64,000 nt of DNA from Sphingomonadales bacterium (GCA_038225475.1 JBBRRA010000004.1:168710-232709); one strand, 5' to 3'; shown: positions 1 to 64,000, counted from the stretch's first letter. Notes: a model not told the origin generated them from the sequence alone. Translations and numbers: made by a program.

Positions 1-737
1 GCGCCGATCTCCTCGACGGTGGCAAAACGCTTGTTCGGCTGGGCGGCGAGCAGGACATCGCGGATCACGGCCTCGCGGTTGATGCTGCGCGCGCGCGCGG
101 TGTCGGCAATCTGGTTTTCGACGAGCGGCGTCCAGACATAGCCGGGACAGATTGCGGTGCAGGTGATCCCATGCTGCGCGCCTTCGAGCGCGACGGTCTT
201 GGTCAATCCGAGCACGCCGTGTTTTGCAGCGACATAAGCGCTTTTGAACGGCGACGCGACCAGCGCATGCGCCGAAGCGACATTGACGATCCGGCCGAAG
301 CCATTGGCTTTCATCGGCCCGAAGGCGGCACGGATCGTGTGGAACGCCGCCGACAGGTTAAGCGCGATGATCGCGTCCCATTTCTCGACGGGGAAGGTCT
401 CGATCGGGCTGACATGCTGAATGCCGGCATTGTTGACGAGGATATCGACATGCCCGAACTGCGCGATGCTGAGCTCGACCAGTCCGGCGGCTCCGGCAGG
501 GTCGAGCAGGTTGGCGTCGTTATAGACCACCCTGGTGCCGAGCCTTTCGAGGTCGGCGCGGGTGGCAGCGATCGCTGCGGCATCGCCCAGCCCGTTGATG
601 ACGATGTCGGCACCGGCTTCGGCCAGGGCACGGGCAACGCCAAGGCCGATGCCGCTGGTCGATCCGGTGACAATGGCAACGCGTCCGGCAAGCGGCAGCG
701 CGGCGGGGACGGCATTCGCGGCGGGCATGGCAGGCAT
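1..737 (-). CDS. bdhA: 3-hydroxybutyrate dehydrogenase (SDR family), 3' end runs off the window
   Basis: Manual translation, not in the ORF track: MPAMPAANAVPAALPLAGRVAIVTGSTSGIGLGVA...NNAGIQHVSPIETFPVEKWDAII...SPFKSAYVAAKHG. Has TGxxxGIG, NNAG and YxxxK; start 737 or 728. Confidence 0.88.
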   Translation of the reverse strand, partial: MPAMPAANAVPAALPLAGRVAIVTGSTSGIGLGVARALAEAGADIVINGLGDAAAIAATRADLERLGTRVVYNDANLLDPAGAAGLVELSIAQFGHVDILVNNAGIQHVSPIETFPVEKWDAIIALNLSAAFHTIRAAFGPMKANGFGRIVNVASAHALVASPFKSAYVAAKHGVLGLTKTVALEGAQHGITCTAICPGYVWTPLVENQIADTARARSINREAVIRDVLLAAQPNKRFATVEEIG

Positions 738-918
738 CCTGAAAAGCAATGCCGACGCTATCGACGCATTCCGACCGCTGCTGAAATGCCGTTTGGGTAT
801 CGTTTCGATGCCGACATACGATTGGGCGCGCCTGCGCTCGGGGTGTATTGAACGTCGGTGTCAGGACATCGGTTTGCCGGTTCCGGGCCGCCCTGCAACC
901 AAGATAGGATGATGACCC

Positions 919-1368
919 ATGTTCCTTTCGACCTTCCGGCAGTCCGCCATTGCGCTGCTTGCCGCCGCCGCTTTTGTATCGCCTGCGCTCGCCAGCGAAT
1001 GCCCCGCCGGTCAGGCGGGTACCAATGCGCTTGCCGGCGCTCCGACCAGCCCCAAGGGCGTCACCGATACCGTCATCGGCTCGGTCGATCTCGGTTCGGA
1101 GATTTCGGTTCCCGACCGGCAACTGCGGACCCGCCGTCTGGTCGTGCAGCCGGGTGGCATCGTCCCGCTGCATAGCCATGTCGACCGCCCGGCGCTGATT
1201 TATACCGTCAGCGGCTCGATCACCGAGCATCGCAGCAACTGCGCTGTGCCGATCGTCCATAAGGCGGGCGATATCGCGCGCGAAGCCGAGGGGATTTCAC
1301 ACTATTGGGTCAATACGGGCAAAGTGCCCGCCGTGCTGCTGTCGTCGGACGTTCATCACGGCAACTAA
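919..1368 (+). CDS. secreted cupin domain protein
   Basis: Signal peptide (SAIALLAAAAFVSPALA); cupin motifs PLHSHVDRP and EAEGISHYWVNTG. Confidence 0.85.
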   Translation: MFLSTFRQSAIALLAAAAFVSPALASECPAGQAGTNALAGAPTSPKGVTDTVIGSVDLGSEISVPDRQLRTRRLVVQPGGIVPLHSHVDRPALIYTVSGSITEHRSNCAVPIVHKAGDIAREAEGISHYWVNTGKVPAVLLSSDVHHGN

Positions 1369-1385
1369 GCCTGCACCGTGACGCG

Positions 1386-1422
1386 GGCAGGGCTTCGTTC
1401 CGATCGGGAACGATGCCCTGCC
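1386..1422. terminator. GC-rich hairpin between convergent genes, probable bidirectional terminator
   Basis: GGCAGGGC-T-TCGTTCC / GGAACGA-T-GCCCTGCC inverted repeat just after the cupin stop and just before the stop at 1427. Confidence 0.6.
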
Positions 1423-1426
1423 GGCC

Positions 1427-2506
1427 TTAGCGCACGCGCGCCATTTCAGTGACGAGCGTGGTGCTGACCTGGGCAAAACCCCTTGTCAGTTCGGTCTCGA
1501 ATGTCGGCTGGTCGGTGCGCAGTTCGTACGATGACCGGTTGCCATAGTGCATCGCGCCGATCATGCCGCCCCCGCCGCCAGCGAACGCGCCGAGAAAGCG
1601 CGACGCGGCGATTGCGACATTGCCGGCGGTTTGCGCGGCCTTGTTTGCAGCACTCGTAGTGCCGACCAGTTCGCCCAGCTTGTTCGTTGCGACCGGCTGG
1701 CCGAGCGCAACGCGCGCATAGGCCCCGTCGGCGGGAACCACGACGACGCGGTTGTACGCAGGTACGAAGGTCATCGCGCCGTCGGTCCTGCCCGACCCCT
1801 TGGTCATCCAGAAGTCGCGATTGATGTGCGCCTGCCCGCCGAGCAACGTGATCCGGACATCGAGCAGCGCTGCGCCGAGCGCCTTGGCAACAACGCGCTG
1901 CCGGGCGTAGTCGACCATGGCAAAGCCCGCGCCGAAGTTCGACCCCCAGCCGACATAGGGATCGCGCACCGGCTTCTTGCCGAACGGCAGGCTGAACTGC
2001 GGCCCTTTGGGCACGAAAAACGCCTCGTCGACCACGTACATCGGTAGGCCTTGCGCGCTGATGTAATGATTATGCCCGGCGGCGGTCTTTTCGAGCCGCG
2101 TCGCCCCGGCTTCGGTGTGCTTGAACTTGGCGAAATCGGCATTGGCGAGCAATTCGGCGTTCGGCACGACCGTATAGCCCTGCGCGGTCAGGTCGGCGGC
2201 GAACTGCGTATACATCGCCTCGACCAGCGCGGTGTACCGCGCCGGATCGGTGCCGACCAGATTAACGATGATGTCGGTCGGTGCGCCGGTGACGAGCTCG
2301 AGCCCGCCGATGTCGGCCGATGCCTCGACGCGGTCGAGAATGTCGACAGTGAATGCGCCGATCGCGACGCGGCCGAGCCCATGCAACGTGGCCGGGTTCT
2401 CGACCGTGGTCGGCGGCGCCTCGACGGTGGCGGTGCGCGCCTCCGCATCGCTCGCCCAGACGCAGGCGAGCGCCAGCAGACTGCCGTACAGAATATTCGA
2501 AGCCAT
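1427..2506 (-). CDS. hypothetical exported protein (359 aa)
   Basis: Long ORF, AGGGGG RBS, N-terminal signal-like segment (LYGSLLALACVWASDAEA); no recognisable family. Confidence 0.75.
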   Translation of the reverse strand: MASNILYGSLLALACVWASDAEARTATVEAPPTTVENPATLHGLGRVAIGAFTVDILDRVEASADIGGLELVTGAPTDIIVNLVGTDPARYTALVEAMYTQFAADLTAQGYTVVPNAELLANADFAKFKHTEAGATRLEKTAAGHNHYISAQGLPMYVVDEAFFVPKGPQFSLPFGKKPVRDPYVGWGSNFGAGFAMVDYARQRVVAKALGAALLDVRITLLGGQAHINRDFWMTKGSGRTDGAMTFVPAYNRVVVVPADGAYARVALGQPVATNKLGELVGTTSAANKAAQTAGNVAIAASRFLGAFAGGGGGMIGAMHYGNRSSYELRTDQPTFETELTRGFAQVSTTLVTEMARVR

Positions 2507-2577
2507 GTGCCGATGCCCCCTGATGTCGCCGGTTTGCCGCCAGCCGTATCTGCATGGCAGACCCGGCGCGCCACCGG

Positions 2578-2595
2578 CATCCCCTGTTCAGGGGA
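2578..2595. promoter_or_regulatory. palindromic operator copy 1 (CATCCCCTGTTCAGGGGA)
   Basis: Identical 18-mer at 25227-25244; lies 71 nt upstream of the start at 2506. Confidence 0.7.
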
Positions 2596-2615
2596 GAGCG
2601 CCCGAAAAACCGGCG

Positions 2616-4730
2616 CTATCGCAGCGGGATCGACACGGTAACCTGCGTGCCCGGGGCCCGCGGCGTCACGGTGAACCCGCCGCGCAAGTCGGTGATCCGC
2701 TGGCGGATGTTGGCAAGGCCGTGTCCGCCGTCGCGGGGGTCCGCGATGCCGCAACCATCATCGCGGACGTCGATGTGCAGGACATCATCGGCCGCGTGTG
2801 CGGTAACGACGACCGAGCGCGCGCCCGAATGCTTGAGGATGTTCGAGATGATTTCGCGGTGCGACGAGGTCAGGCCTTTGTACGCCGTATAGTCGAGGTC
2901 GTGCGCAGCGAACGGATCGACCGGTAGCGCCCAGTCTAGGTCGATCTTCGCTGCTGCGAGCCGCCCCGCCGTTTCGAAGCGCAAGTCGGCCATCACCCGG
3001 TCGAGCGCGATCTGGTCGCCAGCGAGGCTGCTGATGATCGTGCGAATGTCGGCCATCGCCTGCCGGATGTCGCCGCGCACCAAAACCACGTCGTCGCGGT
3101 GCAGCCCCGTCAGCAGGCGCGCGCCGACATCGTCGTGCAGATCGCGTGCGATGCGCTGGCGTTCCTCGGCGACGCCGCGCGCATATTCGTCGCGCGTGGT
3201 CTCGGCGCGCCGCATCAGCGCGACGACTTCGCGGGCCAGCACGACTTCGGCCGGACCGAAGAGTTTTCGCCCGCCGTCGCGGTGGCGCAGGATTAGCGCG
3301 CTCTCGTCCGCGGCTGCTGGAATCGCGAGCGCATTGCCCTGGCGGTCGATTTCGGGATCGACCGACGCCGCGTCGCCGGTCTCGATGTGGAGCGGATCGA
3401 ACAGTTTGTTGAGCAACGCGCGCCAGCCCGCGCGGCGTGCCGCCGCCGACGGTGCAAACGCGACTGCGGTGGCGGTCTGAAACAGCTCGCTGTCGGTCAT
3501 CGCCGGTCGCCCGACAATGTGTTGCCAGACGAACAGCCGCGCCGGCAAATAGAGAAAGCCGATCACCAGCAGCGCGAGGACAAACGCCGTGCGCCCCTTG
3601 ATCCCCAGCCCGCCGATCAACAGCGCGTCGAGCGCCAGCAGCCCGATCGTCGCCGCCGCACCGAGGATGATCCGATAGGTCCAGCGGTCGATGTCGAACA
3701 GTCTTGATCTGCCGATGCCGAAGGCGATGCTTCCATAAACGATGAACACCGGGATAAACGACATGCCGTCGCCCCCCAAGGACGGACCGCCGAGGAACTG
3801 CGGCATCGCCATCATCACGCTGAGGCTGCCGGTTCCCGCCAGCGTGGTGACGCCGACCCAGCGGAGGGCGGCGCGCGCGGCCGGGTCGCGGCGGCTATGG
3901 ATCCACTGCACCACCAGTACCACGACAAACGCACCCAGCGCGATCAACAGCCCGGCGTAAAACGCGCTCAGCGGCAGCCAGCCGAGGCCGCTCGCCGTAC
4001 CCAACGCCGCCGCGACCACGATCAGCGCAACCGGCAGCCATGGCCGTACGAGCCGCGCGGGCTGGCAAAGATAAAGCCCGACCATACCGGCGGCGGCGAC
4101 GTTCGAACCGATGAAGTTCAGGGCTTGCATGACCTGCAGCAGCGTGCCGCCGGCGGTGAGCTCGCGGGCGTCGAACATCGCGCCGCTGAATGCCGCGAGC
4201 GTTATCCCCGCACACGATATGAAGAACAGTCGCGCACCCAGGTCGCGGGGCCGCACGACGCTCAGCCACAGCCCGAGCAACCCGACCGCGCAGCCCTGCG
4301 CGAGCAGCAGCCAGACATCTATCGACAACCGGTTGGGCACGCGCGGGGGGGCGTGAAGCACCAGCGGACGTGCGCCGGCGATCGCCACCACAACGGGCGG
4401 CGCGCGGGCGATCCGCGTCAACTGGTCATGCCGCGCATACCATGCCGCAATTTGCGCAGGCGTTCCCGTCGGCGCGTAGTCGGGCAACAGTTCATCGGCG
4501 CGCCACGTCGTGCTGCCGCCGCTGCTGCGGAACTGCACCGTAGTGGCGGGGTCGATCCGGGCGAGCGTTCGGCCATCGGCAGCACGCGCGTCGATCTGCG
4601 CGCCATCCTCGGCAAACGAGACGCCGACGCTCGGCATCTGCAATGCCGCCACGACGATAACGAATGCCAACGCGACCAGCGCATAGGCCGCGATGACAAC
4701 GACCTTACCCGGGGAGCGCACGTGCCACAT
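2616..4730 (-). CDS. multi-TM sensor histidine kinase (HisKA_3/NarX-like)
   Basis: Multiple TM helices; H-box ERQRIARDLHDDVGARL; N-box SNILKHS; DDGCGI; GGHGLANI. Confidence 0.92.
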   Translation of the reverse strand: MWHVRSPGKVVVIAAYALVALAFVIVVAALQMPSVGVSFAEDGAQIDARAADGRTLARIDPATTVQFRSSGGSTTWRADELLPDYAPTGTPAQIAAWYARHDQLTRIARAPPVVVAIAGARPLVLHAPPRVPNRLSIDVWLLLAQGCAVGLLGLWLSVVRPRDLGARLFFISCAGITLAAFSGAMFDARELTAGGTLLQVMQALNFIGSNVAAAGMVGLYLCQPARLVRPWLPVALIVVAAALGTASGLGWLPLSAFYAGLLIALGAFVVVLVVQWIHSRRDPAARAALRWVGVTTLAGTGSLSVMMAMPQFLGGPSLGGDGMSFIPVFIVYGSIAFGIGRSRLFDIDRWTYRIILGAAATIGLLALDALLIGGLGIKGRTAFVLALLVIGFLYLPARLFVWQHIVGRPAMTDSELFQTATAVAFAPSAAARRAGWRALLNKLFDPLHIETGDAASVDPEIDRQGNALAIPAAADESALILRHRDGGRKLFGPAEVVLAREVVALMRRAETTRDEYARGVAEERQRIARDLHDDVGARLLTGLHRDDVVLVRGDIRQAMADIRTIISSLAGDQIALDRVMADLRFETAGRLAAAKIDLDWALPVDPFAAHDLDYTAYKGLTSSHREIISNILKHSGARSVVVTAHAADDVLHIDVRDDGCGIADPRDGGHGLANIRQRITDLRGGFTVTPRAPGTQVTVSIPLR

Positions 4731-4781
4731 CGGTGGTCACTATAAGATATCGTTTACGATTGGATACAAGCCGTTGCGCGA

Positions 4782-5462
4782 TCAGGTGAGATTGCGGCGG
4801 TTCGCCTCAAGTGCAGCTTCGGCGCGCGAAGCGATGCCCAGTTTGCGATAGATATTCTTGACGTGCGTCGCGACGGTCTGACTGCTGAGCGTCAGGACGG
4901 AGGCGGCCTCCGCCAGCGTCAGCCCGCGCCCGATCAACCGCAGCACTTCGGTCTCGCGCGCCGTCAGCGCCTCGGCAGCGGTGGGCCCGGCGCTCATGAA
5001 ACTCGCGTGCAGCCGGAATTGATCGAGAATACGCCGGGCGATCGCGGGGGAAATCGGTGCCTGCCCGTGATCAAGCCCGCGCAACCGGGTGACCAGCTCG
5101 GTGGCGTCACGGTCCTTGAGCAGATAGCCGTGTGCGCCCGCCGCCATCGCGCGGAGCAGATGGCCATCATCGTCGTAAACGGTCGTCACGACGATCTCGA
5201 CCTCGGGGTGAAAATCCCGGAGTTCGCGGATCAGGTCGATGCCCGATCCGTCGGGAAGCCCGAGATCGATCAGCGCGACCAGGCCAGCCGGGCAGGGCAT
5301 GTGGTCGGCAAGCCATTTACGCGCGGTGCGCACATCGACGGCGGTATCCACGACGATGTCGCCGAACGCTTCGCGTGCCACCTTGACCAGCCACGACCGC
5401 GTCTCGGCGATATCCTCGACGATAAACGCGCTGCGCGACGTCGGAGGAGCGATGCTGTCCAT
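4782..5462 (-). CDS. NarL/LuxR-family response regulator
   Basis: Receiver domain (IVEDI, LIDLGLPDGSG, GYLLKD) and C-terminal HTH (LTARETEVL...TVATHVKNIYRKLG); co-oriented and adjacent to the kinase. Confidence 0.95.
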   Translation of the reverse strand: MDSIAPPTSRSAFIVEDIAETRSWLVKVAREAFGDIVVDTAVDVRTARKWLADHMPCPAGLVALIDLGLPDGSGIDLIRELRDFHPEVEIVVTTVYDDDGHLLRAMAAGAHGYLLKDRDATELVTRLRGLDHGQAPISPAIARRILDQFRLHASFMSAGPTAAEALTARETEVLRLIGRGLTLAEAASVLTLSSQTVATHVKNIYRKLGIASRAEAALEANRRNLT

Positions 5463-5493
5463 ACTGCTATGTACCGCTGCCGCGCGGCGGGAA

Positions 5494-5511
5494 CATCCCC
5501 TGATCCGGGTA
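5494..5511. promoter_or_regulatory. palindromic operator copy 2, degenerate (CATCCCCTGATCCGGGTA)
   Basis: 15/18 match to copies 1 and 3; 31 nt upstream of the regulator start, in the divergent region shared with the S8 operon. Confidence 0.6.
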
Positions 5512-5690
5512 GCTCGCGAAAGTTTGACTCCGCTTTTTCCGGCTTCACGGGCGCGTCGGCTTGCAATCAGCGCCGATATATGTATAAGTTAATGTAATAA
5601 TGCATGCGAGCGTGGGTCGCCGCAGCAAATCTACGATAGTTGATTGCTCATAACGACCCAAATTTGACACTCATTTTTATGGGGGGTTCA

Positions 5691-7031
5691 ATGCTCACGC
5701 CCGTTATCGCAGTATTCCCATCTTCCGAGGCCATGCAGAATTCTGCAGCAGCCGATGTCACGACTCTGGATGTGCAGAATGTGCAAGTTCCCGATGGGCT
5801 GGTGCTCGATCCGAACTTTGCAGCGATCCCCCTCGGCGGAGGAACATTGGACAGCATGACGTCCGAGGCCATGACGCCTGCCGGATCGAGCCTGTTTGCT
5901 GTCCGGGGCTTCGTCGATGCCGATCCGGATGAGGGACCGCCGCAGACGATGGGGCAGGCGACGATCTATGCGGATCCGCAGATCGAGGTCTATCTGACCT
6001 GTGGCGGCACACCGCCGGTTGGCACAGCGCAGGACGTTGCCACCAACCTTGGCGTCGCGAGCCTTGGCGCGAAAGGCTTGACCGGTGCCAATGTCGGCAT
6101 CGTCATCATGGATACCGGGATCAACCTTGCCCATCTGACCAACGTCATGGGTTCGACGCCGAAACTCGATGTCGCCAACAGCTTTACGCCGCCCGGCTCA
6201 ACGACGGCGCCGGGGCGGTACAAGGTTCACCACGGGACAATGTGCGCATTCGATGCGCTGATCGCAGCGCCTTCGGCGACGCTGATCGACTATCCGATCC
6301 TTGCCGTTGCGTCGGCTGGTGGGTCGACGATCAGCGGCACGCTGAGCCTCGCGTTGCTTGCCTTTGCGCGCGTGCTCGGGTCGTGGGGCGTGGCGTTCGC
6401 GCCGGGAGGGCTCAGCCAATATAATGGGCTAGTGGTCAGCAACAGCTGGGGCATTTTCAATCCGAACTGGGATTTCCCGGTCAATCATCCCGGCCGTTAT
6501 TGCGACAACCCCAACCATCCGTTCAATTTGTTGCTCGGCGTGATGGCGCAGTCGGGAATCGATGTGGTGTTTGCCGCGGGCAATTGCGGTGCCGACTGCG
6601 CTGACTTGCGCTGTGCCGGCCGCACGACGGAGGCGATCATGGGCGCGAGCGCAATGCAGCCCGTGCTAACGCTCGCCGGCTGCGATAACAGCGGGGTGCG
6701 TGTCGGCTATTCATCGCAGGGGCCGTCGATCGCCAACATGTTCCAGGAAAAGCCCGACATCACCGCGTATACGCACTTTGCCGGATCGCGGGCGTTCGGC
6801 CCGAATTCGCCCGATTCGGGAACGTCGGCGGCATGTCCGGTGGCGGCGGGCTGCGTAGCGGCTTTGCGCACCAGCATTGCGCCGCGCGACGCTGCGTCGA
6901 CCCCGGCGGTCCTGTTCGACAAGCTGCGTTCCACAGCAGGACAGGGCGGTGGGCTGCCGGCGGGATGGAACGGCGACTACGGCTTCGGGATCATCGATCC
7001 CGGCGCTACGGCCACCGCTTTCGGGCTTTAG
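5691..7031 (+). CDS. S8 (subtilisin-like) serine peptidase with N-terminal prodomain, no signal peptide
   Basis: Catalytic motifs IMDTGI (Asp), HHGTMCA (His), FAAGNCG (oxyanion Asn), GTSAACP (Ser). ATG 5691 follows GGGGGG RBS; the track start at 5640 is probably too long. Confidence 0.92.
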   Translation: MLTPVIAVFPSSEAMQNSAAADVTTLDVQNVQVPDGLVLDPNFAAIPLGGGTLDSMTSEAMTPAGSSLFAVRGFVDADPDEGPPQTMGQATIYADPQIEVYLTCGGTPPVGTAQDVATNLGVASLGAKGLTGANVGIVIMDTGINLAHLTNVMGSTPKLDVANSFTPPGSTTAPGRYKVHHGTMCAFDALIAAPSATLIDYPILAVASAGGSTISGTLSLALLAFARVLGSWGVAFAPGGLSQYNGLVVSNSWGIFNPNWDFPVNHPGRYCDNPNHPFNLLLGVMAQSGIDVVFAAGNCGADCADLRCAGRTTEAIMGASAMQPVLTLAGCDNSGVRVGYSSQGPSIANMFQEKPDITAYTHFAGSRAFGPNSPDSGTSAACPVAAGCVAALRTSIAPRDAASTPAVLFDKLRSTAGQGGGLPAGWNGDYGFGIIDPGATATAFGL

Positions 7032-7039
7032 CCGTGTCG

Positions 7040-7300
7040 ATGCCGGTGGATCACGGCGCTGCACCGGCGGCTGCGCTGATGATCGTCAGGGGCGACACGG
7101 GGCCGCCGTCGCTGGCGGAAGCCGCCCGCCAACTCAACGCCACGACGGATGCGATCGATGCCACGTTCGGCGTAGTGCCGATCGATCCGGCAAAAGGGCT
7201 GTATTCGGTGCGGGTCGATGCGGCGCGGTTTGCCGGCCATTCCGATCCGCAGCAGGGGCCGTTTGCCGATCCCCCTATCGGACCGCTCAAGCCCGATTGA
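7040..7300 (+). CDS. small hypothetical protein (~86 aa) resembling the S8 prodomain
   Basis: Starts 8 nt after the protease stop. FGVVPID..GLYSVRVDA..FADPPIG parallels FAAIPLG..SLFAVRGFVDA..YADPQIE of the protease N-terminus. Confidence 0.7.
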   Translation: MPVDHGAAPAAALMIVRGDTGPPSLAEAARQLNATTDAIDATFGVVPIDPAKGLYSVRVDAARFAGHSDPQQGPFADPPIGPLKPD

Positions 7301-7343
7301 CGCGCCGACCGTGCGCGCCGTGCACGCCGATTAAGGACAAGCA

Positions 7344-9518
7344 ATGGGTTTGGACCTGATCTCCCGCCGATTTTCGCTGCACCGGGCCGCGTTCGACCCG
7401 GCAACGCTTGCGGTTGCCGAAACCCCCGGTGTCGGGGCGATAGCGACCGTGCAGCCATCGTTGATGATCGCCCAGCCGGTGTCGTCGATGATCCTGCGGT
7501 CATCGCGTGTCGCCACCGTCAATCCGGCGATCCTGCATTTCCTGCGCCCCGACCTGCTGCCGCCGATCGCCATCGACGGCGGCAGCGCGCGGGGCAGTTT
7601 TGCGCTGCCAACGCTGATTTCGCCGGTAGCGCAGCCCAACGATACGACCTTATTCGAAGCGCCCGCCGACCCCGGACAGCGGTTTTTCCTGGCGCGCTTT
7701 GCGCTGGCGGCAACCACCGGAACGGGCGGCCGGGCGAAATGGGTGGCATTGGTCACGACCGATCAGGGCGTCGCGTTGACCGTTCACCTTGCCGACGTGA
7801 CCGATCAAACGGCAGTCGCGGGCGCAACCCGGCTCGACGCAGACACGCGGTATATGATTACCGCGCAACTGAGCGGCCGCGTCGTCACCTGGGATTTGGC
7901 GGTGGCTGCAGCGACCGACGGTGCCGCGCTCAAACTCGAACTCGCACTCACCGATTTTGCCAGCCGCGACGGGCTGTATGCCGCGATGACCGATCCGGCG
8001 GCGCGTGCGGCACTGATCATCCGCCGTTCGGTACCGCTGGCGCTGCCGACGGCGGCGGATGCGACGCTCTATCATGCTGCACCGGTCTCGATCGATACGA
8101 GCATCGATTTTCTGTTCAACCGCGACCTCGACGCGAGCGTGTTCGCGGCTGCCGGCGCGGCACCGGCCGGTGCTGCAAAAGCGTGGAACGCCGTTACCGT
8201 GAACTGGCACGGCCGCCAGCACAGCTATTTCCAGTCGCGCGCGCAGGCCGATCAGGTGTTCTTCCTGCCCGACGCGTTCAAGGTCGTGCGGCAGGACAAG
8301 CCGCCGCACGCCCCGGCGCTGTCGGTGACGTCCGCCGGCGACACAGCCGACACGGTTGCGCTGACGCTGTCGTACCTTGCGCAACCGGTCTGGGATCCGC
8401 AGCGCATCGCCGATGCCGCAACCAAGCTGCAGCCGATGCTGTCGCTTGCCGCACCCCCAAGCTTTGCAGTGTTCGAGGCTGCGGACGCGAAGTTGGTGCT
8501 GACGTTGCCCGTGCCGGGGCAGGCGAGCGGCACCGCGCTTGCCGAACAGCATGATGCGATCATCGATATTGCGGCCGGGATTCGCGGTGCGATCACGCTC
8601 GACCTCGCGCACTTTCGCCAGATTTTCGATGCGCTGTTCGATCAGGTCAGCCCGATGCTGGCAGGCGAGGTGCGCATTGTCGTCGAAGGTAACGCCGTGG
8701 CGGTGCCTTTCATCGCGCGCGCCAACGATTTTGTCGGGGAGGTTTTGCACGCCGAGTCGACGATCGACGCCAAGCACGGCGCACTGGTCACGACGCTGAC
8801 CAATGCCATCGAAAGCCCGGTCCGCATCAACGGCCTCGATGGCAGCATCGCCAAGGGCGGCACGCCGATCCGGTCGAAAATCGGCACCGTGCTGCCGGCT
8901 TTACCGGTCACGCTCAGCCCGGCTCCGACCGGCGGAGCCGCGCCGGACACGCTTTCGGTCACGCTGACCACCGCGCAGGGTGACATTGTCACCGATGTGC
9001 TCGGGTCGCTGCTCGGCGGTTTGTTGGGCGGCGGGCATGTCGATGCCGGCGCTTCGGCAAAGAACGCTGCTGGCGGGCTGATCGCCGATACGCTCGATGC
9101 GACGTGCACCCCGTTGTTCGATTTCAGCAAGGTCGAGGTGCTCGCCGACCCAGCAGCCATCTGGCGTGCGGTCATGCAGAACCGGCAACTCGGCCCGGTA
9201 ACGCGCGTGGTGTCGCTGCGCACGATCGCCGCGATGCTGAAAGCCGCCGACCCCAGCAAGCCCGACGCTGTGCTGGCGATCCAGGTGGTGTTCGAATCGG
9301 GCCAGACGGCAACCTTCGATGCCTCGCTGACCCCCGATGCGGCAGGGTTCATCAATGCGACGATCAAGCTGTCGGTCCCGATGGAGGCGTATATCCTCGG
9401 GACCGCCGATACCGGTAGCTACCGGTACCGGATCGACCGTGTGACGCCCGGCGGCATGATCGCGGGACCGTGGGTCAGCGACAATCGCGACGTCCTGTTC
9501 GTGACCAGCGCGCGATGA
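7344..9518 (+). CDS. hypothetical protein P1 (724 aa), divergent member of the 5-paralog family
   Basis: AAGGA RBS; two degenerate core-like motifs (LFEAPADPGQRFFLA; YFQSRAQADQVFFLP); C-terminal YRYRIDRVTPGG...W...LFV repeat end. Confidence 0.8.
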   Translation: MGLDLISRRFSLHRAAFDPATLAVAETPGVGAIATVQPSLMIAQPVSSMILRSSRVATVNPAILHFLRPDLLPPIAIDGGSARGSFALPTLISPVAQPNDTTLFEAPADPGQRFFLARFALAATTGTGGRAKWVALVTTDQGVALTVHLADVTDQTAVAGATRLDADTRYMITAQLSGRVVTWDLAVAAATDGAALKLELALTDFASRDGLYAAMTDPAARAALIIRRSVPLALPTAADATLYHAAPVSIDTSIDFLFNRDLDASVFAAAGAAPAGAAKAWNAVTVNWHGRQHSYFQSRAQADQVFFLPDAFKVVRQDKPPHAPALSVTSAGDTADTVALTLSYLAQPVWDPQRIADAATKLQPMLSLAAPPSFAVFEAADAKLVLTLPVPGQASGTALAEQHDAIIDIAAGIRGAITLDLAHFRQIFDALFDQVSPMLAGEVRIVVEGNAVAVPFIARANDFVGEVLHAESTIDAKHGALVTTLTNAIESPVRINGLDGSIAKGGTPIRSKIGTVLPALPVTLSPAPTGGAAPDTLSVTLTTAQGDIVTDVLGSLLGGLLGGGHVDAGASAKNAAGGLIADTLDATCTPLFDFSKVEVLADPAAIWRAVMQNRQLGPVTRVVSLRTIAAMLKAADPSKPDAVLAIQVVFESGQTATFDASLTPDAAGFINATIKLSVPMEAYILGTADTGSYRYRIDRVTPGGMIAGPWVSDNRDVLFVTSAR

Positions 9519-11824
9519 TCGACCCCGCTGCCCTGCCTGATTTCGGCCGCGCGTCGGGTGCTGGCGAGGCGCTGGCGTATCCGCCGCTGGCTTCGGGTTC
9601 ATGGGCGGTGCTGCCCGATGCGTTAACGCTTGCCCGCGGTCCATCGGGAGCCCCGCTGCTGTCGCTCGTGCTCGAAAAGCGCGCCGACGATCTGGGCAGT
9701 GCCGGCCAGGGCGCGGTGCTCGATATTGCGCTGGCGGGCCACTATCCGCTCGATGCGGCGCTGGCGACCGCGCGCGCCGGCGATCCGGTCGCGACGGTGC
9801 GCGCGCTGCCGATCGACGCCGGGTTCGCGCGGCTGATTCAGGCTGGAATTGCACTCGATCTCGATCCCGCAACACGCGCGCCGGTCGCGCTTGGCTGGAC
9901 GGTGTCCGACGGCGTGCGCTGGACGCAGCGGATCGGCACGGCGGCGGGCACGCTGATCCGCGGCGCGATGACCGCAGGCGCATTTCCATTTACCGCGCGC
10001 GTCGAATTCACCGTGCTTGGTATTGCGCCCCGTTTTCCGGTGCGCCTCAGCTGCGATCCGCGCAGTCTTGTCACCGCCGCGCTTGCCGCGCACACCGACC
10101 GGCGCATCGATCTCGAAACGTTGTTTGCGTTTTGCACCAGTGCGGCGGGGCGCGCGCTGGTGCGCCTCGATGGCACGATCGACGACCGCGCGCTCGGGCA
10201 GGTGCTGGTCGACCGGCTGTTTGCGACGTGCGCCCGGCTGGTTCCGTCACCACAGGCCGGCGACCCGCCGTGGATCGAGCTCGGCATCCCCGCTGCCGGG
10301 CCGGTTGACTGGGACTTGCGCACGCCGACGGTGGTGCCGCGCGCGCATGCCTTGCAGGTCGATGTGGCATCGGCGTTGCACCATGACGATCTTGCAGCGC
10401 TCGTGCGCGATGTGACCGTGCCGCCGCTCGACCTCGGGCTGCACCGGTTGACGGTGTCGGCCAACCTGCCGTCGCCGCGGGTCGGCATCCCCGCAATCGG
10501 GACGCGGGTCGAAATCGCCGCCAATCCACCCGCGCGGCCGAGTGCGATTTCAAACACGCTGCTGTTCGAGCCGCCCGCCGACAGCGCGACCGCCGATGTG
10601 CATCTGGCCGCGGGCGAAATACTCGAATACCGCTTGGTACCCTTCACGATCATCGCCGCCGGCGCCGATGTGCTGCAGGCCGATGCCGCAGCGATCGTGC
10701 CAGCGACCGACTGGGTTCAGCTGCAGGCAAGCGATTTCGCGCTGCGCTTTTGCCATGTGACCGCGAGTACGCGGCTGCTTGCGCTTGCGACGATTGAGGG
10801 CGAGCTGCGCTATGCTTGGCAGGGGGCGACGCTGCACCAGCCGTTCGCGCTCGACGCAGCGACGCCCGGTCTCGCCGTCGCCATGCCGCAGGGCGCCGAT
10901 GCGACACTGGCGTTGACGGCGGTCGCGCTCGACGGTGCGCACCGCGTCGCGCTGGGGACGGCGCTCACCGACCGGATCGCGCTCGATCTCGCGAGTATCC
11001 CGGGCTATGGCCCGCACCGCGTCGTGGTCAGCGCGGCGTTACAGCCGGGCGATGCGCCGCTGCCTGTCGATTTGATTGGCGCGGACGGGGGCAACCCGAT
11101 GACCGTGACGCTTGCGCCGGGGTTTGCGCGAGCGAATTGGGGCTATGTCGCCGCGTCGCCGTTTCGCGCTGGCTACCGCTGGCGGATCGGTGCGGGCAGC
11201 TGGACCGAAGTCCGCGATCCGGCGCAACCGCTCGTGATCGGACGTGACATGTTTCCGCAAAAGCCGGTCCCCGCGCAGATCGACGGCGTGCATCTGTACC
11301 TCGATCCGGCGCAGCCCGGCACCGTACGGTATGTCCCGGCCGGGCCGGTTGCAGCGCACGACGGCGGCGGCCATCCGGCGGTCAGCGCGGTCCGCACCGC
11401 GACGGTGACCATGTTGCAGGTCGGTTCGACCTTCGCGATCACGACCGAACAGCGCGCCGCGATCACGCAGCAGCTGGCGATCGATGCCGCCGCGCTCCAG
11501 CCCGCACCGATCGCCATCACACATGTCGGGCTGCGGCTGACGGCCCCCGACGGCAACGAGCACGAGGTCGCGGGGTCATCGTCGTCGGGATTTCCGCCGT
11601 TCAACGCGGCGCTGTCGGCAGCGCTCGCGCCCGCCGACGGGGACCGCGCGATCAGCGCGATCAACGGTGGTGCCGGGCTGCTGTTCGTCGATTACGCCGT
11701 CGAGCTGCCCGCAGCTGCCGCCGCGACCTATCCCGACCGTGCCGCGGCACAAACGTTTCGCAGCGACATTGCGGGGTGGTTTCCAGCCGGTAGCGGAGCC
11801 GCGCATATCCAGATCGTTCCGTAA
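9515..11824 (+). CDS. hypothetical protein P2 (769 aa), core domain at both termini
   Basis: ATGA overlap with the P1 stop; N-terminal AYPPLASGSWAVLP..GAPLLSLV and C-terminal IDGVHLYLDPAQPGTVRYVP..GHPAVSAV. Confidence 0.8.
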   Translation: MIDPAALPDFGRASGAGEALAYPPLASGSWAVLPDALTLARGPSGAPLLSLVLEKRADDLGSAGQGAVLDIALAGHYPLDAALATARAGDPVATVRALPIDAGFARLIQAGIALDLDPATRAPVALGWTVSDGVRWTQRIGTAAGTLIRGAMTAGAFPFTARVEFTVLGIAPRFPVRLSCDPRSLVTAALAAHTDRRIDLETLFAFCTSAAGRALVRLDGTIDDRALGQVLVDRLFATCARLVPSPQAGDPPWIELGIPAAGPVDWDLRTPTVVPRAHALQVDVASALHHDDLAALVRDVTVPPLDLGLHRLTVSANLPSPRVGIPAIGTRVEIAANPPARPSAISNTLLFEPPADSATADVHLAAGEILEYRLVPFTIIAAGADVLQADAAAIVPATDWVQLQASDFALRFCHVTASTRLLALATIEGELRYAWQGATLHQPFALDAATPGLAVAMPQGADATLALTAVALDGAHRVALGTALTDRIALDLASIPGYGPHRVVVSAALQPGDAPLPVDLIGADGGNPMTVTLAPGFARANWGYVAASPFRAGYRWRIGAGSWTEVRDPAQPLVIGRDMFPQKPVPAQIDGVHLYLDPAQPGTVRYVPAGPVAAHDGGGHPAVSAVRTATVTMLQVGSTFAITTEQRAAITQQLAIDAAALQPAPIAITHVGLRLTAPDGNEHEVAGSSSSGFPPFNAALSAALAPADGDRAISAINGGAGLLFVDYAVELPAAAAATYPDRAAAQTFRSDIAGWFPAGSGAAHIQIVP

Positions 11825-11851
11825 CTCAAAGCTCGCCTGAAGGAGACCGAC

Positions 11852-14035
11852 GTGATCAATCTCGACAAGTCGCAGACGCTCGAAGGACTGATGGTCTATC
11901 CCGACGATACGACACCCAATATGTTCTTCGTCATTCCAGACCAGCCGCGCTTCCGGATCGACGAGGTCACCAAAAAGCCGGTGTTCACCTTCATCAAGTA
12001 CAAGCTGCCGATCGATCGTCCCGATGGATCGAAGGGCGGTGGCTTCGTCATCTTCGATGCAACGCTGACAGTCCCCGATGACAAGCGCAAAAAGATTTTA
12101 TCGACACTCGATGGTCAGCTGCAGGCGTCGGGATTTACCGGCGGCGACGGGCAGCCGCTCAAGGCGCAGCTTGGCCAGCTGACATTTTCGAGCGGCACCG
12201 CAAGCCTGGTGCTGCTCGACAGCGGCGGTGCGTTGGTCAGCAAGATCGAGAGCGTCGGCAAGCCGTCGCTCTACGGCTCGCTGATCTGCGCGTTTACCGC
12301 CGAGCTGTCGCCCGAAGGCGCGACGATCCTCGAGGCGGTGATGAAGAAATCCGGCGGCGTCGCGCAGATTGCCTATGACCTGCATTGTTCGGCGACGCTA
12401 CCGCCGATCACCGGGCGCGTCTGGTTTTACGCATCGAAATTCTACAGTTTCTACCAGTCGGTCGACAAAAGCGGCGGCAGTTGGGACAGCTCGAACAATA
12501 GCGAAACCGACACACAGCGCGAGAACTTCATCAATTCGCAAACCGGTGGCGTGTTCTTCGATTTCAGCCATTTGAATATTGCCGATCCCGAGGCGGCGCG
12601 CAAAACGCAGGATTCGATCACCAATTGGGGGTGGGCGCAGCTCGATACTGCGATCAAGACGGCGATCCTGCCCGATATCAAGGCTGCCGATGACCGGGGC
12701 GATCACGGGATGGACCATATCAAGAAGATGCAATCGACGTGGGAGTCGAGCAGCTTCGATCGCTATTTCTCTGAAAAGGAGGCGATCGACTTTCATATCA
12801 TCCCGCAAGGGACGTTGCCCAACATCACCGACATGGGCTTCAAATGGGAGGATTTCTTCGTCGAAGTCGACGCGAACGACCCGTTCTTCGCCCAAATCCG
12901 TTCATCGGTAGCAATCAATGCCGATTTCGCGAAGTTCAGAATCAATAGCGTCGATGTCCACTGCGAATATACCAAGGGCAACCCGGCGACGATTCAGGAT
13001 TTCCATTTCGTCAAAGCCGATGATATCGGCAAGTTCGATTCGAACACCGTCAACGGTGATATGGGCTATGCCTATTCCTACGAGGTTAATTACCTCGATC
13101 AGAGCAAGGCGTATTCGTCAGGATTGATCCCGACCAACAAGGGCCAGATTACCGTCAATGCCAATCAGCTCGGCATTTTATATGTCGACCTGACCGTGGG
13201 CAGCGTCGATTTCACCAAAACGCCGCAAGTGCAGGTCAGCATTCGTTATCCCGACGTCGATGCCAACGGTAACCCGATCAGTTCGCAGTTCACCTTTGCC
13301 AGCGACAAGAAATCCGACGCGCTGATCGCGGTCCTGCTCAAGCCGGTCGACAAGAAATACAAATATCAGACCAATTTCATCATGGCCGATGGCACGCAGA
13401 TCATCGGCGACTGGATCGAAAGCGACACGTCGCAGATTTATATCAACAGCCCCTTCGTGATGAAGACCTTCAGTTTCATCGCAGAAGCGGACTTCGCGAC
13501 CAGCGTCGATACGATCTTCCTCAAGATGAAATACGTCGATACGCCGAATAATATAGAGCAGGAGAGCGACTTCACCTTCAGCGCCAGCAATCTCAGCAAG
13601 GACTGGGCGATCCCGATCATCCGCAGCAACACCGGGCGGATCAGTTGTTCGGGCGTCATCATGTACAAAAATCACACGCAGGAAAACCTGACGGTGGTCG
13701 ATACCGACCGTGATCTGATTACCTTCGGGCCACCGAACCAGGCGATCGTCACCGTTGCGCCCGACACGACGCTGATCGATTTTACTCAGGTCAAACTGAT
13801 CAAGCTCGACCTTCATTATGCCGATGCGGAGAACAAGATCGATGTGAAGCACGAGTTCCTGCTGCGGGGCACCGGCGCGCCGCCGCAACCGTGGACGTTC
13901 TACGCGCGCGATCCGCAAAAGACTTCGTACAGCTATGTTGCAACGTTTTTCATGGCGACCACGCCGCCCAAGCAGGTGCAATTGGCACCAGCAACGAGCA
14001 GCGACACCGATCTCGTCCTCATGATGCCGTCGTAA
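11852..14035 (+). CDS. hypothetical protein P3 (727 aa): core plus four ~95-aa repeats
   Basis: AGGAG RBS, GTG start; VYPDD..FFVIP..PVFTFIKY..GGFVIFD..PSLYG..PQG..DPFF. Confidence 0.88.
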   Translation: MINLDKSQTLEGLMVYPDDTTPNMFFVIPDQPRFRIDEVTKKPVFTFIKYKLPIDRPDGSKGGGFVIFDATLTVPDDKRKKILSTLDGQLQASGFTGGDGQPLKAQLGQLTFSSGTASLVLLDSGGALVSKIESVGKPSLYGSLICAFTAELSPEGATILEAVMKKSGGVAQIAYDLHCSATLPPITGRVWFYASKFYSFYQSVDKSGGSWDSSNNSETDTQRENFINSQTGGVFFDFSHLNIADPEAARKTQDSITNWGWAQLDTAIKTAILPDIKAADDRGDHGMDHIKKMQSTWESSSFDRYFSEKEAIDFHIIPQGTLPNITDMGFKWEDFFVEVDANDPFFAQIRSSVAINADFAKFRINSVDVHCEYTKGNPATIQDFHFVKADDIGKFDSNTVNGDMGYAYSYEVNYLDQSKAYSSGLIPTNKGQITVNANQLGILYVDLTVGSVDFTKTPQVQVSIRYPDVDANGNPISSQFTFASDKKSDALIAVLLKPVDKKYKYQTNFIMADGTQIIGDWIESDTSQIYINSPFVMKTFSFIAEADFATSVDTIFLKMKYVDTPNNIEQESDFTFSASNLSKDWAIPIIRSNTGRISCSGVIMYKNHTQENLTVVDTDRDLITFGPPNQAIVTVAPDTTLIDFTQVKLIKLDLHYADAENKIDVKHEFLLRGTGAPPQPWTFYARDPQKTSYSYVATFFMATTPPKQVQLAPATSSDTDLVLMMPS

Positions 14036-14047
14036 CGGCCGAGCCCG

Positions 14048-16339
14048 ATGCTGTACCTCAACCCGCCCTATTTCCTGATCGACGGGGTTTCGATCTTCCC
14101 GGATCACGCCGATCCGCTGCAGTTCTACTATCTGCCAATGATGCCGCATCTGACCGTCGACGGCGACGGCGCGGCGGCGATGCCGCGGTTGCAGTTGATC
14201 GAATATCGCGGCGCGGCGGGAAGCGGCGGGTTCCTCAACTTCGATGTCAATCTGGGGCTTGCGCCCGACAAGCTGGCGAGCGTCGCGCAAGACCTCAAGC
14301 GTCAGGCACAGCTGAGCGACAACCCTCGGCTATCGCCGGTGACGTTCGTCGACGGGTCGGTCAAGTTGATGCTGCTCGGGGCCGAAAGTCCGCCGCCGGC
14401 GGGAGCGACGCCGGGCCCGCCGCCGCCCGCCAATGCGGCGACCGCGGCGCCGGGGGGCCCGCGGTTCGTTGTCAAGATCCAGAATGCCGTCAAACCGGCG
14501 CTGTTCGGCGACAATCAGGCGACGTTTTCGGTCCAGCTCGATCAATATGGCGCGACCATCCTGCGGCAGGCGCTAGCGGGCGAGCTGGCTCCGGTGGCGG
14601 TGGTCTATTCGCTCGATTTCATCGCGCTGCGTCCGGCATTCAACGTGCATCTCAGCATCGACTGGGACCGTGTCCACACCTATCTCGACGATCAGTTCAG
14701 CGGCGGGTTCCTGTTCGTTTCGGTCGATATCGACAAGGCGATCGACAAGCTGATCGAAGACCGAGCCATCGTCATCGAAATCGACAGCTTCATTCCCGAT
14801 GGCGACACCAGCAAGTCGACCAGCGGCGACCGCGACCGCGCGGTGGGCCAAGTCTATGATATGATCAAGGAAACTTTCTTTACACCAAGCATGCCGCCCC
14901 AAGGTAGCAACAACACCGGTGGCATGATCGAAACCGCGCGGACGATTGCGCAGCTGGTGCATAACGGCGGAATGGCGCTGTGTTCGAAGAAGAGCGTCGA
15001 CCTAACGCAGGTTGATAAAAAGACGCTGAACGTTAACATCCGCGAGCGCACCGCGGTACAGCGCACAATCTATCCGCAGGGTCATCTCAGCGGGCTGTTC
15101 GACACGTTGCGACGCCCCGGCGTGACGCTCGATCGCTTCGTTACCGAGGTCGATCTCGACAATCCGTATTTTCAACGGCGCACACTGACGGTAGCCACCA
15201 AGGCCGACTTCACCGCCGATGCGATCGCCTCGATCGACGTCAATCTAATGTACAATGGCATGATCCGGTCGGTCACGCTGACGACCGCGGCACCGAGCGC
15301 CGCGGTCGACTGGAGCAGCCTGCTCAAAAACGGCCAGATGGTTCGCGACGTGGCGTTCAGCTATACCGTTAATTTCAGCGGCAGTGTCGATAGCGCACAG
15401 CGCCCGGTGCAGCTGAGCGCCGCCCCCGGCACCACGATCGGCGACAGCATCGACATCGAACCGCGCAGCGATCTGTACGCGATCACGACGATCCCGATCC
15501 GCGCCGACAACCTGCCCTTCGACCGCTATCCCAATGTCGAGGTTGAATGCCGCTATCTCGATCCGGTGAGCAAGCTGCAGCAGCAGGCGAGCGCGCTTCT
15601 GACTGCGCAGAATAACGAGACGAGCTGGCAGATTTTCATGCGTGACCGCACGCAGCGCAGTTTTGAATATCAGCTGACCTTTGCGCTGGCGACCGGCGGC
15701 ACGCGCATTGTGCCATGGACGCAAACCGACGAGGGCAAGGTCGATATCAGCGACCCGATGCCGAGCAAGATCAACCTGACAATCCTGCCCGCGGTCGATT
15801 GGGCGAGCGTCAGCCAGATCATCCTGTTCGTGGCCTATCCCGGCAAGTCGAACCCGAGCGCCCATCAGAATTTCGTGATCAACGCGCAGACTGCAACCGT
15901 GCCGCTGTTCATCGCCGAGCGCCCCGATGGTGCGCCGCCGACAGTTTATTACGAAGTTCGCATCCTCGGCGCGCACGGCCATGTCTGGACGGTGCCGGGG
16001 TCGGTGACGACCGATAGCATCCTGACGATCCAGGAAGGCATGCTGGGGCATCAGATCATCGGCGTCGGCTCCGAGCCGATCGATTTCGCCGCGAAGCATG
16101 TGCTGGGGATCGATGTCCAGCTTCGCTATGTCGACGCCAAGCACGCGATCAACGCTACGACCAGTTTTACGCTGCAAAGTCAGAACGATAGCCAGTCGTT
16201 TGCGTTCGACTATGTCGATCCGGCGATCCGCGCCGAATATTCGGCGGTGATCCGGCTCGACAATGGCCAGAACCGCACGGTCGACTGGACGCCGGTAACC
16301 GGTAGCGTCGTCACCGTGCCGCTGCACCAACTCGACTGA
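14048..16339 (+). CDS. hypothetical protein P4 (763 aa): core plus four repeats
   Basis: IFPDHADPLQFYYLP..PRLQLIEY..GGFLNFD..PALFGDN..PQG..NPYF; 12 nt after P3. Confidence 0.88.
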   Translation: MLYLNPPYFLIDGVSIFPDHADPLQFYYLPMMPHLTVDGDGAAAMPRLQLIEYRGAAGSGGFLNFDVNLGLAPDKLASVAQDLKRQAQLSDNPRLSPVTFVDGSVKLMLLGAESPPPAGATPGPPPPANAATAAPGGPRFVVKIQNAVKPALFGDNQATFSVQLDQYGATILRQALAGELAPVAVVYSLDFIALRPAFNVHLSIDWDRVHTYLDDQFSGGFLFVSVDIDKAIDKLIEDRAIVIEIDSFIPDGDTSKSTSGDRDRAVGQVYDMIKETFFTPSMPPQGSNNTGGMIETARTIAQLVHNGGMALCSKKSVDLTQVDKKTLNVNIRERTAVQRTIYPQGHLSGLFDTLRRPGVTLDRFVTEVDLDNPYFQRRTLTVATKADFTADAIASIDVNLMYNGMIRSVTLTTAAPSAAVDWSSLLKNGQMVRDVAFSYTVNFSGSVDSAQRPVQLSAAPGTTIGDSIDIEPRSDLYAITTIPIRADNLPFDRYPNVEVECRYLDPVSKLQQQASALLTAQNNETSWQIFMRDRTQRSFEYQLTFALATGGTRIVPWTQTDEGKVDISDPMPSKINLTILPAVDWASVSQIILFVAYPGKSNPSAHQNFVINAQTATVPLFIAERPDGAPPTVYYEVRILGAHGHVWTVPGSVTTDSILTIQEGMLGHQIIGVGSEPIDFAAKHVLGIDVQLRYVDAKHAINATTSFTLQSQNDSQSFAFDYVDPAIRAEYSAVIRLDNGQNRTVDWTPVTGSVVTVPLHQLD

Positions 16340-16352
16340 AGGGAACCGGCCC

Positions 16353-18779
16353 ATGTTGCTGTTGTCGACCCACAGCTTCGTTGTCGAAGGTGTCACGGTA
16401 TTTCCCGATCATGCCGACCCGAACTTTTTCTGGTATCTGCCGGCACCGGTCGCGCTGGCACAGATGCCCGGCAGCGAGGAGCCACAGTTCCTGCTGATCG
16501 AATATGCCCCCGATGTTGCCGCAACCGGGGTCAAGGGCGTCGGCTTCCTCAACGTCACGACGTGGCTTCGCGTGCCGGACGATGTGCTGCAGGAAATCAC
16601 CGGGCAGATCCGTGCGCGCTTTCCCACCGCCGACCATCCGCAGCTTGGCCCGGTGCCGTTCGACGAGGGTAGCGTGCAGATCGTCGCGCTGGATCTGCAG
16701 GGCGGCGGCGGCACTGCCAACACGGCTCCGCCCGGCGCGTTCGAGGCGGTCGAACATATCCTCGGCGCGTCCTCGCCCGAGCTGTTCGGCGACAACAATG
16801 CGCTGTTCGCGCTGACGCTGAGCGAGGAGGGGGCAACGATCCTCGAGGCGGCGTTCGACAACGGGATGGCCCCCGTTGGCGCCATCTATAATATGAAATT
16901 CACCGGCGTCCGCCCGGCGATCGACGTCAAGATTACCGCGGATCTCAAACGGTGCTACGACAGTTTCAGCGTCGGAATCGAAGCCAAAGTATATTGGGTG
17001 TCGGCCGGGATCGACGCGACTTTCGAAAAGCTGCGGCAGGACGGCGCGATCAAGATTCAAGTCGTCAACCTTGCCGGCGACGCCGAATCGCTGCAGGCCG
17101 AACAAACCGCGCTCAACCTGTTCAAAGACCAGATCCTGTCGCAATGGTTCACGCCGAGCCTGTCGCCGACGACCGCTGCTGCCGCCGATGCCGGGATACC
17201 GCCGCTGGGGGGACAGACCGCCGCGACGACTCCGCCCGCGACCGCGCACCCGGTCACCACGCCGCCGGGCGGTGGTACAATCCCGCCGGTGAGCCATCCG
17301 CCGATGGGACAGGTGCCCGGTGTTCATCCGCCTGCCGTACCCGGCATGGGTCAGATGGGCACTCCGGTAACGGCGCATCCCCCCGGCGCGTCCGTGACGC
17401 CGCCCGCGCCCGCGGCGCTGGCTGCACATCCGACGCCTGCGGCAGGCGCGCCTGCGAGTGGCGCTGCCGGACCGGGCGCTTCCGGACCGGGCGGCGCGGC
17501 AGCTGCTGCGGGGGGCGCGGTCGGCGGCGCGCTGGGCGGCGCAACCGGGGCGAGCGTCGGCGCTGCGGCAGCGTCGGCTGCAGCAGCTGCGGCGGGTGCC
17601 GGGCACCCGGCGACGGCACCCGGCGCTCCCGCGCAGGGTGCGGCCGCAGGGCTTGCCGCCCTGCCGGGCGCTGCCGCGCAAGCTGCATCGGCGGCATCGC
17701 CGTTCGGCGTCGCGTTCAAGCTCAAGATTGTTCATCAGGACGAGCAAAAGACCGTCGAATATGAATATAACCGGATGGATGCGGTGCAGCGGGTGTACGC
17801 GCCGCAGGGCTATTTCGGGTTGATGCTCGCCAAGGCCGACCGAGCCAAACATTTCCTCAAAGTCGATGGGGTCGATCCGTTCTTTCACAAATTCACCGTC
17901 AACGTCGCGCCGCCGCGCGATTTTGCCAGTATCGGGCTGCAGACTGCGCATGTCGGGATCGATTTCGGCGATCCTGCCCGACCCGCCGATACCAAGCATG
18001 GCGATTTCGTTTTCGATGCGCAGCATGCCACCCCGCAGGATTGGTCGGTGTTTCAGGGCGAGGTGGCAAGCACCGAATATCGCTACACCGCCGACTATGG
18101 TTTCGATCCCGATGCGGGGTGGGACGGCGAGCACGACCGCTACGAACTGCCCGAAGTCACCACCGAAAATCGCCAGCTGGTGCTCGACCCGCGCGACTTC
18201 CTCGGCTTCCTGCAGGTGACTCTGCAGCCCGGCCACATCGATGCCGATCTCGTCGACCGCATCGACGTTGCGCTGCACTATGGTGCGCAAAACGGGTGGA
18301 CGAGCAGCGCCACCTTGTCCTTTCACCCCGGCAGTCCGGCGCAAAGCTGGAAAGTCCGGATCAGCGACCGCCGCGACAATCCGGTAACCGGCAAGTCGGC
18401 GTTCGAATACCGCTATGTCATCACTCGCATCCTGAAAACCGGGCAATCGCTTGTAACCGCCGAAACGACGACGACGGCGCGCGCGCTGATCGTCGATGAT
18501 CCGTTTCTATCGGCGCTCAATGTGACCGTGCAGCCGGTTTTCGAGGCGCAGAAGACCAAGCTCGCGGTCGTCGAGCTGCACTATGACGACGCCGCGGGCT
18601 ACCGTTTCCAAAAGACGCTGCAGCTTGCCGCCGGGGCGCCCGCGCAGACCGTGCGCATTCCGCAGATCGACCCGGCTGTCGGGCAATTCAGCTATCGGAC
18701 CACGCTGATCGATGCTGCGAACACCCGGGTACAGTCGGCGTTCGTCACCACCGCCGACACGCTGGTCCTCGTCGGTTGA
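16353..18779 (+). CDS. hypothetical protein P5 (808 aa): core with ~177-aa P/A/G-rich insert plus three repeats
   Basis: VFPDHADPNFFWYLP..PQFLLIEY..GFLNVT..PELFGDN..PQG..DPFF; 13 nt after P4. Confidence 0.88.
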   Translation: MLLLSTHSFVVEGVTVFPDHADPNFFWYLPAPVALAQMPGSEEPQFLLIEYAPDVAATGVKGVGFLNVTTWLRVPDDVLQEITGQIRARFPTADHPQLGPVPFDEGSVQIVALDLQGGGGTANTAPPGAFEAVEHILGASSPELFGDNNALFALTLSEEGATILEAAFDNGMAPVGAIYNMKFTGVRPAIDVKITADLKRCYDSFSVGIEAKVYWVSAGIDATFEKLRQDGAIKIQVVNLAGDAESLQAEQTALNLFKDQILSQWFTPSLSPTTAAAADAGIPPLGGQTAATTPPATAHPVTTPPGGGTIPPVSHPPMGQVPGVHPPAVPGMGQMGTPVTAHPPGASVTPPAPAALAAHPTPAAGAPASGAAGPGASGPGGAAAAAGGAVGGALGGATGASVGAAAASAAAAAAGAGHPATAPGAPAQGAAAGLAALPGAAAQAASAASPFGVAFKLKIVHQDEQKTVEYEYNRMDAVQRVYAPQGYFGLMLAKADRAKHFLKVDGVDPFFHKFTVNVAPPRDFASIGLQTAHVGIDFGDPARPADTKHGDFVFDAQHATPQDWSVFQGEVASTEYRYTADYGFDPDAGWDGEHDRYELPEVTTENRQLVLDPRDFLGFLQVTLQPGHIDADLVDRIDVALHYGAQNGWTSSATLSFHPGSPAQSWKVRISDRRDNPVTGKSAFEYRYVITRILKTGQSLVTAETTTTARALIVDDPFLSALNVTVQPVFEAQKTKLAVVELHYDDAAGYRFQKTLQLAAGAPAQTVRIPQIDPAVGQFSYRTTLIDAANTRVQSAFVTTADTLVLVG

Positions 18780-19651
18780 GCGTCAGCCAGGGCGCGGTCG
18801 TGGCCGCAGCCCGGCGGCTTGGCGGCGGCGGGGACCTGACTGCGTTCGAGGCCGCGGTGGCAGGGCTCGATTTGACTGCCGCAAGCCGCCTGACGCGCGA
18901 CGGCTGCCCCGTCGAATTCGCGTTTTCATCGAGCGACGCGCATTTTCGCACAACGGTCGATCCGCTGCTGGGGGTGGCGGATTGCCACCACCGGCTGCGG
19001 CGGCTTGGAACGATGGCGGGCGCTGCCGCTGCCGAATGGTTGACGCGGTGCGAGCGGGCGCAGCACGGTGCCGCGCTGCGTTGGGGGGCGTGGCTCGGCC
19101 TGCGAAGCCTCGATGCCGGGCTTGGTGCGAAACTCTATGCGGAAATTCCGCGCGGTGCCGTGATGGCCGCGCCGCGCGCGCCGGCGGGCGGGCGGTTGAC
19201 GATGACCGGGTGCGATTTAAGCAACGGCATCGAAGAATATTATTACGCGCTGCCAGAAGTTTCCGAAACGCAACTGATGTTGGTCGCGAACGCGGCGGGG
19301 GTGGCGCGGGGCGATGCGCTGCTCGATATGCTGCAGCAGTGCTGGTCGCTGCCGATCACCACCGCGCTGGCGTGGCAGACGCTTGGGGTCAGCCTGCGCT
19401 GTCGGGGCGGCGTGCCGGTGCCGGGTCTCGCCGTACATTTCAACGCCGCAGCACTCCCCGATGGCAACGCCTATGTGCGCCGCGCCATGCTCGGACAAGT
19501 ATCGCCAGGCTACCGCGCGCTATGGGGCGACGACGCTGCCGATAGTCCCGATCACGGCCTCGTCAGCGTCGCAGCATCGTCCGATGCAACCGAAATCCGC
19601 TGTGGCGTCAGCGCGAGTGCGGTCGTCGCCGCTTGCCGTGTCGCCGCCTGA
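18776..19651 (+). CDS. hypothetical protein, possible ABBA/DMATS-like aromatic prenyltransferase fold
   Basis: TTGA overlap with the P5 stop. SRLTRDGCPVEFAFS resembles the DMATS SxxTxDxxPxExS motif; KLYAE resembles the KxY motif. The ORF is likely real; the function is weakly supported. Confidence 0.55.
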   Translation: MSVSQGAVVAAARRLGGGGDLTAFEAAVAGLDLTAASRLTRDGCPVEFAFSSSDAHFRTTVDPLLGVADCHHRLRRLGTMAGAAAAEWLTRCERAQHGAALRWGAWLGLRSLDAGLGAKLYAEIPRGAVMAAPRAPAGGRLTMTGCDLSNGIEEYYYALPEVSETQLMLVANAAGVARGDALLDMLQQCWSLPITTALAWQTLGVSLRCRGGVPVPGLAVHFNAAALPDGNAYVRRAMLGQVSPGYRALWGDDAADSPDHGLVSVAASSDATEIRCGVSASAVVAACRVAA

Positions 19652-20516
19652 CGCCGCCATCGCGTTCCTTGTCGCGCAGCAGGACCGCGACGGTGCCTGG
19701 CGCGATTTCGCGCTGACGCCAGGCGTGTCCGATGCGTGGACGACGGCCTATGTCGGGCTGGCGCTGGCGGCAGCGGCGCAGGCGCAGCTGGTCGTGCCAC
19801 CACACGCGATTGCGGCGGCGTGCGGTTTTCTGCATGCCGCGCGTCGGCCCGGGGCAGGGTGGGGGTATAATCTGCGGTGTCCGGCCGATGCCGATAGCAC
19901 CGCGCTTGCGTGCCTGCTGCTGGCAGCCGCGGGGCAACGCCTGCTGCCGGGCGACTATGCCGCGCTGGCGCGGTTCCAGTGCAACGATGGTGGCTTTGCG
20001 ACCTATCGTTTTGCCGGGGCCGACCATCGCTGGTGCCGACCGCATGCCGAGGTCACTGCGACCGCGTTGCGGGCGCTGCGCGCGCTGCTGCCGCCGGGGC
20101 ATGAACGGATGCGCCGGGGCGGTGCGTGGCTCGACAGGGCAGGGTCGGTGCCGCGGCCTTATTGGTGGGCGACGCGCGCCTATCTCGACCTTGAGCTGCG
20201 GCGGCTGGGGCGCACAGTGTCACCTGCCGGTGATCTGGACGTCGGCGGCTGTTTCGAATTGGCGTTGCGGCTGGAGGCAGCAGCGATGTCGGGCTGTCCG
20301 ACAGCGGCGCTGCACGACGCGCTGACCGAACGGCAACTGCCCGATGGCAGTTGGCCGGTGGTGCCGATGCTGCGCGTGCCCGATCCGCATTGCGAACACG
20401 CTGCCGAGCGCTTGTTCGGCGATCAGCGCGCCAGCTTCACGACCGCGACGGCGCTGTCGGCGCTCGCCGCGCTCAGGCGGTCACGCCGAGGCTGGCGAGC
20501 AGCGGCGGATCGATAA
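19638..20516 (+). CDS. prenyltransferase/squalene-cyclase repeat protein, single-domain class II terpene cyclase-like (292 aa)
   Basis: QW-type repeats FLVAQQDRDGAW, FLHAARRPGAGW, LARFQCNDGGF, LTERQLPDGSW; DADSTA in place of DxDD. GTG 19638 overlaps the upstream stop; the track start at 19314 looks like shadow sequence. Confidence 0.8.
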   Translation: MSPPDAAIAFLVAQQDRDGAWRDFALTPGVSDAWTTAYVGLALAAAAQAQLVVPPHAIAAACGFLHAARRPGAGWGYNLRCPADADSTALACLLLAAAGQRLLPGDYAALARFQCNDGGFATYRFAGADHRWCRPHAEVTATALRALRALLPPGHERMRRGGAWLDRAGSVPRPYWWATRAYLDLELRRLGRTVSPAGDLDVGGCFELALRLEAAAMSGCPTAALHDALTERQLPDGSWPVVPMLRVPDPHCEHAAERLFGDQRASFTTATALSALAALRRSRRGWRAAADR

Positions 20517-21297
20517 CGCCGTCGCCCAGCCCATGCTGGCGGCGATATTGCAAGATCGCTGCCATCGACCGCTGCCCCAGCACACCGTCTGCCGCGCCGA
20601 TCTGATCGAAGCCCGCGGCGCGCAGCGCTTTTTGCACCGCGATAATTGTCGACAGCGGTGGCAGCACCGGCGGCGGCGGTGCCGACAGCACGCGGCGTAC
20701 CTTGTCGAGCCATGCCTTGCGCTCCGGAAGCCCGGTGACGCCGCCGTTGATACGCCGGGTGGCGGCAGTGAAATCACCGGTGTCGGCGATGGTGTTCAGC
20801 CCCTTCCAAGACCAGAAGGCGCAGGCCGCGACCAATGCCGTGTCGGGCGCTGCGGCGAGTTCCGGCTGGCCGACAAGGTCGATGGCGGCGACCCTGCCAA
20901 CCTGGGCATAGCCGTCGCGGCCGGTCAGCTGGAGCAGCCCGCGCCCGCGATACCGAAAGCCGTCGCCGCTGCCCGCTGGCTGATTGCCCATGCGGCCCCC
21001 ATAGACCATGTCGCCCAGTTTTTCGGGGTTGCCCGCGCACTCGGCGGCAGCGCCAAGGCTTGGAAAGCGGCGCGGCCAGACGGCGCACAGCCGCTGCGCG
21101 CTATAATTTAGATTTTCCTCGACGCGCGTCAGCCCGTCGGTTTCATGGCCGATCTGTGCGAGCAGGAAGTGCAGCCGGTCGCCATCGGCGCCGATTTCGA
21201 AGCGCGCGAAAACCTCCTCCTGCTGCGCCGCGATCGCCGTCAGCAGGGGCGGCATCCCATGCGGAAATAATTCACGCAAAACCGCTGGCGTCAGCAT
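20473..21297 (-). CDS. glycoside hydrolase family 19 (lysozyme/chitinase) with C-terminal peptidoglycan-binding domain
   Basis: LAQIGHETDGL, YRGRGLLQLTGRDGY, TRRINGG; C-terminal VQKALRAAGF..ADGVLG..AILQYRRQHGL; no signal peptide. Confidence 0.9.
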   Translation of the reverse strand: MLTPAVLRELFPHGMPPLLTAIAAQQEEVFARFEIGADGDRLHFLLAQIGHETDGLTRVEENLNYSAQRLCAVWPRRFPSLGAAAECAGNPEKLGDMVYGGRMGNQPAGSGDGFRYRGRGLLQLTGRDGYAQVGRVAAIDLVGQPELAAAPDTALVAACAFWSWKGLNTIADTGDFTAATRRINGGVTGLPERKAWLDKVRRVLSAPPPPVLPPLSTIIAVQKALRAAGFDQIGAADGVLGQRSMAAILQYRRQHGLGDGVIDPPLLASLGVTA

Positions 21298-21394
21298 GGT
21301 GCACACCCTTCCGGCCGAAGTTCGAAAGCTCCGCGCGCGGCACTCCCGGACGCGAACACCTTAGCATCAAATGCCCTGAAAGTCCGCCGTCCGA

Positions 21395-23905
21395 TTACGG
21401 GTGCGCGGGCTTGTCGGCCGGGATCAGTGCGCCGGGCCACAGCGTCGTACCGGCGGAGCGAAACGCCGCCGCGGCGACTTCGCGACCCAGCGCGGCATAG
21501 CTTTCCCACTGGGTCTCGTCATAAAATTGGTCGAGCGTGGTCTGATGCGGGAACGCCGCGCCGCCGCCGTCGCGGCTGCGCCGCTGGTAATCGCACAGGT
21601 CGCGCGGCATCGCAGCGGTGACCCGCGGCTTCAGGACCACCAACAGCCCGCTGCGCCCGCTGCGATAGGCGATAGTGGCGAGCGCGGCGACCGCGTCGGG
21701 GTGATCGATGAACCCGGCAGGCGGCGCAAAGCTGGCGCGCAACAGCGGGTCATGGCTAAACCGCCCATCGAGCGCGGGGCCGTCGGCAAAGGCGATTTCG
21801 GCCCCGAAGTCGATGCGGACCTTGCGGATCAAGTCGGCGATGCCCGAAAACCGATAGCTCGGGTCCTCGCTGCTATCGACCGCGACGATCAGCGCCAGTT
21901 CGCGGCGCACGAGCTCGTAAATGCCGCTGTTGTCGAAATGGCCGCCGTCGCTCAGATTCCAGCGCGCGAGGTCGGAGCCGTCGAACTCGGCGAAGAATTC
22001 GCGGTAGAGGTAATTTGGCACAAGGTCGTTCAGCCCGGTGGGCACTGACAGCCCGCTGCTGCGGCTCGATCGCCACCAATAGCCGAGCCGGGCGTTGACG
22101 AGCCCGGTCAGGAGCGAGTGGACCGTGCTGGTATAGCTGCCCATGCCCGTCGAGACCGCCGCGCCCGAGATTGCGACCCATGTCGACATCGGCAACGGCT
22201 CGCCGTCGTCGAACGCGATATGGCCAAGGCCATTGCCCGCGCGCTCGTCGGTGTACAGTACGCCCGCGGGGCCGACCGTCAACGCCTTGGCATGGCGGTC
22301 GCGCTGGATGATGTTCGAGGCGCTGCCGCGCGTGGCGTTGAGCGAAATGTTAATCAGGTGCACCGGCGCGCCCGACGCTGCGAAATACGCCTGTGGCTGC
22401 ACATCGTCATGTTCTTCGCTGTCGGTGACCATCCGCGTGCGCTGCTGCGCGGCGCGGTCGTGATCGCCGATGCGAAACGGATTGCTCGCCCCCAGATACG
22501 CCCGGCGTAGCCGACCGGCATAGAATGTCGATAACGACGACAGGTTGAGGAACGAATAGCTGACGCCGATGCCGAGCGTGACGATCGTTGCCGCCGCGAG
22601 CGTCACCCAGCGATTGTCGATGCCGATCCGGTCGGCAAACGCCCAGGCGATCGGATCGGCCATCACCAGCCAGTGCGCGAGCGCGATCCACGCGATCGTC
22701 AGCCAGATCGCAAAGCCCGAGGTGAATACCGCCACTGCGCCGCGCGTCAGCGTCTGGCGGACGCCGGGCGTCTGGACCCGCGACCCTAGCCAGTGCGCCA
22801 CCGGCAGCGCTAGCGCGCCAGCACCCGGCGCAAAGCTCAGGTTCACTTTGCCCCAGTGCGGCGTCACCGTGCACAGCAGATAGGCGAGCGCGTCGGCGGC
22901 CCCGAGCGCGGCTGCGAACAACAGCAGCTTCAGTCCGAACGCGAGGCTTTTGGTCAGGCGAACGCGCGCCGCGTCTTCGCGCGCGATGCGCTTGGGCTGC
23001 GGATCGTTGGCGTCCGATGCGGCAACCGGCGCGCGCGCGCTCCATGCATAAGCGGTGAGCGCGCCGATCGCGGCCATCGCAATCAGCACGCTGTCGAGAA
23101 GCGCCGCAAGTGTGTGTGCACGCCACGCAGCGAAGCTCGCCCAGATCGCAATCGTCAGCGTCCAGATTGATGCGAAACTGACGAACCGCGAGACGCCGGC
23201 GGGTACGAAGTCGCGCCGCGTCAGCCAATAGGCCCAGCCCGATGCAACGCACAGCAACGCTGCGCCGATCGCGACCACGAGTTCGGGCAACAACCAGTGG
23301 CTGAGCGCAACGCCGCTTCCTGCGATACTGCCCGCCGCATGCGCCGCCCAGCGCGCCTCGAGCCCGAGGTGCAGCGCGCGCGACAGCAGCCGCCGCAGGC
23401 TGTCCATCGTCAGCGCCAGCGCCAGCAGCGTCAGCCCGAGCACGATCTGCAGCGTTACCCAGTTTCGCGCCAGCAGCCCGAAGGCGTACAGATAGTCGCC
23501 TGCACCCGACGGGGCGAGGTAGCGCGCCGATTGCCGCAACCACGCCACGGCGTTCAGCGCCCGCGGCGTGCCGAGCACATCGCCGTCATACGAGCCGTCG
23601 GGCGCCTTGCCGATGATCGGCGCAGCATCGCCGCGAGCCACGAACAGCCCACCATAGAACCCGCCGATGTAGCTGCCGCCCGACACCGTCGACAGGAAAT
23701 CGAAGCGGTGCAGCAGGTGATGGTGCGAAAGCCCCTGCATGATCCCCAGGCTGAAAGTCGCAGCACGGATGCCGCCGCCCGACAGCGCGATGCCGATGGC
23801 TTTATGCGTTGCCGTCACGTCGATCAGCGAATAATGCGCCCGGCGACGGCGCACAGCAGCGAGTTCGATACTGTCAAACCCAAAGTTGCTTGCTGGATCG
23901 GCCAT
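21395..23905 (-). CDS. patatin/cPLA2-like phospholipase with central multi-TM region (836 aa)
   Basis: ALSGGGIRAA oxyanion loop, STVSGGSY nucleophile, LSDGGHFDN catalytic Asp; many hydrophobic helices between them. Confidence 0.88.
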   Translation of the reverse strand: MADPASNFGFDSIELAAVRRRRAHYSLIDVTATHKAIGIALSGGGIRAATFSLGIMQGLSHHHLLHRFDFLSTVSGGSYIGGFYGGLFVARGDAAPIIGKAPDGSYDGDVLGTPRALNAVAWLRQSARYLAPSGAGDYLYAFGLLARNWVTLQIVLGLTLLALALTMDSLRRLLSRALHLGLEARWAAHAAGSIAGSGVALSHWLLPELVVAIGAALLCVASGWAYWLTRRDFVPAGVSRFVSFASIWTLTIAIWASFAAWRAHTLAALLDSVLIAMAAIGALTAYAWSARAPVAASDANDPQPKRIAREDAARVRLTKSLAFGLKLLLFAAALGAADALAYLLCTVTPHWGKVNLSFAPGAGALALPVAHWLGSRVQTPGVRQTLTRGAVAVFTSGFAIWLTIAWIALAHWLVMADPIAWAFADRIGIDNRWVTLAAATIVTLGIGVSYSFLNLSSLSTFYAGRLRRAYLGASNPFRIGDHDRAAQQRTRMVTDSEEHDDVQPQAYFAASGAPVHLINISLNATRGSASNIIQRDRHAKALTVGPAGVLYTDERAGNGLGHIAFDDGEPLPMSTWVAISGAAVSTGMGSYTSTVHSLLTGLVNARLGYWWRSSRSSGLSVPTGLNDLVPNYLYREFFAEFDGSDLARWNLSDGGHFDNSGIYELVRRELALIVAVDSSEDPSYRFSGIADLIRKVRIDFGAEIAFADGPALDGRFSHDPLLRASFAPPAGFIDHPDAVAALATIAYRSGRSGLLVVLKPRVTAAMPRDLCDYQRRSRDGGGAAFPHQTTLDQFYDETQWESYAALGREVAAAAFRSAGTTLWPGALIPADKPAHP

Positions 23906-24035
23906 GCAGCACCTTTCCGGAACCGGTGAATCATGGTAATAATCAGCGACTAAGCAAATCTACTGGCGGCCTCATTACACGCAAAGTCGGCGCTCGTCAG
24001 GCAGATTGTCATGGGCAAGCTTATCGGGAGGCAGT

Positions 24036-24545
24036 ATGTCGACCTTGAACTGCGCCATCGCCGTGAAATCAACCGTTGCCGCGCTGCTGCTGGTGGGTAC
24101 GGCGCCGGCACTTGCTGCGCCCCCCGCCGGGCGCGTCGCGATCATGAACGCGCATAGTGGGCTGTGCCTCAGCCCGGCTGGCGGTGGCCGCGACCGCAAC
24201 GGCGAGATCGTGCAGTTCACCTGCGACACCGATCCGTCGCGGTTCTGGAGCTTTACCGAGATTAGCGGCAATATCGTCGAGATCACCAATCTCAACAGCG
24301 GCTTGTGCCTGACGGTTGCGGGCGGGGCCACCGACCGCAATGTTGTCTCGGTACAATATAACTGCGACGCCGATGCGTCGCGGCGCTGGCGCTATGCCCC
24401 GATCGGCGGCGGCAAGTTCCGGCTGATCAACGTCAACAGCGGGCTGTGCCTGACAATTGCCGGTGGCGGCACCGACCGCAACACCACCGCCGTGCAATTC
24501 CCGTGCGACGGCGACCCGTCGCGCGACTGGCAGATCACGCGCTGA
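24036..24545 (+). CDS. secreted ricin-B (beta-trefoil) lectin
   Basis: GGGAGG RBS; signal peptide; three repeats N..SGLCL..AGG...VQ(F/Y).CD....W. Confidence 0.92.
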   Translation: MSTLNCAIAVKSTVAALLLVGTAPALAAPPAGRVAIMNAHSGLCLSPAGGGRDRNGEIVQFTCDTDPSRFWSFTEISGNIVEITNLNSGLCLTVAGGATDRNVVSVQYNCDADASRRWRYAPIGGGKFRLINVNSGLCLTIAGGGTDRNTTAVQFPCDGDPSRDWQITR

Positions 24546-24563
24546 CCTGCCAATCGCTGCGGC

Positions 24564-25166
24564 TCAGGCGGCGAGGCTGCGGTCGCGGCGGCGCATTGCG
24601 GCCCCCGTCAGCCCGAAGCCGGTGAGCAGCAGTGCCCACGCCGCAGGCTCGGGCACGGTTCCGGTCGGGACCACACCGCCACCGGTTGTCCATGTTCCGG
24701 CGGGGCTGCGCCCGACCAATACCGTGCCGCCGATCGATGTTATGTCGAAGTGCGGCGCGGAGTTGAACAGGATCGTGTTCGAAGCATTGCTCGCCGAAAA
24801 TATCCAGGTCCGGATCGTGTTGCCGTTATGCGTGAACTCTGAATTTGGATCGAGGATGTCACCCTGCGCCGAGCTTAACGTATAGGTGCCGTTGGTGATC
24901 GACCAGTCGCTGACGAAGTGGAAACCATAGCGGAAAGCATAGAGCGTCTGGTCGCCGGCATAGCTTTGATCGAAATCGATCGCGAAGGTGAATGATGCCG
25001 TAAGCTGCGTGGTTACCGCCGGTTTTACAGTGCAGGACGATTCGACCCCCACGCAATTGATCGGCGATCCGACATAGTCGTAGATGCCGATGGTGGCGTT
25101 TGCCGCCGTAGCCGTTAAGGCCGTCGTCAGCACGAATGCCGCGATCAATGCTGTGTATCGCTTCAT
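24564..25166 (-). CDS. PEP-CTERM (PEPxxWA) sorting-signal protein
   Basis: Signal peptide MKRYTALIAAFVL; C-terminal VPEPAAWALLLTGFGLTGAAMRRR. Confidence 0.9.
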   Translation of the reverse strand: MKRYTALIAAFVLTTALTATAANATIGIYDYVGSPINCVGVESSCTVKPAVTTQLTASFTFAIDFDQSYAGDQTLYAFRYGFHFVSDWSITNGTYTLSSAQGDILDPNSEFTHNGNTIRTWIFSASNASNTILFNSAPHFDITSIGGTVLVGRSPAGTWTTGGGVVPTGTVPEPAAWALLLTGFGLTGAAMRRRDRSLAA

Positions 25167-25225
25167 GTCCGGTTCCCGTTCGCTGCCCATCGTGGTTTCG
25201 ACCTAGCAACCATGTTGGGTCCCAC

Positions 25226-25247
25226 CCATCCCCTGTTCAGGGGATGG
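25226..25247. promoter_or_regulatory. palindromic operator copy 3, perfect (CCATCCCCTG-TT-CAGGGGATGG)
   Basis: Perfect 10-bp inverted repeat, 59 nt upstream of the PEP-CTERM start. Confidence 0.7.
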
Positions 25248-25345
25248 CAGGCGGCGCGCGTGATTGAATTGCGGCACCCAGCGGCAATCATGCTAACGCT
25301 GAGCGCGCGGCGCTGCGTTCGGGCGCTGTGAACCAAGGGGCTGCC

Positions 25346-26641
25346 ATGCCGACGCCTCCCGAGCTTGATGGCGCGATCAAACAGCCTGTTCGGCCCAGGC
25401 TGCTGCAGGTGCTCGGCCCCGGGCTGATTACCGGCGCGTCGGACGACGACCCCAGCGGCATCGCGACCTATTCACAGGCGGGCGCGCAGTTCGGCTATGC
25501 GCTCGGCTGGGTGATGCTGTTCAGCTGGCCGCTGATGTGCGCGATCCAGGAGATCAGCGCGCGCATCGGGCGCGTTACCGGGCGTGGCATCGGTGGCAAT
25601 TTGAAACAGCATTATCCGCGTGCCCTGCTGTACGCTGTGGTCGCGTTGCTGGTGGTTGCCAATACGATCAACATCGGGGCCGATCTGGGGGCGATGGCGG
25701 CGGCGCTCGGGCTGCTGATCGGCGGGCCGCAGCTGGTGTATGTCGCAGGCTTCGGGCTGGTGTCGGTGCTGCTCGAGACGTTCGTGCGCTATTCGCGCTA
25801 TGTCAGCGTGCTCAAATGGCTGACACTGACGCTGTTCGGCTATGTCGGCGTGGTGCTGGTCGTCGGCGTGCCATGGGGGACGGTCGCGCGTCACCTGCTG
25901 GTGCCTGAAATTTCGTTGACGCCGGCGTATCTGACAGTCGTCGTCGCGCTGCTGGGGACGACGATCAGCCCGTATCTGTTTTTCTGGCAGGCCGAGGAGG
26001 AGGTCGAGGAGGTCAAGGAGCGCGTCCATGCCAAGCCGCTGGTGCGCGCGCCGGATCAGGCGGTGCCCGAATTTCAGCGCATTCGCATCGACACGGTCGT
26101 CGGCATGGCTTTTTCGAATGTTGTGGCGCTGTTCATCATCCTGACCACGGCGGCGACGCTGCATGCGCACGGTGTCACCGATATTCAGACCTCGGCGCAG
26201 GCGGCGGAGGCGCTGCGCCCGATTGCGGGGAAATTCGTGTTTCTCGTGTTCGGCCTTGGGATTATCGGGACCGGGCTGCTGGCGCTGCCGGTGCTTGCGG
26301 GATCGGCTGCCTATGCGCTGGGCGAGGCGGCAGGGTGGCATGTCGGGCTGGCGCGCAAGGCCCGACGCGCCAAGAGCTTTTATGCCACGATCGCGGTCGC
26401 GACGCTGGTGGGCGGTGCGCTCAATTTCACGCCGCTCGATCCGGTCAAGGCGCTATTCTGGAGCGCGGTCGTCAACGGCGTCGTTGCGGTGCCGGTGATG
26501 GTGACGATGATGCTGATGGTCCGCAGCCGCGTCGTAATGGGCGAATTCGTGTTGCCGCCGGTGCTCACCGGGCTCGGCTGGACGGCGACCGCAGTGATGG
26601 CGCTGGCCGCAATCGGCATGTTCGCCACCTGGGGCGGTTAG
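25346..26641 (+). CDS. Nramp-family divalent metal transporter
   Basis: GPGLITGASDDDPSGIATYSQAGAQFG signature; about 11 TM helices; TTISPYLFFWQ. Confidence 0.9.
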   Translation: MPTPPELDGAIKQPVRPRLLQVLGPGLITGASDDDPSGIATYSQAGAQFGYALGWVMLFSWPLMCAIQEISARIGRVTGRGIGGNLKQHYPRALLYAVVALLVVANTINIGADLGAMAAALGLLIGGPQLVYVAGFGLVSVLLETFVRYSRYVSVLKWLTLTLFGYVGVVLVVGVPWGTVARHLLVPEISLTPAYLTVVVALLGTTISPYLFFWQAEEEVEEVKERVHAKPLVRAPDQAVPEFQRIRIDTVVGMAFSNVVALFIILTTAATLHAHGVTDIQTSAQAAEALRPIAGKFVFLVFGLGIIGTGLLALPVLAGSAAYALGEAAGWHVGLARKARRAKSFYATIAVATLVGGALNFTPLDPVKALFWSAVVNGVVAVPVMVTMMLMVRSRVVMGEFVLPPVLTGLGWTATAVMALAAIGMFATWGG

Positions 26642-27747
26642 CGCGCCAGCATGTCGTCGCGGCGCTGGCGTGAAACGCCCATGACGATGCCCAGCAGCAT
26701 CAGTACCGTCAGCATCGCCGAACCGCCATAGCTGACCAGCGGCAGCGGAATGCCGACCACCGGGGCCAGCCCCATCACCATCATCATGTTGATCGCGAGG
26801 TAGAAGAACAGCGTCCACGCCAGTCCCATCGCCATCAGCCGCGCAAACTGTGCGCGCGCCGACAGCGCTACGCCGATCGCCCATGTCAGGATGATGCCGA
26901 ACGCGACGATGATGAACAGTCCGCCGAGCAATCCCCATTCCTCCGCCATCGTCGCAAAGATGAAATCGGTGTGCAATTCGGGCAGATAGTCGAGGTGGCT
27001 TTGCGTGCCCTGCAAAAACCCCTTGCCGAACAAGCCGCCGCTGCCGATCGCGATTTTCGACTGGGTGATGTGATACCCCGCCCCCAGCGGATCGCTCGCG
27101 GGATCGAGGAAGATCAGCACGCGCTTTTTCTGATAGGCGTGGAGGAACCCCCACGCGACCGGCATCACCGCTGCCATCACCGCCGCCGCCGCGCCGAACA
27201 GCCAGAGCCGCACTCCGGCAAGAAACATCATCGCGACGCCGCCGAAGCCGATCGCGAGCGCCGTGCCAAGGTCGGGCTGGATCAGCACCAGTGCCGCCGG
27301 AAGCCCGATCAGCACCAGCGGCAGCCAAAGCCCGCCCAGCGTCGTGACGAACGGTCGTGGCAGGTTGTGATAATAGCGGGCGAGCGCCAGGATGATCGCC
27401 AGCTTCATGAATTCGGATGGTTGCAGCTGGATCAGCCCGAGGTCGAGCCAGCGCTGGCTGCCGCCGCCGATCCGCCCGAGAACTTCGACCGCAAGCAGCG
27501 ACACCAGCACCGCGCCGTAGATGACATAGGCCCAGCGCAACCAGAAACTTAAGCGGACCTGCGCCAGCGCGAGCATCGCCACCAGCAACACGGCAAAGCG
27601 GATGCCCTGCTTCAGCGCCCATGGCTGCAGGCTGCCGCCCGCCGCCGAATACAGCACCACCAACCCGAAGCTGCCGAGCGCCACGATCGTCAGGATAATC
27701 AGCCACGGCAGTTCGCGCAGCCGCATCGTCCAGGCGCCGTTCAGCAC
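26638..27747 (-). CDS. rodA: rod shape-determining protein RodA
   Basis: SEDS motifs QPSEFMK, GYHITQSKIAIGSGG, LPELHTDFIF, LPLVSYGGS. Confidence 0.97.
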   Translation of the reverse strand: MLNGAWTMRLRELPWLIILTIVALGSFGLVVLYSAAGGSLQPWALKQGIRFAVLLVAMLALAQVRLSFWLRWAYVIYGAVLVSLLAVEVLGRIGGGSQRWLDLGLIQLQPSEFMKLAIILALARYYHNLPRPFVTTLGGLWLPLVLIGLPAALVLIQPDLGTALAIGFGGVAMMFLAGVRLWLFGAAAAVMAAVMPVAWGFLHAYQKKRVLIFLDPASDPLGAGYHITQSKIAIGSGGLFGKGFLQGTQSHLDYLPELHTDFIFATMAEEWGLLGGLFIIVAFGIILTWAIGVALSARAQFARLMAMGLAWTLFFYLAINMMMVMGLAPVVGIPLPLVSYGGSAMLTVLMLLGIVMGVSRQRRDDMLAR

Positions 27748-27748
27748 C

Positions 27749-29686
27749 TCAGTCGCTCACGCCGGCCGCCGCATCGGCGTTCGCGCCGACGGGGGTCGTG
27801 CCGCTGGCGACCGACGTGGCGGTGGCGGCGGCGGCCTTGCGCCGTGCCTCGGCAAGCGCGGCCTCGATGGGTTCGAGCGTTCGAAGCGCGCGCTCGGGCT
27901 CGAACAGATAGGTCAGCACGTCGCGTGCGATCGGCGCGGCATTGGTGCCGTGTGCGCCATGTTCGAGCACGACGCTGACCGCATATTGCGGTACATCGGC
28001 CGGTGCGAACGCGACGAACAGCCCGTGATCGCGATACTGCCACGGCAGGCGTTCCTGCTTGATGACGCCGTGCGAGCGTTCGCCGGTCGAAATCCGGCGG
28101 ACCTGCGCCGATCCGGTCTTGCCGGCCATCTGGATGCCGTCGACCTGCAACTGCGACCGTGCGCCGGTACCGCCGCCGTTGACGACGTCGAACATGCCCT
28201 TGCGGACAATCGCCAGATGCTCGTCCGAAATGTCGAGTTTGGGCGGCGGCACACGCGGCGCATCGGCGATCAGGCGCGGTTCGACCGCGTTGCCCGAGCC
28301 CAGCCGCGCTGCCATCACCGCCAGTTGCAGCGGATTGACGATCAGATAGCCCTGGCCGATTGCCGTGTTGAGCGTCTCGCCGATGCCCCACGGCTTTTTA
28401 TAGCGGCGCTGTTTCCACGCCTGATCGGGCACGAGCCCTGCCGACTGGCCCGGCAGCGGCAGCTCGAACTTTTGCCCCAGCCCGAACTTGCGCGCGGTGG
28501 CGGCGATCGCTTCGATCCCGACCTGCCGCCCGAAGGTGTAGAAGAACACGTCGCAGCTTTTGGGGATGGCGGTGTGCATGTCGACATGCCCGTGGCCCTT
28601 TTTCGACCAGCAGTGCCATGTGTTGTTGCCCAGCCGGTACGCGCCGCTGCACTGGCACGATGCGGTCGGTGCGATTCCGGCCTGCAAAATGGTCAGCGCG
28701 GTCATCATCTTGAACGTCGACCCCGGCGGGTACAGCCCCTGCGCGCTTTTGTTGACGAGCGGGTGATGGTCGTTGGTCTGCAACGCCTCCCACACCGCCT
28801 TGGTGACGCGGGTCGAGAAGATGTTGGGATCATAGCCCGGCATCGACACCATGCAGAGCACGTCGCCGGTGGCGCAGTCCATGACGACGACGCTGGCGCT
28901 ATTGTCGCCAAGCCGCCGCGCGGCATAATCCTGCAGATCGCGGTCGATCGTCAGCTTAAGCGTGTTGCCGGGGATGTCGCTGCGTGTGCCGAGTTCGCGG
29001 ATAATCCGGCCACGCGCGCTGACCTCCACCCGCCGCGCGCCGGCCTTGCCGCGCAGTCCGGCGTCCTCGGTGCGTTCGATGCCGTCCTTCCCAAGCTTGA
29101 AGCCGGGAAAGATCAACAGCGGGTCGCGGGTTTTCTGGAACTGTTCGGGCGTCGGCGCACCGACATAGCCGAGCAGGTGCGAAAACGCCTCGCCGCCCGG
29201 ATAGACGCGGCTATAGCCGCGCAACGGCTGCAGCCCCGGCTGTTCGGACAGGTTGACGTTGATCGCGGCAAAGGTGTTCCAGTCGAGCCCGTGCGCGATT
29301 TCGACCGGCATGTATTTTGGCTGCCGTGCGACATCGCTGCGGATTCGCGCGATTTCATCCTCGCTCAGTGGCAGCACGCGCTGAACCGCCGCCAGCGTGG
29401 TGTCGAGGTCGGCGATGCTCTCGGGGATCAGTTCGAGCCGATAGTCGGGCCGGTTGAGCGCCAGCGGCTTGCCCGACCGGTCGACGATCCAGCCGCGCCG
29501 CGGCGGGATCATGCGCAGCGACACGCGGTTCGATTCGGAAGCCACGCGGTATTTGTCGCCCTCGAGGATCGACAGCCACGTCATCCGCCCGGCGAGCGTC
29601 AGCGCGACCGCGCCCATCGTGCCCCCCAGCAGGACGGCGCGGCGGCTGAATTGCTGCTCGCTCCCCGCTGCGGTGTTCGGGCTCAT
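27749..29686 (-). CDS. mrdA: penicillin-binding protein 2
   Basis: PPGSTFK (SxxK), SCD, KTG; start MSPNTAAG at 29686 overlaps the mreD stop. Confidence 0.96.
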   Translation of the reverse strand: MSPNTAAGSEQQFSRRAVLLGGTMGAVALTLAGRMTWLSILEGDKYRVASESNRVSLRMIPPRRGWIVDRSGKPLALNRPDYRLELIPESIADLDTTLAAVQRVLPLSEDEIARIRSDVARQPKYMPVEIAHGLDWNTFAAINVNLSEQPGLQPLRGYSRVYPGGEAFSHLLGYVGAPTPEQFQKTRDPLLIFPGFKLGKDGIERTEDAGLRGKAGARRVEVSARGRIIRELGTRSDIPGNTLKLTIDRDLQDYAARRLGDNSASVVVMDCATGDVLCMVSMPGYDPNIFSTRVTKAVWEALQTNDHHPLVNKSAQGLYPPGSTFKMMTALTILQAGIAPTASCQCSGAYRLGNNTWHCWSKKGHGHVDMHTAIPKSCDVFFYTFGRQVGIEAIAATARKFGLGQKFELPLPGQSAGLVPDQAWKQRRYKKPWGIGETLNTAIGQGYLIVNPLQLAVMAARLGSGNAVEPRLIADAPRVPPPKLDISDEHLAIVRKGMFDVVNGGGTGARSQLQVDGIQMAGKTGSAQVRRISTGERSHGVIKQERLPWQYRDHGLFVAFAPADVPQYAVSVVLEHGAHGTNAAPIARDVLTYLFEPERALRTLEPIEAALAEARRKAAAATATSVASGTTPVGANADAAAGVSD

Positions 29687-30213
29687 AACGTCGGGTTCAG
29701 CCCGCGCTGAATGCGGGCACACAGCAGGACGACGGCTGGATAGGCAAGGATCGTCGTCGCCGCCTGGATCAGCAGCGGCAGGAACGGACCGTCGGTGCCG
29801 GTAAACGCCAGCAGTTGCCACGTTGCGGCTTCGAACACGAAAATCACCGCCGCCGCCAGCGCCCAGTCGAAGCCGTAGCGGTGGCGGCCATAGCTCGCTT
29901 CGAACATGCGCAGAAAGATCACGACCAACGGCAGCAGCGTGCCGTTGACGCCGAGCGGCTCACCCAGCAACAGGTCGGCCGCCAGCCCGAGCAGGAACGC
30001 CAGCCACGGCGGCATCAGCGCCGGCTGAAACGTCGCCCAGACGAACACGCCGAGCAGCGCCAGATGCGGCAGCAGCGGAAAGCTCGCAAACAGCGGCGCG
30101 GTCATCAGCACAGTCAGCAGCAGCGTCACGACCGCCGGGACAGCACGCTGCGCCAGCGCCGTCCAGAACCGCACGCGGTCGGTCGGCGACAGCAGGCGAT
30201 AGGGGGCGTTCAC
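29683..30213 (-). CDS. mreD: rod shape-determining protein MreD
   Basis: Hydrophobic 176 aa between mreC and mrdA; FLLGLAADLLLG. Confidence 0.88.
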   Translation of the reverse strand: MNAPYRLLSPTDRVRFWTALAQRAVPAVVTLLLTVLMTAPLFASFPLLPHLALLGVFVWATFQPALMPPWLAFLLGLAADLLLGEPLGVNGTLLPLVVIFLRMFEASYGRHRYGFDWALAAAVIFVFEAATWQLLAFTGTDGPFLPLLIQAATTILAYPAVVLLCARIQRGLNPTL

Positions 30214-31214
30214 GCCGCCGGGCTCGGCGTAGTGGGAGCGACCGGCTTCGACGTGTTGGGGGCAGCCGCTGGCTTGGTGGCCGCTGTCGCCTTGGTCTTG
30301 ATGCGCTTGTTCGCCTCACGCGGGACCGGGACGGCGTTTGCCGCTGCCTCGGGATCGGCGATCTGCGGCACCGGCAGGTACGGCGCGAACACTGCGACAT
30401 GGCTCAGCGCGCCGGGGTTGGCATAGGGTTCGGCGAGCGGCGGCTCGCGCCCGGCATCGACGATCACCGCGACCGGAATCTGCGGCGCATAAATGCCGCC
30501 CGCGCCCGAAGTCACCAGCCGGTCGCCGACCTTGAGCGCCACTTCGGCACCCAGCCGGTCGCGGACTTCGAGCAGGCGGCCATTGGCTCCGACCGCCAGC
30601 GCCGGTTGCCCGGTGCGCACGATCAGGACCGGCACACGGCTGTTCGGATCGGTCAGCAACAATACGCGCGCGGCGTGGTTGCCCGCCTCCACCGTGCGCC
30701 CGACCAGCCCGGTATCGGCGCGAACCGGCTGGCCCGGAACCACGCCCTCGTCACGCCCGGCGGAAATCATCGCGGTGCGCGTATAGCTGCCCGTCGAGCT
30801 GCCGGCGATCCGCGCCACGGCAACCAACCCGGCGCGCGGCTCGACGACCTTGAGCAGCCGCTTGAGCGCGCCATTCTCCGCCCGGAGCGCGCCGTCGGTT
30901 TCAAGCGCGCGGCGCGCGGTGGCAAGTTCGGCGGTCAATTCGCGGTTGCGCGGCACGGTACCGATATAATCGCCGATCGTGTCGGTGACATCGCCCAGCC
31001 AGTCGAACGGCGCGCGCACGACGCCCCACACCGGCGTCACGATATCGAGCGCGGTGCCGCGCGCCCGCGCGCCGAGCACTGGATCGGCGCGGGCAAGGAA
31101 CAGCAGCACCAGCCCGACCGTCACGACGACGCCGGACACGACGGCACCGATCAGCGCGAGATTCTGCTCGCGCCGTGCGTTCCCGGATCGCCGTGATTGG
31201 GGCGGCCAGTCCAT
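30210..31214 (-). CDS. mreC: rod shape-determining protein MreC
   Basis: N-terminal TM and coiled coil; GLVGRTVEAG, VLLLTDPNSRVPV, VTSGAGGIY; synteny. Confidence 0.93.
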   Translation of the reverse strand: MDWPPQSRRSGNARREQNLALIGAVVSGVVVTVGLVLLFLARADPVLGARARGTALDIVTPVWGVVRAPFDWLGDVTDTIGDYIGTVPRNRELTAELATARRALETDGALRAENGALKRLLKVVEPRAGLVAVARIAGSSTGSYTRTAMISAGRDEGVVPGQPVRADTGLVGRTVEAGNHAARVLLLTDPNSRVPVLIVRTGQPALAVGANGRLLEVRDRLGAEVALKVGDRLVTSGAGGIYAPQIPVAVIVDAGREPPLAEPYANPGALSHVAVFAPYLPVPQIADPEAAANAVPVPREANKRIKTKATAATKPAAAPNTSKPVAPTTPSPAA

Positions 31215-31240
31215 CGCCCCGTCTCCCCCGCCTTAAGCCA

Positions 31241-32506
<1,266 letters not shown>

Positions 32507-32723
32507 CTATGTGGTTCAACTGGGCCGCGAATTTCCCAAACCCGCCTGATTGCTCGTCGCTGATGGTGTTTCGGTAAAACTTTCTGAGGTGTCGCAACCG
32601 CTGCGTTGAGGCGGGGGCGAAAAAGTTCCCGGTCTTTGGTACGATCTGCCATTATTTCGCATATTCAATGTCAGGATAGTCTCGCTGCAATTTCGTCCCT
32701 AGGTAAAACAATGACTTAGCAGT

Positions 32724-32739
32724 TGGCATGGCCTTTGCT
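32724..32739 (+). promoter_or_regulatory. sigma-54 (-24/-12) promoter
   Basis: TGGCATG-GCCT-TTGCT matches TGGCACG-N4-TTGC(A/T) with exact spacing; 54 nt upstream of a small ORF. Confidence 0.75.
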
Positions 32740-32793
32740 TAACGTCAGATGAGCCGGCGGATGTCCCGCTGGCGCATCGCAGGAGCCAACGCC

Positions 32794-32934
32794 ATGTTCA
32801 CCAATTTCAAGCGCGCCGCCGCCGGTTTTGCCGGGACTTTCGCCGCCGTTCTGTGCCTGACGGCGGCCCTCGCGCCGGCATTGTCGACGGCCACCCCGGT
32901 CGCAATGTTCGCCGCGCAGACGCTCGGCGCCTGA
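32794..32934 (+). CDS. small (46 aa) signal-peptide-like protein
   Basis: AGGAG RBS at 32781; [46 protein letters not shown]; downstream of the sigma-54 site. Confidence 0.65.
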
Positions 32935-32977
32935 ACTGCATGACAGCGACGGGCAGCAATGCGATAGCGGAGCGGCC

Positions 32978-34699
32978 ATGCCGATCCGCCGCCTGCCCGA
33001 CCAGCTCGTCAACCAGATTGCCGCTGGCGAAGTCGTCGAGCGCCCCGCCAGCGCGCTGAAGGAACTCGTCGAAAACGCCCTCGACGCCGGGGCGACGCGG
33101 ATCGCGGTAACCTTGCTGGGCGGCGGCACCACGCATATCGGCGTCACCGACAACGGGCACGGCATGGATGCCGCCGAATTGCGGCTCAGCCTTGAACGCC
33201 ATGCCACGTCGAAACTGCCCGACGGCGACCTGTCGGCGATCGCCACGCTGGGCTTTCGCGGCGAGGCGCTGCCCTCGATCGCCAGCGTCGCGCGACTGAC
33301 GCTCGCCAGCCGGACGGCGGGCGGGCAGGGGTGGGCGATAACGATCGACCATGGCCGGGTGCTGGCCGACGGCCCCGCGGGCCTGCCGCCGGGCACGCGC
33401 GTGACGGTCGACGGGCTGTTCGAAGCGGTGCCAGCGCGGCGCAAGTTCCTGAAGTCCGAACGCAGCGAGCTGTCGGCGTGCATCGACGTTGTCCGCCGTC
33501 TCGCGATGGCGCGCCCCGATGTGGCGTTCGACGTGACGCATGACACGCGGCGACTGCTCAGCGCCGATATCGGCGATGCGACGCTGCCACGACGGCTCGG
33601 CGCGCTGCTCGGCAGCGATTTTGCCGATAACGCCGTGCCGCTCGATTTCGACCGCGAAGGCATCCGGCTGGGCGGGCTGGCCGGGCTGCCGACGTATAAC
33701 CGCGGCGTCGCCGACCATCAGTTTCTGTTCGTCAATCGCCGCCCGGTGCGGGACCGGCTGCTCGTCGGCGCGGTGCGCGGCGCGTATCAGGATTTGCTGG
33801 CGCGCGACCGGCATCCGGTGGTGGCGCTGTTCCTCGATTGCCCGGCAGATTTCATCGACGTCAACGTCCATCCCGCCAAAACCGAAGTGCGCTTCCGCGA
33901 TGCCGCACTGGTCCGCGGCATGATCGTCAGCGGGCTGCGCCGCGCGCTCGACGCCGCCGGGCATCGCGCTTCGACGACGGTGGCCGTCAGCACGCTAGCC
34001 GCCTTCACTGCCGAACCCGCGCCGAGCTTTTTCGAAGCGCCCCGGCATGTCGCCGATACCGCGCCGATGTTCGACGCGCCGCTCGCCGCGCGGCTCGAAC
34101 CGCCCGCGCCGATGAATGCGTTTCCGATGGGTGTCGCGCGCGGCCAGATCGCGGCGACTTATATCGTCGCCGAGGCCAGCGACGGGCTCATTCTGGTCGA
34201 TCAGCATGCCGCGCATGAACGCCTGACGCTTGAGCGGATGAAGCGCGCGCTCGGCGCAGGCGCAGTGCCGGCGCAGGCGCTGCTGCTGCCGCAGGTCGTC
34301 GAGCTCGACGAGATCGCCGCCGATCACATCGCCGAGCGCTCCGCCGAGCTTGCCGAACTCGGGCTCGAAGTCGAACGCTTCGGCCCCAAGGCGGTGCTGG
34401 TGCGCGCGACACCGGCAATGCTGGGGGCGACCGATGCGGTCGCGCTGGTCCGCGACCTTGCCGACGACCTCGCCGCGTTCGACAGCGGGCTTAGCCTGAA
34501 GGAACGCCTCGACGCGGTCGCCGGCACTATGGCGTGCCACGGCAGCGTCCGCGCCGGGCGCATGCTGTCGGTTCCCGAAATGAACGCGCTGCTCCGCGAG
34601 ATGGAGGTGACGCCGCACTCCGGCCAGTGCAACCACGGGCGGCCGACATGGGTGAAACTGGCGAAAGGTGACCTCGAAAAACTGTTCGGGCGGCGGTGA
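32978..34699 (+). CDS. mutL: DNA mismatch repair endonuclease MutL
   Basis: [56 protein letters not shown]. Confidence 0.98.
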
Positions 34700-35094
34700 C
34701 CGGGCGGCTGATCTTTGTCTACAATGCCGAGGCAGGGCTGTTTGCCGGGCTGATCGACAGCGTTCACAAGCTCGTCTCGCCGTCGACCTACCCGTGCAGC
34801 CTGTGCGCCGTCACCTACGGCGCGTTGACGATGCACCCGCGCTGGCGGGCCTATCTGCGAGCGTTGCCGTATCCGGTGGCATTCTATCACCGGGCGGATT
34901 TTGGCGCGGCGTTTCCAGCGGCGGCGGGGCAGCCGCTGCCGCTGATCGCGCTCGATCGTGGCAGCCACTTCGAGGTCTTGCTTCCCGCGTCCGAACTTGC
35001 CCGGCTGCGCGACCTCGACGCGCTGATGACCGCGCTCGATGCCGCGCTCAGCCCGCCGCCTCCAGCCCGCCCAGCGCACTCCGCCCGCGCTTGA
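34696..35094 (+). CDS. conserved-looking hypothetical protein with CxxC
   Basis: GTGA overlap with the mutL stop; [26 protein letters not shown]; overlaps the leuA 3' end by 47 bp. Confidence 0.7.
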
Positions 35095-36595
35095 CCATCA
35101 GCTTGTTCAGCGCGTTGACATAGGCGCGGGCGCTGGCGACCAGCGTGTCGACGTGCGCGCCGGTGCCGCGCACGGTGCGACCGTCCTCCGCCAGCAGCAC
35201 GCTGACTTCGGCCTGCGCGTCGGTGCCCTGCGTAACGGCATGAACCTGGTACAGCTGCAGCGACGCGCCGTCGTGCGGGACCAGCTTGCGGATCGCGGCG
35301 AACAGCGCGTCGACCGGGCCGTTGCCGCGCACGGCTGCGGTATGTTCGATGCCGTCGATCGCCAGCGTCAGGATCGCGCGCTGCGGTCCGTGGCTGCCGC
35401 AATACACCTCGACCTCGACGACCTGGATCGCGTCGTGGCCGCGCAGCACCTCGTCGTCGACCAGCGCGACGATGTCCTCGTCCCACACCGCCTTTTTGGC
35501 GTCGGCCAAGTCCTTGAAGCGTTTGAACGCATCGCCGAATTCATTGTCGGTGAGCACATAGCCCAGTTCGCCGAGCTTTTGCTTGAATGCCGCGCGGCCC
35601 GAATGCTTGCCGAGCACAAGGTTCGAAGCACCCTGCCCGACGCTTTCGGGGGTCATGATCTCATAGGTGCCGGCATCCTTGATCATGCCGTCCTGGTGGA
35701 TGCCGCTTTCGTGCGCAAAGGCGTTCGCGCCGACGATCGCCTTGTTCGCCTGCACCGCCATGCCGGTGATCCCGCTGATCAGGCGGCTGGCGCGGGTGAT
35801 CTCGGTCGACACGATGCCGGTGCGGAACGGCAGGACGTCGTGGCGGACCTTTAGCGCCATTGCGATTTCCTCGACGGCGGCGTTCCCGGCGCGCTCGCCG
35901 ATGCCGTTGACGGTCGCCTCGACCTGCCGCGCCCCTGCCATGACCGCCGCCAGCGTATTCGCCACCGCGAGGCCAAGGTCGTTGTGGCAGTGCGTTGAAA
36001 ACACCGCGAGGTCGGCATTGGGCACCCGGTTCAGCATGTCACGGAACATCGCGCCATAGCTTTCGGGGGTCGCATAGCCGACGGTGTCGGGCAGGTTGAT
36101 GGTGCGCGCGCCCGCTGCAATCGCCGCCTCGATCGCACGGCACAGAAAGTCCGCGTCCGACCGTGTGGCGTCCTCGGCCGACCATTCGACATCGGGGCAC
36201 AGGTTGCGCGCATGTCCGACCGACCGCGCAATCGCTTCGAGCACCGCATGCGGTTCCATATTGAGCTTGACGCGCATGTGCAGCGGCGAGGTTGCGATGA
36301 AGGTGTGGATGCGCGGCGACTTCGCCTCGCGTACGGCCGCCCAAGCGCGGTCGATGTCGCCGGTCGCCGCGCGCGCAAGGCTGGCGACGGTCGCGGTTTC
36401 GCAGTGGCGCGCGACTTCGCGGATCGCTTCGAAATCGCCGTCGCTGGCTATCGCGAACCCGGCCTCGATGATGTCGACGCCGAGCGCTTCGAGCTGGGCG
36501 GCGACGCGCAGTTTCTCCTCGAGGTTCATCGAGCAGCCGGGCGATTGCTCGCCGTCGCGCAGCGTGGTGTCGAAGATGCGAATATGGTCGGTCAT
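35048..36595 (-). CDS. leuA: 2-isopropylmalate synthase
   Basis: [44 protein letters not shown]; C-terminal regulatory domain. Confidence 0.98.
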
Positions 36596-36689
36596 GGTCG
36601 GGCTCGCTGAACTGAGTTCCGGGGGGCAGGCTCGGAATTTCCCTCAGGCGCGGCGGCTCGAACCCCAGGGGGCGAGCAAAGTCACGCGC

Positions 36690-36731
36690 CTAAGGGCGCG
36701 TAAGTCGCAACAGAAGGGCGGGCTTGCTCAC
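36690..36731 (-). promoter_or_regulatory. leucine leader peptide / attenuator (MSKPALLLRLTRP*)
   Basis: GTG-started 13-codon uORF with four Leu codons (CTT CTG TTG..CTT); its stop lies in the hairpin ACGCGCC-CTTA-GGCGCGT; 94 nt upstream of leuA. Confidence 0.8.
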
Positions 36732-36824
36732 GCCACTATTATCGCCGCCCCGCGCCGCCATGTCCAGCCCGAACCGGCGTGGGACGACGGGCGGCACGCG
36801 CCCGCCGCCCCGCGCCATTTTCGG

Positions 36825-38486
36825 CTACAGCGCGTAGCGGACCACGTCGCTCAGCATGAACTTCGCGCCTGCTTGCGCGATCAGCGGGGTGAAGCCGGGC
36901 CAGCGGCGCAGATACGACTGGCTGTCGCGCCACAGCAGCCCGATGAACGTCTCGGCGACGATGCGGCTGCCGACCGGTCCGAGGTGGTGGCCACCGAACC
37001 CCGCCGTGATCCCTTCGTCGATGCGGTCGAAGCCGTAATATTCGGCCTCGCGCAGGATGTAGTACCAAAGCGGCGTGTTGCCGTTGAGCGGCTTGCCCGG
37101 CCCCGCCCATTTCTTCAGGATCGGCGTGCGCCGCGCCAGCACTTCGGCAAGATCGTCCTTTTTGTCCTGCGGAAATTTGCTCGGGTCGATGATCTTCGAA
37201 CCTGCACCCCACAGGATGTCGGGGGTCAGCGGCACGATGCCGAGCGACCGCGCCACCTGCTCGCCCGATGGCAGCCGCAGGTTGTTCGCGCCGCGCGCCA
37301 GATTGCGATAGGCGAGGTTCTTGAACGGCGACCCGTTGGCATGGAACTCGGGCAGGTCGGCGAGCGGATCGACGAGATTGGCGTCGATCCGGTACGACAT
37401 TTGCGGCACGACAAAGCCGTGCGTGACATGGCCGGTCGGCATGCCGTCGAGGTAGAAGGCCCAGTCGATCCCCCATGTCGGCGGCTGCAGCTGGCCAAAG
37501 CCGTTGAGGTTGGCGGTTGCCGCCGCAGCGGTCGAAAAGATCGGAATCCGCGATTTGCCGTCGCCGGTTTCGGTGCCGACGTCGTTGTTGATCGAATAGC
37601 CCGGGCGCACCTGCGAATGGCCGAAACGATAGCAGGCACCGGCAAACTCGACCGGCATATAAGCATAGGTCGGGTTGGCATGATCGTATAGCGGTAGGTT
37701 GGGCGTGCCCGATGTGCCCATCACCTGCTCGATCATGCCGGTTTCGAGGATCCGCGGCAGATAGTCGTTCACCACCAGCCATTGATAATGCCAGCGCACG
37801 ATCTGCGCCGCTGTCCGGAAGCGGCTCAGTCCGTTGCTGAAATCACCGCCCGCCGCCGCGATCAGCGCCTGGTCGTCGACGACTTTGTTGTGAAACGCGA
37901 TGAACAGCGCCTGGATCTGGACGACGATGCGGTTTTCATCGTTGCGCTTGTCGCCAAGGATCGCCGGAAAGGCCCCGGTCCCGGTATCGAGCCGAAGCAC
38001 GTCGCGCACCGCACCGTGCGGCGCCCCGGCCGCAGTCAGCGCCTCGCCCAGCCGCAGCTTCAGCCCGTCGTACATGTACGGCTGATCGTCCGGGCCGCGC
38101 CCGTACAGGCAATCGAGGTCGAGCGCCGGCGTGCGGAAATCCTCGAGTGCGGCAAGGTCGTTCGATTTGGTCGACAGCGGCGTCGGATCGAGCGAAATGT
38201 CGTGATCGACGAACTGCCCGAAATAGGTATAGCCGGCCGGGATCGACGGGTTTTCGTCGGTCGGCTCCGCCTGGTCGATCGGCTTGCTGGTGTCGGTCTT
38301 GATCATCGCGGTGGCGATATCGCGCAGGCATTCGTCGGGGATCGGACGGGCGAAAAAGTCGAACATCCGCCCGAACCGGCCATAGCCGTTGCCGGGGATC
38401 GACCCAGCTTCGATGCCGCGGTTGTCGAGGCCGTGCAGCGATTGTGGAATCGCGCTCAGCCGGGGTGGGGTGGGAGGCGTGGCCAT
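36825..38486 (-). CDS. bacterial heme peroxidase (peroxidase-cyclooxygenase superfamily)
   Basis: YTYFGQFVDHDI, GDKRNDEN, HYQWLVVNDYLP, YRFGHSQV (proximal His), LWYYILREAE; CAGGAG RBS before ATG 38486. Confidence 0.9.
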   Translation of the reverse strand: MATPPTPPRLSAIPQSLHGLDNRGIEAGSIPGNGYGRFGRMFDFFARPIPDECLRDIATAMIKTDTSKPIDQAEPTDENPSIPAGYTYFGQFVDHDISLDPTPLSTKSNDLAALEDFRTPALDLDCLYGRGPDDQPYMYDGLKLRLGEALTAAGAPHGAVRDVLRLDTGTGAFPAILGDKRNDENRIVVQIQALFIAFHNKVVDDQALIAAAGGDFSNGLSRFRTAAQIVRWHYQWLVVNDYLPRILETGMIEQVMGTSGTPNLPLYDHANPTYAYMPVEFAGACYRFGHSQVRPGYSINNDVGTETGDGKSRIPIFSTAAAATANLNGFGQLQPPTWGIDWAFYLDGMPTGHVTHGFVVPQMSYRIDANLVDPLADLPEFHANGSPFKNLAYRNLARGANNLRLPSGEQVARSLGIVPLTPDILWGAGSKIIDPSKFPQDKKDDLAEVLARRTPILKKWAGPGKPLNGNTPLWYYILREAEYYGFDRIDEGITAGFGGHHLGPVGSRIVAETFIGLLWRDSQSYLRRWPGFTPLIAQAGAKFMLSDVVRYAL

Positions 38487-38684
38487 CGATGTCTCCTGCG
38501 ATGAAAATGGAACCTGCAGCGCGTGCTGCGGCAAGCCAACTTCGTCACGCGGAGGCGATTGCTTCGCCCTCTGCCCAAGCGACCACTGGGGCGACCACCG
38601 CCTTATGCCATGCCAACGTGACGCGGTCATTAAGATTTAAATGCTGCAGTTGCGTCACGCGCCGCTTCACGACAGGGTCACACG

Positions 38685-39161
38685 ATGATGGTCCTAACGC
38701 CTGTCGATGCGATCGCGCATAATATCCAGCTGGCGGTCGCGCCGGTGTTCCTGCTGTCGGGCATCGGCGCGATTTTGAACGTGCTGACCGCGCGGCTGGG
38801 CCGGGTCGTCGACCGGGCGCGGCGACTGGAGGTCGAGGTTGCGGCGTTCGGCGACAGTGAACGCGAAGCGGCGCTCGATCTGCTGTGGACGCTCGACCGA
38901 CGCATGGTCCGCGTGCAGGGGGCGATTGCGCTGTGCACGACCTCGGCGCTGTTCGTCTGTATCCTGGTCGCCATCCTGTTCGTCGGTGACCTGTTTCCAT
39001 TCCGTGCCAGCGCCGTGGTGGCCACGCTGTTCGTCGGCGCGATGGTCCTGCTGTCGGGCGGTCTGGTCCTGTTTCTCGCCGAGGTGCGGATCGCTGCCTA
39101 TTCGGTCCGCGTGCAGAGCGACCTGCTTACAGCGCGCCGTGCCAAGCGGCGGCGGCGCTGA
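38685..39161 (+). CDS. DUF2721-like membrane protein
   Basis: IQLAVAPVFLLSGIGAILNVLTARLGRVVDRAR; three TM helices. Confidence 0.8.
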   Translation: MMVLTPVDAIAHNIQLAVAPVFLLSGIGAILNVLTARLGRVVDRARRLEVEVAAFGDSEREAALDLLWTLDRRMVRVQGAIALCTTSALFVCILVAILFVGDLFPFRASAVVATLFVGAMVLLSGGLVLFLAEVRIAAYSVRVQSDLLTARRAKRRRR

Positions 39162-39260
39162 CATGTGACGGTTTGACACCTCGTCCGGAACCGGCTTTAG
39201 CCAGAGGCTATGGTCGTGGCCCTCGGCGTCGTCGATGGGTGCGCGGTTGGGGGAAATAGA

Positions 39261-39983
39261 ATGAAAATTAAAATGATCGGCGTTGTTCTCGCCGCAGCGA
39301 TGGCGGCAGCAACGCCGGCAGTCGCGGTCACGATTACAAGAACGTCGCAGCTGTTCGCGTTTTCGCCCCCCGCGTTCAGCGCCTCGAGCGCCGTTCTGAA
39401 TGTCGACGGCGTCGCGGGCCTAGGCCTGACGCAGTCGGGCTGGTTCGATTCAAGCGGCTTGCATGTGTCGAGCAACAATAATTATCTCGTGGATAGCGTT
39501 CAGCATAATAACTACTTCGCCTTTGCGTCGGCGTTGAGCGTGGCGTCGACCGGGCTCGACGCTCGCGTCAGCACCGGCGCGAGTTTGGTGACGCTGACCA
39601 TCGCCAACCCGGCTGCGATCACCTTCGGCAGTGCCACGTCGATTACTTATACGCTGTACGATGTTTCGACGCTGTCGGCGACGTCACCGATCAGCGCGAC
39701 CGCTTACGCCGGCCGCACCGATGTTTTCGCCGATCTTGGCTCGGGCATCAGCTACGGCTCGACGACGCTTTACGCCGACACGCGGTCGGTGGTGGTGACG
39801 CTCAACCAGGCGGGCCTCGACGCGTATAACGCCGCGGTCAACGCCAATGGCGGCTTCATCGTCGGCGGAACGCTGACCCAGAATTTCGGTGCCGTGCCCG
39901 AACCCGCGACCTGGACGCTGCTGATCGTCGGCTTTGCCGTTACCGGCATCGCGGCGCGCCGCAAACAGGCGGCGTTCGTTTAA
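39261..39983 (+). CDS. PEP-CTERM (PEPxxW) protein
   Basis: Signal peptide MKIKMIGVVLAAAMAAATPAVA; VPEPATWTLLIVGF...RRK. Confidence 0.9.
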   Translation: MKIKMIGVVLAAAMAAATPAVAVTITRTSQLFAFSPPAFSASSAVLNVDGVAGLGLTQSGWFDSSGLHVSSNNNYLVDSVQHNNYFAFASALSVASTGLDARVSTGASLVTLTIANPAAITFGSATSITYTLYDVSTLSATSPISATAYAGRTDVFADLGSGISYGSTTLYADTRSVVVTLNQAGLDAYNAAVNANGGFIVGGTLTQNFGAVPEPATWTLLIVGFAVTGIAARRKQAAFV

Positions 39984-40149
39984 GGTCCAGATCGGTGCGC
40001 GTGCAACGCGAACGGCTTTCTGGCCAGCGGCGGGCGCGCCGATAGGTTGTCATTGTCGCAGGCACGCGCTTGCCGGCGAATGAGCCGCGATTTTGTCGCA
40101 ATCTGGTCATACCGGCTGCCAAAGACATAGCAGCGGGGGCGGCGGGCAC

Positions 40150-41891
<1,742 letters not shown>

Positions 41892-42401
41892 TTAAACCGC
41901 TTCGAACCCGCGCGCGATCGCCGCGACGCCGGTGCGGGCGACTTCGACCAGCCCGACTTCGCGCATCAGCGCGACGAAGCTGTCGACCTTTTCGGTCGAG
42001 CCGCTGATTTCGAACACGAAGCTTTTGGTCGTGGTGTCGACGACGCGGGCGCGGAACACATCGGCCAGCCGCAGCGCCTCGACGCGCTTGTCGCCGCTGC
42101 CCGCGACCTTGACCAGCGCCATCTCGCGCTCGACGTGCGGGCCCAATGCGGTCAGGTCGAGCACGCGGTGGACAGGCACCAGCCGGTCCAATTGCGCCAT
42201 GATCTGCTCGATGACCGCCGGCGGCCCCGAGGTGACGACGGTGATGCGGCTGACCGCGTGATCGTCGGACACGTCGGCCACCGTCAGGCTCTCGATATTA
42301 TACCCGCGCGCCGAGAACAGCCCGACGATGCGCGCCAGCACGCCCGCCTCGTTGTCGACGAGGATGGACAGGGTGTGGCGTTCGGCAGGGGCGGTTTTCA
42401 T
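41892..42401 (-). CDS. ilvN: acetolactate synthase small subunit
   Basis: ACT domain LVDNEAGVLARIVGLFSARGYNIESL; EREMALVKV. Confidence 0.96.
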   Translation of the reverse strand: MKTAPAERHTLSILVDNEAGVLARIVGLFSARGYNIESLTVADVSDDHAVSRITVVTSGPPAVIEQIMAQLDRLVPVHRVLDLTALGPHVEREMALVKVAGSGDKRVEALRLADVFRARVVDTTTKSFVFEISGSTEKVDSFVALMREVGLVEVARTGVAAIARGFEAV

Positions 42402-42589
42402 TGCGGTAGGTCGACTTTAACGGCGTGCGTTTGGATCGGCATGACCAAGGCTGCGCCGATCGCCAGAGCGCAAACTGCGCCGGCGATTGCCCACACATAG
42501 CGCTTGGCGCGCAAATCGGCGATCGCCCGCGACATGCTGAAAGCGAGTGCGATCAACAATGTCGGTCCGATGAATGCGAGTTCGCTCAC
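42398..42589 (-). CDS. small 2-TM hypothetical protein (63 aa) between ilvB and ilvN
   Basis: GTGA overlap with the ilvB stop and ATGA overlap with the ilvN start; two hydrophobic segments. Confidence 0.65.
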   Translation of the reverse strand: MSELAFIGPTLLIALAFSMSRAIADLRAKRYVWAIAGAVCALAIGAALVMPIQTHAVKVDLPQ

Positions 42590-44337
42590 ACTAGCGCCTG
42601 CGCATCTTCGTCCTTCGCCGCGCGCGCATCGCCCACTTCGAGCATCATCTCGTCATGCGCCGCCCCGCTCGCGATCATCGGAAACACGTTCGACAGCTTG
42701 GCGACGCGGCAGTCGACCATCACCGGGCCGTCATGCTCCAGCATCGCGGCGATGCCGGCGTCGAGCTGGTCCGCCGTCTCGATGCGGATGCCCTTCCAAC
42801 CGTACGCCTCCGCCAGCCGCACGAAGTCGGGCAGGCTGTCGCTATAGCTTTCGGAGTAGCGCGACCCGTGGTTCAGTTCCTGCCACTGGCGGACCATGCC
42901 CATATATTCGTTATTGATGATGAACACCTTGACCGGCAGCCGGTACTGCGTCGCGGTGCCGAGTTCCTGGATGTTCATCTGGATCGAGGCCTCGCCCGCG
43001 ATGTCGATGACCAGCGCCCCCGGGTTGCCGATCTGCGCGCCGATCGCGGCGGGGAGCCCATAGCCCATCGTGCCGAGGCCGCCGCTGGTCAGCCATTTGT
43101 TCGGAGCATCGAAGCCGAAGTGCTGCGCGGCCCACATCTGATGCTGGCCGACTTCGGTGGTGATGATCGGCGCGCGTCGGTGCGTTGCCGCCCATAGCTG
43201 CTTGATCGCATGCTGCGGCAGGATTTCGGAGCCGCGCTGCTCGAACCCGAACGAGTTGCGCGCCCGCCAGCCGTCGATCCGCGCCCACCAGCCCTTGAGG
43301 TCCGCCGCGCGGTGGCCGCGCGCGCGCCAGACCTTGAGCATGTCCTCGAGCACATGGCCGACGTCGCCGATAATGCCGAGATCGACACGCACCGTCTTAT
43401 TGATCGACGAGGCGTCGATATCGACATGGATCTTCTTCGATCCGGGCGAAAACGCATCGAGCCGCCCGGTCACCCGGTCGTCAAAGCGCGCGCCGAGGCA
43501 CAGCATCAAGTCGGCGCCGTGCATCGCCATATTGGCCTGATAGCTGCCGTGCATGCCGAGCATGCCGAGGAACTGCGGATGCGCGTCGGGCATGGTACCA
43601 AGCCCCATCAGCGTGCTCGTCACCGGCGCGCCGGTCACCCGCGCCAGCTCGCGCAGCAGCTGGCTTGCCGCTGGCCCCGCGTTGATGATGCCGCCGCCGG
43701 TGTACAGGATCGGGCGTTCGGCCGCCGCGAGCATCTCGACTGCGGCTTCGATCGCGGCGAGGTCGCCCTTGACCTGCGGCTTGTAGGTTTTGTGTTCGAT
43801 CCGGCCGGGCTTGGCGTAGCGCGCGCGGGCGACCTGCACGTCCTTGGGGATGTCGACGACCACCGGGCCGGGGCGGCCCGACGTGGCGATGTAGAACGCC
43901 TCGTGGAGCACATCGCCCAGCCGCGCGGTGTCCTTGACGAGGTAGTTATGCTTCGAACAGTGGCGCGTGATGCCGACCGTATCGCATTCCTGAAACGCGT
44001 CGGAGCCGATCAGGTGCGTCGGAACCTGGCCCGTCAGCACGACGATCGGGATCGAATCCATATGCGCGTCGGCGATGCCGGTGACCGCATTGGTCGCGCC
44101 GGGGCCGCTGGTGACGAGCACCACGCCGGGCTTGCCGGTACTGCGCGCATAGCCTTCGGCGGCGTGCACCGCGCCGGCTTCGTGGCGGACGAGGATGTGG
44201 CGGATCCGGCTTTGCTTGAACAGCGCGTCATAGATCGGCAGCACCGCGCCGCCTGGATAGCCGAACACGACCTCGACGCCGAGATCGCTCAGCGCCTGAA
44301 CGACGATATCGGCTCCGGTCATCTCGCGGCTGGTCAC
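42586..44337 (-). CDS. ilvB: acetolactate synthase large subunit
   Basis: VVFGYPGGAVLP, VRHEAGA, TSGPGATN, SGGLGTMGYG, GEASIQMN; GTG 44337 follows a GGAGAG RBS. Confidence 0.97.
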   Translation of the reverse strand: MTSREMTGADIVVQALSDLGVEVVFGYPGGAVLPIYDALFKQSRIRHILVRHEAGAVHAAEGYARSTGKPGVVLVTSGPGATNAVTGIADAHMDSIPIVVLTGQVPTHLIGSDAFQECDTVGITRHCSKHNYLVKDTARLGDVLHEAFYIATSGRPGPVVVDIPKDVQVARARYAKPGRIEHKTYKPQVKGDLAAIEAAVEMLAAAERPILYTGGGIINAGPAASQLLRELARVTGAPVTSTLMGLGTMPDAHPQFLGMLGMHGSYQANMAMHGADLMLCLGARFDDRVTGRLDAFSPGSKKIHVDIDASSINKTVRVDLGIIGDVGHVLEDMLKVWRARGHRAADLKGWWARIDGWRARNSFGFEQRGSEILPQHAIKQLWAATHRRAPIITTEVGQHQMWAAQHFGFDAPNKWLTSGGLGTMGYGLPAAIGAQIGNPGALVIDIAGEASIQMNIQELGTATQYRLPVKVFIINNEYMGMVRQWQELNHGSRYSESYSDSLPDFVRLAEAYGWKGIRIETADQLDAGIAAMLEHDGPVMVDCRVAKLSNVFPMIASGAAHDEMMLEVGDARAAKDEDAQALV

Positions 44338-44362
44338 ACAGGCTCTCCACTTGGCGAGGCGC

Positions 44363-44391
44363 TGACTACCGACCGAAAGTTGCGCTGTCAA
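44363..44391 (-). promoter_or_regulatory. sigma-70 promoter of ilvB
   Basis: TTGACA-N17-TAGTCA on the minus strand, 25 nt upstream of the start. Confidence 0.7.
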
Positions 44392-44417
44392 CGATCTTAT
44401 CGCAATAAAACTACTTT

Positions 44418-45308
44418 TTAGGTGTCGCCATCGCCGGGCTGAACGCGCTCCCACTCTGGCGTCTGGTTGCGGAACCACGTCTGCTGGCGCTTGGCATAGC
44501 GGCGGGTATCGGCGCACGCAGCGGCGACCGCGTCGGCCAGCGTCGATCGCCCGGTCAGCACCGCGATCAGCGGCGGCACGCCAAGCGCCTTCATCACCGG
44601 CAGCGCCGGGTCGAGCCCGCGCGCCAGCAGCCGCTCGACCTCCGCCAGCGCACCCGCTTCGAGCATTGCAGCGAACCGCGCCGCCACCCGCGCATGCAGT
44701 TCGGCGCGCGGCCGGTCGACGACGATGCCGCGCACCGCCATCGTCGCAGCGATGCCGCCCGTCGCCGCTGTCTGCCAGTGCGCCAGCGGTCGCCCCGTCG
44801 AACGCACCACCTCGAGCGCGCGCATCGTCCGCTGCCGGTCGGCCGGGGCCAGCCGCGCCGCGCCGCCGGGGTCCTCGCGCTGCAGCGCCGCATGCGCGTC
44901 ACCGGGATCCATCGCGCGCACCGCGATGCGCACCGCGGCGTCGATCGGCGGCACCTCGGCAATCCCGTCGAGCAGCGTGCGCAGGTACAACCCGCTGCCA
45001 CCGGTGACGATCGGCAACCGCCCGTCGGCCAGCGCGCTGTCGATCTCGGCGCGCGCTATCGCGGCCCAGCGCGCCGTATTGCACGCCTGCGCGCCGTCGA
45101 TGATGCCGTACAGCCGGTGCGGCACGGCCGTGCGTTCGGCCGCCGGCGGCTGCGCGCTCAGGATCGGCAGATCGGTGTAGAGCTGGCTGGCGTCGGCATT
45201 GATCACCGTGCCGCGCTCGCGCCGTGCGATCTCGAGCGCCAACGCCGACTTGCCCGCCGCGGTCGGCCCCGCGATAACGACGACCGTCGCTTGCTTCCCG
45301 GAAGGAAT
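44418..45308 (-). CDS. miaA: tRNA dimethylallyltransferase, probable non-canonical ATT start
   Basis: The P-loop VVIAGPTAAGKS lies upstream of the track's TTG start; VINADASQLY, TGGSGLY, TRRYAKRQQTWFRNQ. Start position uncertain. Confidence 0.9.
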   Translation of the reverse strand: MPSGKQATVVVIAGPTAAGKSALALEIARRERGTVINADASQLYTDLPILSAQPPAAERTAVPHRLYGIIDGAQACNTARWAAIARAEIDSALADGRLPIVTGGSGLYLRTLLDGIAEVPPIDAAVRIAVRAMDPGDAHAALQREDPGGAARLAPADRQRTMRALEVVRSTGRPLAHWQTAATGGIAATMAVRGIVVDRPRAELHARVAARFAAMLEAGALAEVERLLARGLDPALPVMKALGVPPLIAVLTGRSTLADAVAAACADTRRYAKRQQTWFRNQTPEWERVQPGDGDT

Positions 45309-45311
45309 AAG

Positions 45312-46181
45312 ATGCTCCTCGCCACGCTGATCGCTGCCGGCCGCTTGTCACAGGCCGATGTCGGCGTGGCAAGCGATGTGCTGCGCGGTGGCGGCGCCGC
45401 GCCGGGGCAGGGCGCGTGGCTCGATCGCGGCGACGCGTTCGATCTGCCGTTCACCGGCGATGTTCAGATGGCGCGAGCAGCGCTCGAGGCGGCATTGCCG
45501 GGGATCGACGTCATCGTCCAGCCCGCCGCCGCGCGCCGTCGCGCGTTGCTGATCGCCGATATGGATTCGACGATGATCCAATGCGAATGCATCGACGAGC
45601 TTGCCGATTACGCCGGGCTCAAGCCGGAAGTTGCCGCGATCACCGAAGCCGCCATGCGCGGCGACCTCGATTTTGTCGCGGCGCTCGATGCGCGCGTCGC
45701 GCTGCTTGCGGGCATGGATGCCGGGGTGCTCGACCGGTGCCGCCGCGAGCGCGTACGGCTGATGCCGGGGGCGGCGGTGTTGGTCGCGACGATGCGCGCG
45801 CACGGGGCCCGCACGATCATGGTATCGGGCGGCTTTACCGCGTTCGCCGGCCCGGTGGGGGCGGAGCTCGGCTTTGACCGCGTCGTCGCCAACACGCTGC
45901 TAGTCGCAGACGGGCGGCTGACGGGCAGCGTCGCGCGCCCGGTGGTCGACAGCGCTACCAAGCTTGCTGAACTGCGCGGCAGCGGGGTGCCGCCCGAAGC
46001 CGTGCTCGCGGTCGGGGACGGCGCGAACGACATCCCGATGCTGGTCGCTGCCGGGCTCGGCGTTGCCTATCATGCCAAACCGGCCACTATCGCCGCCGCC
46101 GCCGCCGCAGTGCGCCACGGCGACCTGACCGCGCTGTTGTGGGCGCAGGGGTGGCGACGGGCGGAATGGGCGCATCGTTGA
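45312..46181 (+). CDS. serB: phosphoserine phosphatase
   Basis: HAD motif DMDSTMI, VSGGF, AVGDGANDIPML; ATG 45312 follows AAGGAA. Confidence 0.95.
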   Translation: MLLATLIAAGRLSQADVGVASDVLRGGGAAPGQGAWLDRGDAFDLPFTGDVQMARAALEAALPGIDVIVQPAAARRRALLIADMDSTMIQCECIDELADYAGLKPEVAAITEAAMRGDLDFVAALDARVALLAGMDAGVLDRCRRERVRLMPGAAVLVATMRAHGARTIMVSGGFTAFAGPVGAELGFDRVVANTLLVADGRLTGSVARPVVDSATKLAELRGSGVPPEAVLAVGDGANDIPMLVAAGLGVAYHAKPATIAAAAAAVRHGDLTALLWAQGWRRAEWAHR

Positions 46182-46272
46182 CGGGCGGTCGAAATACGCT
46201 GCAGCAACGAAGCGACGATTGTCGCAGATCCACAAATAAGCTATAGATCGATCGACTAGCGAGGGGCTTCCC

Positions 46273-47229
46273 ATGCGCTCGATCTTCTGTCGCCGCACCA
46301 ATATTGTCTGGCTGACTGTCATAATGTTATTTTCGCTGTTCGCCGGCGTAACACCTGCGTCGGCGCAGCTAACCTGTGTCGATACCCCCGAGGGGCGAGT
46401 CTGCACGATCAGCCAGGCGATCACCAACGGCACGCCAGTGCCAACGCAAACGCAGCGTGATCTTGGCCTTGTCACCATCGGTGGCGGCTGTTCGGGAACG
46501 CTGATCAACCGCTATTGGGTTTTGACGGCCGACCATTGCACGACCTCGACCGGCACGATCGGCGGACCATCCCAGAACCCGTCGGCGATGAAGATCACGG
46601 CGGCATGGTCCACCGAGCAGGTGGTGCCGACGCGCTTTGTGCGGAACTGGAACGCCGGGGGCCTCGACATCGCGCTCATCTTTCTCGGGGCGGGCGATTT
46701 CGGCGCGGCAAATATCCAGTTGCTCGCTCAGGATCCGCGCGCCGTCGGCGATAGTTTGATCAAATATGGTCGCGGCATCTCGAGCTATGCACAGCCCGGC
46801 CCGCCGCCGGTCGCTGCGTTTGCCGATGGTCTGTACCGGAGCGCGATTTTCCAGATCACCGCGGTGAGTGCGACGACGTTGACATTGCCGGTCAACGCGC
46901 AAAATCAGGTCGGTAACGGCGGCGACAGCGGCGGTCCCGACATCCTGATCGGCCCGAATAACGTCAGCCTGGGAATCGCCAGCGTTCAATCGACTTGCGT
47001 GCGAACCGCGACGGTGCCGGGGCAACCGGTTACGTGGGCGTGGACGACGGCGATTTCGCAATGCAACAGCGCGCCGGTTGCCGATGCTCGCTTCGATATC
47101 CTCCAGATCATCGCCGAACGTCCGGCCGACCTGACGCCGATCTTATACGAGGAATCGGCTCCGGCGCTGCTGCCGCTGCCTTCCGACCATATCCGCAACG
47201 TCCCCCCGCGTGTTCCGATACCCCATTGA
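46273..47229 (+). CDS. secreted S1 (trypsin-like) serine protease
   Basis: Signal peptide; ITNG mature N-terminus; CSGTLI..LTADHC (His), LDIALI (Asp), GDSGGP (Ser). Confidence 0.9.
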   Translation: MRSIFCRRTNIVWLTVIMLFSLFAGVTPASAQLTCVDTPEGRVCTISQAITNGTPVPTQTQRDLGLVTIGGGCSGTLINRYWVLTADHCTTSTGTIGGPSQNPSAMKITAAWSTEQVVPTRFVRNWNAGGLDIALIFLGAGDFGAANIQLLAQDPRAVGDSLIKYGRGISSYAQPGPPPVAAFADGLYRSAIFQITAVSATTLTLPVNAQNQVGNGGDSGGPDILIGPNNVSLGIASVQSTCVRTATVPGQPVTWAWTTAISQCNSAPVADARFDILQIIAERPADLTPILYEESAPALLPLPSDHIRNVPPRVPIPH

Positions 47230-47258
47230 GGCCTGACACCCAATCAAGGAGAGCCAAA

Positions 47259-47570
47259 ATGCGCAAAGTCCTCTGTCTGGCGGCTGCCGTTGTGGCCGCT
47301 GTCGCTGCCGTTCCGGCGGCGGCGCTGACCACCGTGACCTCGGGTAAAATCATCGCCGTGTTCGGCGACCCCGGTGATTTTGTCGTCCAGCTCGATACCA
47401 ACGGCCGATGCGGCTCGAACTTCTTTCACAACCAGCGCGCCAATGCCAATTTCCGCGAGATGGTCGCGGTGTCGCTGACGGCATTCGCCACCGGCAAGAC
47501 GATGGGGTTCTTCGTTGAATCATGCGCCGGCGACCGCAACATCACCAGCCATGGCTTTGTGCAGCGGTAG
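47259..47570 (+). CDS. small secreted protein (103 aa), possible OB-fold B-subunit-like
   Basis: AAGGAGAG RBS; signal peptide MRKVLCLAAAVVAAVAAVPAAA; two Cys; MVAVSLTAFATGKTM helix motif. Confidence 0.8.
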   Translation: MRKVLCLAAAVVAAVAAVPAAALTTVTSGKIIAVFGDPGDFVVQLDTNGRCGSNFFHNQRANANFREMVAVSLTAFATGKTMGFFVESCAGDRNITSHGFVQR

Positions 47571-47603
47571 GAGTCGGCACCGATCTCTGCCGTAGAAAAT
47601 CGG

Positions 47604-47632
47604 TTGACAAGTACGAGCCATATTGGTACATA
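47604..47632 (+). promoter_or_regulatory. sigma-70-like promoter with no downstream sense gene
   Basis: TTGACA-N17-TACATA. Confidence 0.5.
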
Positions 47633-47781
47633 GGCCGATCGGTTATCACCGATCCCGCGAATTTACGACCACTGCCGCACGCGACAACAGATGCAGGTGA
47701 TCGCGAAGATCATCACCTTCGGTAGGGTGGAACGATTGAAACACCGTGACACAGTTTTTGCTGACACGTGTCAGCGGCGAC

Positions 47782-49257
47782 TTACCCCGCCAGCGCCGTC
47801 AGCAAGCGCTCGTTGACCACCGCCGGGTTCGCTTTGCCGCCCATCGCGCGCATGGTCTGACCGACGAAGAAGCCGAGCAGCTTGTCTTTCCCGCCGCGGT
47901 AATCGGCCAGTTTATCGGGGTTGGCGGCGAGGATTTCGGCGATGGCGGCGTCGATTGCGTGCGTGTCGCTAACCTGAAGTAAACCACGCTCGTCGACTAT
48001 TGTTGTCGGGTCGTCGCCCGTTTCGAGCATTATCTCGGAGACCTGCTTAGCAATGGTATTGGATATCTTCCCTGATGCTACAAGGCCTAGCAGTTCAGCA
48101 GCCTGGCGAGGAGTAACTGGGCTATCTTCTATCCCCACTCCGCGCTTCTTCAAGACGCCAAACAGCTCAGACATTATCCAGTTCGACGCTGCTTTGGCGA
48201 ACGCAGGGCCCATGCCGTCGACCACCGCTTCGAAGTATTTTGCTGTCTCGTGCTCGGCCGTAAGTAGAGCTGCGTTATAAGCGGATAGCCCCAGCGCGCT
48301 CTCGAACCGGGCGCGCTTGGCGTCGGGCAGTTCGGGCAGGCTGGCGTGGCAGTCGGCGATGAACGCCTCCGACAGCTCGACCGGCAGCAGGTCGGGGTCG
48401 GGGAAATAGCGATAGTCATGCGCGTCTTCCTTGCTGCGCATCGAGCGGGTCTCGCCGCGATCGGGGTCGAACAGCCGGGTTTCCTGGACGATCGTACCGC
48501 CGTTTTCGAGCACATCGACCTGGCGGCGCGCTTCATATTCGATCGCTGCCATGACATAGCGGACCGAGTTGACGTTCTTGGTTTCGGTGCGCGTGCCGAA
48601 CGGCGCGCCCGCCTTGCGGACGCTGACGTTGACATCGGCGCGCATCGAGCCTTCCTCCATGTTGCCGTCGCAGCTGCCGACATAGCGCAGCAGGCTGCGC
48701 AGCTTGCGGACATACGCCCCGGCCTCCGCGGGCGACCGCATGTCGGGCTTCGACACGATCTCCATCAGCGCACAGCCCGAGCGGTTGAGGTCGACGAACG
48801 TCATCGTCGCATGACCGTCGTGAACCGACTTGCCGGCGTCCTGCTCGAGGTGGATGCGCTCGATGCCGATCGACTTCGGCGCCGCGCCCTCCGGCTCGAC
48901 GGTGAGCGCCCCCTCGCCGACAATCGGATGGTACAGCTGCGTGATCTGATAGCCCTGCGGCAGGTCGGCGTAGAAATAGTTTTTGCGGTCGAACCGCGAG
49001 AAGCGGTGGATCTCCGCGCCCAGCGCCAGGCCGGTGCGCACCGCCTGCCGGACGCATTCGCCGTTGAGCACCGGCAGCATGCCGGGCATTGCAGCATCGA
49101 CAAGGCTGACCTGCGTGTTCGGCTCGGCTCCAAAGCTTGCAGCCGCTCCGGAGAACAGCTTGGAGGCAGCCGTGACCTGCGCATGCACCTCGAGCCCGAC
49201 AACGATCTCCCAGTCGCCGGTGGTGCCTGTGACGGTATATGCGGGTGCTTCGTTCAT
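47782..49257 (-). CDS. gatB: Asp/Glu-tRNA amidotransferase subunit B
   Basis: [60 protein letters not shown]. Confidence 0.97.
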
Positions 49258-49341
49258 GCGCGTCTTTTGCGTCGAAGCGGTAGCGGGTGCAAGCCAATAG
49301 GATTTACGCCGTTGCTTCGGGCGGTTACAGCTTGGCCCTCG

Positions 49342-50457
49342 ATGCCCCGCCGCACAACTTTCAAGGACCGCCTCGATGCGGTCCAAGGCTTCGGCCCGGG
49401 CTTCGAGCTGACCCGCCTGATATTGGCGAGCGGCGTCGTGCTATGGCACACGCTGGTCATCACCTCGTCGGAGCTCGAGGCGCGCTCGTCGCCGCTGTGG
49501 CTGCTGGCATGGGCGCTGGTGCCGATGTTCTTCGTGCTGTCGGGGTTCCTTGTCACCAAGTCGGTGCTGCGGCTGCCGGTCCGCGACTATCTGCTCAACC
49601 GTGTCGCGCGGATCGTGCCCGCGCTCGCGGTCGACATTTTGCTGTGCGCGCTGATCATCGGGCCGCTCATGACGGTATTCCCACTCGCGGCCTATGTCGC
49701 CGACCCGGCGTTCGGGCAGTACTTTCTCAACATCTTCGGCTGGGTGCATTATTTCCTGCCGGGCGTGTTTCTAGACAACCGACTGCCGGAGACGGTCAAC
49801 GGATCGCTGTGGACGGTGCCGTACGAGCTTGGCTGCTACGGCGTGCTGGCCGCGCTGATGGCGGTGGCGGTGATGCGCCGGGCGGTCTTGACCGGGCTGC
49901 TCGCCGGGGCGTGGCTGCTCGTCTCGTGGCTGTTGACGCATTTCAATGTCGATCCCGCTGGCGCTGCGGCAGGGCATGCGATGCGCTTTTTGTTTTTGCA
50001 GCAGGGGTCGAAGCTGGTGCCGTATTTCCTCGCCGGCGCGACGCTGTATCTGGGCCAAGCGCATATCCGCTATGACTGGCGGATCGCATCAGGGTGCGTG
50101 GCGGTCGTTGTTGCGCTATCGCTGGGCTTCGATGGGGCTTGGTATTGGTTCCGCCCGGTGGTGCCGTTCGTGGTATGCGCACCGTTGGCGTATCTGACGA
50201 TCTTCCTCGGGCTCAGCCCGCTGCCGACACCGCCGAGCATTGCCAAGGGGGACTATTCCTATGGCATCTATCTCTACCACTTCCCGTTGCTTCAGCTGAT
50301 CGACCACTTTCACCGGTTCGAGGCGTGGTGGCAGCTGCTGCTGGCGGCGGTGGTGCCGGTGGTCGGGGTGGCGATGTTCTCGTGGCACGTCGTGGAGCGC
50401 CCGGCGCTGGCGCTGCGGCGCAGGTTTTCGCTGGTCGGCGCGCGGGTGGCTGCTTAG
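49342..50457 (+). CDS. acyltransferase family 3 (OafA-like) membrane protein
   Basis: [52 protein letters not shown]; the upstream part of the track ORF is gatB shadow. Confidence 0.9.
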
Positions 50458-50458
50458 T

Positions 50459-51934
50459 TTACCACCACCGCTCGGGGCTGGCGGTGAACCCGGCCGCACG
50501 TTCGATCGCATAGCCCGCGTTAAGCACCGCGGCTTCGTCCAATGGCTTGCCGATGATCTGCAGCCCGAGCGGTAGCCCGGTGTCGGACAGCCCAGCGGGG
50601 ACCGACATCGCCGGCAGCCCGGCCAGCGACGACGGCACGGTGAAGACGTCGTTCAAATACATCTCGAGCGGGTCCACCTTGTCGCCGCTTGCGAACGCCG
50701 CACTCGGCGCGGTCGGCGTCAGGAGCACATCGCAAACCTCCCATGCCTTCGCAAAGTCCTGCGCGATCAGCGTCCGGACCCGCTGCGCCTGCGTGTAATA
50801 GGCGTCGTAATAGCCCGCCGACAGCACATAGGTGCCGATGATGATACGCCGCTTGACCTCGGGCCCGAAACCCGCTGCGCGCGTCGCTTCGTACATGTCG
50901 GCCAGACTGCCCCCCAGCGGCGCGACGCGCAGCCCAAAGCGCACGCCGTCATAGCGCGCGAGGTTCGACGAAGCCTCGGCAGGCGCGATGATGTAATAGG
51001 CGGGCAGCGCATATTTGGTGTGCGGCAGCGATACATCGACAACGGTGGCTCCGGCGGCCTTGAGCCACTCGACGCCGCGGTCCCAAAGCGCCGCGATCGT
51101 CGCGTCCATGCCGTCGAGCCGGTATTCCTTCGGGATACCGACGCGCATGCCCCGCAAGTCACCCGTCAGCGCCGCCGCCCAATCGGGCACGGGTGCGTCG
51201 ATCGAGGTGGAATCCTTGGGGTCATAGCCGCTCATCGCGGTCAGCAGAATCGCGCAGTCGCGCACATCGCGCGCCATCGGCCCGGCCTGATCGAGCGACG
51301 ATGCAAACGCCACCACTCCCCAGCGCGAACAGCGGCCATAGGTCGGCTTGATCCCGGCAATCCCGGTAAACGCCGCCGGCTGGCGGATCGAGCCGCCGGT
51401 GTCGGTGCCCGTCGCGCCCGCGCACAGCCGCGCCGAGACTGCAGCCGACGACCCGCCGCTCGACCCGCCGGGAACCAGCGGGCGGTTCGAGCCCGCTGCC
51501 CGCCACGGCGAGATGACGTTGCCGAATGCACTGGTCTCGTTCGACGAGCCCATTGCGAACTGGTCCATGTTGAGCTTGCCGAGCATGCCTGCACCGGCTG
51601 CGAACAGCCGCGCGGTGACGGTCGACTCGTATTCGGGAATGAAGCCCTTGAGGATAGCCGACCCGGCCGTGGTCTCGACGCCCTTGGTCGCAAACAGGTC
51701 TTTGATGCCCAGCGGAATGCCCGCCAGCGGCAGCGCCTCGTCTTTCCCAAGTGCGGCATCCGCAGCGGCGGCGGCGGCGAGCGCATGGTCGGGCGTTTCC
51801 ACAAGGAACGCATTGAGCGACCGGGCGGCAGCAACGGCTTCGATGTGTGCGTTGGCCAGCTCGGTTGCAGAGAAGGACTTGGCGCGCAGCCCGGCCTGCA
51901 TGCCGGCCAGCGTCAGATCGGTCAGCGCCGTCAT
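50459..51934 (-). CDS. gatA: Asp/Glu-tRNA amidotransferase subunit A
   Basis: [50 protein letters not shown]; TGATG overlap with gatC. Confidence 0.97.
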
Positions 51935-52221
51935 CAGTCGATCACCTTGGGAACCGCGAAAAAGCCGAATTCGGCCTGTGGCGCATTCGCCAGTACCGCC
52001 TTCTGGACGCCGCCGTCGGTGATCGCATCGTCGCGCCAGGCGCGCGTGATCGGCATCACCGCCGTCATCGGCGCAACACCAGCCGTGTCGACTTCGCCAA
52101 GCTGTTCGACCCAGCCGAGGATGGCGCTCAGTTCGGCAGCGAGCGGCGCGACTTCGGCCTCGGCCAGGCTGATGCGGGCAAGGTGCGCGATACGGACCAC
52201 GGTCGCAGCGTCGACGGACAT
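51934..52221 (-). CDS. gatC: Asp/Glu-tRNA amidotransferase subunit C
   Basis: [36 protein letters not shown]. Confidence 0.95.
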
Positions 52222-52333
52222 GGGTAAGCTTTCTCCAAAGGCTGCGCTTCGAGCCGACGCCGGGGCAACCTGCGCGGGAATGACGCTCGGCTACTAGCAT
52301 GGCGCTTTCTTTCACCACAAGCTAAGCCGCGCC

Positions 52334-53428
52334 ATGCTTGCACGCCGTTTCCTGTGGATCATCGCGATCCTGATCCTTCTCGTCATCGGTGCGGCGGTCA
52401 TCTACCGCCTGTTCGGCGATGCGCTGCTGCGTGCTGCCGAGGTGCCCAAGGTCAGCTTCGCCGCCAGCCCGGTGTCCGCGCCGCCGAACTATCGCCAGCT
52501 CAGCGGCTGGCTGGCGCAGCCGCGGCTGAACAGCGTGGCGCGCTGGACCCCGCCGGGCGTCAAGTCCACGCCCGAACCGCACGCGGTGGTCTTCTTCGTG
52601 CCGGGCAGCGCGTATTTCGGCAATGACCGCTGGACGATGCCGCTGGCCGATGCTGCAACCGACGCACGTGCAGCCGCTTTCCTCAAGGCGCAGGCCAGCG
52701 TGTTCAACGGCGTTGCCGAGGTTTGGGCGCCGCGATACCGCGCCGCGAGCTTTGGCGCGACGTTGACCGCCAGCGGCGATGCGCAGGCGGCGCTCGATTT
52801 CGCCTACGCCGACGTGCTGCGCGCATTCGATGTGTTCATGACCCAGTTGCCGACGGGTACGCCGGTCGTGCTCGCCGCGCACGGGCAGGGGTCGCGGCAA
52901 TTGCTGCGGCTGCTCAAGGACCGCGTTGCGGGAACCCCGCTCCAACACCGGATTGCCGCCGTTTACGTGATCGGCTGGCCGGTGTCGGTACAAGCCGACT
53001 TGCCAGCAACCGGCTTTCCGGCGTGCTCCTCCAAAGCACAGACCGGCTGCGTGTTCGGCTATCTCAGTTTTGCCGATCCGGCCGAACCGCGCGCCGTGCA
53101 GGCGGTGTTCGACGCCAGCCCCAGCCTGACCGGCGCGCCGCACCGTGGCACTGCGATCCTGTGCACCAACCCGCTCGACCCGGGCAGCGCCGCGCAGCCC
53201 GCGCAGCGTAACCTTGGCTCGCTGGTGCCCGATACGCAGACGCTGGTGGCACACGGCATCGGGGCGAAATGCGCGCCTGACGGGATGCTCGCAATCGGTT
53301 CGGCGCCAGCGCGCTTTGGTCAGTATGTCATGCCCGGCGGCAACTTCAGCCTCTACGACTATCACCTGTTCTGGGCGAACCTGCGCGCCGACGTCGAGAC
53401 GCGTGTCGCGGCGATGTCGCCACGGTGA
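52334..53428 (+). CDS. DUF3089-family alpha/beta-hydrolase-like protein
   Basis: N-terminal TM; [51 protein letters not shown]. Confidence 0.8.
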
Positions 53429-53895
53429 TCACCACCGAAGCGCGGGTGTTTCGCGAGGCGCTGGCCGAAGGCGGGCGGCTGGCGGCGTTCGATGTCGGCA
53501 CCAAGACGATCGGCATCGCCACTTGCGATTCGGGTTGGAGTTTTGCCAGCGCGCTATCGACGCTGGTGCGCACTAAATTTACGCCCGACCTCGCCAAATT
53601 GCAGGCACTGCTCGCTGCCGAGCGCGTCACTGGGCTGGTCGTCGGGCTGCCGCTGAGCATGGACGGCAGCGATAGCCCGCGCACGCAGTCGGTCCGCCAG
53701 TTCGCCAAAAGCATCGAAGCGCCGCTCGCGTTGCCGATCCTGTTGTGGGACGAGCGTTGGTCAACCGTCGCCGTCGAACGCGCGATGATCGACGCCGACC
53801 TGTCGCGGGCAAAACGCCACGCGCTGGTCGACAAGCTGGCGGCAGCGCACATCCTGCAAGGCGCGATCGACGCGCTGATGCATCTCGAAGCCTGA
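53425..53895 (+). CDS. ruvX: YqgF/RuvX nuclease
   Basis: [42 protein letters not shown]. Confidence 0.93.
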
Positions 53896-53935
53896 TGCTT
53901 CCCACGCTTCGTCCAAACCGCTACACCCCATTGCC

Positions 53936-54922
53936 ATGACCGCGCCGCCAGCAGCGACACCGCCACATCTCGCCAGCCATCACCCGTTTCCGCACCGCCA
54001 TCTGCTCGGCATAGGCGAGTTGCACCCGCACGAGATCGGCTGGTTGCTCGACGCGGCGGAGGGGTGGATTGCGGTCAACCGTGCCAAGCGCAAGCATGAC
54101 GACCGGCTCGCGGGGCTGACGCTCATCAACGCTTTTTTCGAGAACAGCACCCGCACGCTGTTGTCGTTCGAGATCGCCGGCAAACGGCTGGGTGCCGATG
54201 TGGTCAACATGGGCGTCGGCAGTTCGTCGGTGAAAAAGGGCGAGACGCTGCTCGATACCGCGCTGACGTTGAACGCGATGCACCCCGATATGCTCGTCAT
54301 CCGCCACGCCTCGTCGGGTGCGGTGCAGCTGATCGCCGAAAAGGTCGATTGTCCGGTGTTGAACGCGGGCGACGGGCGGCACGAGCATCCGACGCAGGCG
54401 CTGCTCGATGCGCTGACCATCCGACGCCGCAAGGGCGGCATCGACGGGCTGACGGTGGCGATCTGCGGTGACATTCTGCACAGCCGGGTGGCGCGCTCGA
54501 ACTTTCAGTTGCTCGGCTCGATGGGCGCGAAGGTGCGCGCGGTTGCGCCGCCGACGCTGCTCGCCAGCGACCTCGATCGGCTTGGCGTCGAGACGTTCAC
54601 CGACATGGATGCCGGGCTCGACGGGGCCGATGTCGTGATGATGCTGCGGTTGCAACGCGAGCGGATGAGCGGCGGTTACGTGCCCAGTCCGCGCGAGTAT
54701 TTCCATTACTATGGCCTGACGCGGGCGCGGCTGGCGGCGTGCAAGCCCGATGTGCTGGTCATGCATCCCGGCCCGATGAACCGCGGCGTCGAGATCGATT
54801 CGGCGGTCGCCGACGACATCACGCGCTCGGGCGTCACCGAACAGGTCGAGATGGGTGTGGCGGTGCGGATGGCGTGCCTCGACGTGCTGACCCGGTCGCG
54901 GCGCGGGGTCGCGGGGTGGTAA
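53936..54922 (+). CDS. pyrB: aspartate carbamoyltransferase catalytic subunit
   Basis: [47 protein letters not shown]. Confidence 0.98.
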
Positions 54923-56139
54923 TCCACTTTACCAATGCGCGACTGGTCGATGCCACGCGCGATGCGCCGGGCGCGCTGCTGATTGTCGACCGGCAGATCG
55001 CGTGGGTCGGTGCAGGCGAGGTGCCGAGCCATGCGCGCACGGTCGATTGCGGTGGCCGCATGCTCGCCCCTGCGCTGATCGACGGCGGCGTGTTCAGCGC
55101 GGATGCCCCGGCGTGTCTTGCTGGCGGCATTGCCAGCATCGTGCTGATGCCTGACGGATCGCCGCCGCTCGACGAACCGGCGCTGATCGAGTTTGCCCGT
55201 GCGCACGTCAAGCCGCACATTTGGGTGCATCCGCTCGCCGCAGCAACGCGTGCGCTGGCCGGTGCAGAGCTTGCCGAAGTCGGGCTGTGCAAGGCGGCAG
55301 GCGCGGTCGGCGTCGCCACCGGGCGCACCGCGATCGCGGATGCCGGCGTGATGTTCCGGCTGCTGCAATATGCAAGCGCGTTCGATATGGTCGTCGTCAG
55401 CCACGCCGAGAATACTGCGCTGGTCGGTGACGCGGTCGCTACCGAAGGGGAGTTCGCCACGCGCATGGGGCTTCCCGCTGCGCCGGCGTTCGCCGAAGCG
55501 ATGGCGGTGGCGCGCGACCTGCGGTTGGCCGAGGCGGCCGGCGCGCGGCTGCATTTCCGCCAGGTGACCACGGCGGAAAGCCTTGGCCTGATCCGCACGG
55601 CAAAGGCGCGTGGGCAGCGTGTCACCTGCGGCGTCACCCCAGCGCACTTCCTGTTGAACGAGCAGGCCGTCAGCGGCTATCGGACGTTTGCGCGCGTCTC
55701 GCCGCCGTTGCGCCATGAGGACGACCGCAAGGCGGTGATCGCGGCGCTTGCCGACGGTACCATCGATGTCATCGCCAGCGGTCACGACCCGCGAAGCCAG
55801 GAGCAAAAGCGCCTGCCGTTCGCCGATGCCGAGCCCGGCATGGTGGGGGCGGAGACGCTGCTGGCGCTCGCAGCGACGCTGGTTCGCGACGAACAGGTAT
55901 CGTGGTGCGGCCTGCTGGCGATGCTTGCGGCCAATCCGGCGCGTATCTTCGGCTTGCCGGGCGGGCGGCTCGTGAGCGGTGCGCCGGCCGACCTGATCAT
56001 GGTCGATGCCGATGCACCGTGGCGGATTGCTGCCGACCGGCTGCAGGCGACGGCGGGCAATACGCCATTCGATGGGCTGCCGACGCAGGGGCGGGTCCTG
56101 ATGACGATCAAAGGCGGGGAGGTGTTGTGGGAACTGTGA
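54916..56139 (+). CDS. pyrC: dihydroorotase-like protein (probably non-catalytic PyrC')
   Basis: Follows pyrB; [25 protein letters not shown]; metal motif DxHxH replaced by DGGVF. Confidence 0.85.
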
Positions 56140-57155
56140 TCCGCGCTGGATTGGCCGTCGCCGCACTGGCGCTGATGGCCGCTGCGCCCGTACCGGTTGT
56201 GCCGCCGATGCCTGCTGTGGTGTCGACGGCGACGATCAAGACCGGGGTCGAGAAGTGGCGCGCCGGGGCCTATGCCGAGGCGGTCACGATCTGGAAGCCA
56301 TTTGCCGCCGCCGGCGATCCCGATGCGCTGTTCAATCTGGGGCAGGCGTACAAGTTGGGGCGCGGCGTGACGGCGGACCCGGCGACGGCGCGCGACTTTT
56401 ACCGCAAGGCCGCTGCCAAGGGGCATATGCCGGCGCAGGCCAACCTTGGCATCTCGCTGTTTCAGACCGGCGAGAAGCCCGAGGCGGTGCGCTGGCTGCG
56501 GATGGCAGCCGACCGTGGCGAGGCGCGGGCGCAATATGTGCTGGGCATCGCGGCGTTCAACGGCGACGGCCTCGTGCGGGCGCAAGGGCTCGGCTATGGC
56601 TATCTGCTGCGCAGCGCGGCGTCGGGTCTGCCGCAGGCGACGACCGCGCTCGGCAGTGTCGAGCCCGCGCTGAGCCCCTCGGACCGGACAGTTGGCGAGA
56701 CCGTCGCGGCAAGCCTTGCGGCGGGCAAGGGCGTGCCCGCCGGGCTGGCCCTCGCCACCGCGCCGCGGCTGATTACCTCGCCGCCGTCGCCCAGCACGAT
56801 GCCGCTGCGGACCACCGCAACGCTGCCACCGCCGCCGATGATCAAGGCGCCGCCACCACCCGCCGTGCCGCTGTCGGTGACCACCGAGACCGGCGCGCTC
56901 AAGCCCGATATCGCCACCCCTGAAGCGCCCGGCTGGCGCGTCCAGCTCGGCGCGTTCGCGCAGCGCCGCCAGGCCGACGAGGCGTGGGCCAGCCTGCACG
57001 GCGAGGCGCTTGGCGCGGGCGTCAAGCCGATCTTCGCCACCGACGGCAGCGTCACCCGGTTGCAGATCGGCCCGTATCCGACCCGCGACGCGGCACGCGC
57101 GGCTTGTTCGAAACTATCCGAAAACGGCCGCGCCTGTTTCGTGACGTCGGGGTAG
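56136..57155 (+). CDS. Sel1-repeat plus SPOR domain protein
   Basis: Signal peptide; Sel1 repeats (ALFNLGQAY, AQANLG, AQYVLG); C-terminal WRVQLGAF..RLQIGPY..ARAAC. Confidence 0.9.
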   Translation: MIRAGLAVAALALMAAAPVPVVPPMPAVVSTATIKTGVEKWRAGAYAEAVTIWKPFAAAGDPDALFNLGQAYKLGRGVTADPATARDFYRKAAAKGHMPAQANLGISLFQTGEKPEAVRWLRMAADRGEARAQYVLGIAAFNGDGLVRAQGLGYGYLLRSAASGLPQATTALGSVEPALSPSDRTVGETVAASLAAGKGVPAGLALATAPRLITSPPSPSTMPLRTTATLPPPPMIKAPPPPAVPLSVTTETGALKPDIATPEAPGWRVQLGAFAQRRQADEAWASLHGEALGAGVKPIFATDGSVTRLQIGPYPTRDAARAACSKLSENGRACFVTSG

Positions 57156-57280
57156 CGCGGTTTCGACTCGTAAGTTGATGAAGTTGATGACACGTAGCGG
57201 GGGGAGTCTGCCCCTTTTGGGGTTTTTACGGTCGCTGACGCGCAACGGGCATAGGGGCGGGACAGGTTTTTCACCGCACC

Positions 57281-57308
57281 AATATATCCAAATCGGATAA
57301 TTTGTCAA
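57281..57308 (-). promoter_or_regulatory. sigma-70-like promoter with a spacer palindrome, no downstream sense gene
   Basis: TTGACA-N16-TATATT on the minus strand; TATCC-N5-GGATA palindrome across the spacer. Confidence 0.45.
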
Positions 57309-57348
57309 CAGTTTTCTCGCGCTCATGGAACAGCCTGCAGTAGCCCCC

Positions 57349-60300
57349 TCAGGCCGCGACGCGCACCGCCACCCCCGGCCACTTCGCCCAAAGTTCAGCC
57401 TCGCGGCGCGCGGCAACTTCGGCGGCGGCATGCTTGACCGGGCCGAAGCCGCGAACGCTGAGCGGCAGCGCGGCGATCTCGACGGCGAGCGCGCCGTTGT
57501 CGGGCGTCAGTCCGGTGAGCAGCCGCTCGACGGTCGCTTCGAACGCGGTGATTGCGGCGCGTTCGCCGCGGCGTTCGGCGCTATAGCCGAACGGGTCGAA
57601 CACACCGCCGCGCAGGCCTTTCAGCCGCGCGAGCACGCCGAACGCGCTGAATACCCAAGGCCCGAAGCTGTATTTCCGCGGGCGGCCGGTCGCCGGATCG
57701 GTGCGGGCGAGCAGCGGCGGCGAAAGCTGGACGCGCGGTTTGACGTCGCCGGCGAACTGCGCCGCGAATGCCGCCTTGAAGCGGCCGTCGCTGTACAGGC
57801 GGCCGATTTCATATTCGTCCTTATAGGCCAACAGCTTGTAATAGCTGCGCGCGACCGCCTCGGTCAGCTGATCGTGGCCGGACGCGCGGACGCGCGCGAC
57901 CAAGGCGCTGAACCGCGCCGCATAGGCGGCGTCCTGATACGCCGTCAGGTCGGTTACGCGGCGGCGGAGCATTTCGTCGAGCGTGGTCGCGGGCGGCTCG
58001 ACCGCCGTTCCGCGCGCCGCCTCGACCATGGCGACGACCTTTTCGGGCGCGTTCGCCAATAACCGGCCCAGCGCAAACGCGCGCTTGTTGAACGGCACCT
58101 GGACGCCGTTCAATTCGATCGCCGTCTCGATGCTGGCAAGCTGCAACGGGATCAGCCCCGACTGCCAGGCATAGCCCATCAGCAGGATGTTCGCGCCGAT
58201 CGCATCGCCGAGCAATGCCGTCGCCACAGTGTCGGCGGCAACGAAATCGCACGCGTTGGGGTTCGATGCCTTGCGGATCGCGCGCTCGACCGCGCTCGAG
58301 CGGAAATCGAGGTCGCGGTTGCGCACGAAATCCGCCGTCGGCGCGATGTCGCCGTTCGCGACCACCGCAGTGCGCGTCGGCACCATCAGCGTCTGGCACG
58401 CCTTGTCGGCGGCGACCACCGCGTCGCAGGCGAGCACGAGGTCGGCCCCGCCCGCGATGATTCGCGGCGATGTCAGGTCGGCGTCGATTGCAGCAAGGCG
58501 GACGTGCGAATAGACCGCGCCGCCCTTCTGCGCGAGGCCGGCCATGTCGGCGGTGGTCGATGCCAGCCCTTCGATATGCCCGGCGGTGCCGAGCAGCGCC
58601 GACACGGTCAGCACGCCGGTGCCGCCGATGCCGGTGACCATGATGTTATAACCGTGGCCGGGGCTGGGGATGCGCGGTTCGGGCACGCCGCTCAGGTCGA
58701 CATCGGCCGCCTTCGCCTTGCGGAGTTCGGCGCCTTCGACGGTGACGAAGCTGGGGCAGAAGCCCTTGAGGCAGCTATAATCCTTGTTGCAGCTCGACTG
58801 GTTGATCCGGCGCTTGCGGCCAAATTCGGTTTCGAGCGGCTCGATCGAGACGCAGTTCGACTGCACCGAACAGTCGCCGCAGCCTTCGCAGACGGCGCTG
58901 TTGATGAACACGCGCTGCGCCGGATCGACGAGCGTCTGGCGCTTGCGGCGGCGGCGCTTTTCGGCAGCGCAGGTCTGGTCGAAGATAATGACGGTGGTCC
59001 CCGCCGTCGCGGCGAACTCGTCCTGAATGGCCGGCAGCGCCGACCGGTCGAGCAGGCGGACTCCGTCGGGCAGCGTGACGCCGGTATAACGCGTTAGATC
59101 CTCGGTCAGCACGACGGCTTTCTTGACCCGCTCGGCGACCATCTGCTGCGCGATCTGATCGACCGACAGCTCGCCGTCGTGTTTCTGTCCGCCGGTCATC
59201 GCGACCGCGTCATTGTACAGGATCTTGTAGGTAATGTTGACCTTGGCGGCGACCGACTGGCGGATCGCAAGGATGCCCGAATGGAAATAGGTGCCGTCGC
59301 CAAGGTTGGCGAACACATGCTTTTCCGAAGTGAACGGGGCCTCGCCGACCCAGGTGACGCCTTCGCCGCCCATCTGCGTGAAGGTTTCGGCGCGGTCCAT
59401 CCAGAGCGCCATGATGTGGCAGCCGATGCCCGCCAGCGTGCGCGCGCCGTCGGGAGCCTTGGTCGAGGTGTTGTGCGGGCAGCCCGAGCAGAAATACGGG
59501 CTGCGCTTGATCGGCACCTGATAGGCGGCGGCCTTGGCATCCTGTTCATCGAAGAACTTCAGCCGGTCGCGGATTGCGTCGGTGTCATAATATTTCTGGA
59601 TGCGCGCCGCGACGACATGCGCGATCGTGCCCGGCGTCAGCTCGTTGTCGGGCGACAGCAACCAGTCGCCGTTTTCGTCATGCTTGCCGACGACGCGCGG
59701 GCGCACGGCCTCGCGCCAGTTGTACAGCTGCCAGCGCAGCTGATGTTCGATGAACTCGCGCTTTTCCTCGATGACGAGAACCTCCTCGAGCCCCTCGGCA
59801 AACGCGCGGATGCCGTCGGGCTCCAATGGCCATGGCATCCCGACCTTGTACACGCGCAAGCCGATCGACGCGGCGACACCGGCATCGATCCCAAGCTCGG
59901 ACAGTGCCTCCATCGTGTCGGCATAGGCCTTGCCGGTGGTGACGATGCCGAAGCGCGGGCGCGGTGTGTCCCAGATCATCCGGTCGATGCCGTTCGCCTT
60001 GGCAAACGCCAGCGCGGCAAAGCCCTTGTAGCGTTGCAGCCGGGTGTCTTCCTCGCGCCATACATCATTGGGGCGAATGCCGAGGCCGCCCGCCGGGAAA
60101 TCGAACGGCGGCAGGATGATGCGGCGCTGCTCGACCGCCAGATCGACCGTCGCCGATGTTTCGACCGTGTCGGCGGTCGCCTTGAAGCCGACCCAGGTTC
60201 CGGCAAAGCGGCTCATCGCCAGCCCGAGCAGGCCATATTCGACATATTCACTCACCGACGACGGTGACAGGAACGGCACGAACGCCGCCTGAAAATTATG

Positions 60301-60786
60301 GTCGGACTGGTGCGGCAGCGTGCTCGATTTCGCGCCGTGGTCATCGCCGACGATCGCCAGCACGCCGCCGTGCGGCGCAGTCCCGGCGGCGTTGGCGTGC
60401 TTCATCACGTCCATCGCGCGGTCGAGGCCGGGGCCCTTGCCGTACCAGATGCCGAACACGCCATCGACCGTCGCGCCGGGGCGCAGGCCGACATGCTGGC
60501 TGCCCCACACCGCTGTCGCGCCCAGCTCCTCGTTGATGCCGGGGACGAAGACGATATTTTCGGCGTCGAGCAGCTTTTTCGCGCGCCACAGCTCCTGATC
60601 GTAGTTGCCGAGCGGCGAGCCCCGATACCCCGAGATGAAGCCGCCGGTGTTCAGCCCGGCAGCGCGGTCGCGTGCGCGCTGCACCAGCGGCAGCCGGACC
60701 AGCGCCTGCAGCCCGGAAAGGAACACCCGCCCTTCGGTAAAGCGATATTTATCATCGAGTGAAACCGGCGCAACACCACTAACCAT
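57349..60786 (-). CDS. indolepyruvate ferredoxin oxidoreductase family protein (fused subunits, 1145 aa)
   Basis: SGYRGSPLG, PYFCSGCPHN, LGDGTYFHSG, CEGCGDC..SNC, TGIGGTGV, GLAQKGG. Confidence 0.93.
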   Translation of the reverse strand: MVSGVAPVSLDDKYRFTEGRVFLSGLQALVRLPLVQRARDRAAGLNTGGFISGYRGSPLGNYDQELWRAKKLLDAENIVFVPGINEELGATAVWGSQHVGLRPGATVDGVFGIWYGKGPGLDRAMDVMKHANAAGTAPHGGVLAIVGDDHGAKSSTLPHQSDHNFQAAFVPFLSPSSVSEYVEYGLLGLAMSRFAGTWVGFKATADTVETSATVDLAVEQRRIILPPFDFPAGGLGIRPNDVWREEDTRLQRYKGFAALAFAKANGIDRMIWDTPRPRFGIVTTGKAYADTMEALSELGIDAGVAASIGLRVYKVGMPWPLEPDGIRAFAEGLEEVLVIEEKREFIEHQLRWQLYNWREAVRPRVVGKHDENGDWLLSPDNELTPGTIAHVVAARIQKYYDTDAIRDRLKFFDEQDAKAAAYQVPIKRSPYFCSGCPHNTSTKAPDGARTLAGIGCHIMALWMDRAETFTQMGGEGVTWVGEAPFTSEKHVFANLGDGTYFHSGILAIRQSVAAKVNITYKILYNDAVAMTGGQKHDGELSVDQIAQQMVAERVKKAVVLTEDLTRYTGVTLPDGVRLLDRSALPAIQDEFAATAGTTVIIFDQTCAAEKRRRRKRQTLVDPAQRVFINSAVCEGCGDCSVQSNCVSIEPLETEFGRKRRINQSSCNKDYSCLKGFCPSFVTVEGAELRKAKAADVDLSGVPEPRIPSPGHGYNIMVTGIGGTGVLTVSALLGTAGHIEGLASTTADMAGLAQKGGAVYSHVRLAAIDADLTSPRIIAGGADLVLACDAVVAADKACQTLMVPTRTAVVANGDIAPTADFVRNRDLDFRSSAVERAIRKASNPNACDFVAADTVATALLGDAIGANILLMGYAWQSGLIPLQLASIETAIELNGVQVPFNKRAFALGRLLANAPEKVVAMVEAARGTAVEPPATTLDEMLRRRVTDLTAYQDAAYAARFSALVARVRASGHDQLTEAVARSYYKLLAYKDEYEIGRLYSDGRFKAAFAAQFAGDVKPRVQLSPPLLARTDPATGRPRKYSFGPWVFSAFGVLARLKGLRGGVFDPFGYSAERRGERAAITAFEATVERLLTGLTPDNGALAVEIAALPLSVRGFGPVKHAAAEVAARREAELWAKWPGVAVRVAA

Positions 60787-60847
60787 CGTCCAAGGAGCCT
60801 TCTATCGAGGTTAGGTCAATAATACTGCCCTTTGAGTCCGAATACAA

Positions 60848-61642
60848 TCAGAAGCGTGTCGCCAAGCCGACATAAAGTTCGATTTCGGGAGTGTCGCGGT
60901 TCAGCCCGGCATTCGCACCGATATCGAACTGCAGATTGGGCGTCGCCTTGGGTACCCATGCAGCGGAGAAATCCGCCGATAGCTGCGTGATCGGCTGATC
61001 GGGATCGGCGTTGCGGCGGCCCCAAAACTCTGCGCCCAGCGTCACCGCGCCGATCGGGTGCGACACTGCGACCACCCCGGTATAGGCGGCATGGCTGCCA
61101 TGTCCGCTGGCGTTCGGGAACAGGTCGATTTCGGGCGTGGCAGCAAAGCCGAACCCGGCCGGAAGTGCCGCTGCGAACGGCAGCAGCACGCCGCCCGTCC
61201 AGTCGCCCGCGCCCTGGCCGCCGGTCGCGGTAGGGGCGGTGACGAACGGCTGCACCGCCACCGAGACTCCGCTGCCGTCGGGGCGCAGCAACGACTGGCG
61301 AAGCGCGAAGCTGACATCGCCGACTCCGCGCATGGTGCCGCCGCCGCTGTGCATGTGGCTGAGTGCGAACGGCGTCCATCCCAGCTGCACCTCGGTCGTC
61401 GGGCCAAGGCCGAACCGGACGACGGTCGCACCGAACGCCCAATTGTCGACGGCATTGCCCGGCTGGCGCGTCAACGCCGCATCGACCAGCCCGACCTCGA
61501 TCTGCAGTTTGCCAGTATCGAGGATGCACGGCGGCGTTACCTTGCCCGGCCGGTTTACGCACAACGGCCGCGCTTCGTCGGCGGCTGCGGCTCCGGCCCA
61601 AAGTGCGGCTGCGAACAGGAACGGGATCCAAATGTTTGCCAT
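60848..61642 (-). CDS. outer-membrane beta-barrel ('transporter'/MetA-pathway family-like)
   Basis: Signal peptide; CVNRPG..TPPC; GVGDVSFALR; alternating beta-strands; terminal Phe (GLATRF). Confidence 0.8.
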   Translation of the reverse strand: MANIWIPFLFAAALWAGAAAADEARPLCVNRPGKVTPPCILDTGKLQIEVGLVDAALTRQPGNAVDNWAFGATVVRFGLGPTTEVQLGWTPFALSHMHSGGGTMRGVGDVSFALRQSLLRPDGSGVSVAVQPFVTAPTATGGQGAGDWTGGVLLPFAAALPAGFGFAATPEIDLFPNASGHGSHAAYTGVVAVSHPIGAVTLGAEFWGRRNADPDQPITQLSADFSAAWVPKATPNLQFDIGANAGLNRDTPEIELYVGLATRF

Positions 61643-61764
61643 GGCGTCACACCTTAACGACCCGGCAGGCATCGTCACGCCCAATCGCACTTGGCGCTGC
61701 GCGCGACGGTATCGACAGATGCGTTTTGTGCTATGCAGCGGCAGCTAACGATGAGGAACTGTCG

Positions 61765-63186
61765 ATGTTCGATCATGTCGCCGCGATCGATCTGGCGCGG
61801 ATGCAGTTTGCCTTCACGGTCTCGTTCCACTTCATCTTTCCGGCGCTGTCGATCGGGCTCGCCAGCTATCTCGCCGTGCTCGAGGGGCTATGGCTGCGGA
61901 CCGGCCGCGAAGTCTATCTGACGCTCTTCAAATACTGGCTCAAGATCTTCGCAATCGCGTTCGGCATGGGCGTCGTTTCGGGCATCGTGATGGCGTATCA
62001 GTTCGGGACCAACTGGGCGGTATTCTCCGACAAGGCGGGCCCGGTCATCGGGCCGCTGATGGCCTATGAGGTGCTGACGGCATTCTTCCTCGAGGCCGGT
62101 TTCCTCGGGGTCATGCTGTTCGGGCAGGAGAAAGTCGGCAAGGCGCTGCACTTCACCGCAACGCTGGCGGTGGCGGCGGGCACATTCATCTCGGCGTTCT
62201 GGATCATCGTGGTCAATTCGTGGATGCAGACGCCGCAAGGCTTTGCCATCAACGCCAAGGGGCAGTTCGTGCCGGCCGACTGGCTGGTGATCATCTTCAA
62301 CCCGTCGATGCCGTACCGGCTCGTCCATACTGTGCTCGGCGCGTATCTGACCGTGGCGTTCGTGGTCGGCGGCGTCGGCGCGTGGCATCTGCTGCGCGAG
62401 CGCCACAACCGCGGCGGACCGAGCGAGGGCACGCGCGTCATGTTCTCGATGGCAATGTGGATGGCAGCGATCGTCGCGCCGCTGCAGATTCTTGCCGGGC
62501 ACACGCAAGGGGCGAACACGCTCGCTTATCAACCCGCCAAGGTCGCCGCGATGGAGGGCAATTATCAAAGCTATCCCGACGGCGCGCCGTTGACGCTGTT
62601 CGGCATTCCCGATCAGGCAGCGGGCACGCTGCGCCATGCGGTGCAAATCCCCAACATCGGGTCACTGGTGCTCAAGGGCGACCTGCATGCGCCGGTCGAG
62701 GGTCTCGATGCCTTTCCTCGCAGCGACTGGGCGCCGGTCAATATCGTCTTCTGGTCGTTCCGGCTGATGGTCGGCATCGGCGTCGGGATGGCGGCGCTCG
62801 GGCTTTGGAGCCTGCTCGGCCGCGTCACGGGCAATCTGTATGAATGGCCGTGGATGCACCGCTTTGCCGTGCTGATGGGGCCGACCGGCTTTGTGGCGGT
62901 GATCGCGGGGTGGACGACCACCGAAAGTGGCCGCCAGCCGTTCACGGTCTTTCACCTGCTTCGCACCGCGCAGTCGGTTTCGCCGCTGGCGGCCCCGGCG
63001 GTAGCGTCGTCGCTGATCGCATTCGTGATCGTCTATTTCGCGGTGTTCGGCGCCGGGACGTGGTTCATCCTGCGCCTGATGGGGCATTCGCCGCATCCGG
63101 GCGAGCGGGGACCGATGCGGTCCGAGACGACGCGCACCGCGGGGCTTACCCCCGCGCCGCAGCACGTGCTTGGCCCGGCGGAGTAG
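61765..63186 (+). CDS. cydA: cytochrome bd-type oxidase subunit I (short Q-loop)
   Basis: ARMQFAFTVSFHFIFP, FGMGVVSG, FFLEAGF, NSWMQTP, HTV, MEG, GWTTTESGRQP. Confidence 0.96.
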   Translation: MFDHVAAIDLARMQFAFTVSFHFIFPALSIGLASYLAVLEGLWLRTGREVYLTLFKYWLKIFAIAFGMGVVSGIVMAYQFGTNWAVFSDKAGPVIGPLMAYEVLTAFFLEAGFLGVMLFGQEKVGKALHFTATLAVAAGTFISAFWIIVVNSWMQTPQGFAINAKGQFVPADWLVIIFNPSMPYRLVHTVLGAYLTVAFVVGGVGAWHLLRERHNRGGPSEGTRVMFSMAMWMAAIVAPLQILAGHTQGANTLAYQPAKVAAMEGNYQSYPDGAPLTLFGIPDQAAGTLRHAVQIPNIGSLVLKGDLHAPVEGLDAFPRSDWAPVNIVFWSFRLMVGIGVGMAALGLWSLLGRVTGNLYEWPWMHRFAVLMGPTGFVAVIAGWTTTESGRQPFTVFHLLRTAQSVSPLAAPAVASSLIAFVIVYFAVFGAGTWFILRLMGHSPHPGERGPMRSETTRTAGLTPAPQHVLGPAE

Positions 63187-63190
63187 CATC

Positions 63191-64000
63191 ATGCACATCG
63201 ACCTGACGATCGTCTGGGCCGGCATTATCGGCTTTGCGGTGTTCGCCTATGTCGTCATGGACGGCTTCGATCTTGGCATCGGCATCCTGTTTCCGCTGCT
63301 CGACAAGGGCGAGCCGCGCAACGCCGCGATCAATTCGGTCGCGCCGGTGTGGGACGGTAACGAAACCTGGCTGGTGCTCGGCGGTGGCGGGCTGCTTGCC
63401 GCATTCCCGCTCGCCTATGCGATCATCATGCCTGCGGTTTATGTGCCGATCATCGCGATGCTGCTCGGGCTGGTGTTTCGCGGCGTGGCGTTCGAGTTTC
63501 GGGCGCGCACCGGGCGGTTGTGGATCTGGGACGGCGCGTTTGCATTCGGGTCGATGCTGGCGGCGCTGGCGCAGGGCATCACGCTCGGCGCGATCCTGCA
63601 GGGGATTACCGTCCACGGGCGCGGCTATGGCGGCGGCTGGTGGGATTGGCTCAGTCCGTTCTCGCTGCTGACCGGGGTTGCCGTGGTGATCGGCTACGCG
63701 CTGCTAGGCGCATGCTGGCTGATTTTCCGGACCGAGGGTGCATTGCAGGACCGCTGTTTTGCGCTGGCAAAATGGCTCGGCGTGGCCACGCTGGGCGTGG
63801 TGATCGCGGTCAGCGCGGCGACGCCGTTCCTTAGCCATGACTATTACTCGCGCTGGTTCCGCGCGCCGGGCATCTATCTGACTGCGCCGGTGCCGATCCT
63901 GGTCGCCGTCACCGCGCTGCTGTTCGTCCGGGCGTTGGCACGGCGTGCCGAGCTGGCACCGTTCCTGCTGGCGCTCAGTGTGTTCCTGCTGAGCTATATC
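63191..64000 (+). CDS. cydB: cytochrome bd-type oxidase subunit II, 3' end runs off the window
   Basis: Manual translation: MHIDLTIVWAGIIGFAVFAYVVMDGFDLGIGILFP..PVWDGNETWLVLGGG..RGVAFEFR. Confidence 0.95.
   Translation, partial: MHIDLTIVWAGIIGFAVFAYVVMDGFDLGIGILFPLLDKGEPRNAAINSVAPVWDGNETWLVLGGGGLLAAFPLAYAIIMPAVYVPIIAMLLGLVFRGVAFEFRARTGRLWIWDGAFAFGSMLAALAQGITLGAILQGITVHGRGYGGGWWDWLSPFSLLTGVAVVIGYALLGACWLIFRTEGALQDRCFALAKWLGVATLGVVIAVSAATPFLSHDYYSRWFRAPGIYLTAPVPILVAVTALLFVRALARRAELAPFLLALSVFLLSYI

Follow-up and report, generated by a model that had tools for sequence, protein, structure and literature searches.

A rare gene cassette of five conserved core proteins with associated prenyltransferase, terpene cyclase and protease genes in bacteria and archaea

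The window, a stretch of 64,000 nucleotides from a Sphingomonadales bacterium, harbours a rare, horizontally spread or mobile gene set whose constant part is formed by the five core genes P1 to P5 and whose variable part is made up of enzymes (Table 1). Of 81 related loci, 62 contain all five core genes, in identical order each time, with every P protein of the window possessing its own ortholog in distant genomes. The hosts belong to 11 named bacterial phyla and to the archaeal Methanosarcinales and include diderm as well as monoderm bacteria. Distribution is, though, very patchy, with approximately 171 matches among 185,579 species genomes and one cassette-bearing genome among 201 from the same order. 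Strict co-occurrence and fixed gene order are consistent with the hetero-oligomeric assembly suggested previously from the sequence. Equally, the suspicion that the system lies outside described families has been borne out, as P1 to P5 have no match in Pfam, NCBIfam, PADLOC or the PDB, and a literature search found no paper on such a system. Family searches identified neither an enzyme nor an NTPase among the five core components, and no small open reading frame (ORF) conserved across the cassette loci was found.

Table 1. Features of the cassette in the window, with positions counted from its first nucleotide
Feature	Position (nt)	Strand	Length	Remarks
S8 subtilase, accessory protease	5691..7031	+	446 aa	No signal peptide; Pfam Peptidase_S8 E 1.9e-14
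86-aa ORF	7040..7300	+	86 aa	Travels with the S8 gene
P1, core component 1	7344..9518	+	724 aa	Orthologs occupy first position in 62 loci
P2, core component 2	9515..11824	+	769 aa	No Pfam or PDB matches
P3, paralog 1	11852..14035	+	727 aa	N-domain and beta-sandwich repeats
P3 Trp211 codon	12482..12484	+		Loop KSGGSW after long beta-hairpin; candidate prenylation site
P4, paralog 2	14048..16339	+	763 aa	Most conserved component; N-domain aa 1-375 (nt 14048-15172)
P5, paralog 3	16353..18779	+	808 aa	BLASTP versus P4 E 1e-38
g8, DMATS/ABBA-type aromatic (tryptophan-type) prenyltransferase homolog	18776..19651	+	291 aa	DMATS/CymD profile matches
g9, MstE-like monodomain class II terpene cyclase (by homology)	19638..20516	+	292 aa	From GTG at 19638

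Gene arrangement and the conserved core

Nine intact plus-strand ORFs extend from position 5691 to 20516, as read in the earlier note, with intergenic distances in order of 8, 43, -4, 27, 12, 13, -4 and -14 nt; the overlaps recorded there (ATGA at 9515, TTGA at 18776 and 14 nt at 19638) are all real. A hydropathy scan of the nine proteins detected no transmembrane-like segment and, in agreement with the first reading, no signal peptide-like segment. The proposal that the nine genes constitute one functional unit has to be narrowed to P1 to P5 as the conserved core, since the S8 gene and the small ORF are limited to three loci. Approximately one quarter of the complete loci are without the transferase and two thirds without a protease, so that neither is essential to the core.

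With respect to the flanking genes, the divergent two-component pair (a HisKA_3 kinase and a LuxR-type response regulator), the GH19 gene bearing a PG_binding_1 domain and the ricin-type lectin gene were recovered as described, whereas the 836-aa 'patatin' has no Pfam match at E 0.001 and displays patatin-like motifs by eye only. A flank survey of the related loci found that GH19, patatin and lectin, previously noted as flanking genes, are not conserved neighbours. The 150 flanking ORFs yielded no more than isolated, scattered matches to defence genes, with no enrichment, and PADLOC returned no match for any of the nine proteins; there is thus no contextual support for a role in phage defence, and identity with a PADLOC anti-phage system was rejected.

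Sequence comparison identifies P3, P4 and P5 as true paralogs (P3 versus P4, BLASTP E 5e-16), which upholds three of the five paralogs counted initially, while P2 contains only a partial copy of the core and P1 shows but a marginal likeness to P2 and P4 (probability 20-33%). The partial copy in P2 comprises aa 588-728 (nt 11276-11698) and corresponds to the first ~180 aa of the N-domain of P3 to P5; this C-terminal part, which aligns with the P4 profile with an hhalign probability of 96.7% (E 3.3e-10), is a separate gene (P2b) in many other loci. P1 carries the conserved motif YYQD..FYYLPD.FK and has no Pfam or PDB matches. P3, with orthologs of 41-44% identity in distant phyla, is rich in K, N and S, and its gene has a GC content of 0.55 but a GC3 like the neighbouring genes. 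P4 has more than 471 homologs, every one annotated 'hypothetical'. In P5, the N-domain is split by an insert rich in Pro, Ala and Gly (aa 271-459, nt 17163-17729), whose length differs between loci, so that the size of P5 varies from 745 to 1150 aa; furthermore, P5 is duplicated in five loci (L051, L052, L066, L073 and L085).

The shared core followed by ~95-aa repeats, noticed by eye at first, was confirmed in both parts, with a core of ~375 aa in place of ~330 aa and four repeats in the AF2 model, where the region after the core is predicted to fold into four beta-sandwich domains of ~95 aa (aa 376-763 in P4). The repeats are also visible as offset BLAST matches between P3 and P4. The model of full-length P4 has a pLDDT of 77, and that of its N-domain alone a pLDDT of 85 and a pTM of 0.75. 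Foldseek searches of the PDB and BFVD with the N-domain model identified no fold neighbour (best PDB match E 0.01, TM 0.14), and the N-domain sequence profile had no PDB match. Equally, a gasdermin or MACPF/CDC identity was rejected, as no entry of either kind is among the top 50 Foldseek matches listed; the predicted N-domain helices have ordinary alpha-type, not beta-type, hydrophobic periodicity, and no hairpin-refolding segments were seen. The P4 repeats resemble MG/Ig/FN3 domain arrays and match C5, alpha2-macroglobulin and TEP1 with E values down to 4e-9 at TM-scores of 0.06-0.09; with scores below 0.1, these matches are attributed to the generic nature of beta-sandwich arrays, and an alpha2-macroglobulin/complement-type identity was dismissed. 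A low-confidence, probably disordered linker is located at the equivalent place in P4 (aa 285-327) and P5 (aa 271-459).

Associated enzymes and a candidate prenylation site

The two lipid-modifying enzymes postulated downstream of P5 do exist as a pair and can be specified further as a tryptophan-type ABBA prenyltransferase homolog and an MstE-like class II cyclase, both assigned by homology. The profile of the g8 family (A3) matches CymD (6OS3, E 2.3e-4), 4YZJ (E 1.5e-3) and the DMATS-type 6ZRZ (E 0.011), the latter aligned over profile positions 18-305 of 326. Trp_DMAT, the sole Pfam family matched, is recognized in 6 of 35 family members (best 2e-5), with the window g8 alone falling below the Pfam threshold. 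K119, Y121, E154 and Y156 are invariant and E47, R58 and Y246 near-invariant, a distribution that, as read by eye, fits the diphosphate-site pattern of ABBA enzymes.

For g9, which might alternatively start at an ATG at 19584 to give 310 aa, phmmer retrieved 8PAJ (E 1.2e-15), 8PAK (E 5.8e-12) and MstE (6SBB, E 5.8e-11), and a profile search reached E 2.7e-21, with SHC 1GSZ at E 3e-5. The catalytic-type motif DADSTA (aa 84-89, nt 19887-19904) is part of a PADADSTA stretch identical in 8PAJ. Throughout the family alignment DxD(D/S)TA is retained without exception, with D84, D86 and T88 invariant in 18 members; the family divides into a DADSTA branch, to which the window belongs, and a DADDTA branch. 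The g8 family occurs in 43 loci and the g9 family in 27, never without g8. Both genes are located directly after P5 in many phyla, often with overlapping stop and start codons, and no fused g8-g9 ORF was found among the related loci.

A candidate substrate residue is P3 Trp211, retained in 33 of 35 transferase-positive loci and missing in 10 of 12 transferase-negative loci; the exceptions are L011 with the tryptophan and no transferase, and L014 and L049 with the transferase and no tryptophan. In two separate transferase-less clades, each with 100% branch support, the residue has been replaced by cysteine. Three of four independent contrasts are concordant and none is opposite, the correlation amounting to only three to four independent events (sign test p about 0.25). 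The position equivalent to the Trp211 loop is occupied by the hydrophobic SGGFLF in P4 and VYWV in P5.

The S8 protease possesses the catalytic residues D141, H181 and S379. Orthologs upstream of P1 were found only in L012 and L056 (E ~1e-150), and together with the window these are the three loci to which the S8 gene and the 86-aa ORF are confined. The latter is a genuine gene, conserved with 46-47% identity in both L012 and L056, but its interpretation as a free prodomain could not be sustained: comparison with the N-terminal region of the S8 protease gave no significant similarity by BLAST (E 0.15) or by hhalign (probability 2%, E 0.02). Other loci encode a caspase-like C14 protease (12 loci) or a trypsin-like protease (4 loci), so three unrelated protease families are found inside or beside the cassette according to lineage, all as plain proteins of 300-450 aa. 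Being rare and one of three interchangeable types, the S8 protease is to be viewed as an optional module and not as the dedicated maturase of the core that had been assumed. Protease-gated effector modules are likewise linked to interchangeable proteases (PMC12642450).

Proposed mechanism, alternatives and known systems

As a whole, these observations are tentatively integrated into a possible membrane-tethered hetero-oligomer of P1 to P5, matured by proteolysis, with P3 anchored through a prenyl group on tryptophan that might be cyclised. Gene content, conservation, enzyme families and the Trp/Cys switch are observed, whereas complex, substrate, cleavage and output are inferred. P1 to P5 would be synthesized in the cytoplasm and join into one complex at the inner surface of the cell membrane, with action on the cytoplasmic side favoured because the proteins are without signal peptide or transmembrane segment and the cassette is shared by archaea and by bacteria of both diderm and monoderm type. 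Arrays of beta-sandwich domains are commoner in extracellular proteins, which counts against this location. The g8 enzyme would attach an isoprenyl chain to Trp211 in the exposed P3 loop, whereupon the aspartate of the DADSTA motif in g9 might protonate the terminal double bond to create a polycyclic hopanoid- or sterol-like anchor. This anchor and the SGGFLF and VYWV loops of P4 and P5 would dock the N-domains to the bilayer. Oligomer formation would rely on the C-terminal part with its four beta-sandwich domains, as well as on the shared ~180-aa sub-module, which is located N-terminally in P3 to P5, C-terminally in P2 and possibly centrally in P1. The S8 protease with its 86-aa partner, or the caspase-like or trypsin-like enzymes elsewhere, might cut one or more components, most probably in the disordered N-domain linker of P4 or the P5 insert, and so activate the latent complex, the likeliest output of which would be altered membrane integrity of the producing cell by permeabilisation or remodelling.

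The more specific proposition, that a long isoprenyl chain on the P3 loop tryptophan is cyclised to a polycyclic terpenoid that tethers a five-protein, protease-gated membrane-attack or remodelling machine of new fold, is rather doubtful. If true, it would be the first case of a full-size protein from a prokaryote bearing a polycyclic isoprenoid anchor, with cholesterol on Hedgehog as the functional parallel, and a previously unknown machine of this kind common to bacteria and archaea.

Alternatively, although unlikely, P1 to P5 might form a toxin or adhesin of several components directed against other cells after lysis or other export, its terpenoid anchor helping it to enter the target membrane in the manner of lipidated toxins and its beta-sandwich arrays binding target surfaces. 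Four Ig/FN3/MG-like domains per paralog and the predatory or antagonistic soil bacteria among the hosts (Lysobacter enzymogenes, L. antibioticus, Myxococcaceae, Paenibacillus) fit such a role, which is, however, at odds with the missing signal peptides, the missing secretion genes within the cassette and the occurrence of one cassette type across diderms, monoderms and archaea. Equally, GH19 is located nearby in the window as well as in L010, L052 and L073, SLT and M15 in L005, Lipase_3 in three loci and a Tle1-like protein in one case, and the ricin-type lectin and patatin-like genes adjoin the window cassette, but these hydrolase, lipase and lectin neighbours are unconserved, with each Pfam family in one to few of the 150 flanking ORFs. 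Furthermore, as prenyl diphosphate donors are cytoplasmic, a lipidated protein would meet the membrane of its producer first.

A membrane scaffold, or a coat that remodels the membrane without killing the cell, is improbable to a similar extent; it might take the form of a lattice, organise microdomains or enclose an intracellular compartment as a shell, with a terpenoid tether and with proteases for ordinary maturation. Five components in a fixed 'stoichiometric order' with no enzyme or NTPase among them, the flanks without defence-island context and the ordinary amphipathic helices of the N-domain would all suit a coat, and since hopanoids organise bacterial membranes, a polycyclic anchor that resembles them would do so as well. 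Nevertheless, the spread of the cassette is unusually patchy for a housekeeping scaffold, the recruitment of three protease families would be more usual for gated effectors, and the cassette has no linked genes for cargo or metabolism. Highly improbable is a RiPP-type pathway in which g8, g9 and the protease produce a small terpenylated peptide or meroterpenoid next to P1 to P5 as unrelated neighbours, carriers or immunity proteins: despite known relatives of the enzyme pair that modify short ribosomal peptides (NctPC/ChrPC; PMC13290415), the small meroterpenoid substrate of MstE (PMC12414744) and the 86-aa ORF adjoining the S8 protease, no small ORF is kept from locus to locus, the 86-aa ORF is confined to the loci with the S8 gene, g8 and g9 always directly follow P5, P1 to P5 are constant while the enzymes vary, and the Trp-to-Cys switch in P3 tracks transferase presence.

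Considering the tethered P1 to P5 complex in relation to known systems, the closest enzymatic counterparts are NctPC and ChrPC, reported in PMC13290415 (citing Hubrich et al. 2024) to perform tryptophan geranylgeranylation followed by MstE-like cyclisation on ribosomal peptides. They equally pair an aromatic prenyltransferase directed at Trp with a monodomain cyclase of the MstE-like type that acts on the attached chain, activities assigned by homology in the cassette. In contrast, the cassette encodes the two activities as separate genes and has no short precursor peptide, its only conserved candidate substrates being ~750-aa proteins; this speaks against a RiPP pathway of the NctPC/ChrPC type, as no precursor with a Trp core and a leader and no small ORF conserved across loci was found. 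MstE (merosterolic acid synthase, 6SBB), 8PAJ/8PAK (361-365 aa) and g9 are all single beta-domain class II cyclases of ~300-365 aa with an acidic motif, which is DxD in MstE (PMC12414744) and PADADSTA in g9 and 8PAJ. MstE cyclises a free meroterpenoid, whereas members of the g9 family are linked to five large proteins and a prenyltransferase.

Bacterial gasdermins share with the cassette a cytoplasmic beta-rich protein without signal peptide, lipid modification (proposed for the cassette), adjacent caspase-like, subtilisin-like or trypsin-like proteases (here S8 in the window, C14 and trypsin-like enzymes elsewhere) and a disordered linker as possible cleavage site. The P proteins are, however, three times larger and part of a five-component set whose protease is missing from most loci, and the lipid modification would be prenylation of tryptophan in place of palmitoylation of cysteine. 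Interchangeable proteases and proteolysis as the proposed activation are also features of the Pepco, EACC1, MBL and alpha/beta-hydrolase death effectors (PMC12642450), which, unlike the five-protein set with its plain proteases, are small single proteins with sensor-fused proteases. Finally, although the cassette N-domain has no MACPF fold match, the complement membrane attack complex (C5b with the C6-C9 paralogs) offers an analogy, and an analogy only, with co-encoded paralogs that have a shared core and accessory beta-sandwich domains; in the cassette, the two unlike partners P1 and P2 could act as platform, and P5 is the paralog duplicated in some loci.

Conserved core and genomic context

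The conserved unit of the cassette is a core of five large proteins, P1 to P5, rather than the nine-gene unit with a dedicated protease that the earlier note had proposed. In a survey in which one genome per species was scanned, 171 loci were confirmed, and among the 81 loci compared (the window and 80 fetched loci) all five proteins were detected in 62, every time in the order P1<P2<P3<P4<P5 on one strand, an arrangement kept from Methanosarcinales to Lysobacter, Paenibacillus, Mycobacterium and cyanobacteria, with distant genomes encoding a positional ortholog of its own for each window protein. More than 471 homologs of P4 were found, none of which is named, and the profile of the N-terminal domain shared by P3, P4 and P5 (N-domain) identified 2,539 clusters at 50% identity among 1.84 billion representative proteins, with the domain always located N-terminally. 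Besides the archaeal Methanosarcinales, hosts belong to the bacterial Pseudomonadota, Acidobacteriota, Actinomycetota, Bacteroidota, Cyanobacteriota, Bacillota, Vulcanimicrobiota, Chloroflexota, Verrucomicrobiota, Planctomycetota and Nitrospirota; Lysobacter enzymogenes, Larkinella arboricola and Paenibacillus are culturable carriers. Within the window's own order, the window's genome is the one carrier among 201 genomes. Considering this spread over phyla, the occurrence in a single genome of its order and a GC3 of 0.74-0.79 for the whole cassette, slightly under the 0.82-0.86 of core genes, the cassette is a rare, horizontally spread module.

In the window, the row of nine genes is intact as previously described, with intergenic gaps of 8, 43, -4, 27, 12, 13, -4 and -14 nt, and the assignment of the first gene to the S8 proteases likewise holds. 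Equally, the predicted absence of export signals is borne out, as in all nine proteins the N-terminus is unlike a signal peptide and no segment is hydrophobic enough to span the membrane. A scan of positions 5300-7400 for promoters and terminators identified none. The low GC content of P3, 55% versus approximately 66% in the surroundings, is rejected as a sign of separate acquisition, because its GC3 of 0.76 is that of its neighbours; the GC drop is thus due to a Lys/Asn/Ser/Thr-rich composition and not to foreign codon usage.

Features of the window and of related cassette loci in other genomes
Feature	Locus	Position	Strand	Description
Nine-gene row	Window	5691-20516	+	Nine ORFs
S8 subtilase	Window		+	First ORF; Pfam S8 E 1.9e-14; D141, H181, S379
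86-aa ORF	Window		+	Second gene, directly after S8 subtilase
P1	Window		+	Gene 3; 724 aa
P2	Window		+	Gene 4; 769 aa
P3	Window	11852-14035	+	Gene 5; 727 aa
P4	Window		+	Gene 6; 763 aa
P5	Window		+	Gene 7; 808 aa
g8, g9	Window		+	Last two genes; ~290 aa each
g9 start, ambiguous	Window	19584-19640	+	GTG 19638, 14-nt overlap with g8; in-frame ATG 19584 (MQPKSAV...), 68-nt overlap with g8, N-terminus length nearer orthologs
Peptidoglycan hydrolase	Window	20473-21306	-	No signal peptide
836-aa protein	Window	21395-23905	-	Long hydrophobic central region
Peptidoglycan hydrolase	L005	780-3102	-	No signal peptide
Extra genes	L032, L033 (Methanosarcinales)	~5200-7800		Between P2 and P3; 327-aa P3-like and 469-aa P2-C-terminus-like
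Second, inverted partial set	L071 (Mycobacterium sp.)	2-6456	-	Head-to-head with main cassette; 774-aa P4-like protein, neighbours 660 and 710 aa

One flank of the cassette harbours the anticipated divergent two-component system, a histidine kinase and a LuxR-type regulator. The other flank encodes a GH19/PG_binding_1 protein, the 836-aa protein, a secreted ricin-type lectin and a PEP-CTERM protein, followed by rodA, pbp2 and mreDCB, genes which place the region on the chromosome. While GH19 protein and lectin are thus present as noted before, the supposed patatin has no Pfam match at E 0.001 and displays patatin-like motifs by eye only (GGGIRA, SGGSYIG, DGG); it is possibly a divergent phospholipase that is embedded in the membrane. 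As conserved partners, the three do not withstand comparison of the neighbourhoods: immediate neighbours across loci are ordinary, unrelated genes, with solely Peptidase_S8 recurring (4 of 150 flanking ORFs). A defence-island context was not found, PADLOC models matching singletons only in these 150 ORFs. Next to the cassette, the window and L005 as well as L010, L052 and L073 encode peptidoglycan hydrolases that lack a signal peptide (SLT, M15_4 or GH19 combined with a PG-binding domain) and are not conserved.

Individual loci vary in their structural components. With the two extra genes in L032 and L033, these loci have seven structural components, and the main cassette of L071 is without a clear P1. 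Furthermore, P5 is duplicated in L051, L052, L066, L073 and L085 into a short copy of approximately 745 aa and a long one of approximately 970 aa, with a caspase-like gene situated between the two copies in the first three of these loci.

Paralogy and fold of the core proteins

The view of P1 to P5 as five paralogs holds for three of them; for a fourth it holds in part, and for the fifth it is unproven. P3, P4 and P5 are paralogous by BLASTP (E 5e-16 and 1e-38). P2 carries at aa 588-728 a partial copy of the first approximately 180 aa of the N-domain (hhalign probability 96.7%, E 3e-10), a piece which constitutes a separate gene in many other genomes. For P1, similarity is marginal: its C-terminal 40 aa align with P4 at a probability of 33%, and its central aa 294-438 with the C-terminal P2 module at a probability of 20%.

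In the AF2 model of P4, built with 40 homologs, an alpha/beta N-domain (aa 1-375) is predicted to be followed by four beta-sandwich domains of approximately 95 aa each; a separate model of the N-domain, based on 126 sequences, has a pLDDT of 85 and a pTM of 0.75. P5 contains a Pro/Ala/Gly-rich insert of 190 aa (aa 271-459), the position of which coincides exactly with that of a linker modelled at low confidence in P4 (aa 285-327).

The earlier impression of an unrecognised system has been sustained by profile and structure searches. P1 to P5 match nothing in Pfam, NCBIfam or PADLOC, the sequence profiles of the N-domain, P1 and P2 find no match in the PDB, and Foldseek with the N-domain returned nothing significant from the PDB (best E 0.01, TM 0.14 among the matches listed) or BFVD. 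A MACPF/CDC or gasdermin fold of the N-domain is rejected, because neither the Foldseek matches listed for PDB and BFVD nor the profiles include one and because the hydrophobic periodicity is of the normal alpha type consistent with the predicted helices. Full-length P4 retrieved generic MG/Ig/FN3 domain arrays only, with TM-scores < 0.1; kinship with alpha2-macroglobulin/complement is rejected, as such matches stem from generic beta-sandwich arrays only.

Transferase, cyclase and a candidate modification site

The two enzymes encoded after P5, previously considered lipid-modifying in general terms, can be specified by homology as a Trp-type prenyltransferase (g8) and an MstE-like class II terpene cyclase (g9). 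In the PDB, the profile of the g8 family recovers DMATS-type enzymes, among them the tryptophan prenyltransferase CymD (E 2.3e-4), and the sole Pfam family matched by its members is Trp_DMAT (6 of 35). The window g9 as a single sequence matches PDB 8PAJ (E 1.2e-15), in which its PADADSTA is aligned identically, 8PAK and MstE (E 5.8e-11); a profile search gives E 2.7e-21. With a second family of approximately 295 aa located after P5 in other phyla, the g9 family co-aligns over an invariant D-x-D-(D/S)-T-A, and the monodomain class II terpene cyclase MstE has the catalytic motif DxD, not DxDD (PMC12414744). An HMM scan of all ORFs detected the transferase in 43 loci. The cyclase was detected in 27, every one of them a transferase locus, and its gene follows that of the transferase, the pair being placed immediately downstream of P5. 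Apparent fusions of 560-613 aa proved to be ORF-calling artefacts of two genes in overlapping frames, the scan finding no ORF with both domains.

When each P family was screened for tryptophan columns tracking transferase presence, one column stood out, W211 of P3, located in the loop KSGGSW just past a long beta-hairpin. This tryptophan occurs in 33 of the 35 loci that encode the transferase, and 10 of the 12 loci without a transferase lack it; cysteine takes its place separately in a Bacteroidota and an Actinomycetota clade (each with 100% branch support in the P4 tree), and cyanobacteria have a rebuilt loop. Of four independent contrasts, three point in the same direction and none in the opposite one, a sign test (p ~0.25) being unable to reach significance with so few independent events. 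The same loop carries hydrophobic residues in P4 (SGGFLF) and P5 (VYWV). W211 is therefore to be regarded as a candidate modification site, a good lead and not a result. A second column, 143 of P1, is not convincing, its pattern lying within a beta-strand and the window having Val.

Proteases, mode of action and known systems

The S8 gene and the 86-aa ORF precede P1 in the window, L012 and L056 only, the latter two belonging to different cassette clades. The 86-aa ORF is conserved among these loci, but its proposed role as a free prodomain is not upheld, similarity to the S8 N-terminus not being significant. Among other lineages, 12 loci encode a caspase-like C14 protein, or a pair of them, downstream of P5, and 4 loci encode a trypsin-like protein. 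C14 and transferase occur together in L027, L051, L052 and L066, most of which also possess the cyclase. None of the cassette proteases possesses a sensor domain; all are simple proteins of 300-450 aa.

We infer that P1 to P5 form one complex, of which P3 would be prenylated by g8, probably at W211, with the attached chain cyclised by g9 to yield a rigid polycyclic anchor. The cytoplasmic face of the membrane would be the site of the complex, and cleavage of a disordered linker by the protease, predicted to fall within aa 285-327 of P4 or aa 271-459 of P5, would change the state of the complex. Permeabilisation or remodelling of the producer's membrane appears the likeliest output. Ranked below it is a toxin released by lysis, for which the adjoining peptidoglycan hydrolases could be relevant, non-conserved as they are. 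The further rivals are a non-lethal scaffold and, finally, a separate small-molecule pathway.

Whether its output is a pore, a coat or a toxin, the cassette would represent a class of multi-protein machine that is new for prokaryotes. The g8 and g9 families are known, which does not apply to the P1-P5 core or to the combination; for the core families neither annotation nor structural neighbour was found, and no paper describing them or the cassette was retrieved from the literature searched, which comprised non-subscription sources. To our knowledge, cyclic-terpene lipidation has so far been described for short ribosomal peptides only. The link of the cassette to both enzymes suggests that large proteins might be modified likewise, in which case the cyclic terpene would be a novel type of membrane anchor. 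Concrete, cheaply testable handles are provided by the Trp-to-Cys switch and by the interchangeability of the proteases.

The recruitment of three unrelated protease families recalls bacterial gasdermin systems and protease-effector modules (PMC12642450); the majority of the cassette loci, however, are without a protease. The closest described chemistry is that of NctPC and ChrPC, which are reported to put a C10-C20 chain on a tryptophan of a ribosomal peptide, to be cyclised by an MstE-like domain (PMC13290415). In contrast to these enzymes as described there, the cassette is without a short precursor peptide, and the candidate substrates of g8 and g9 are the P proteins themselves.
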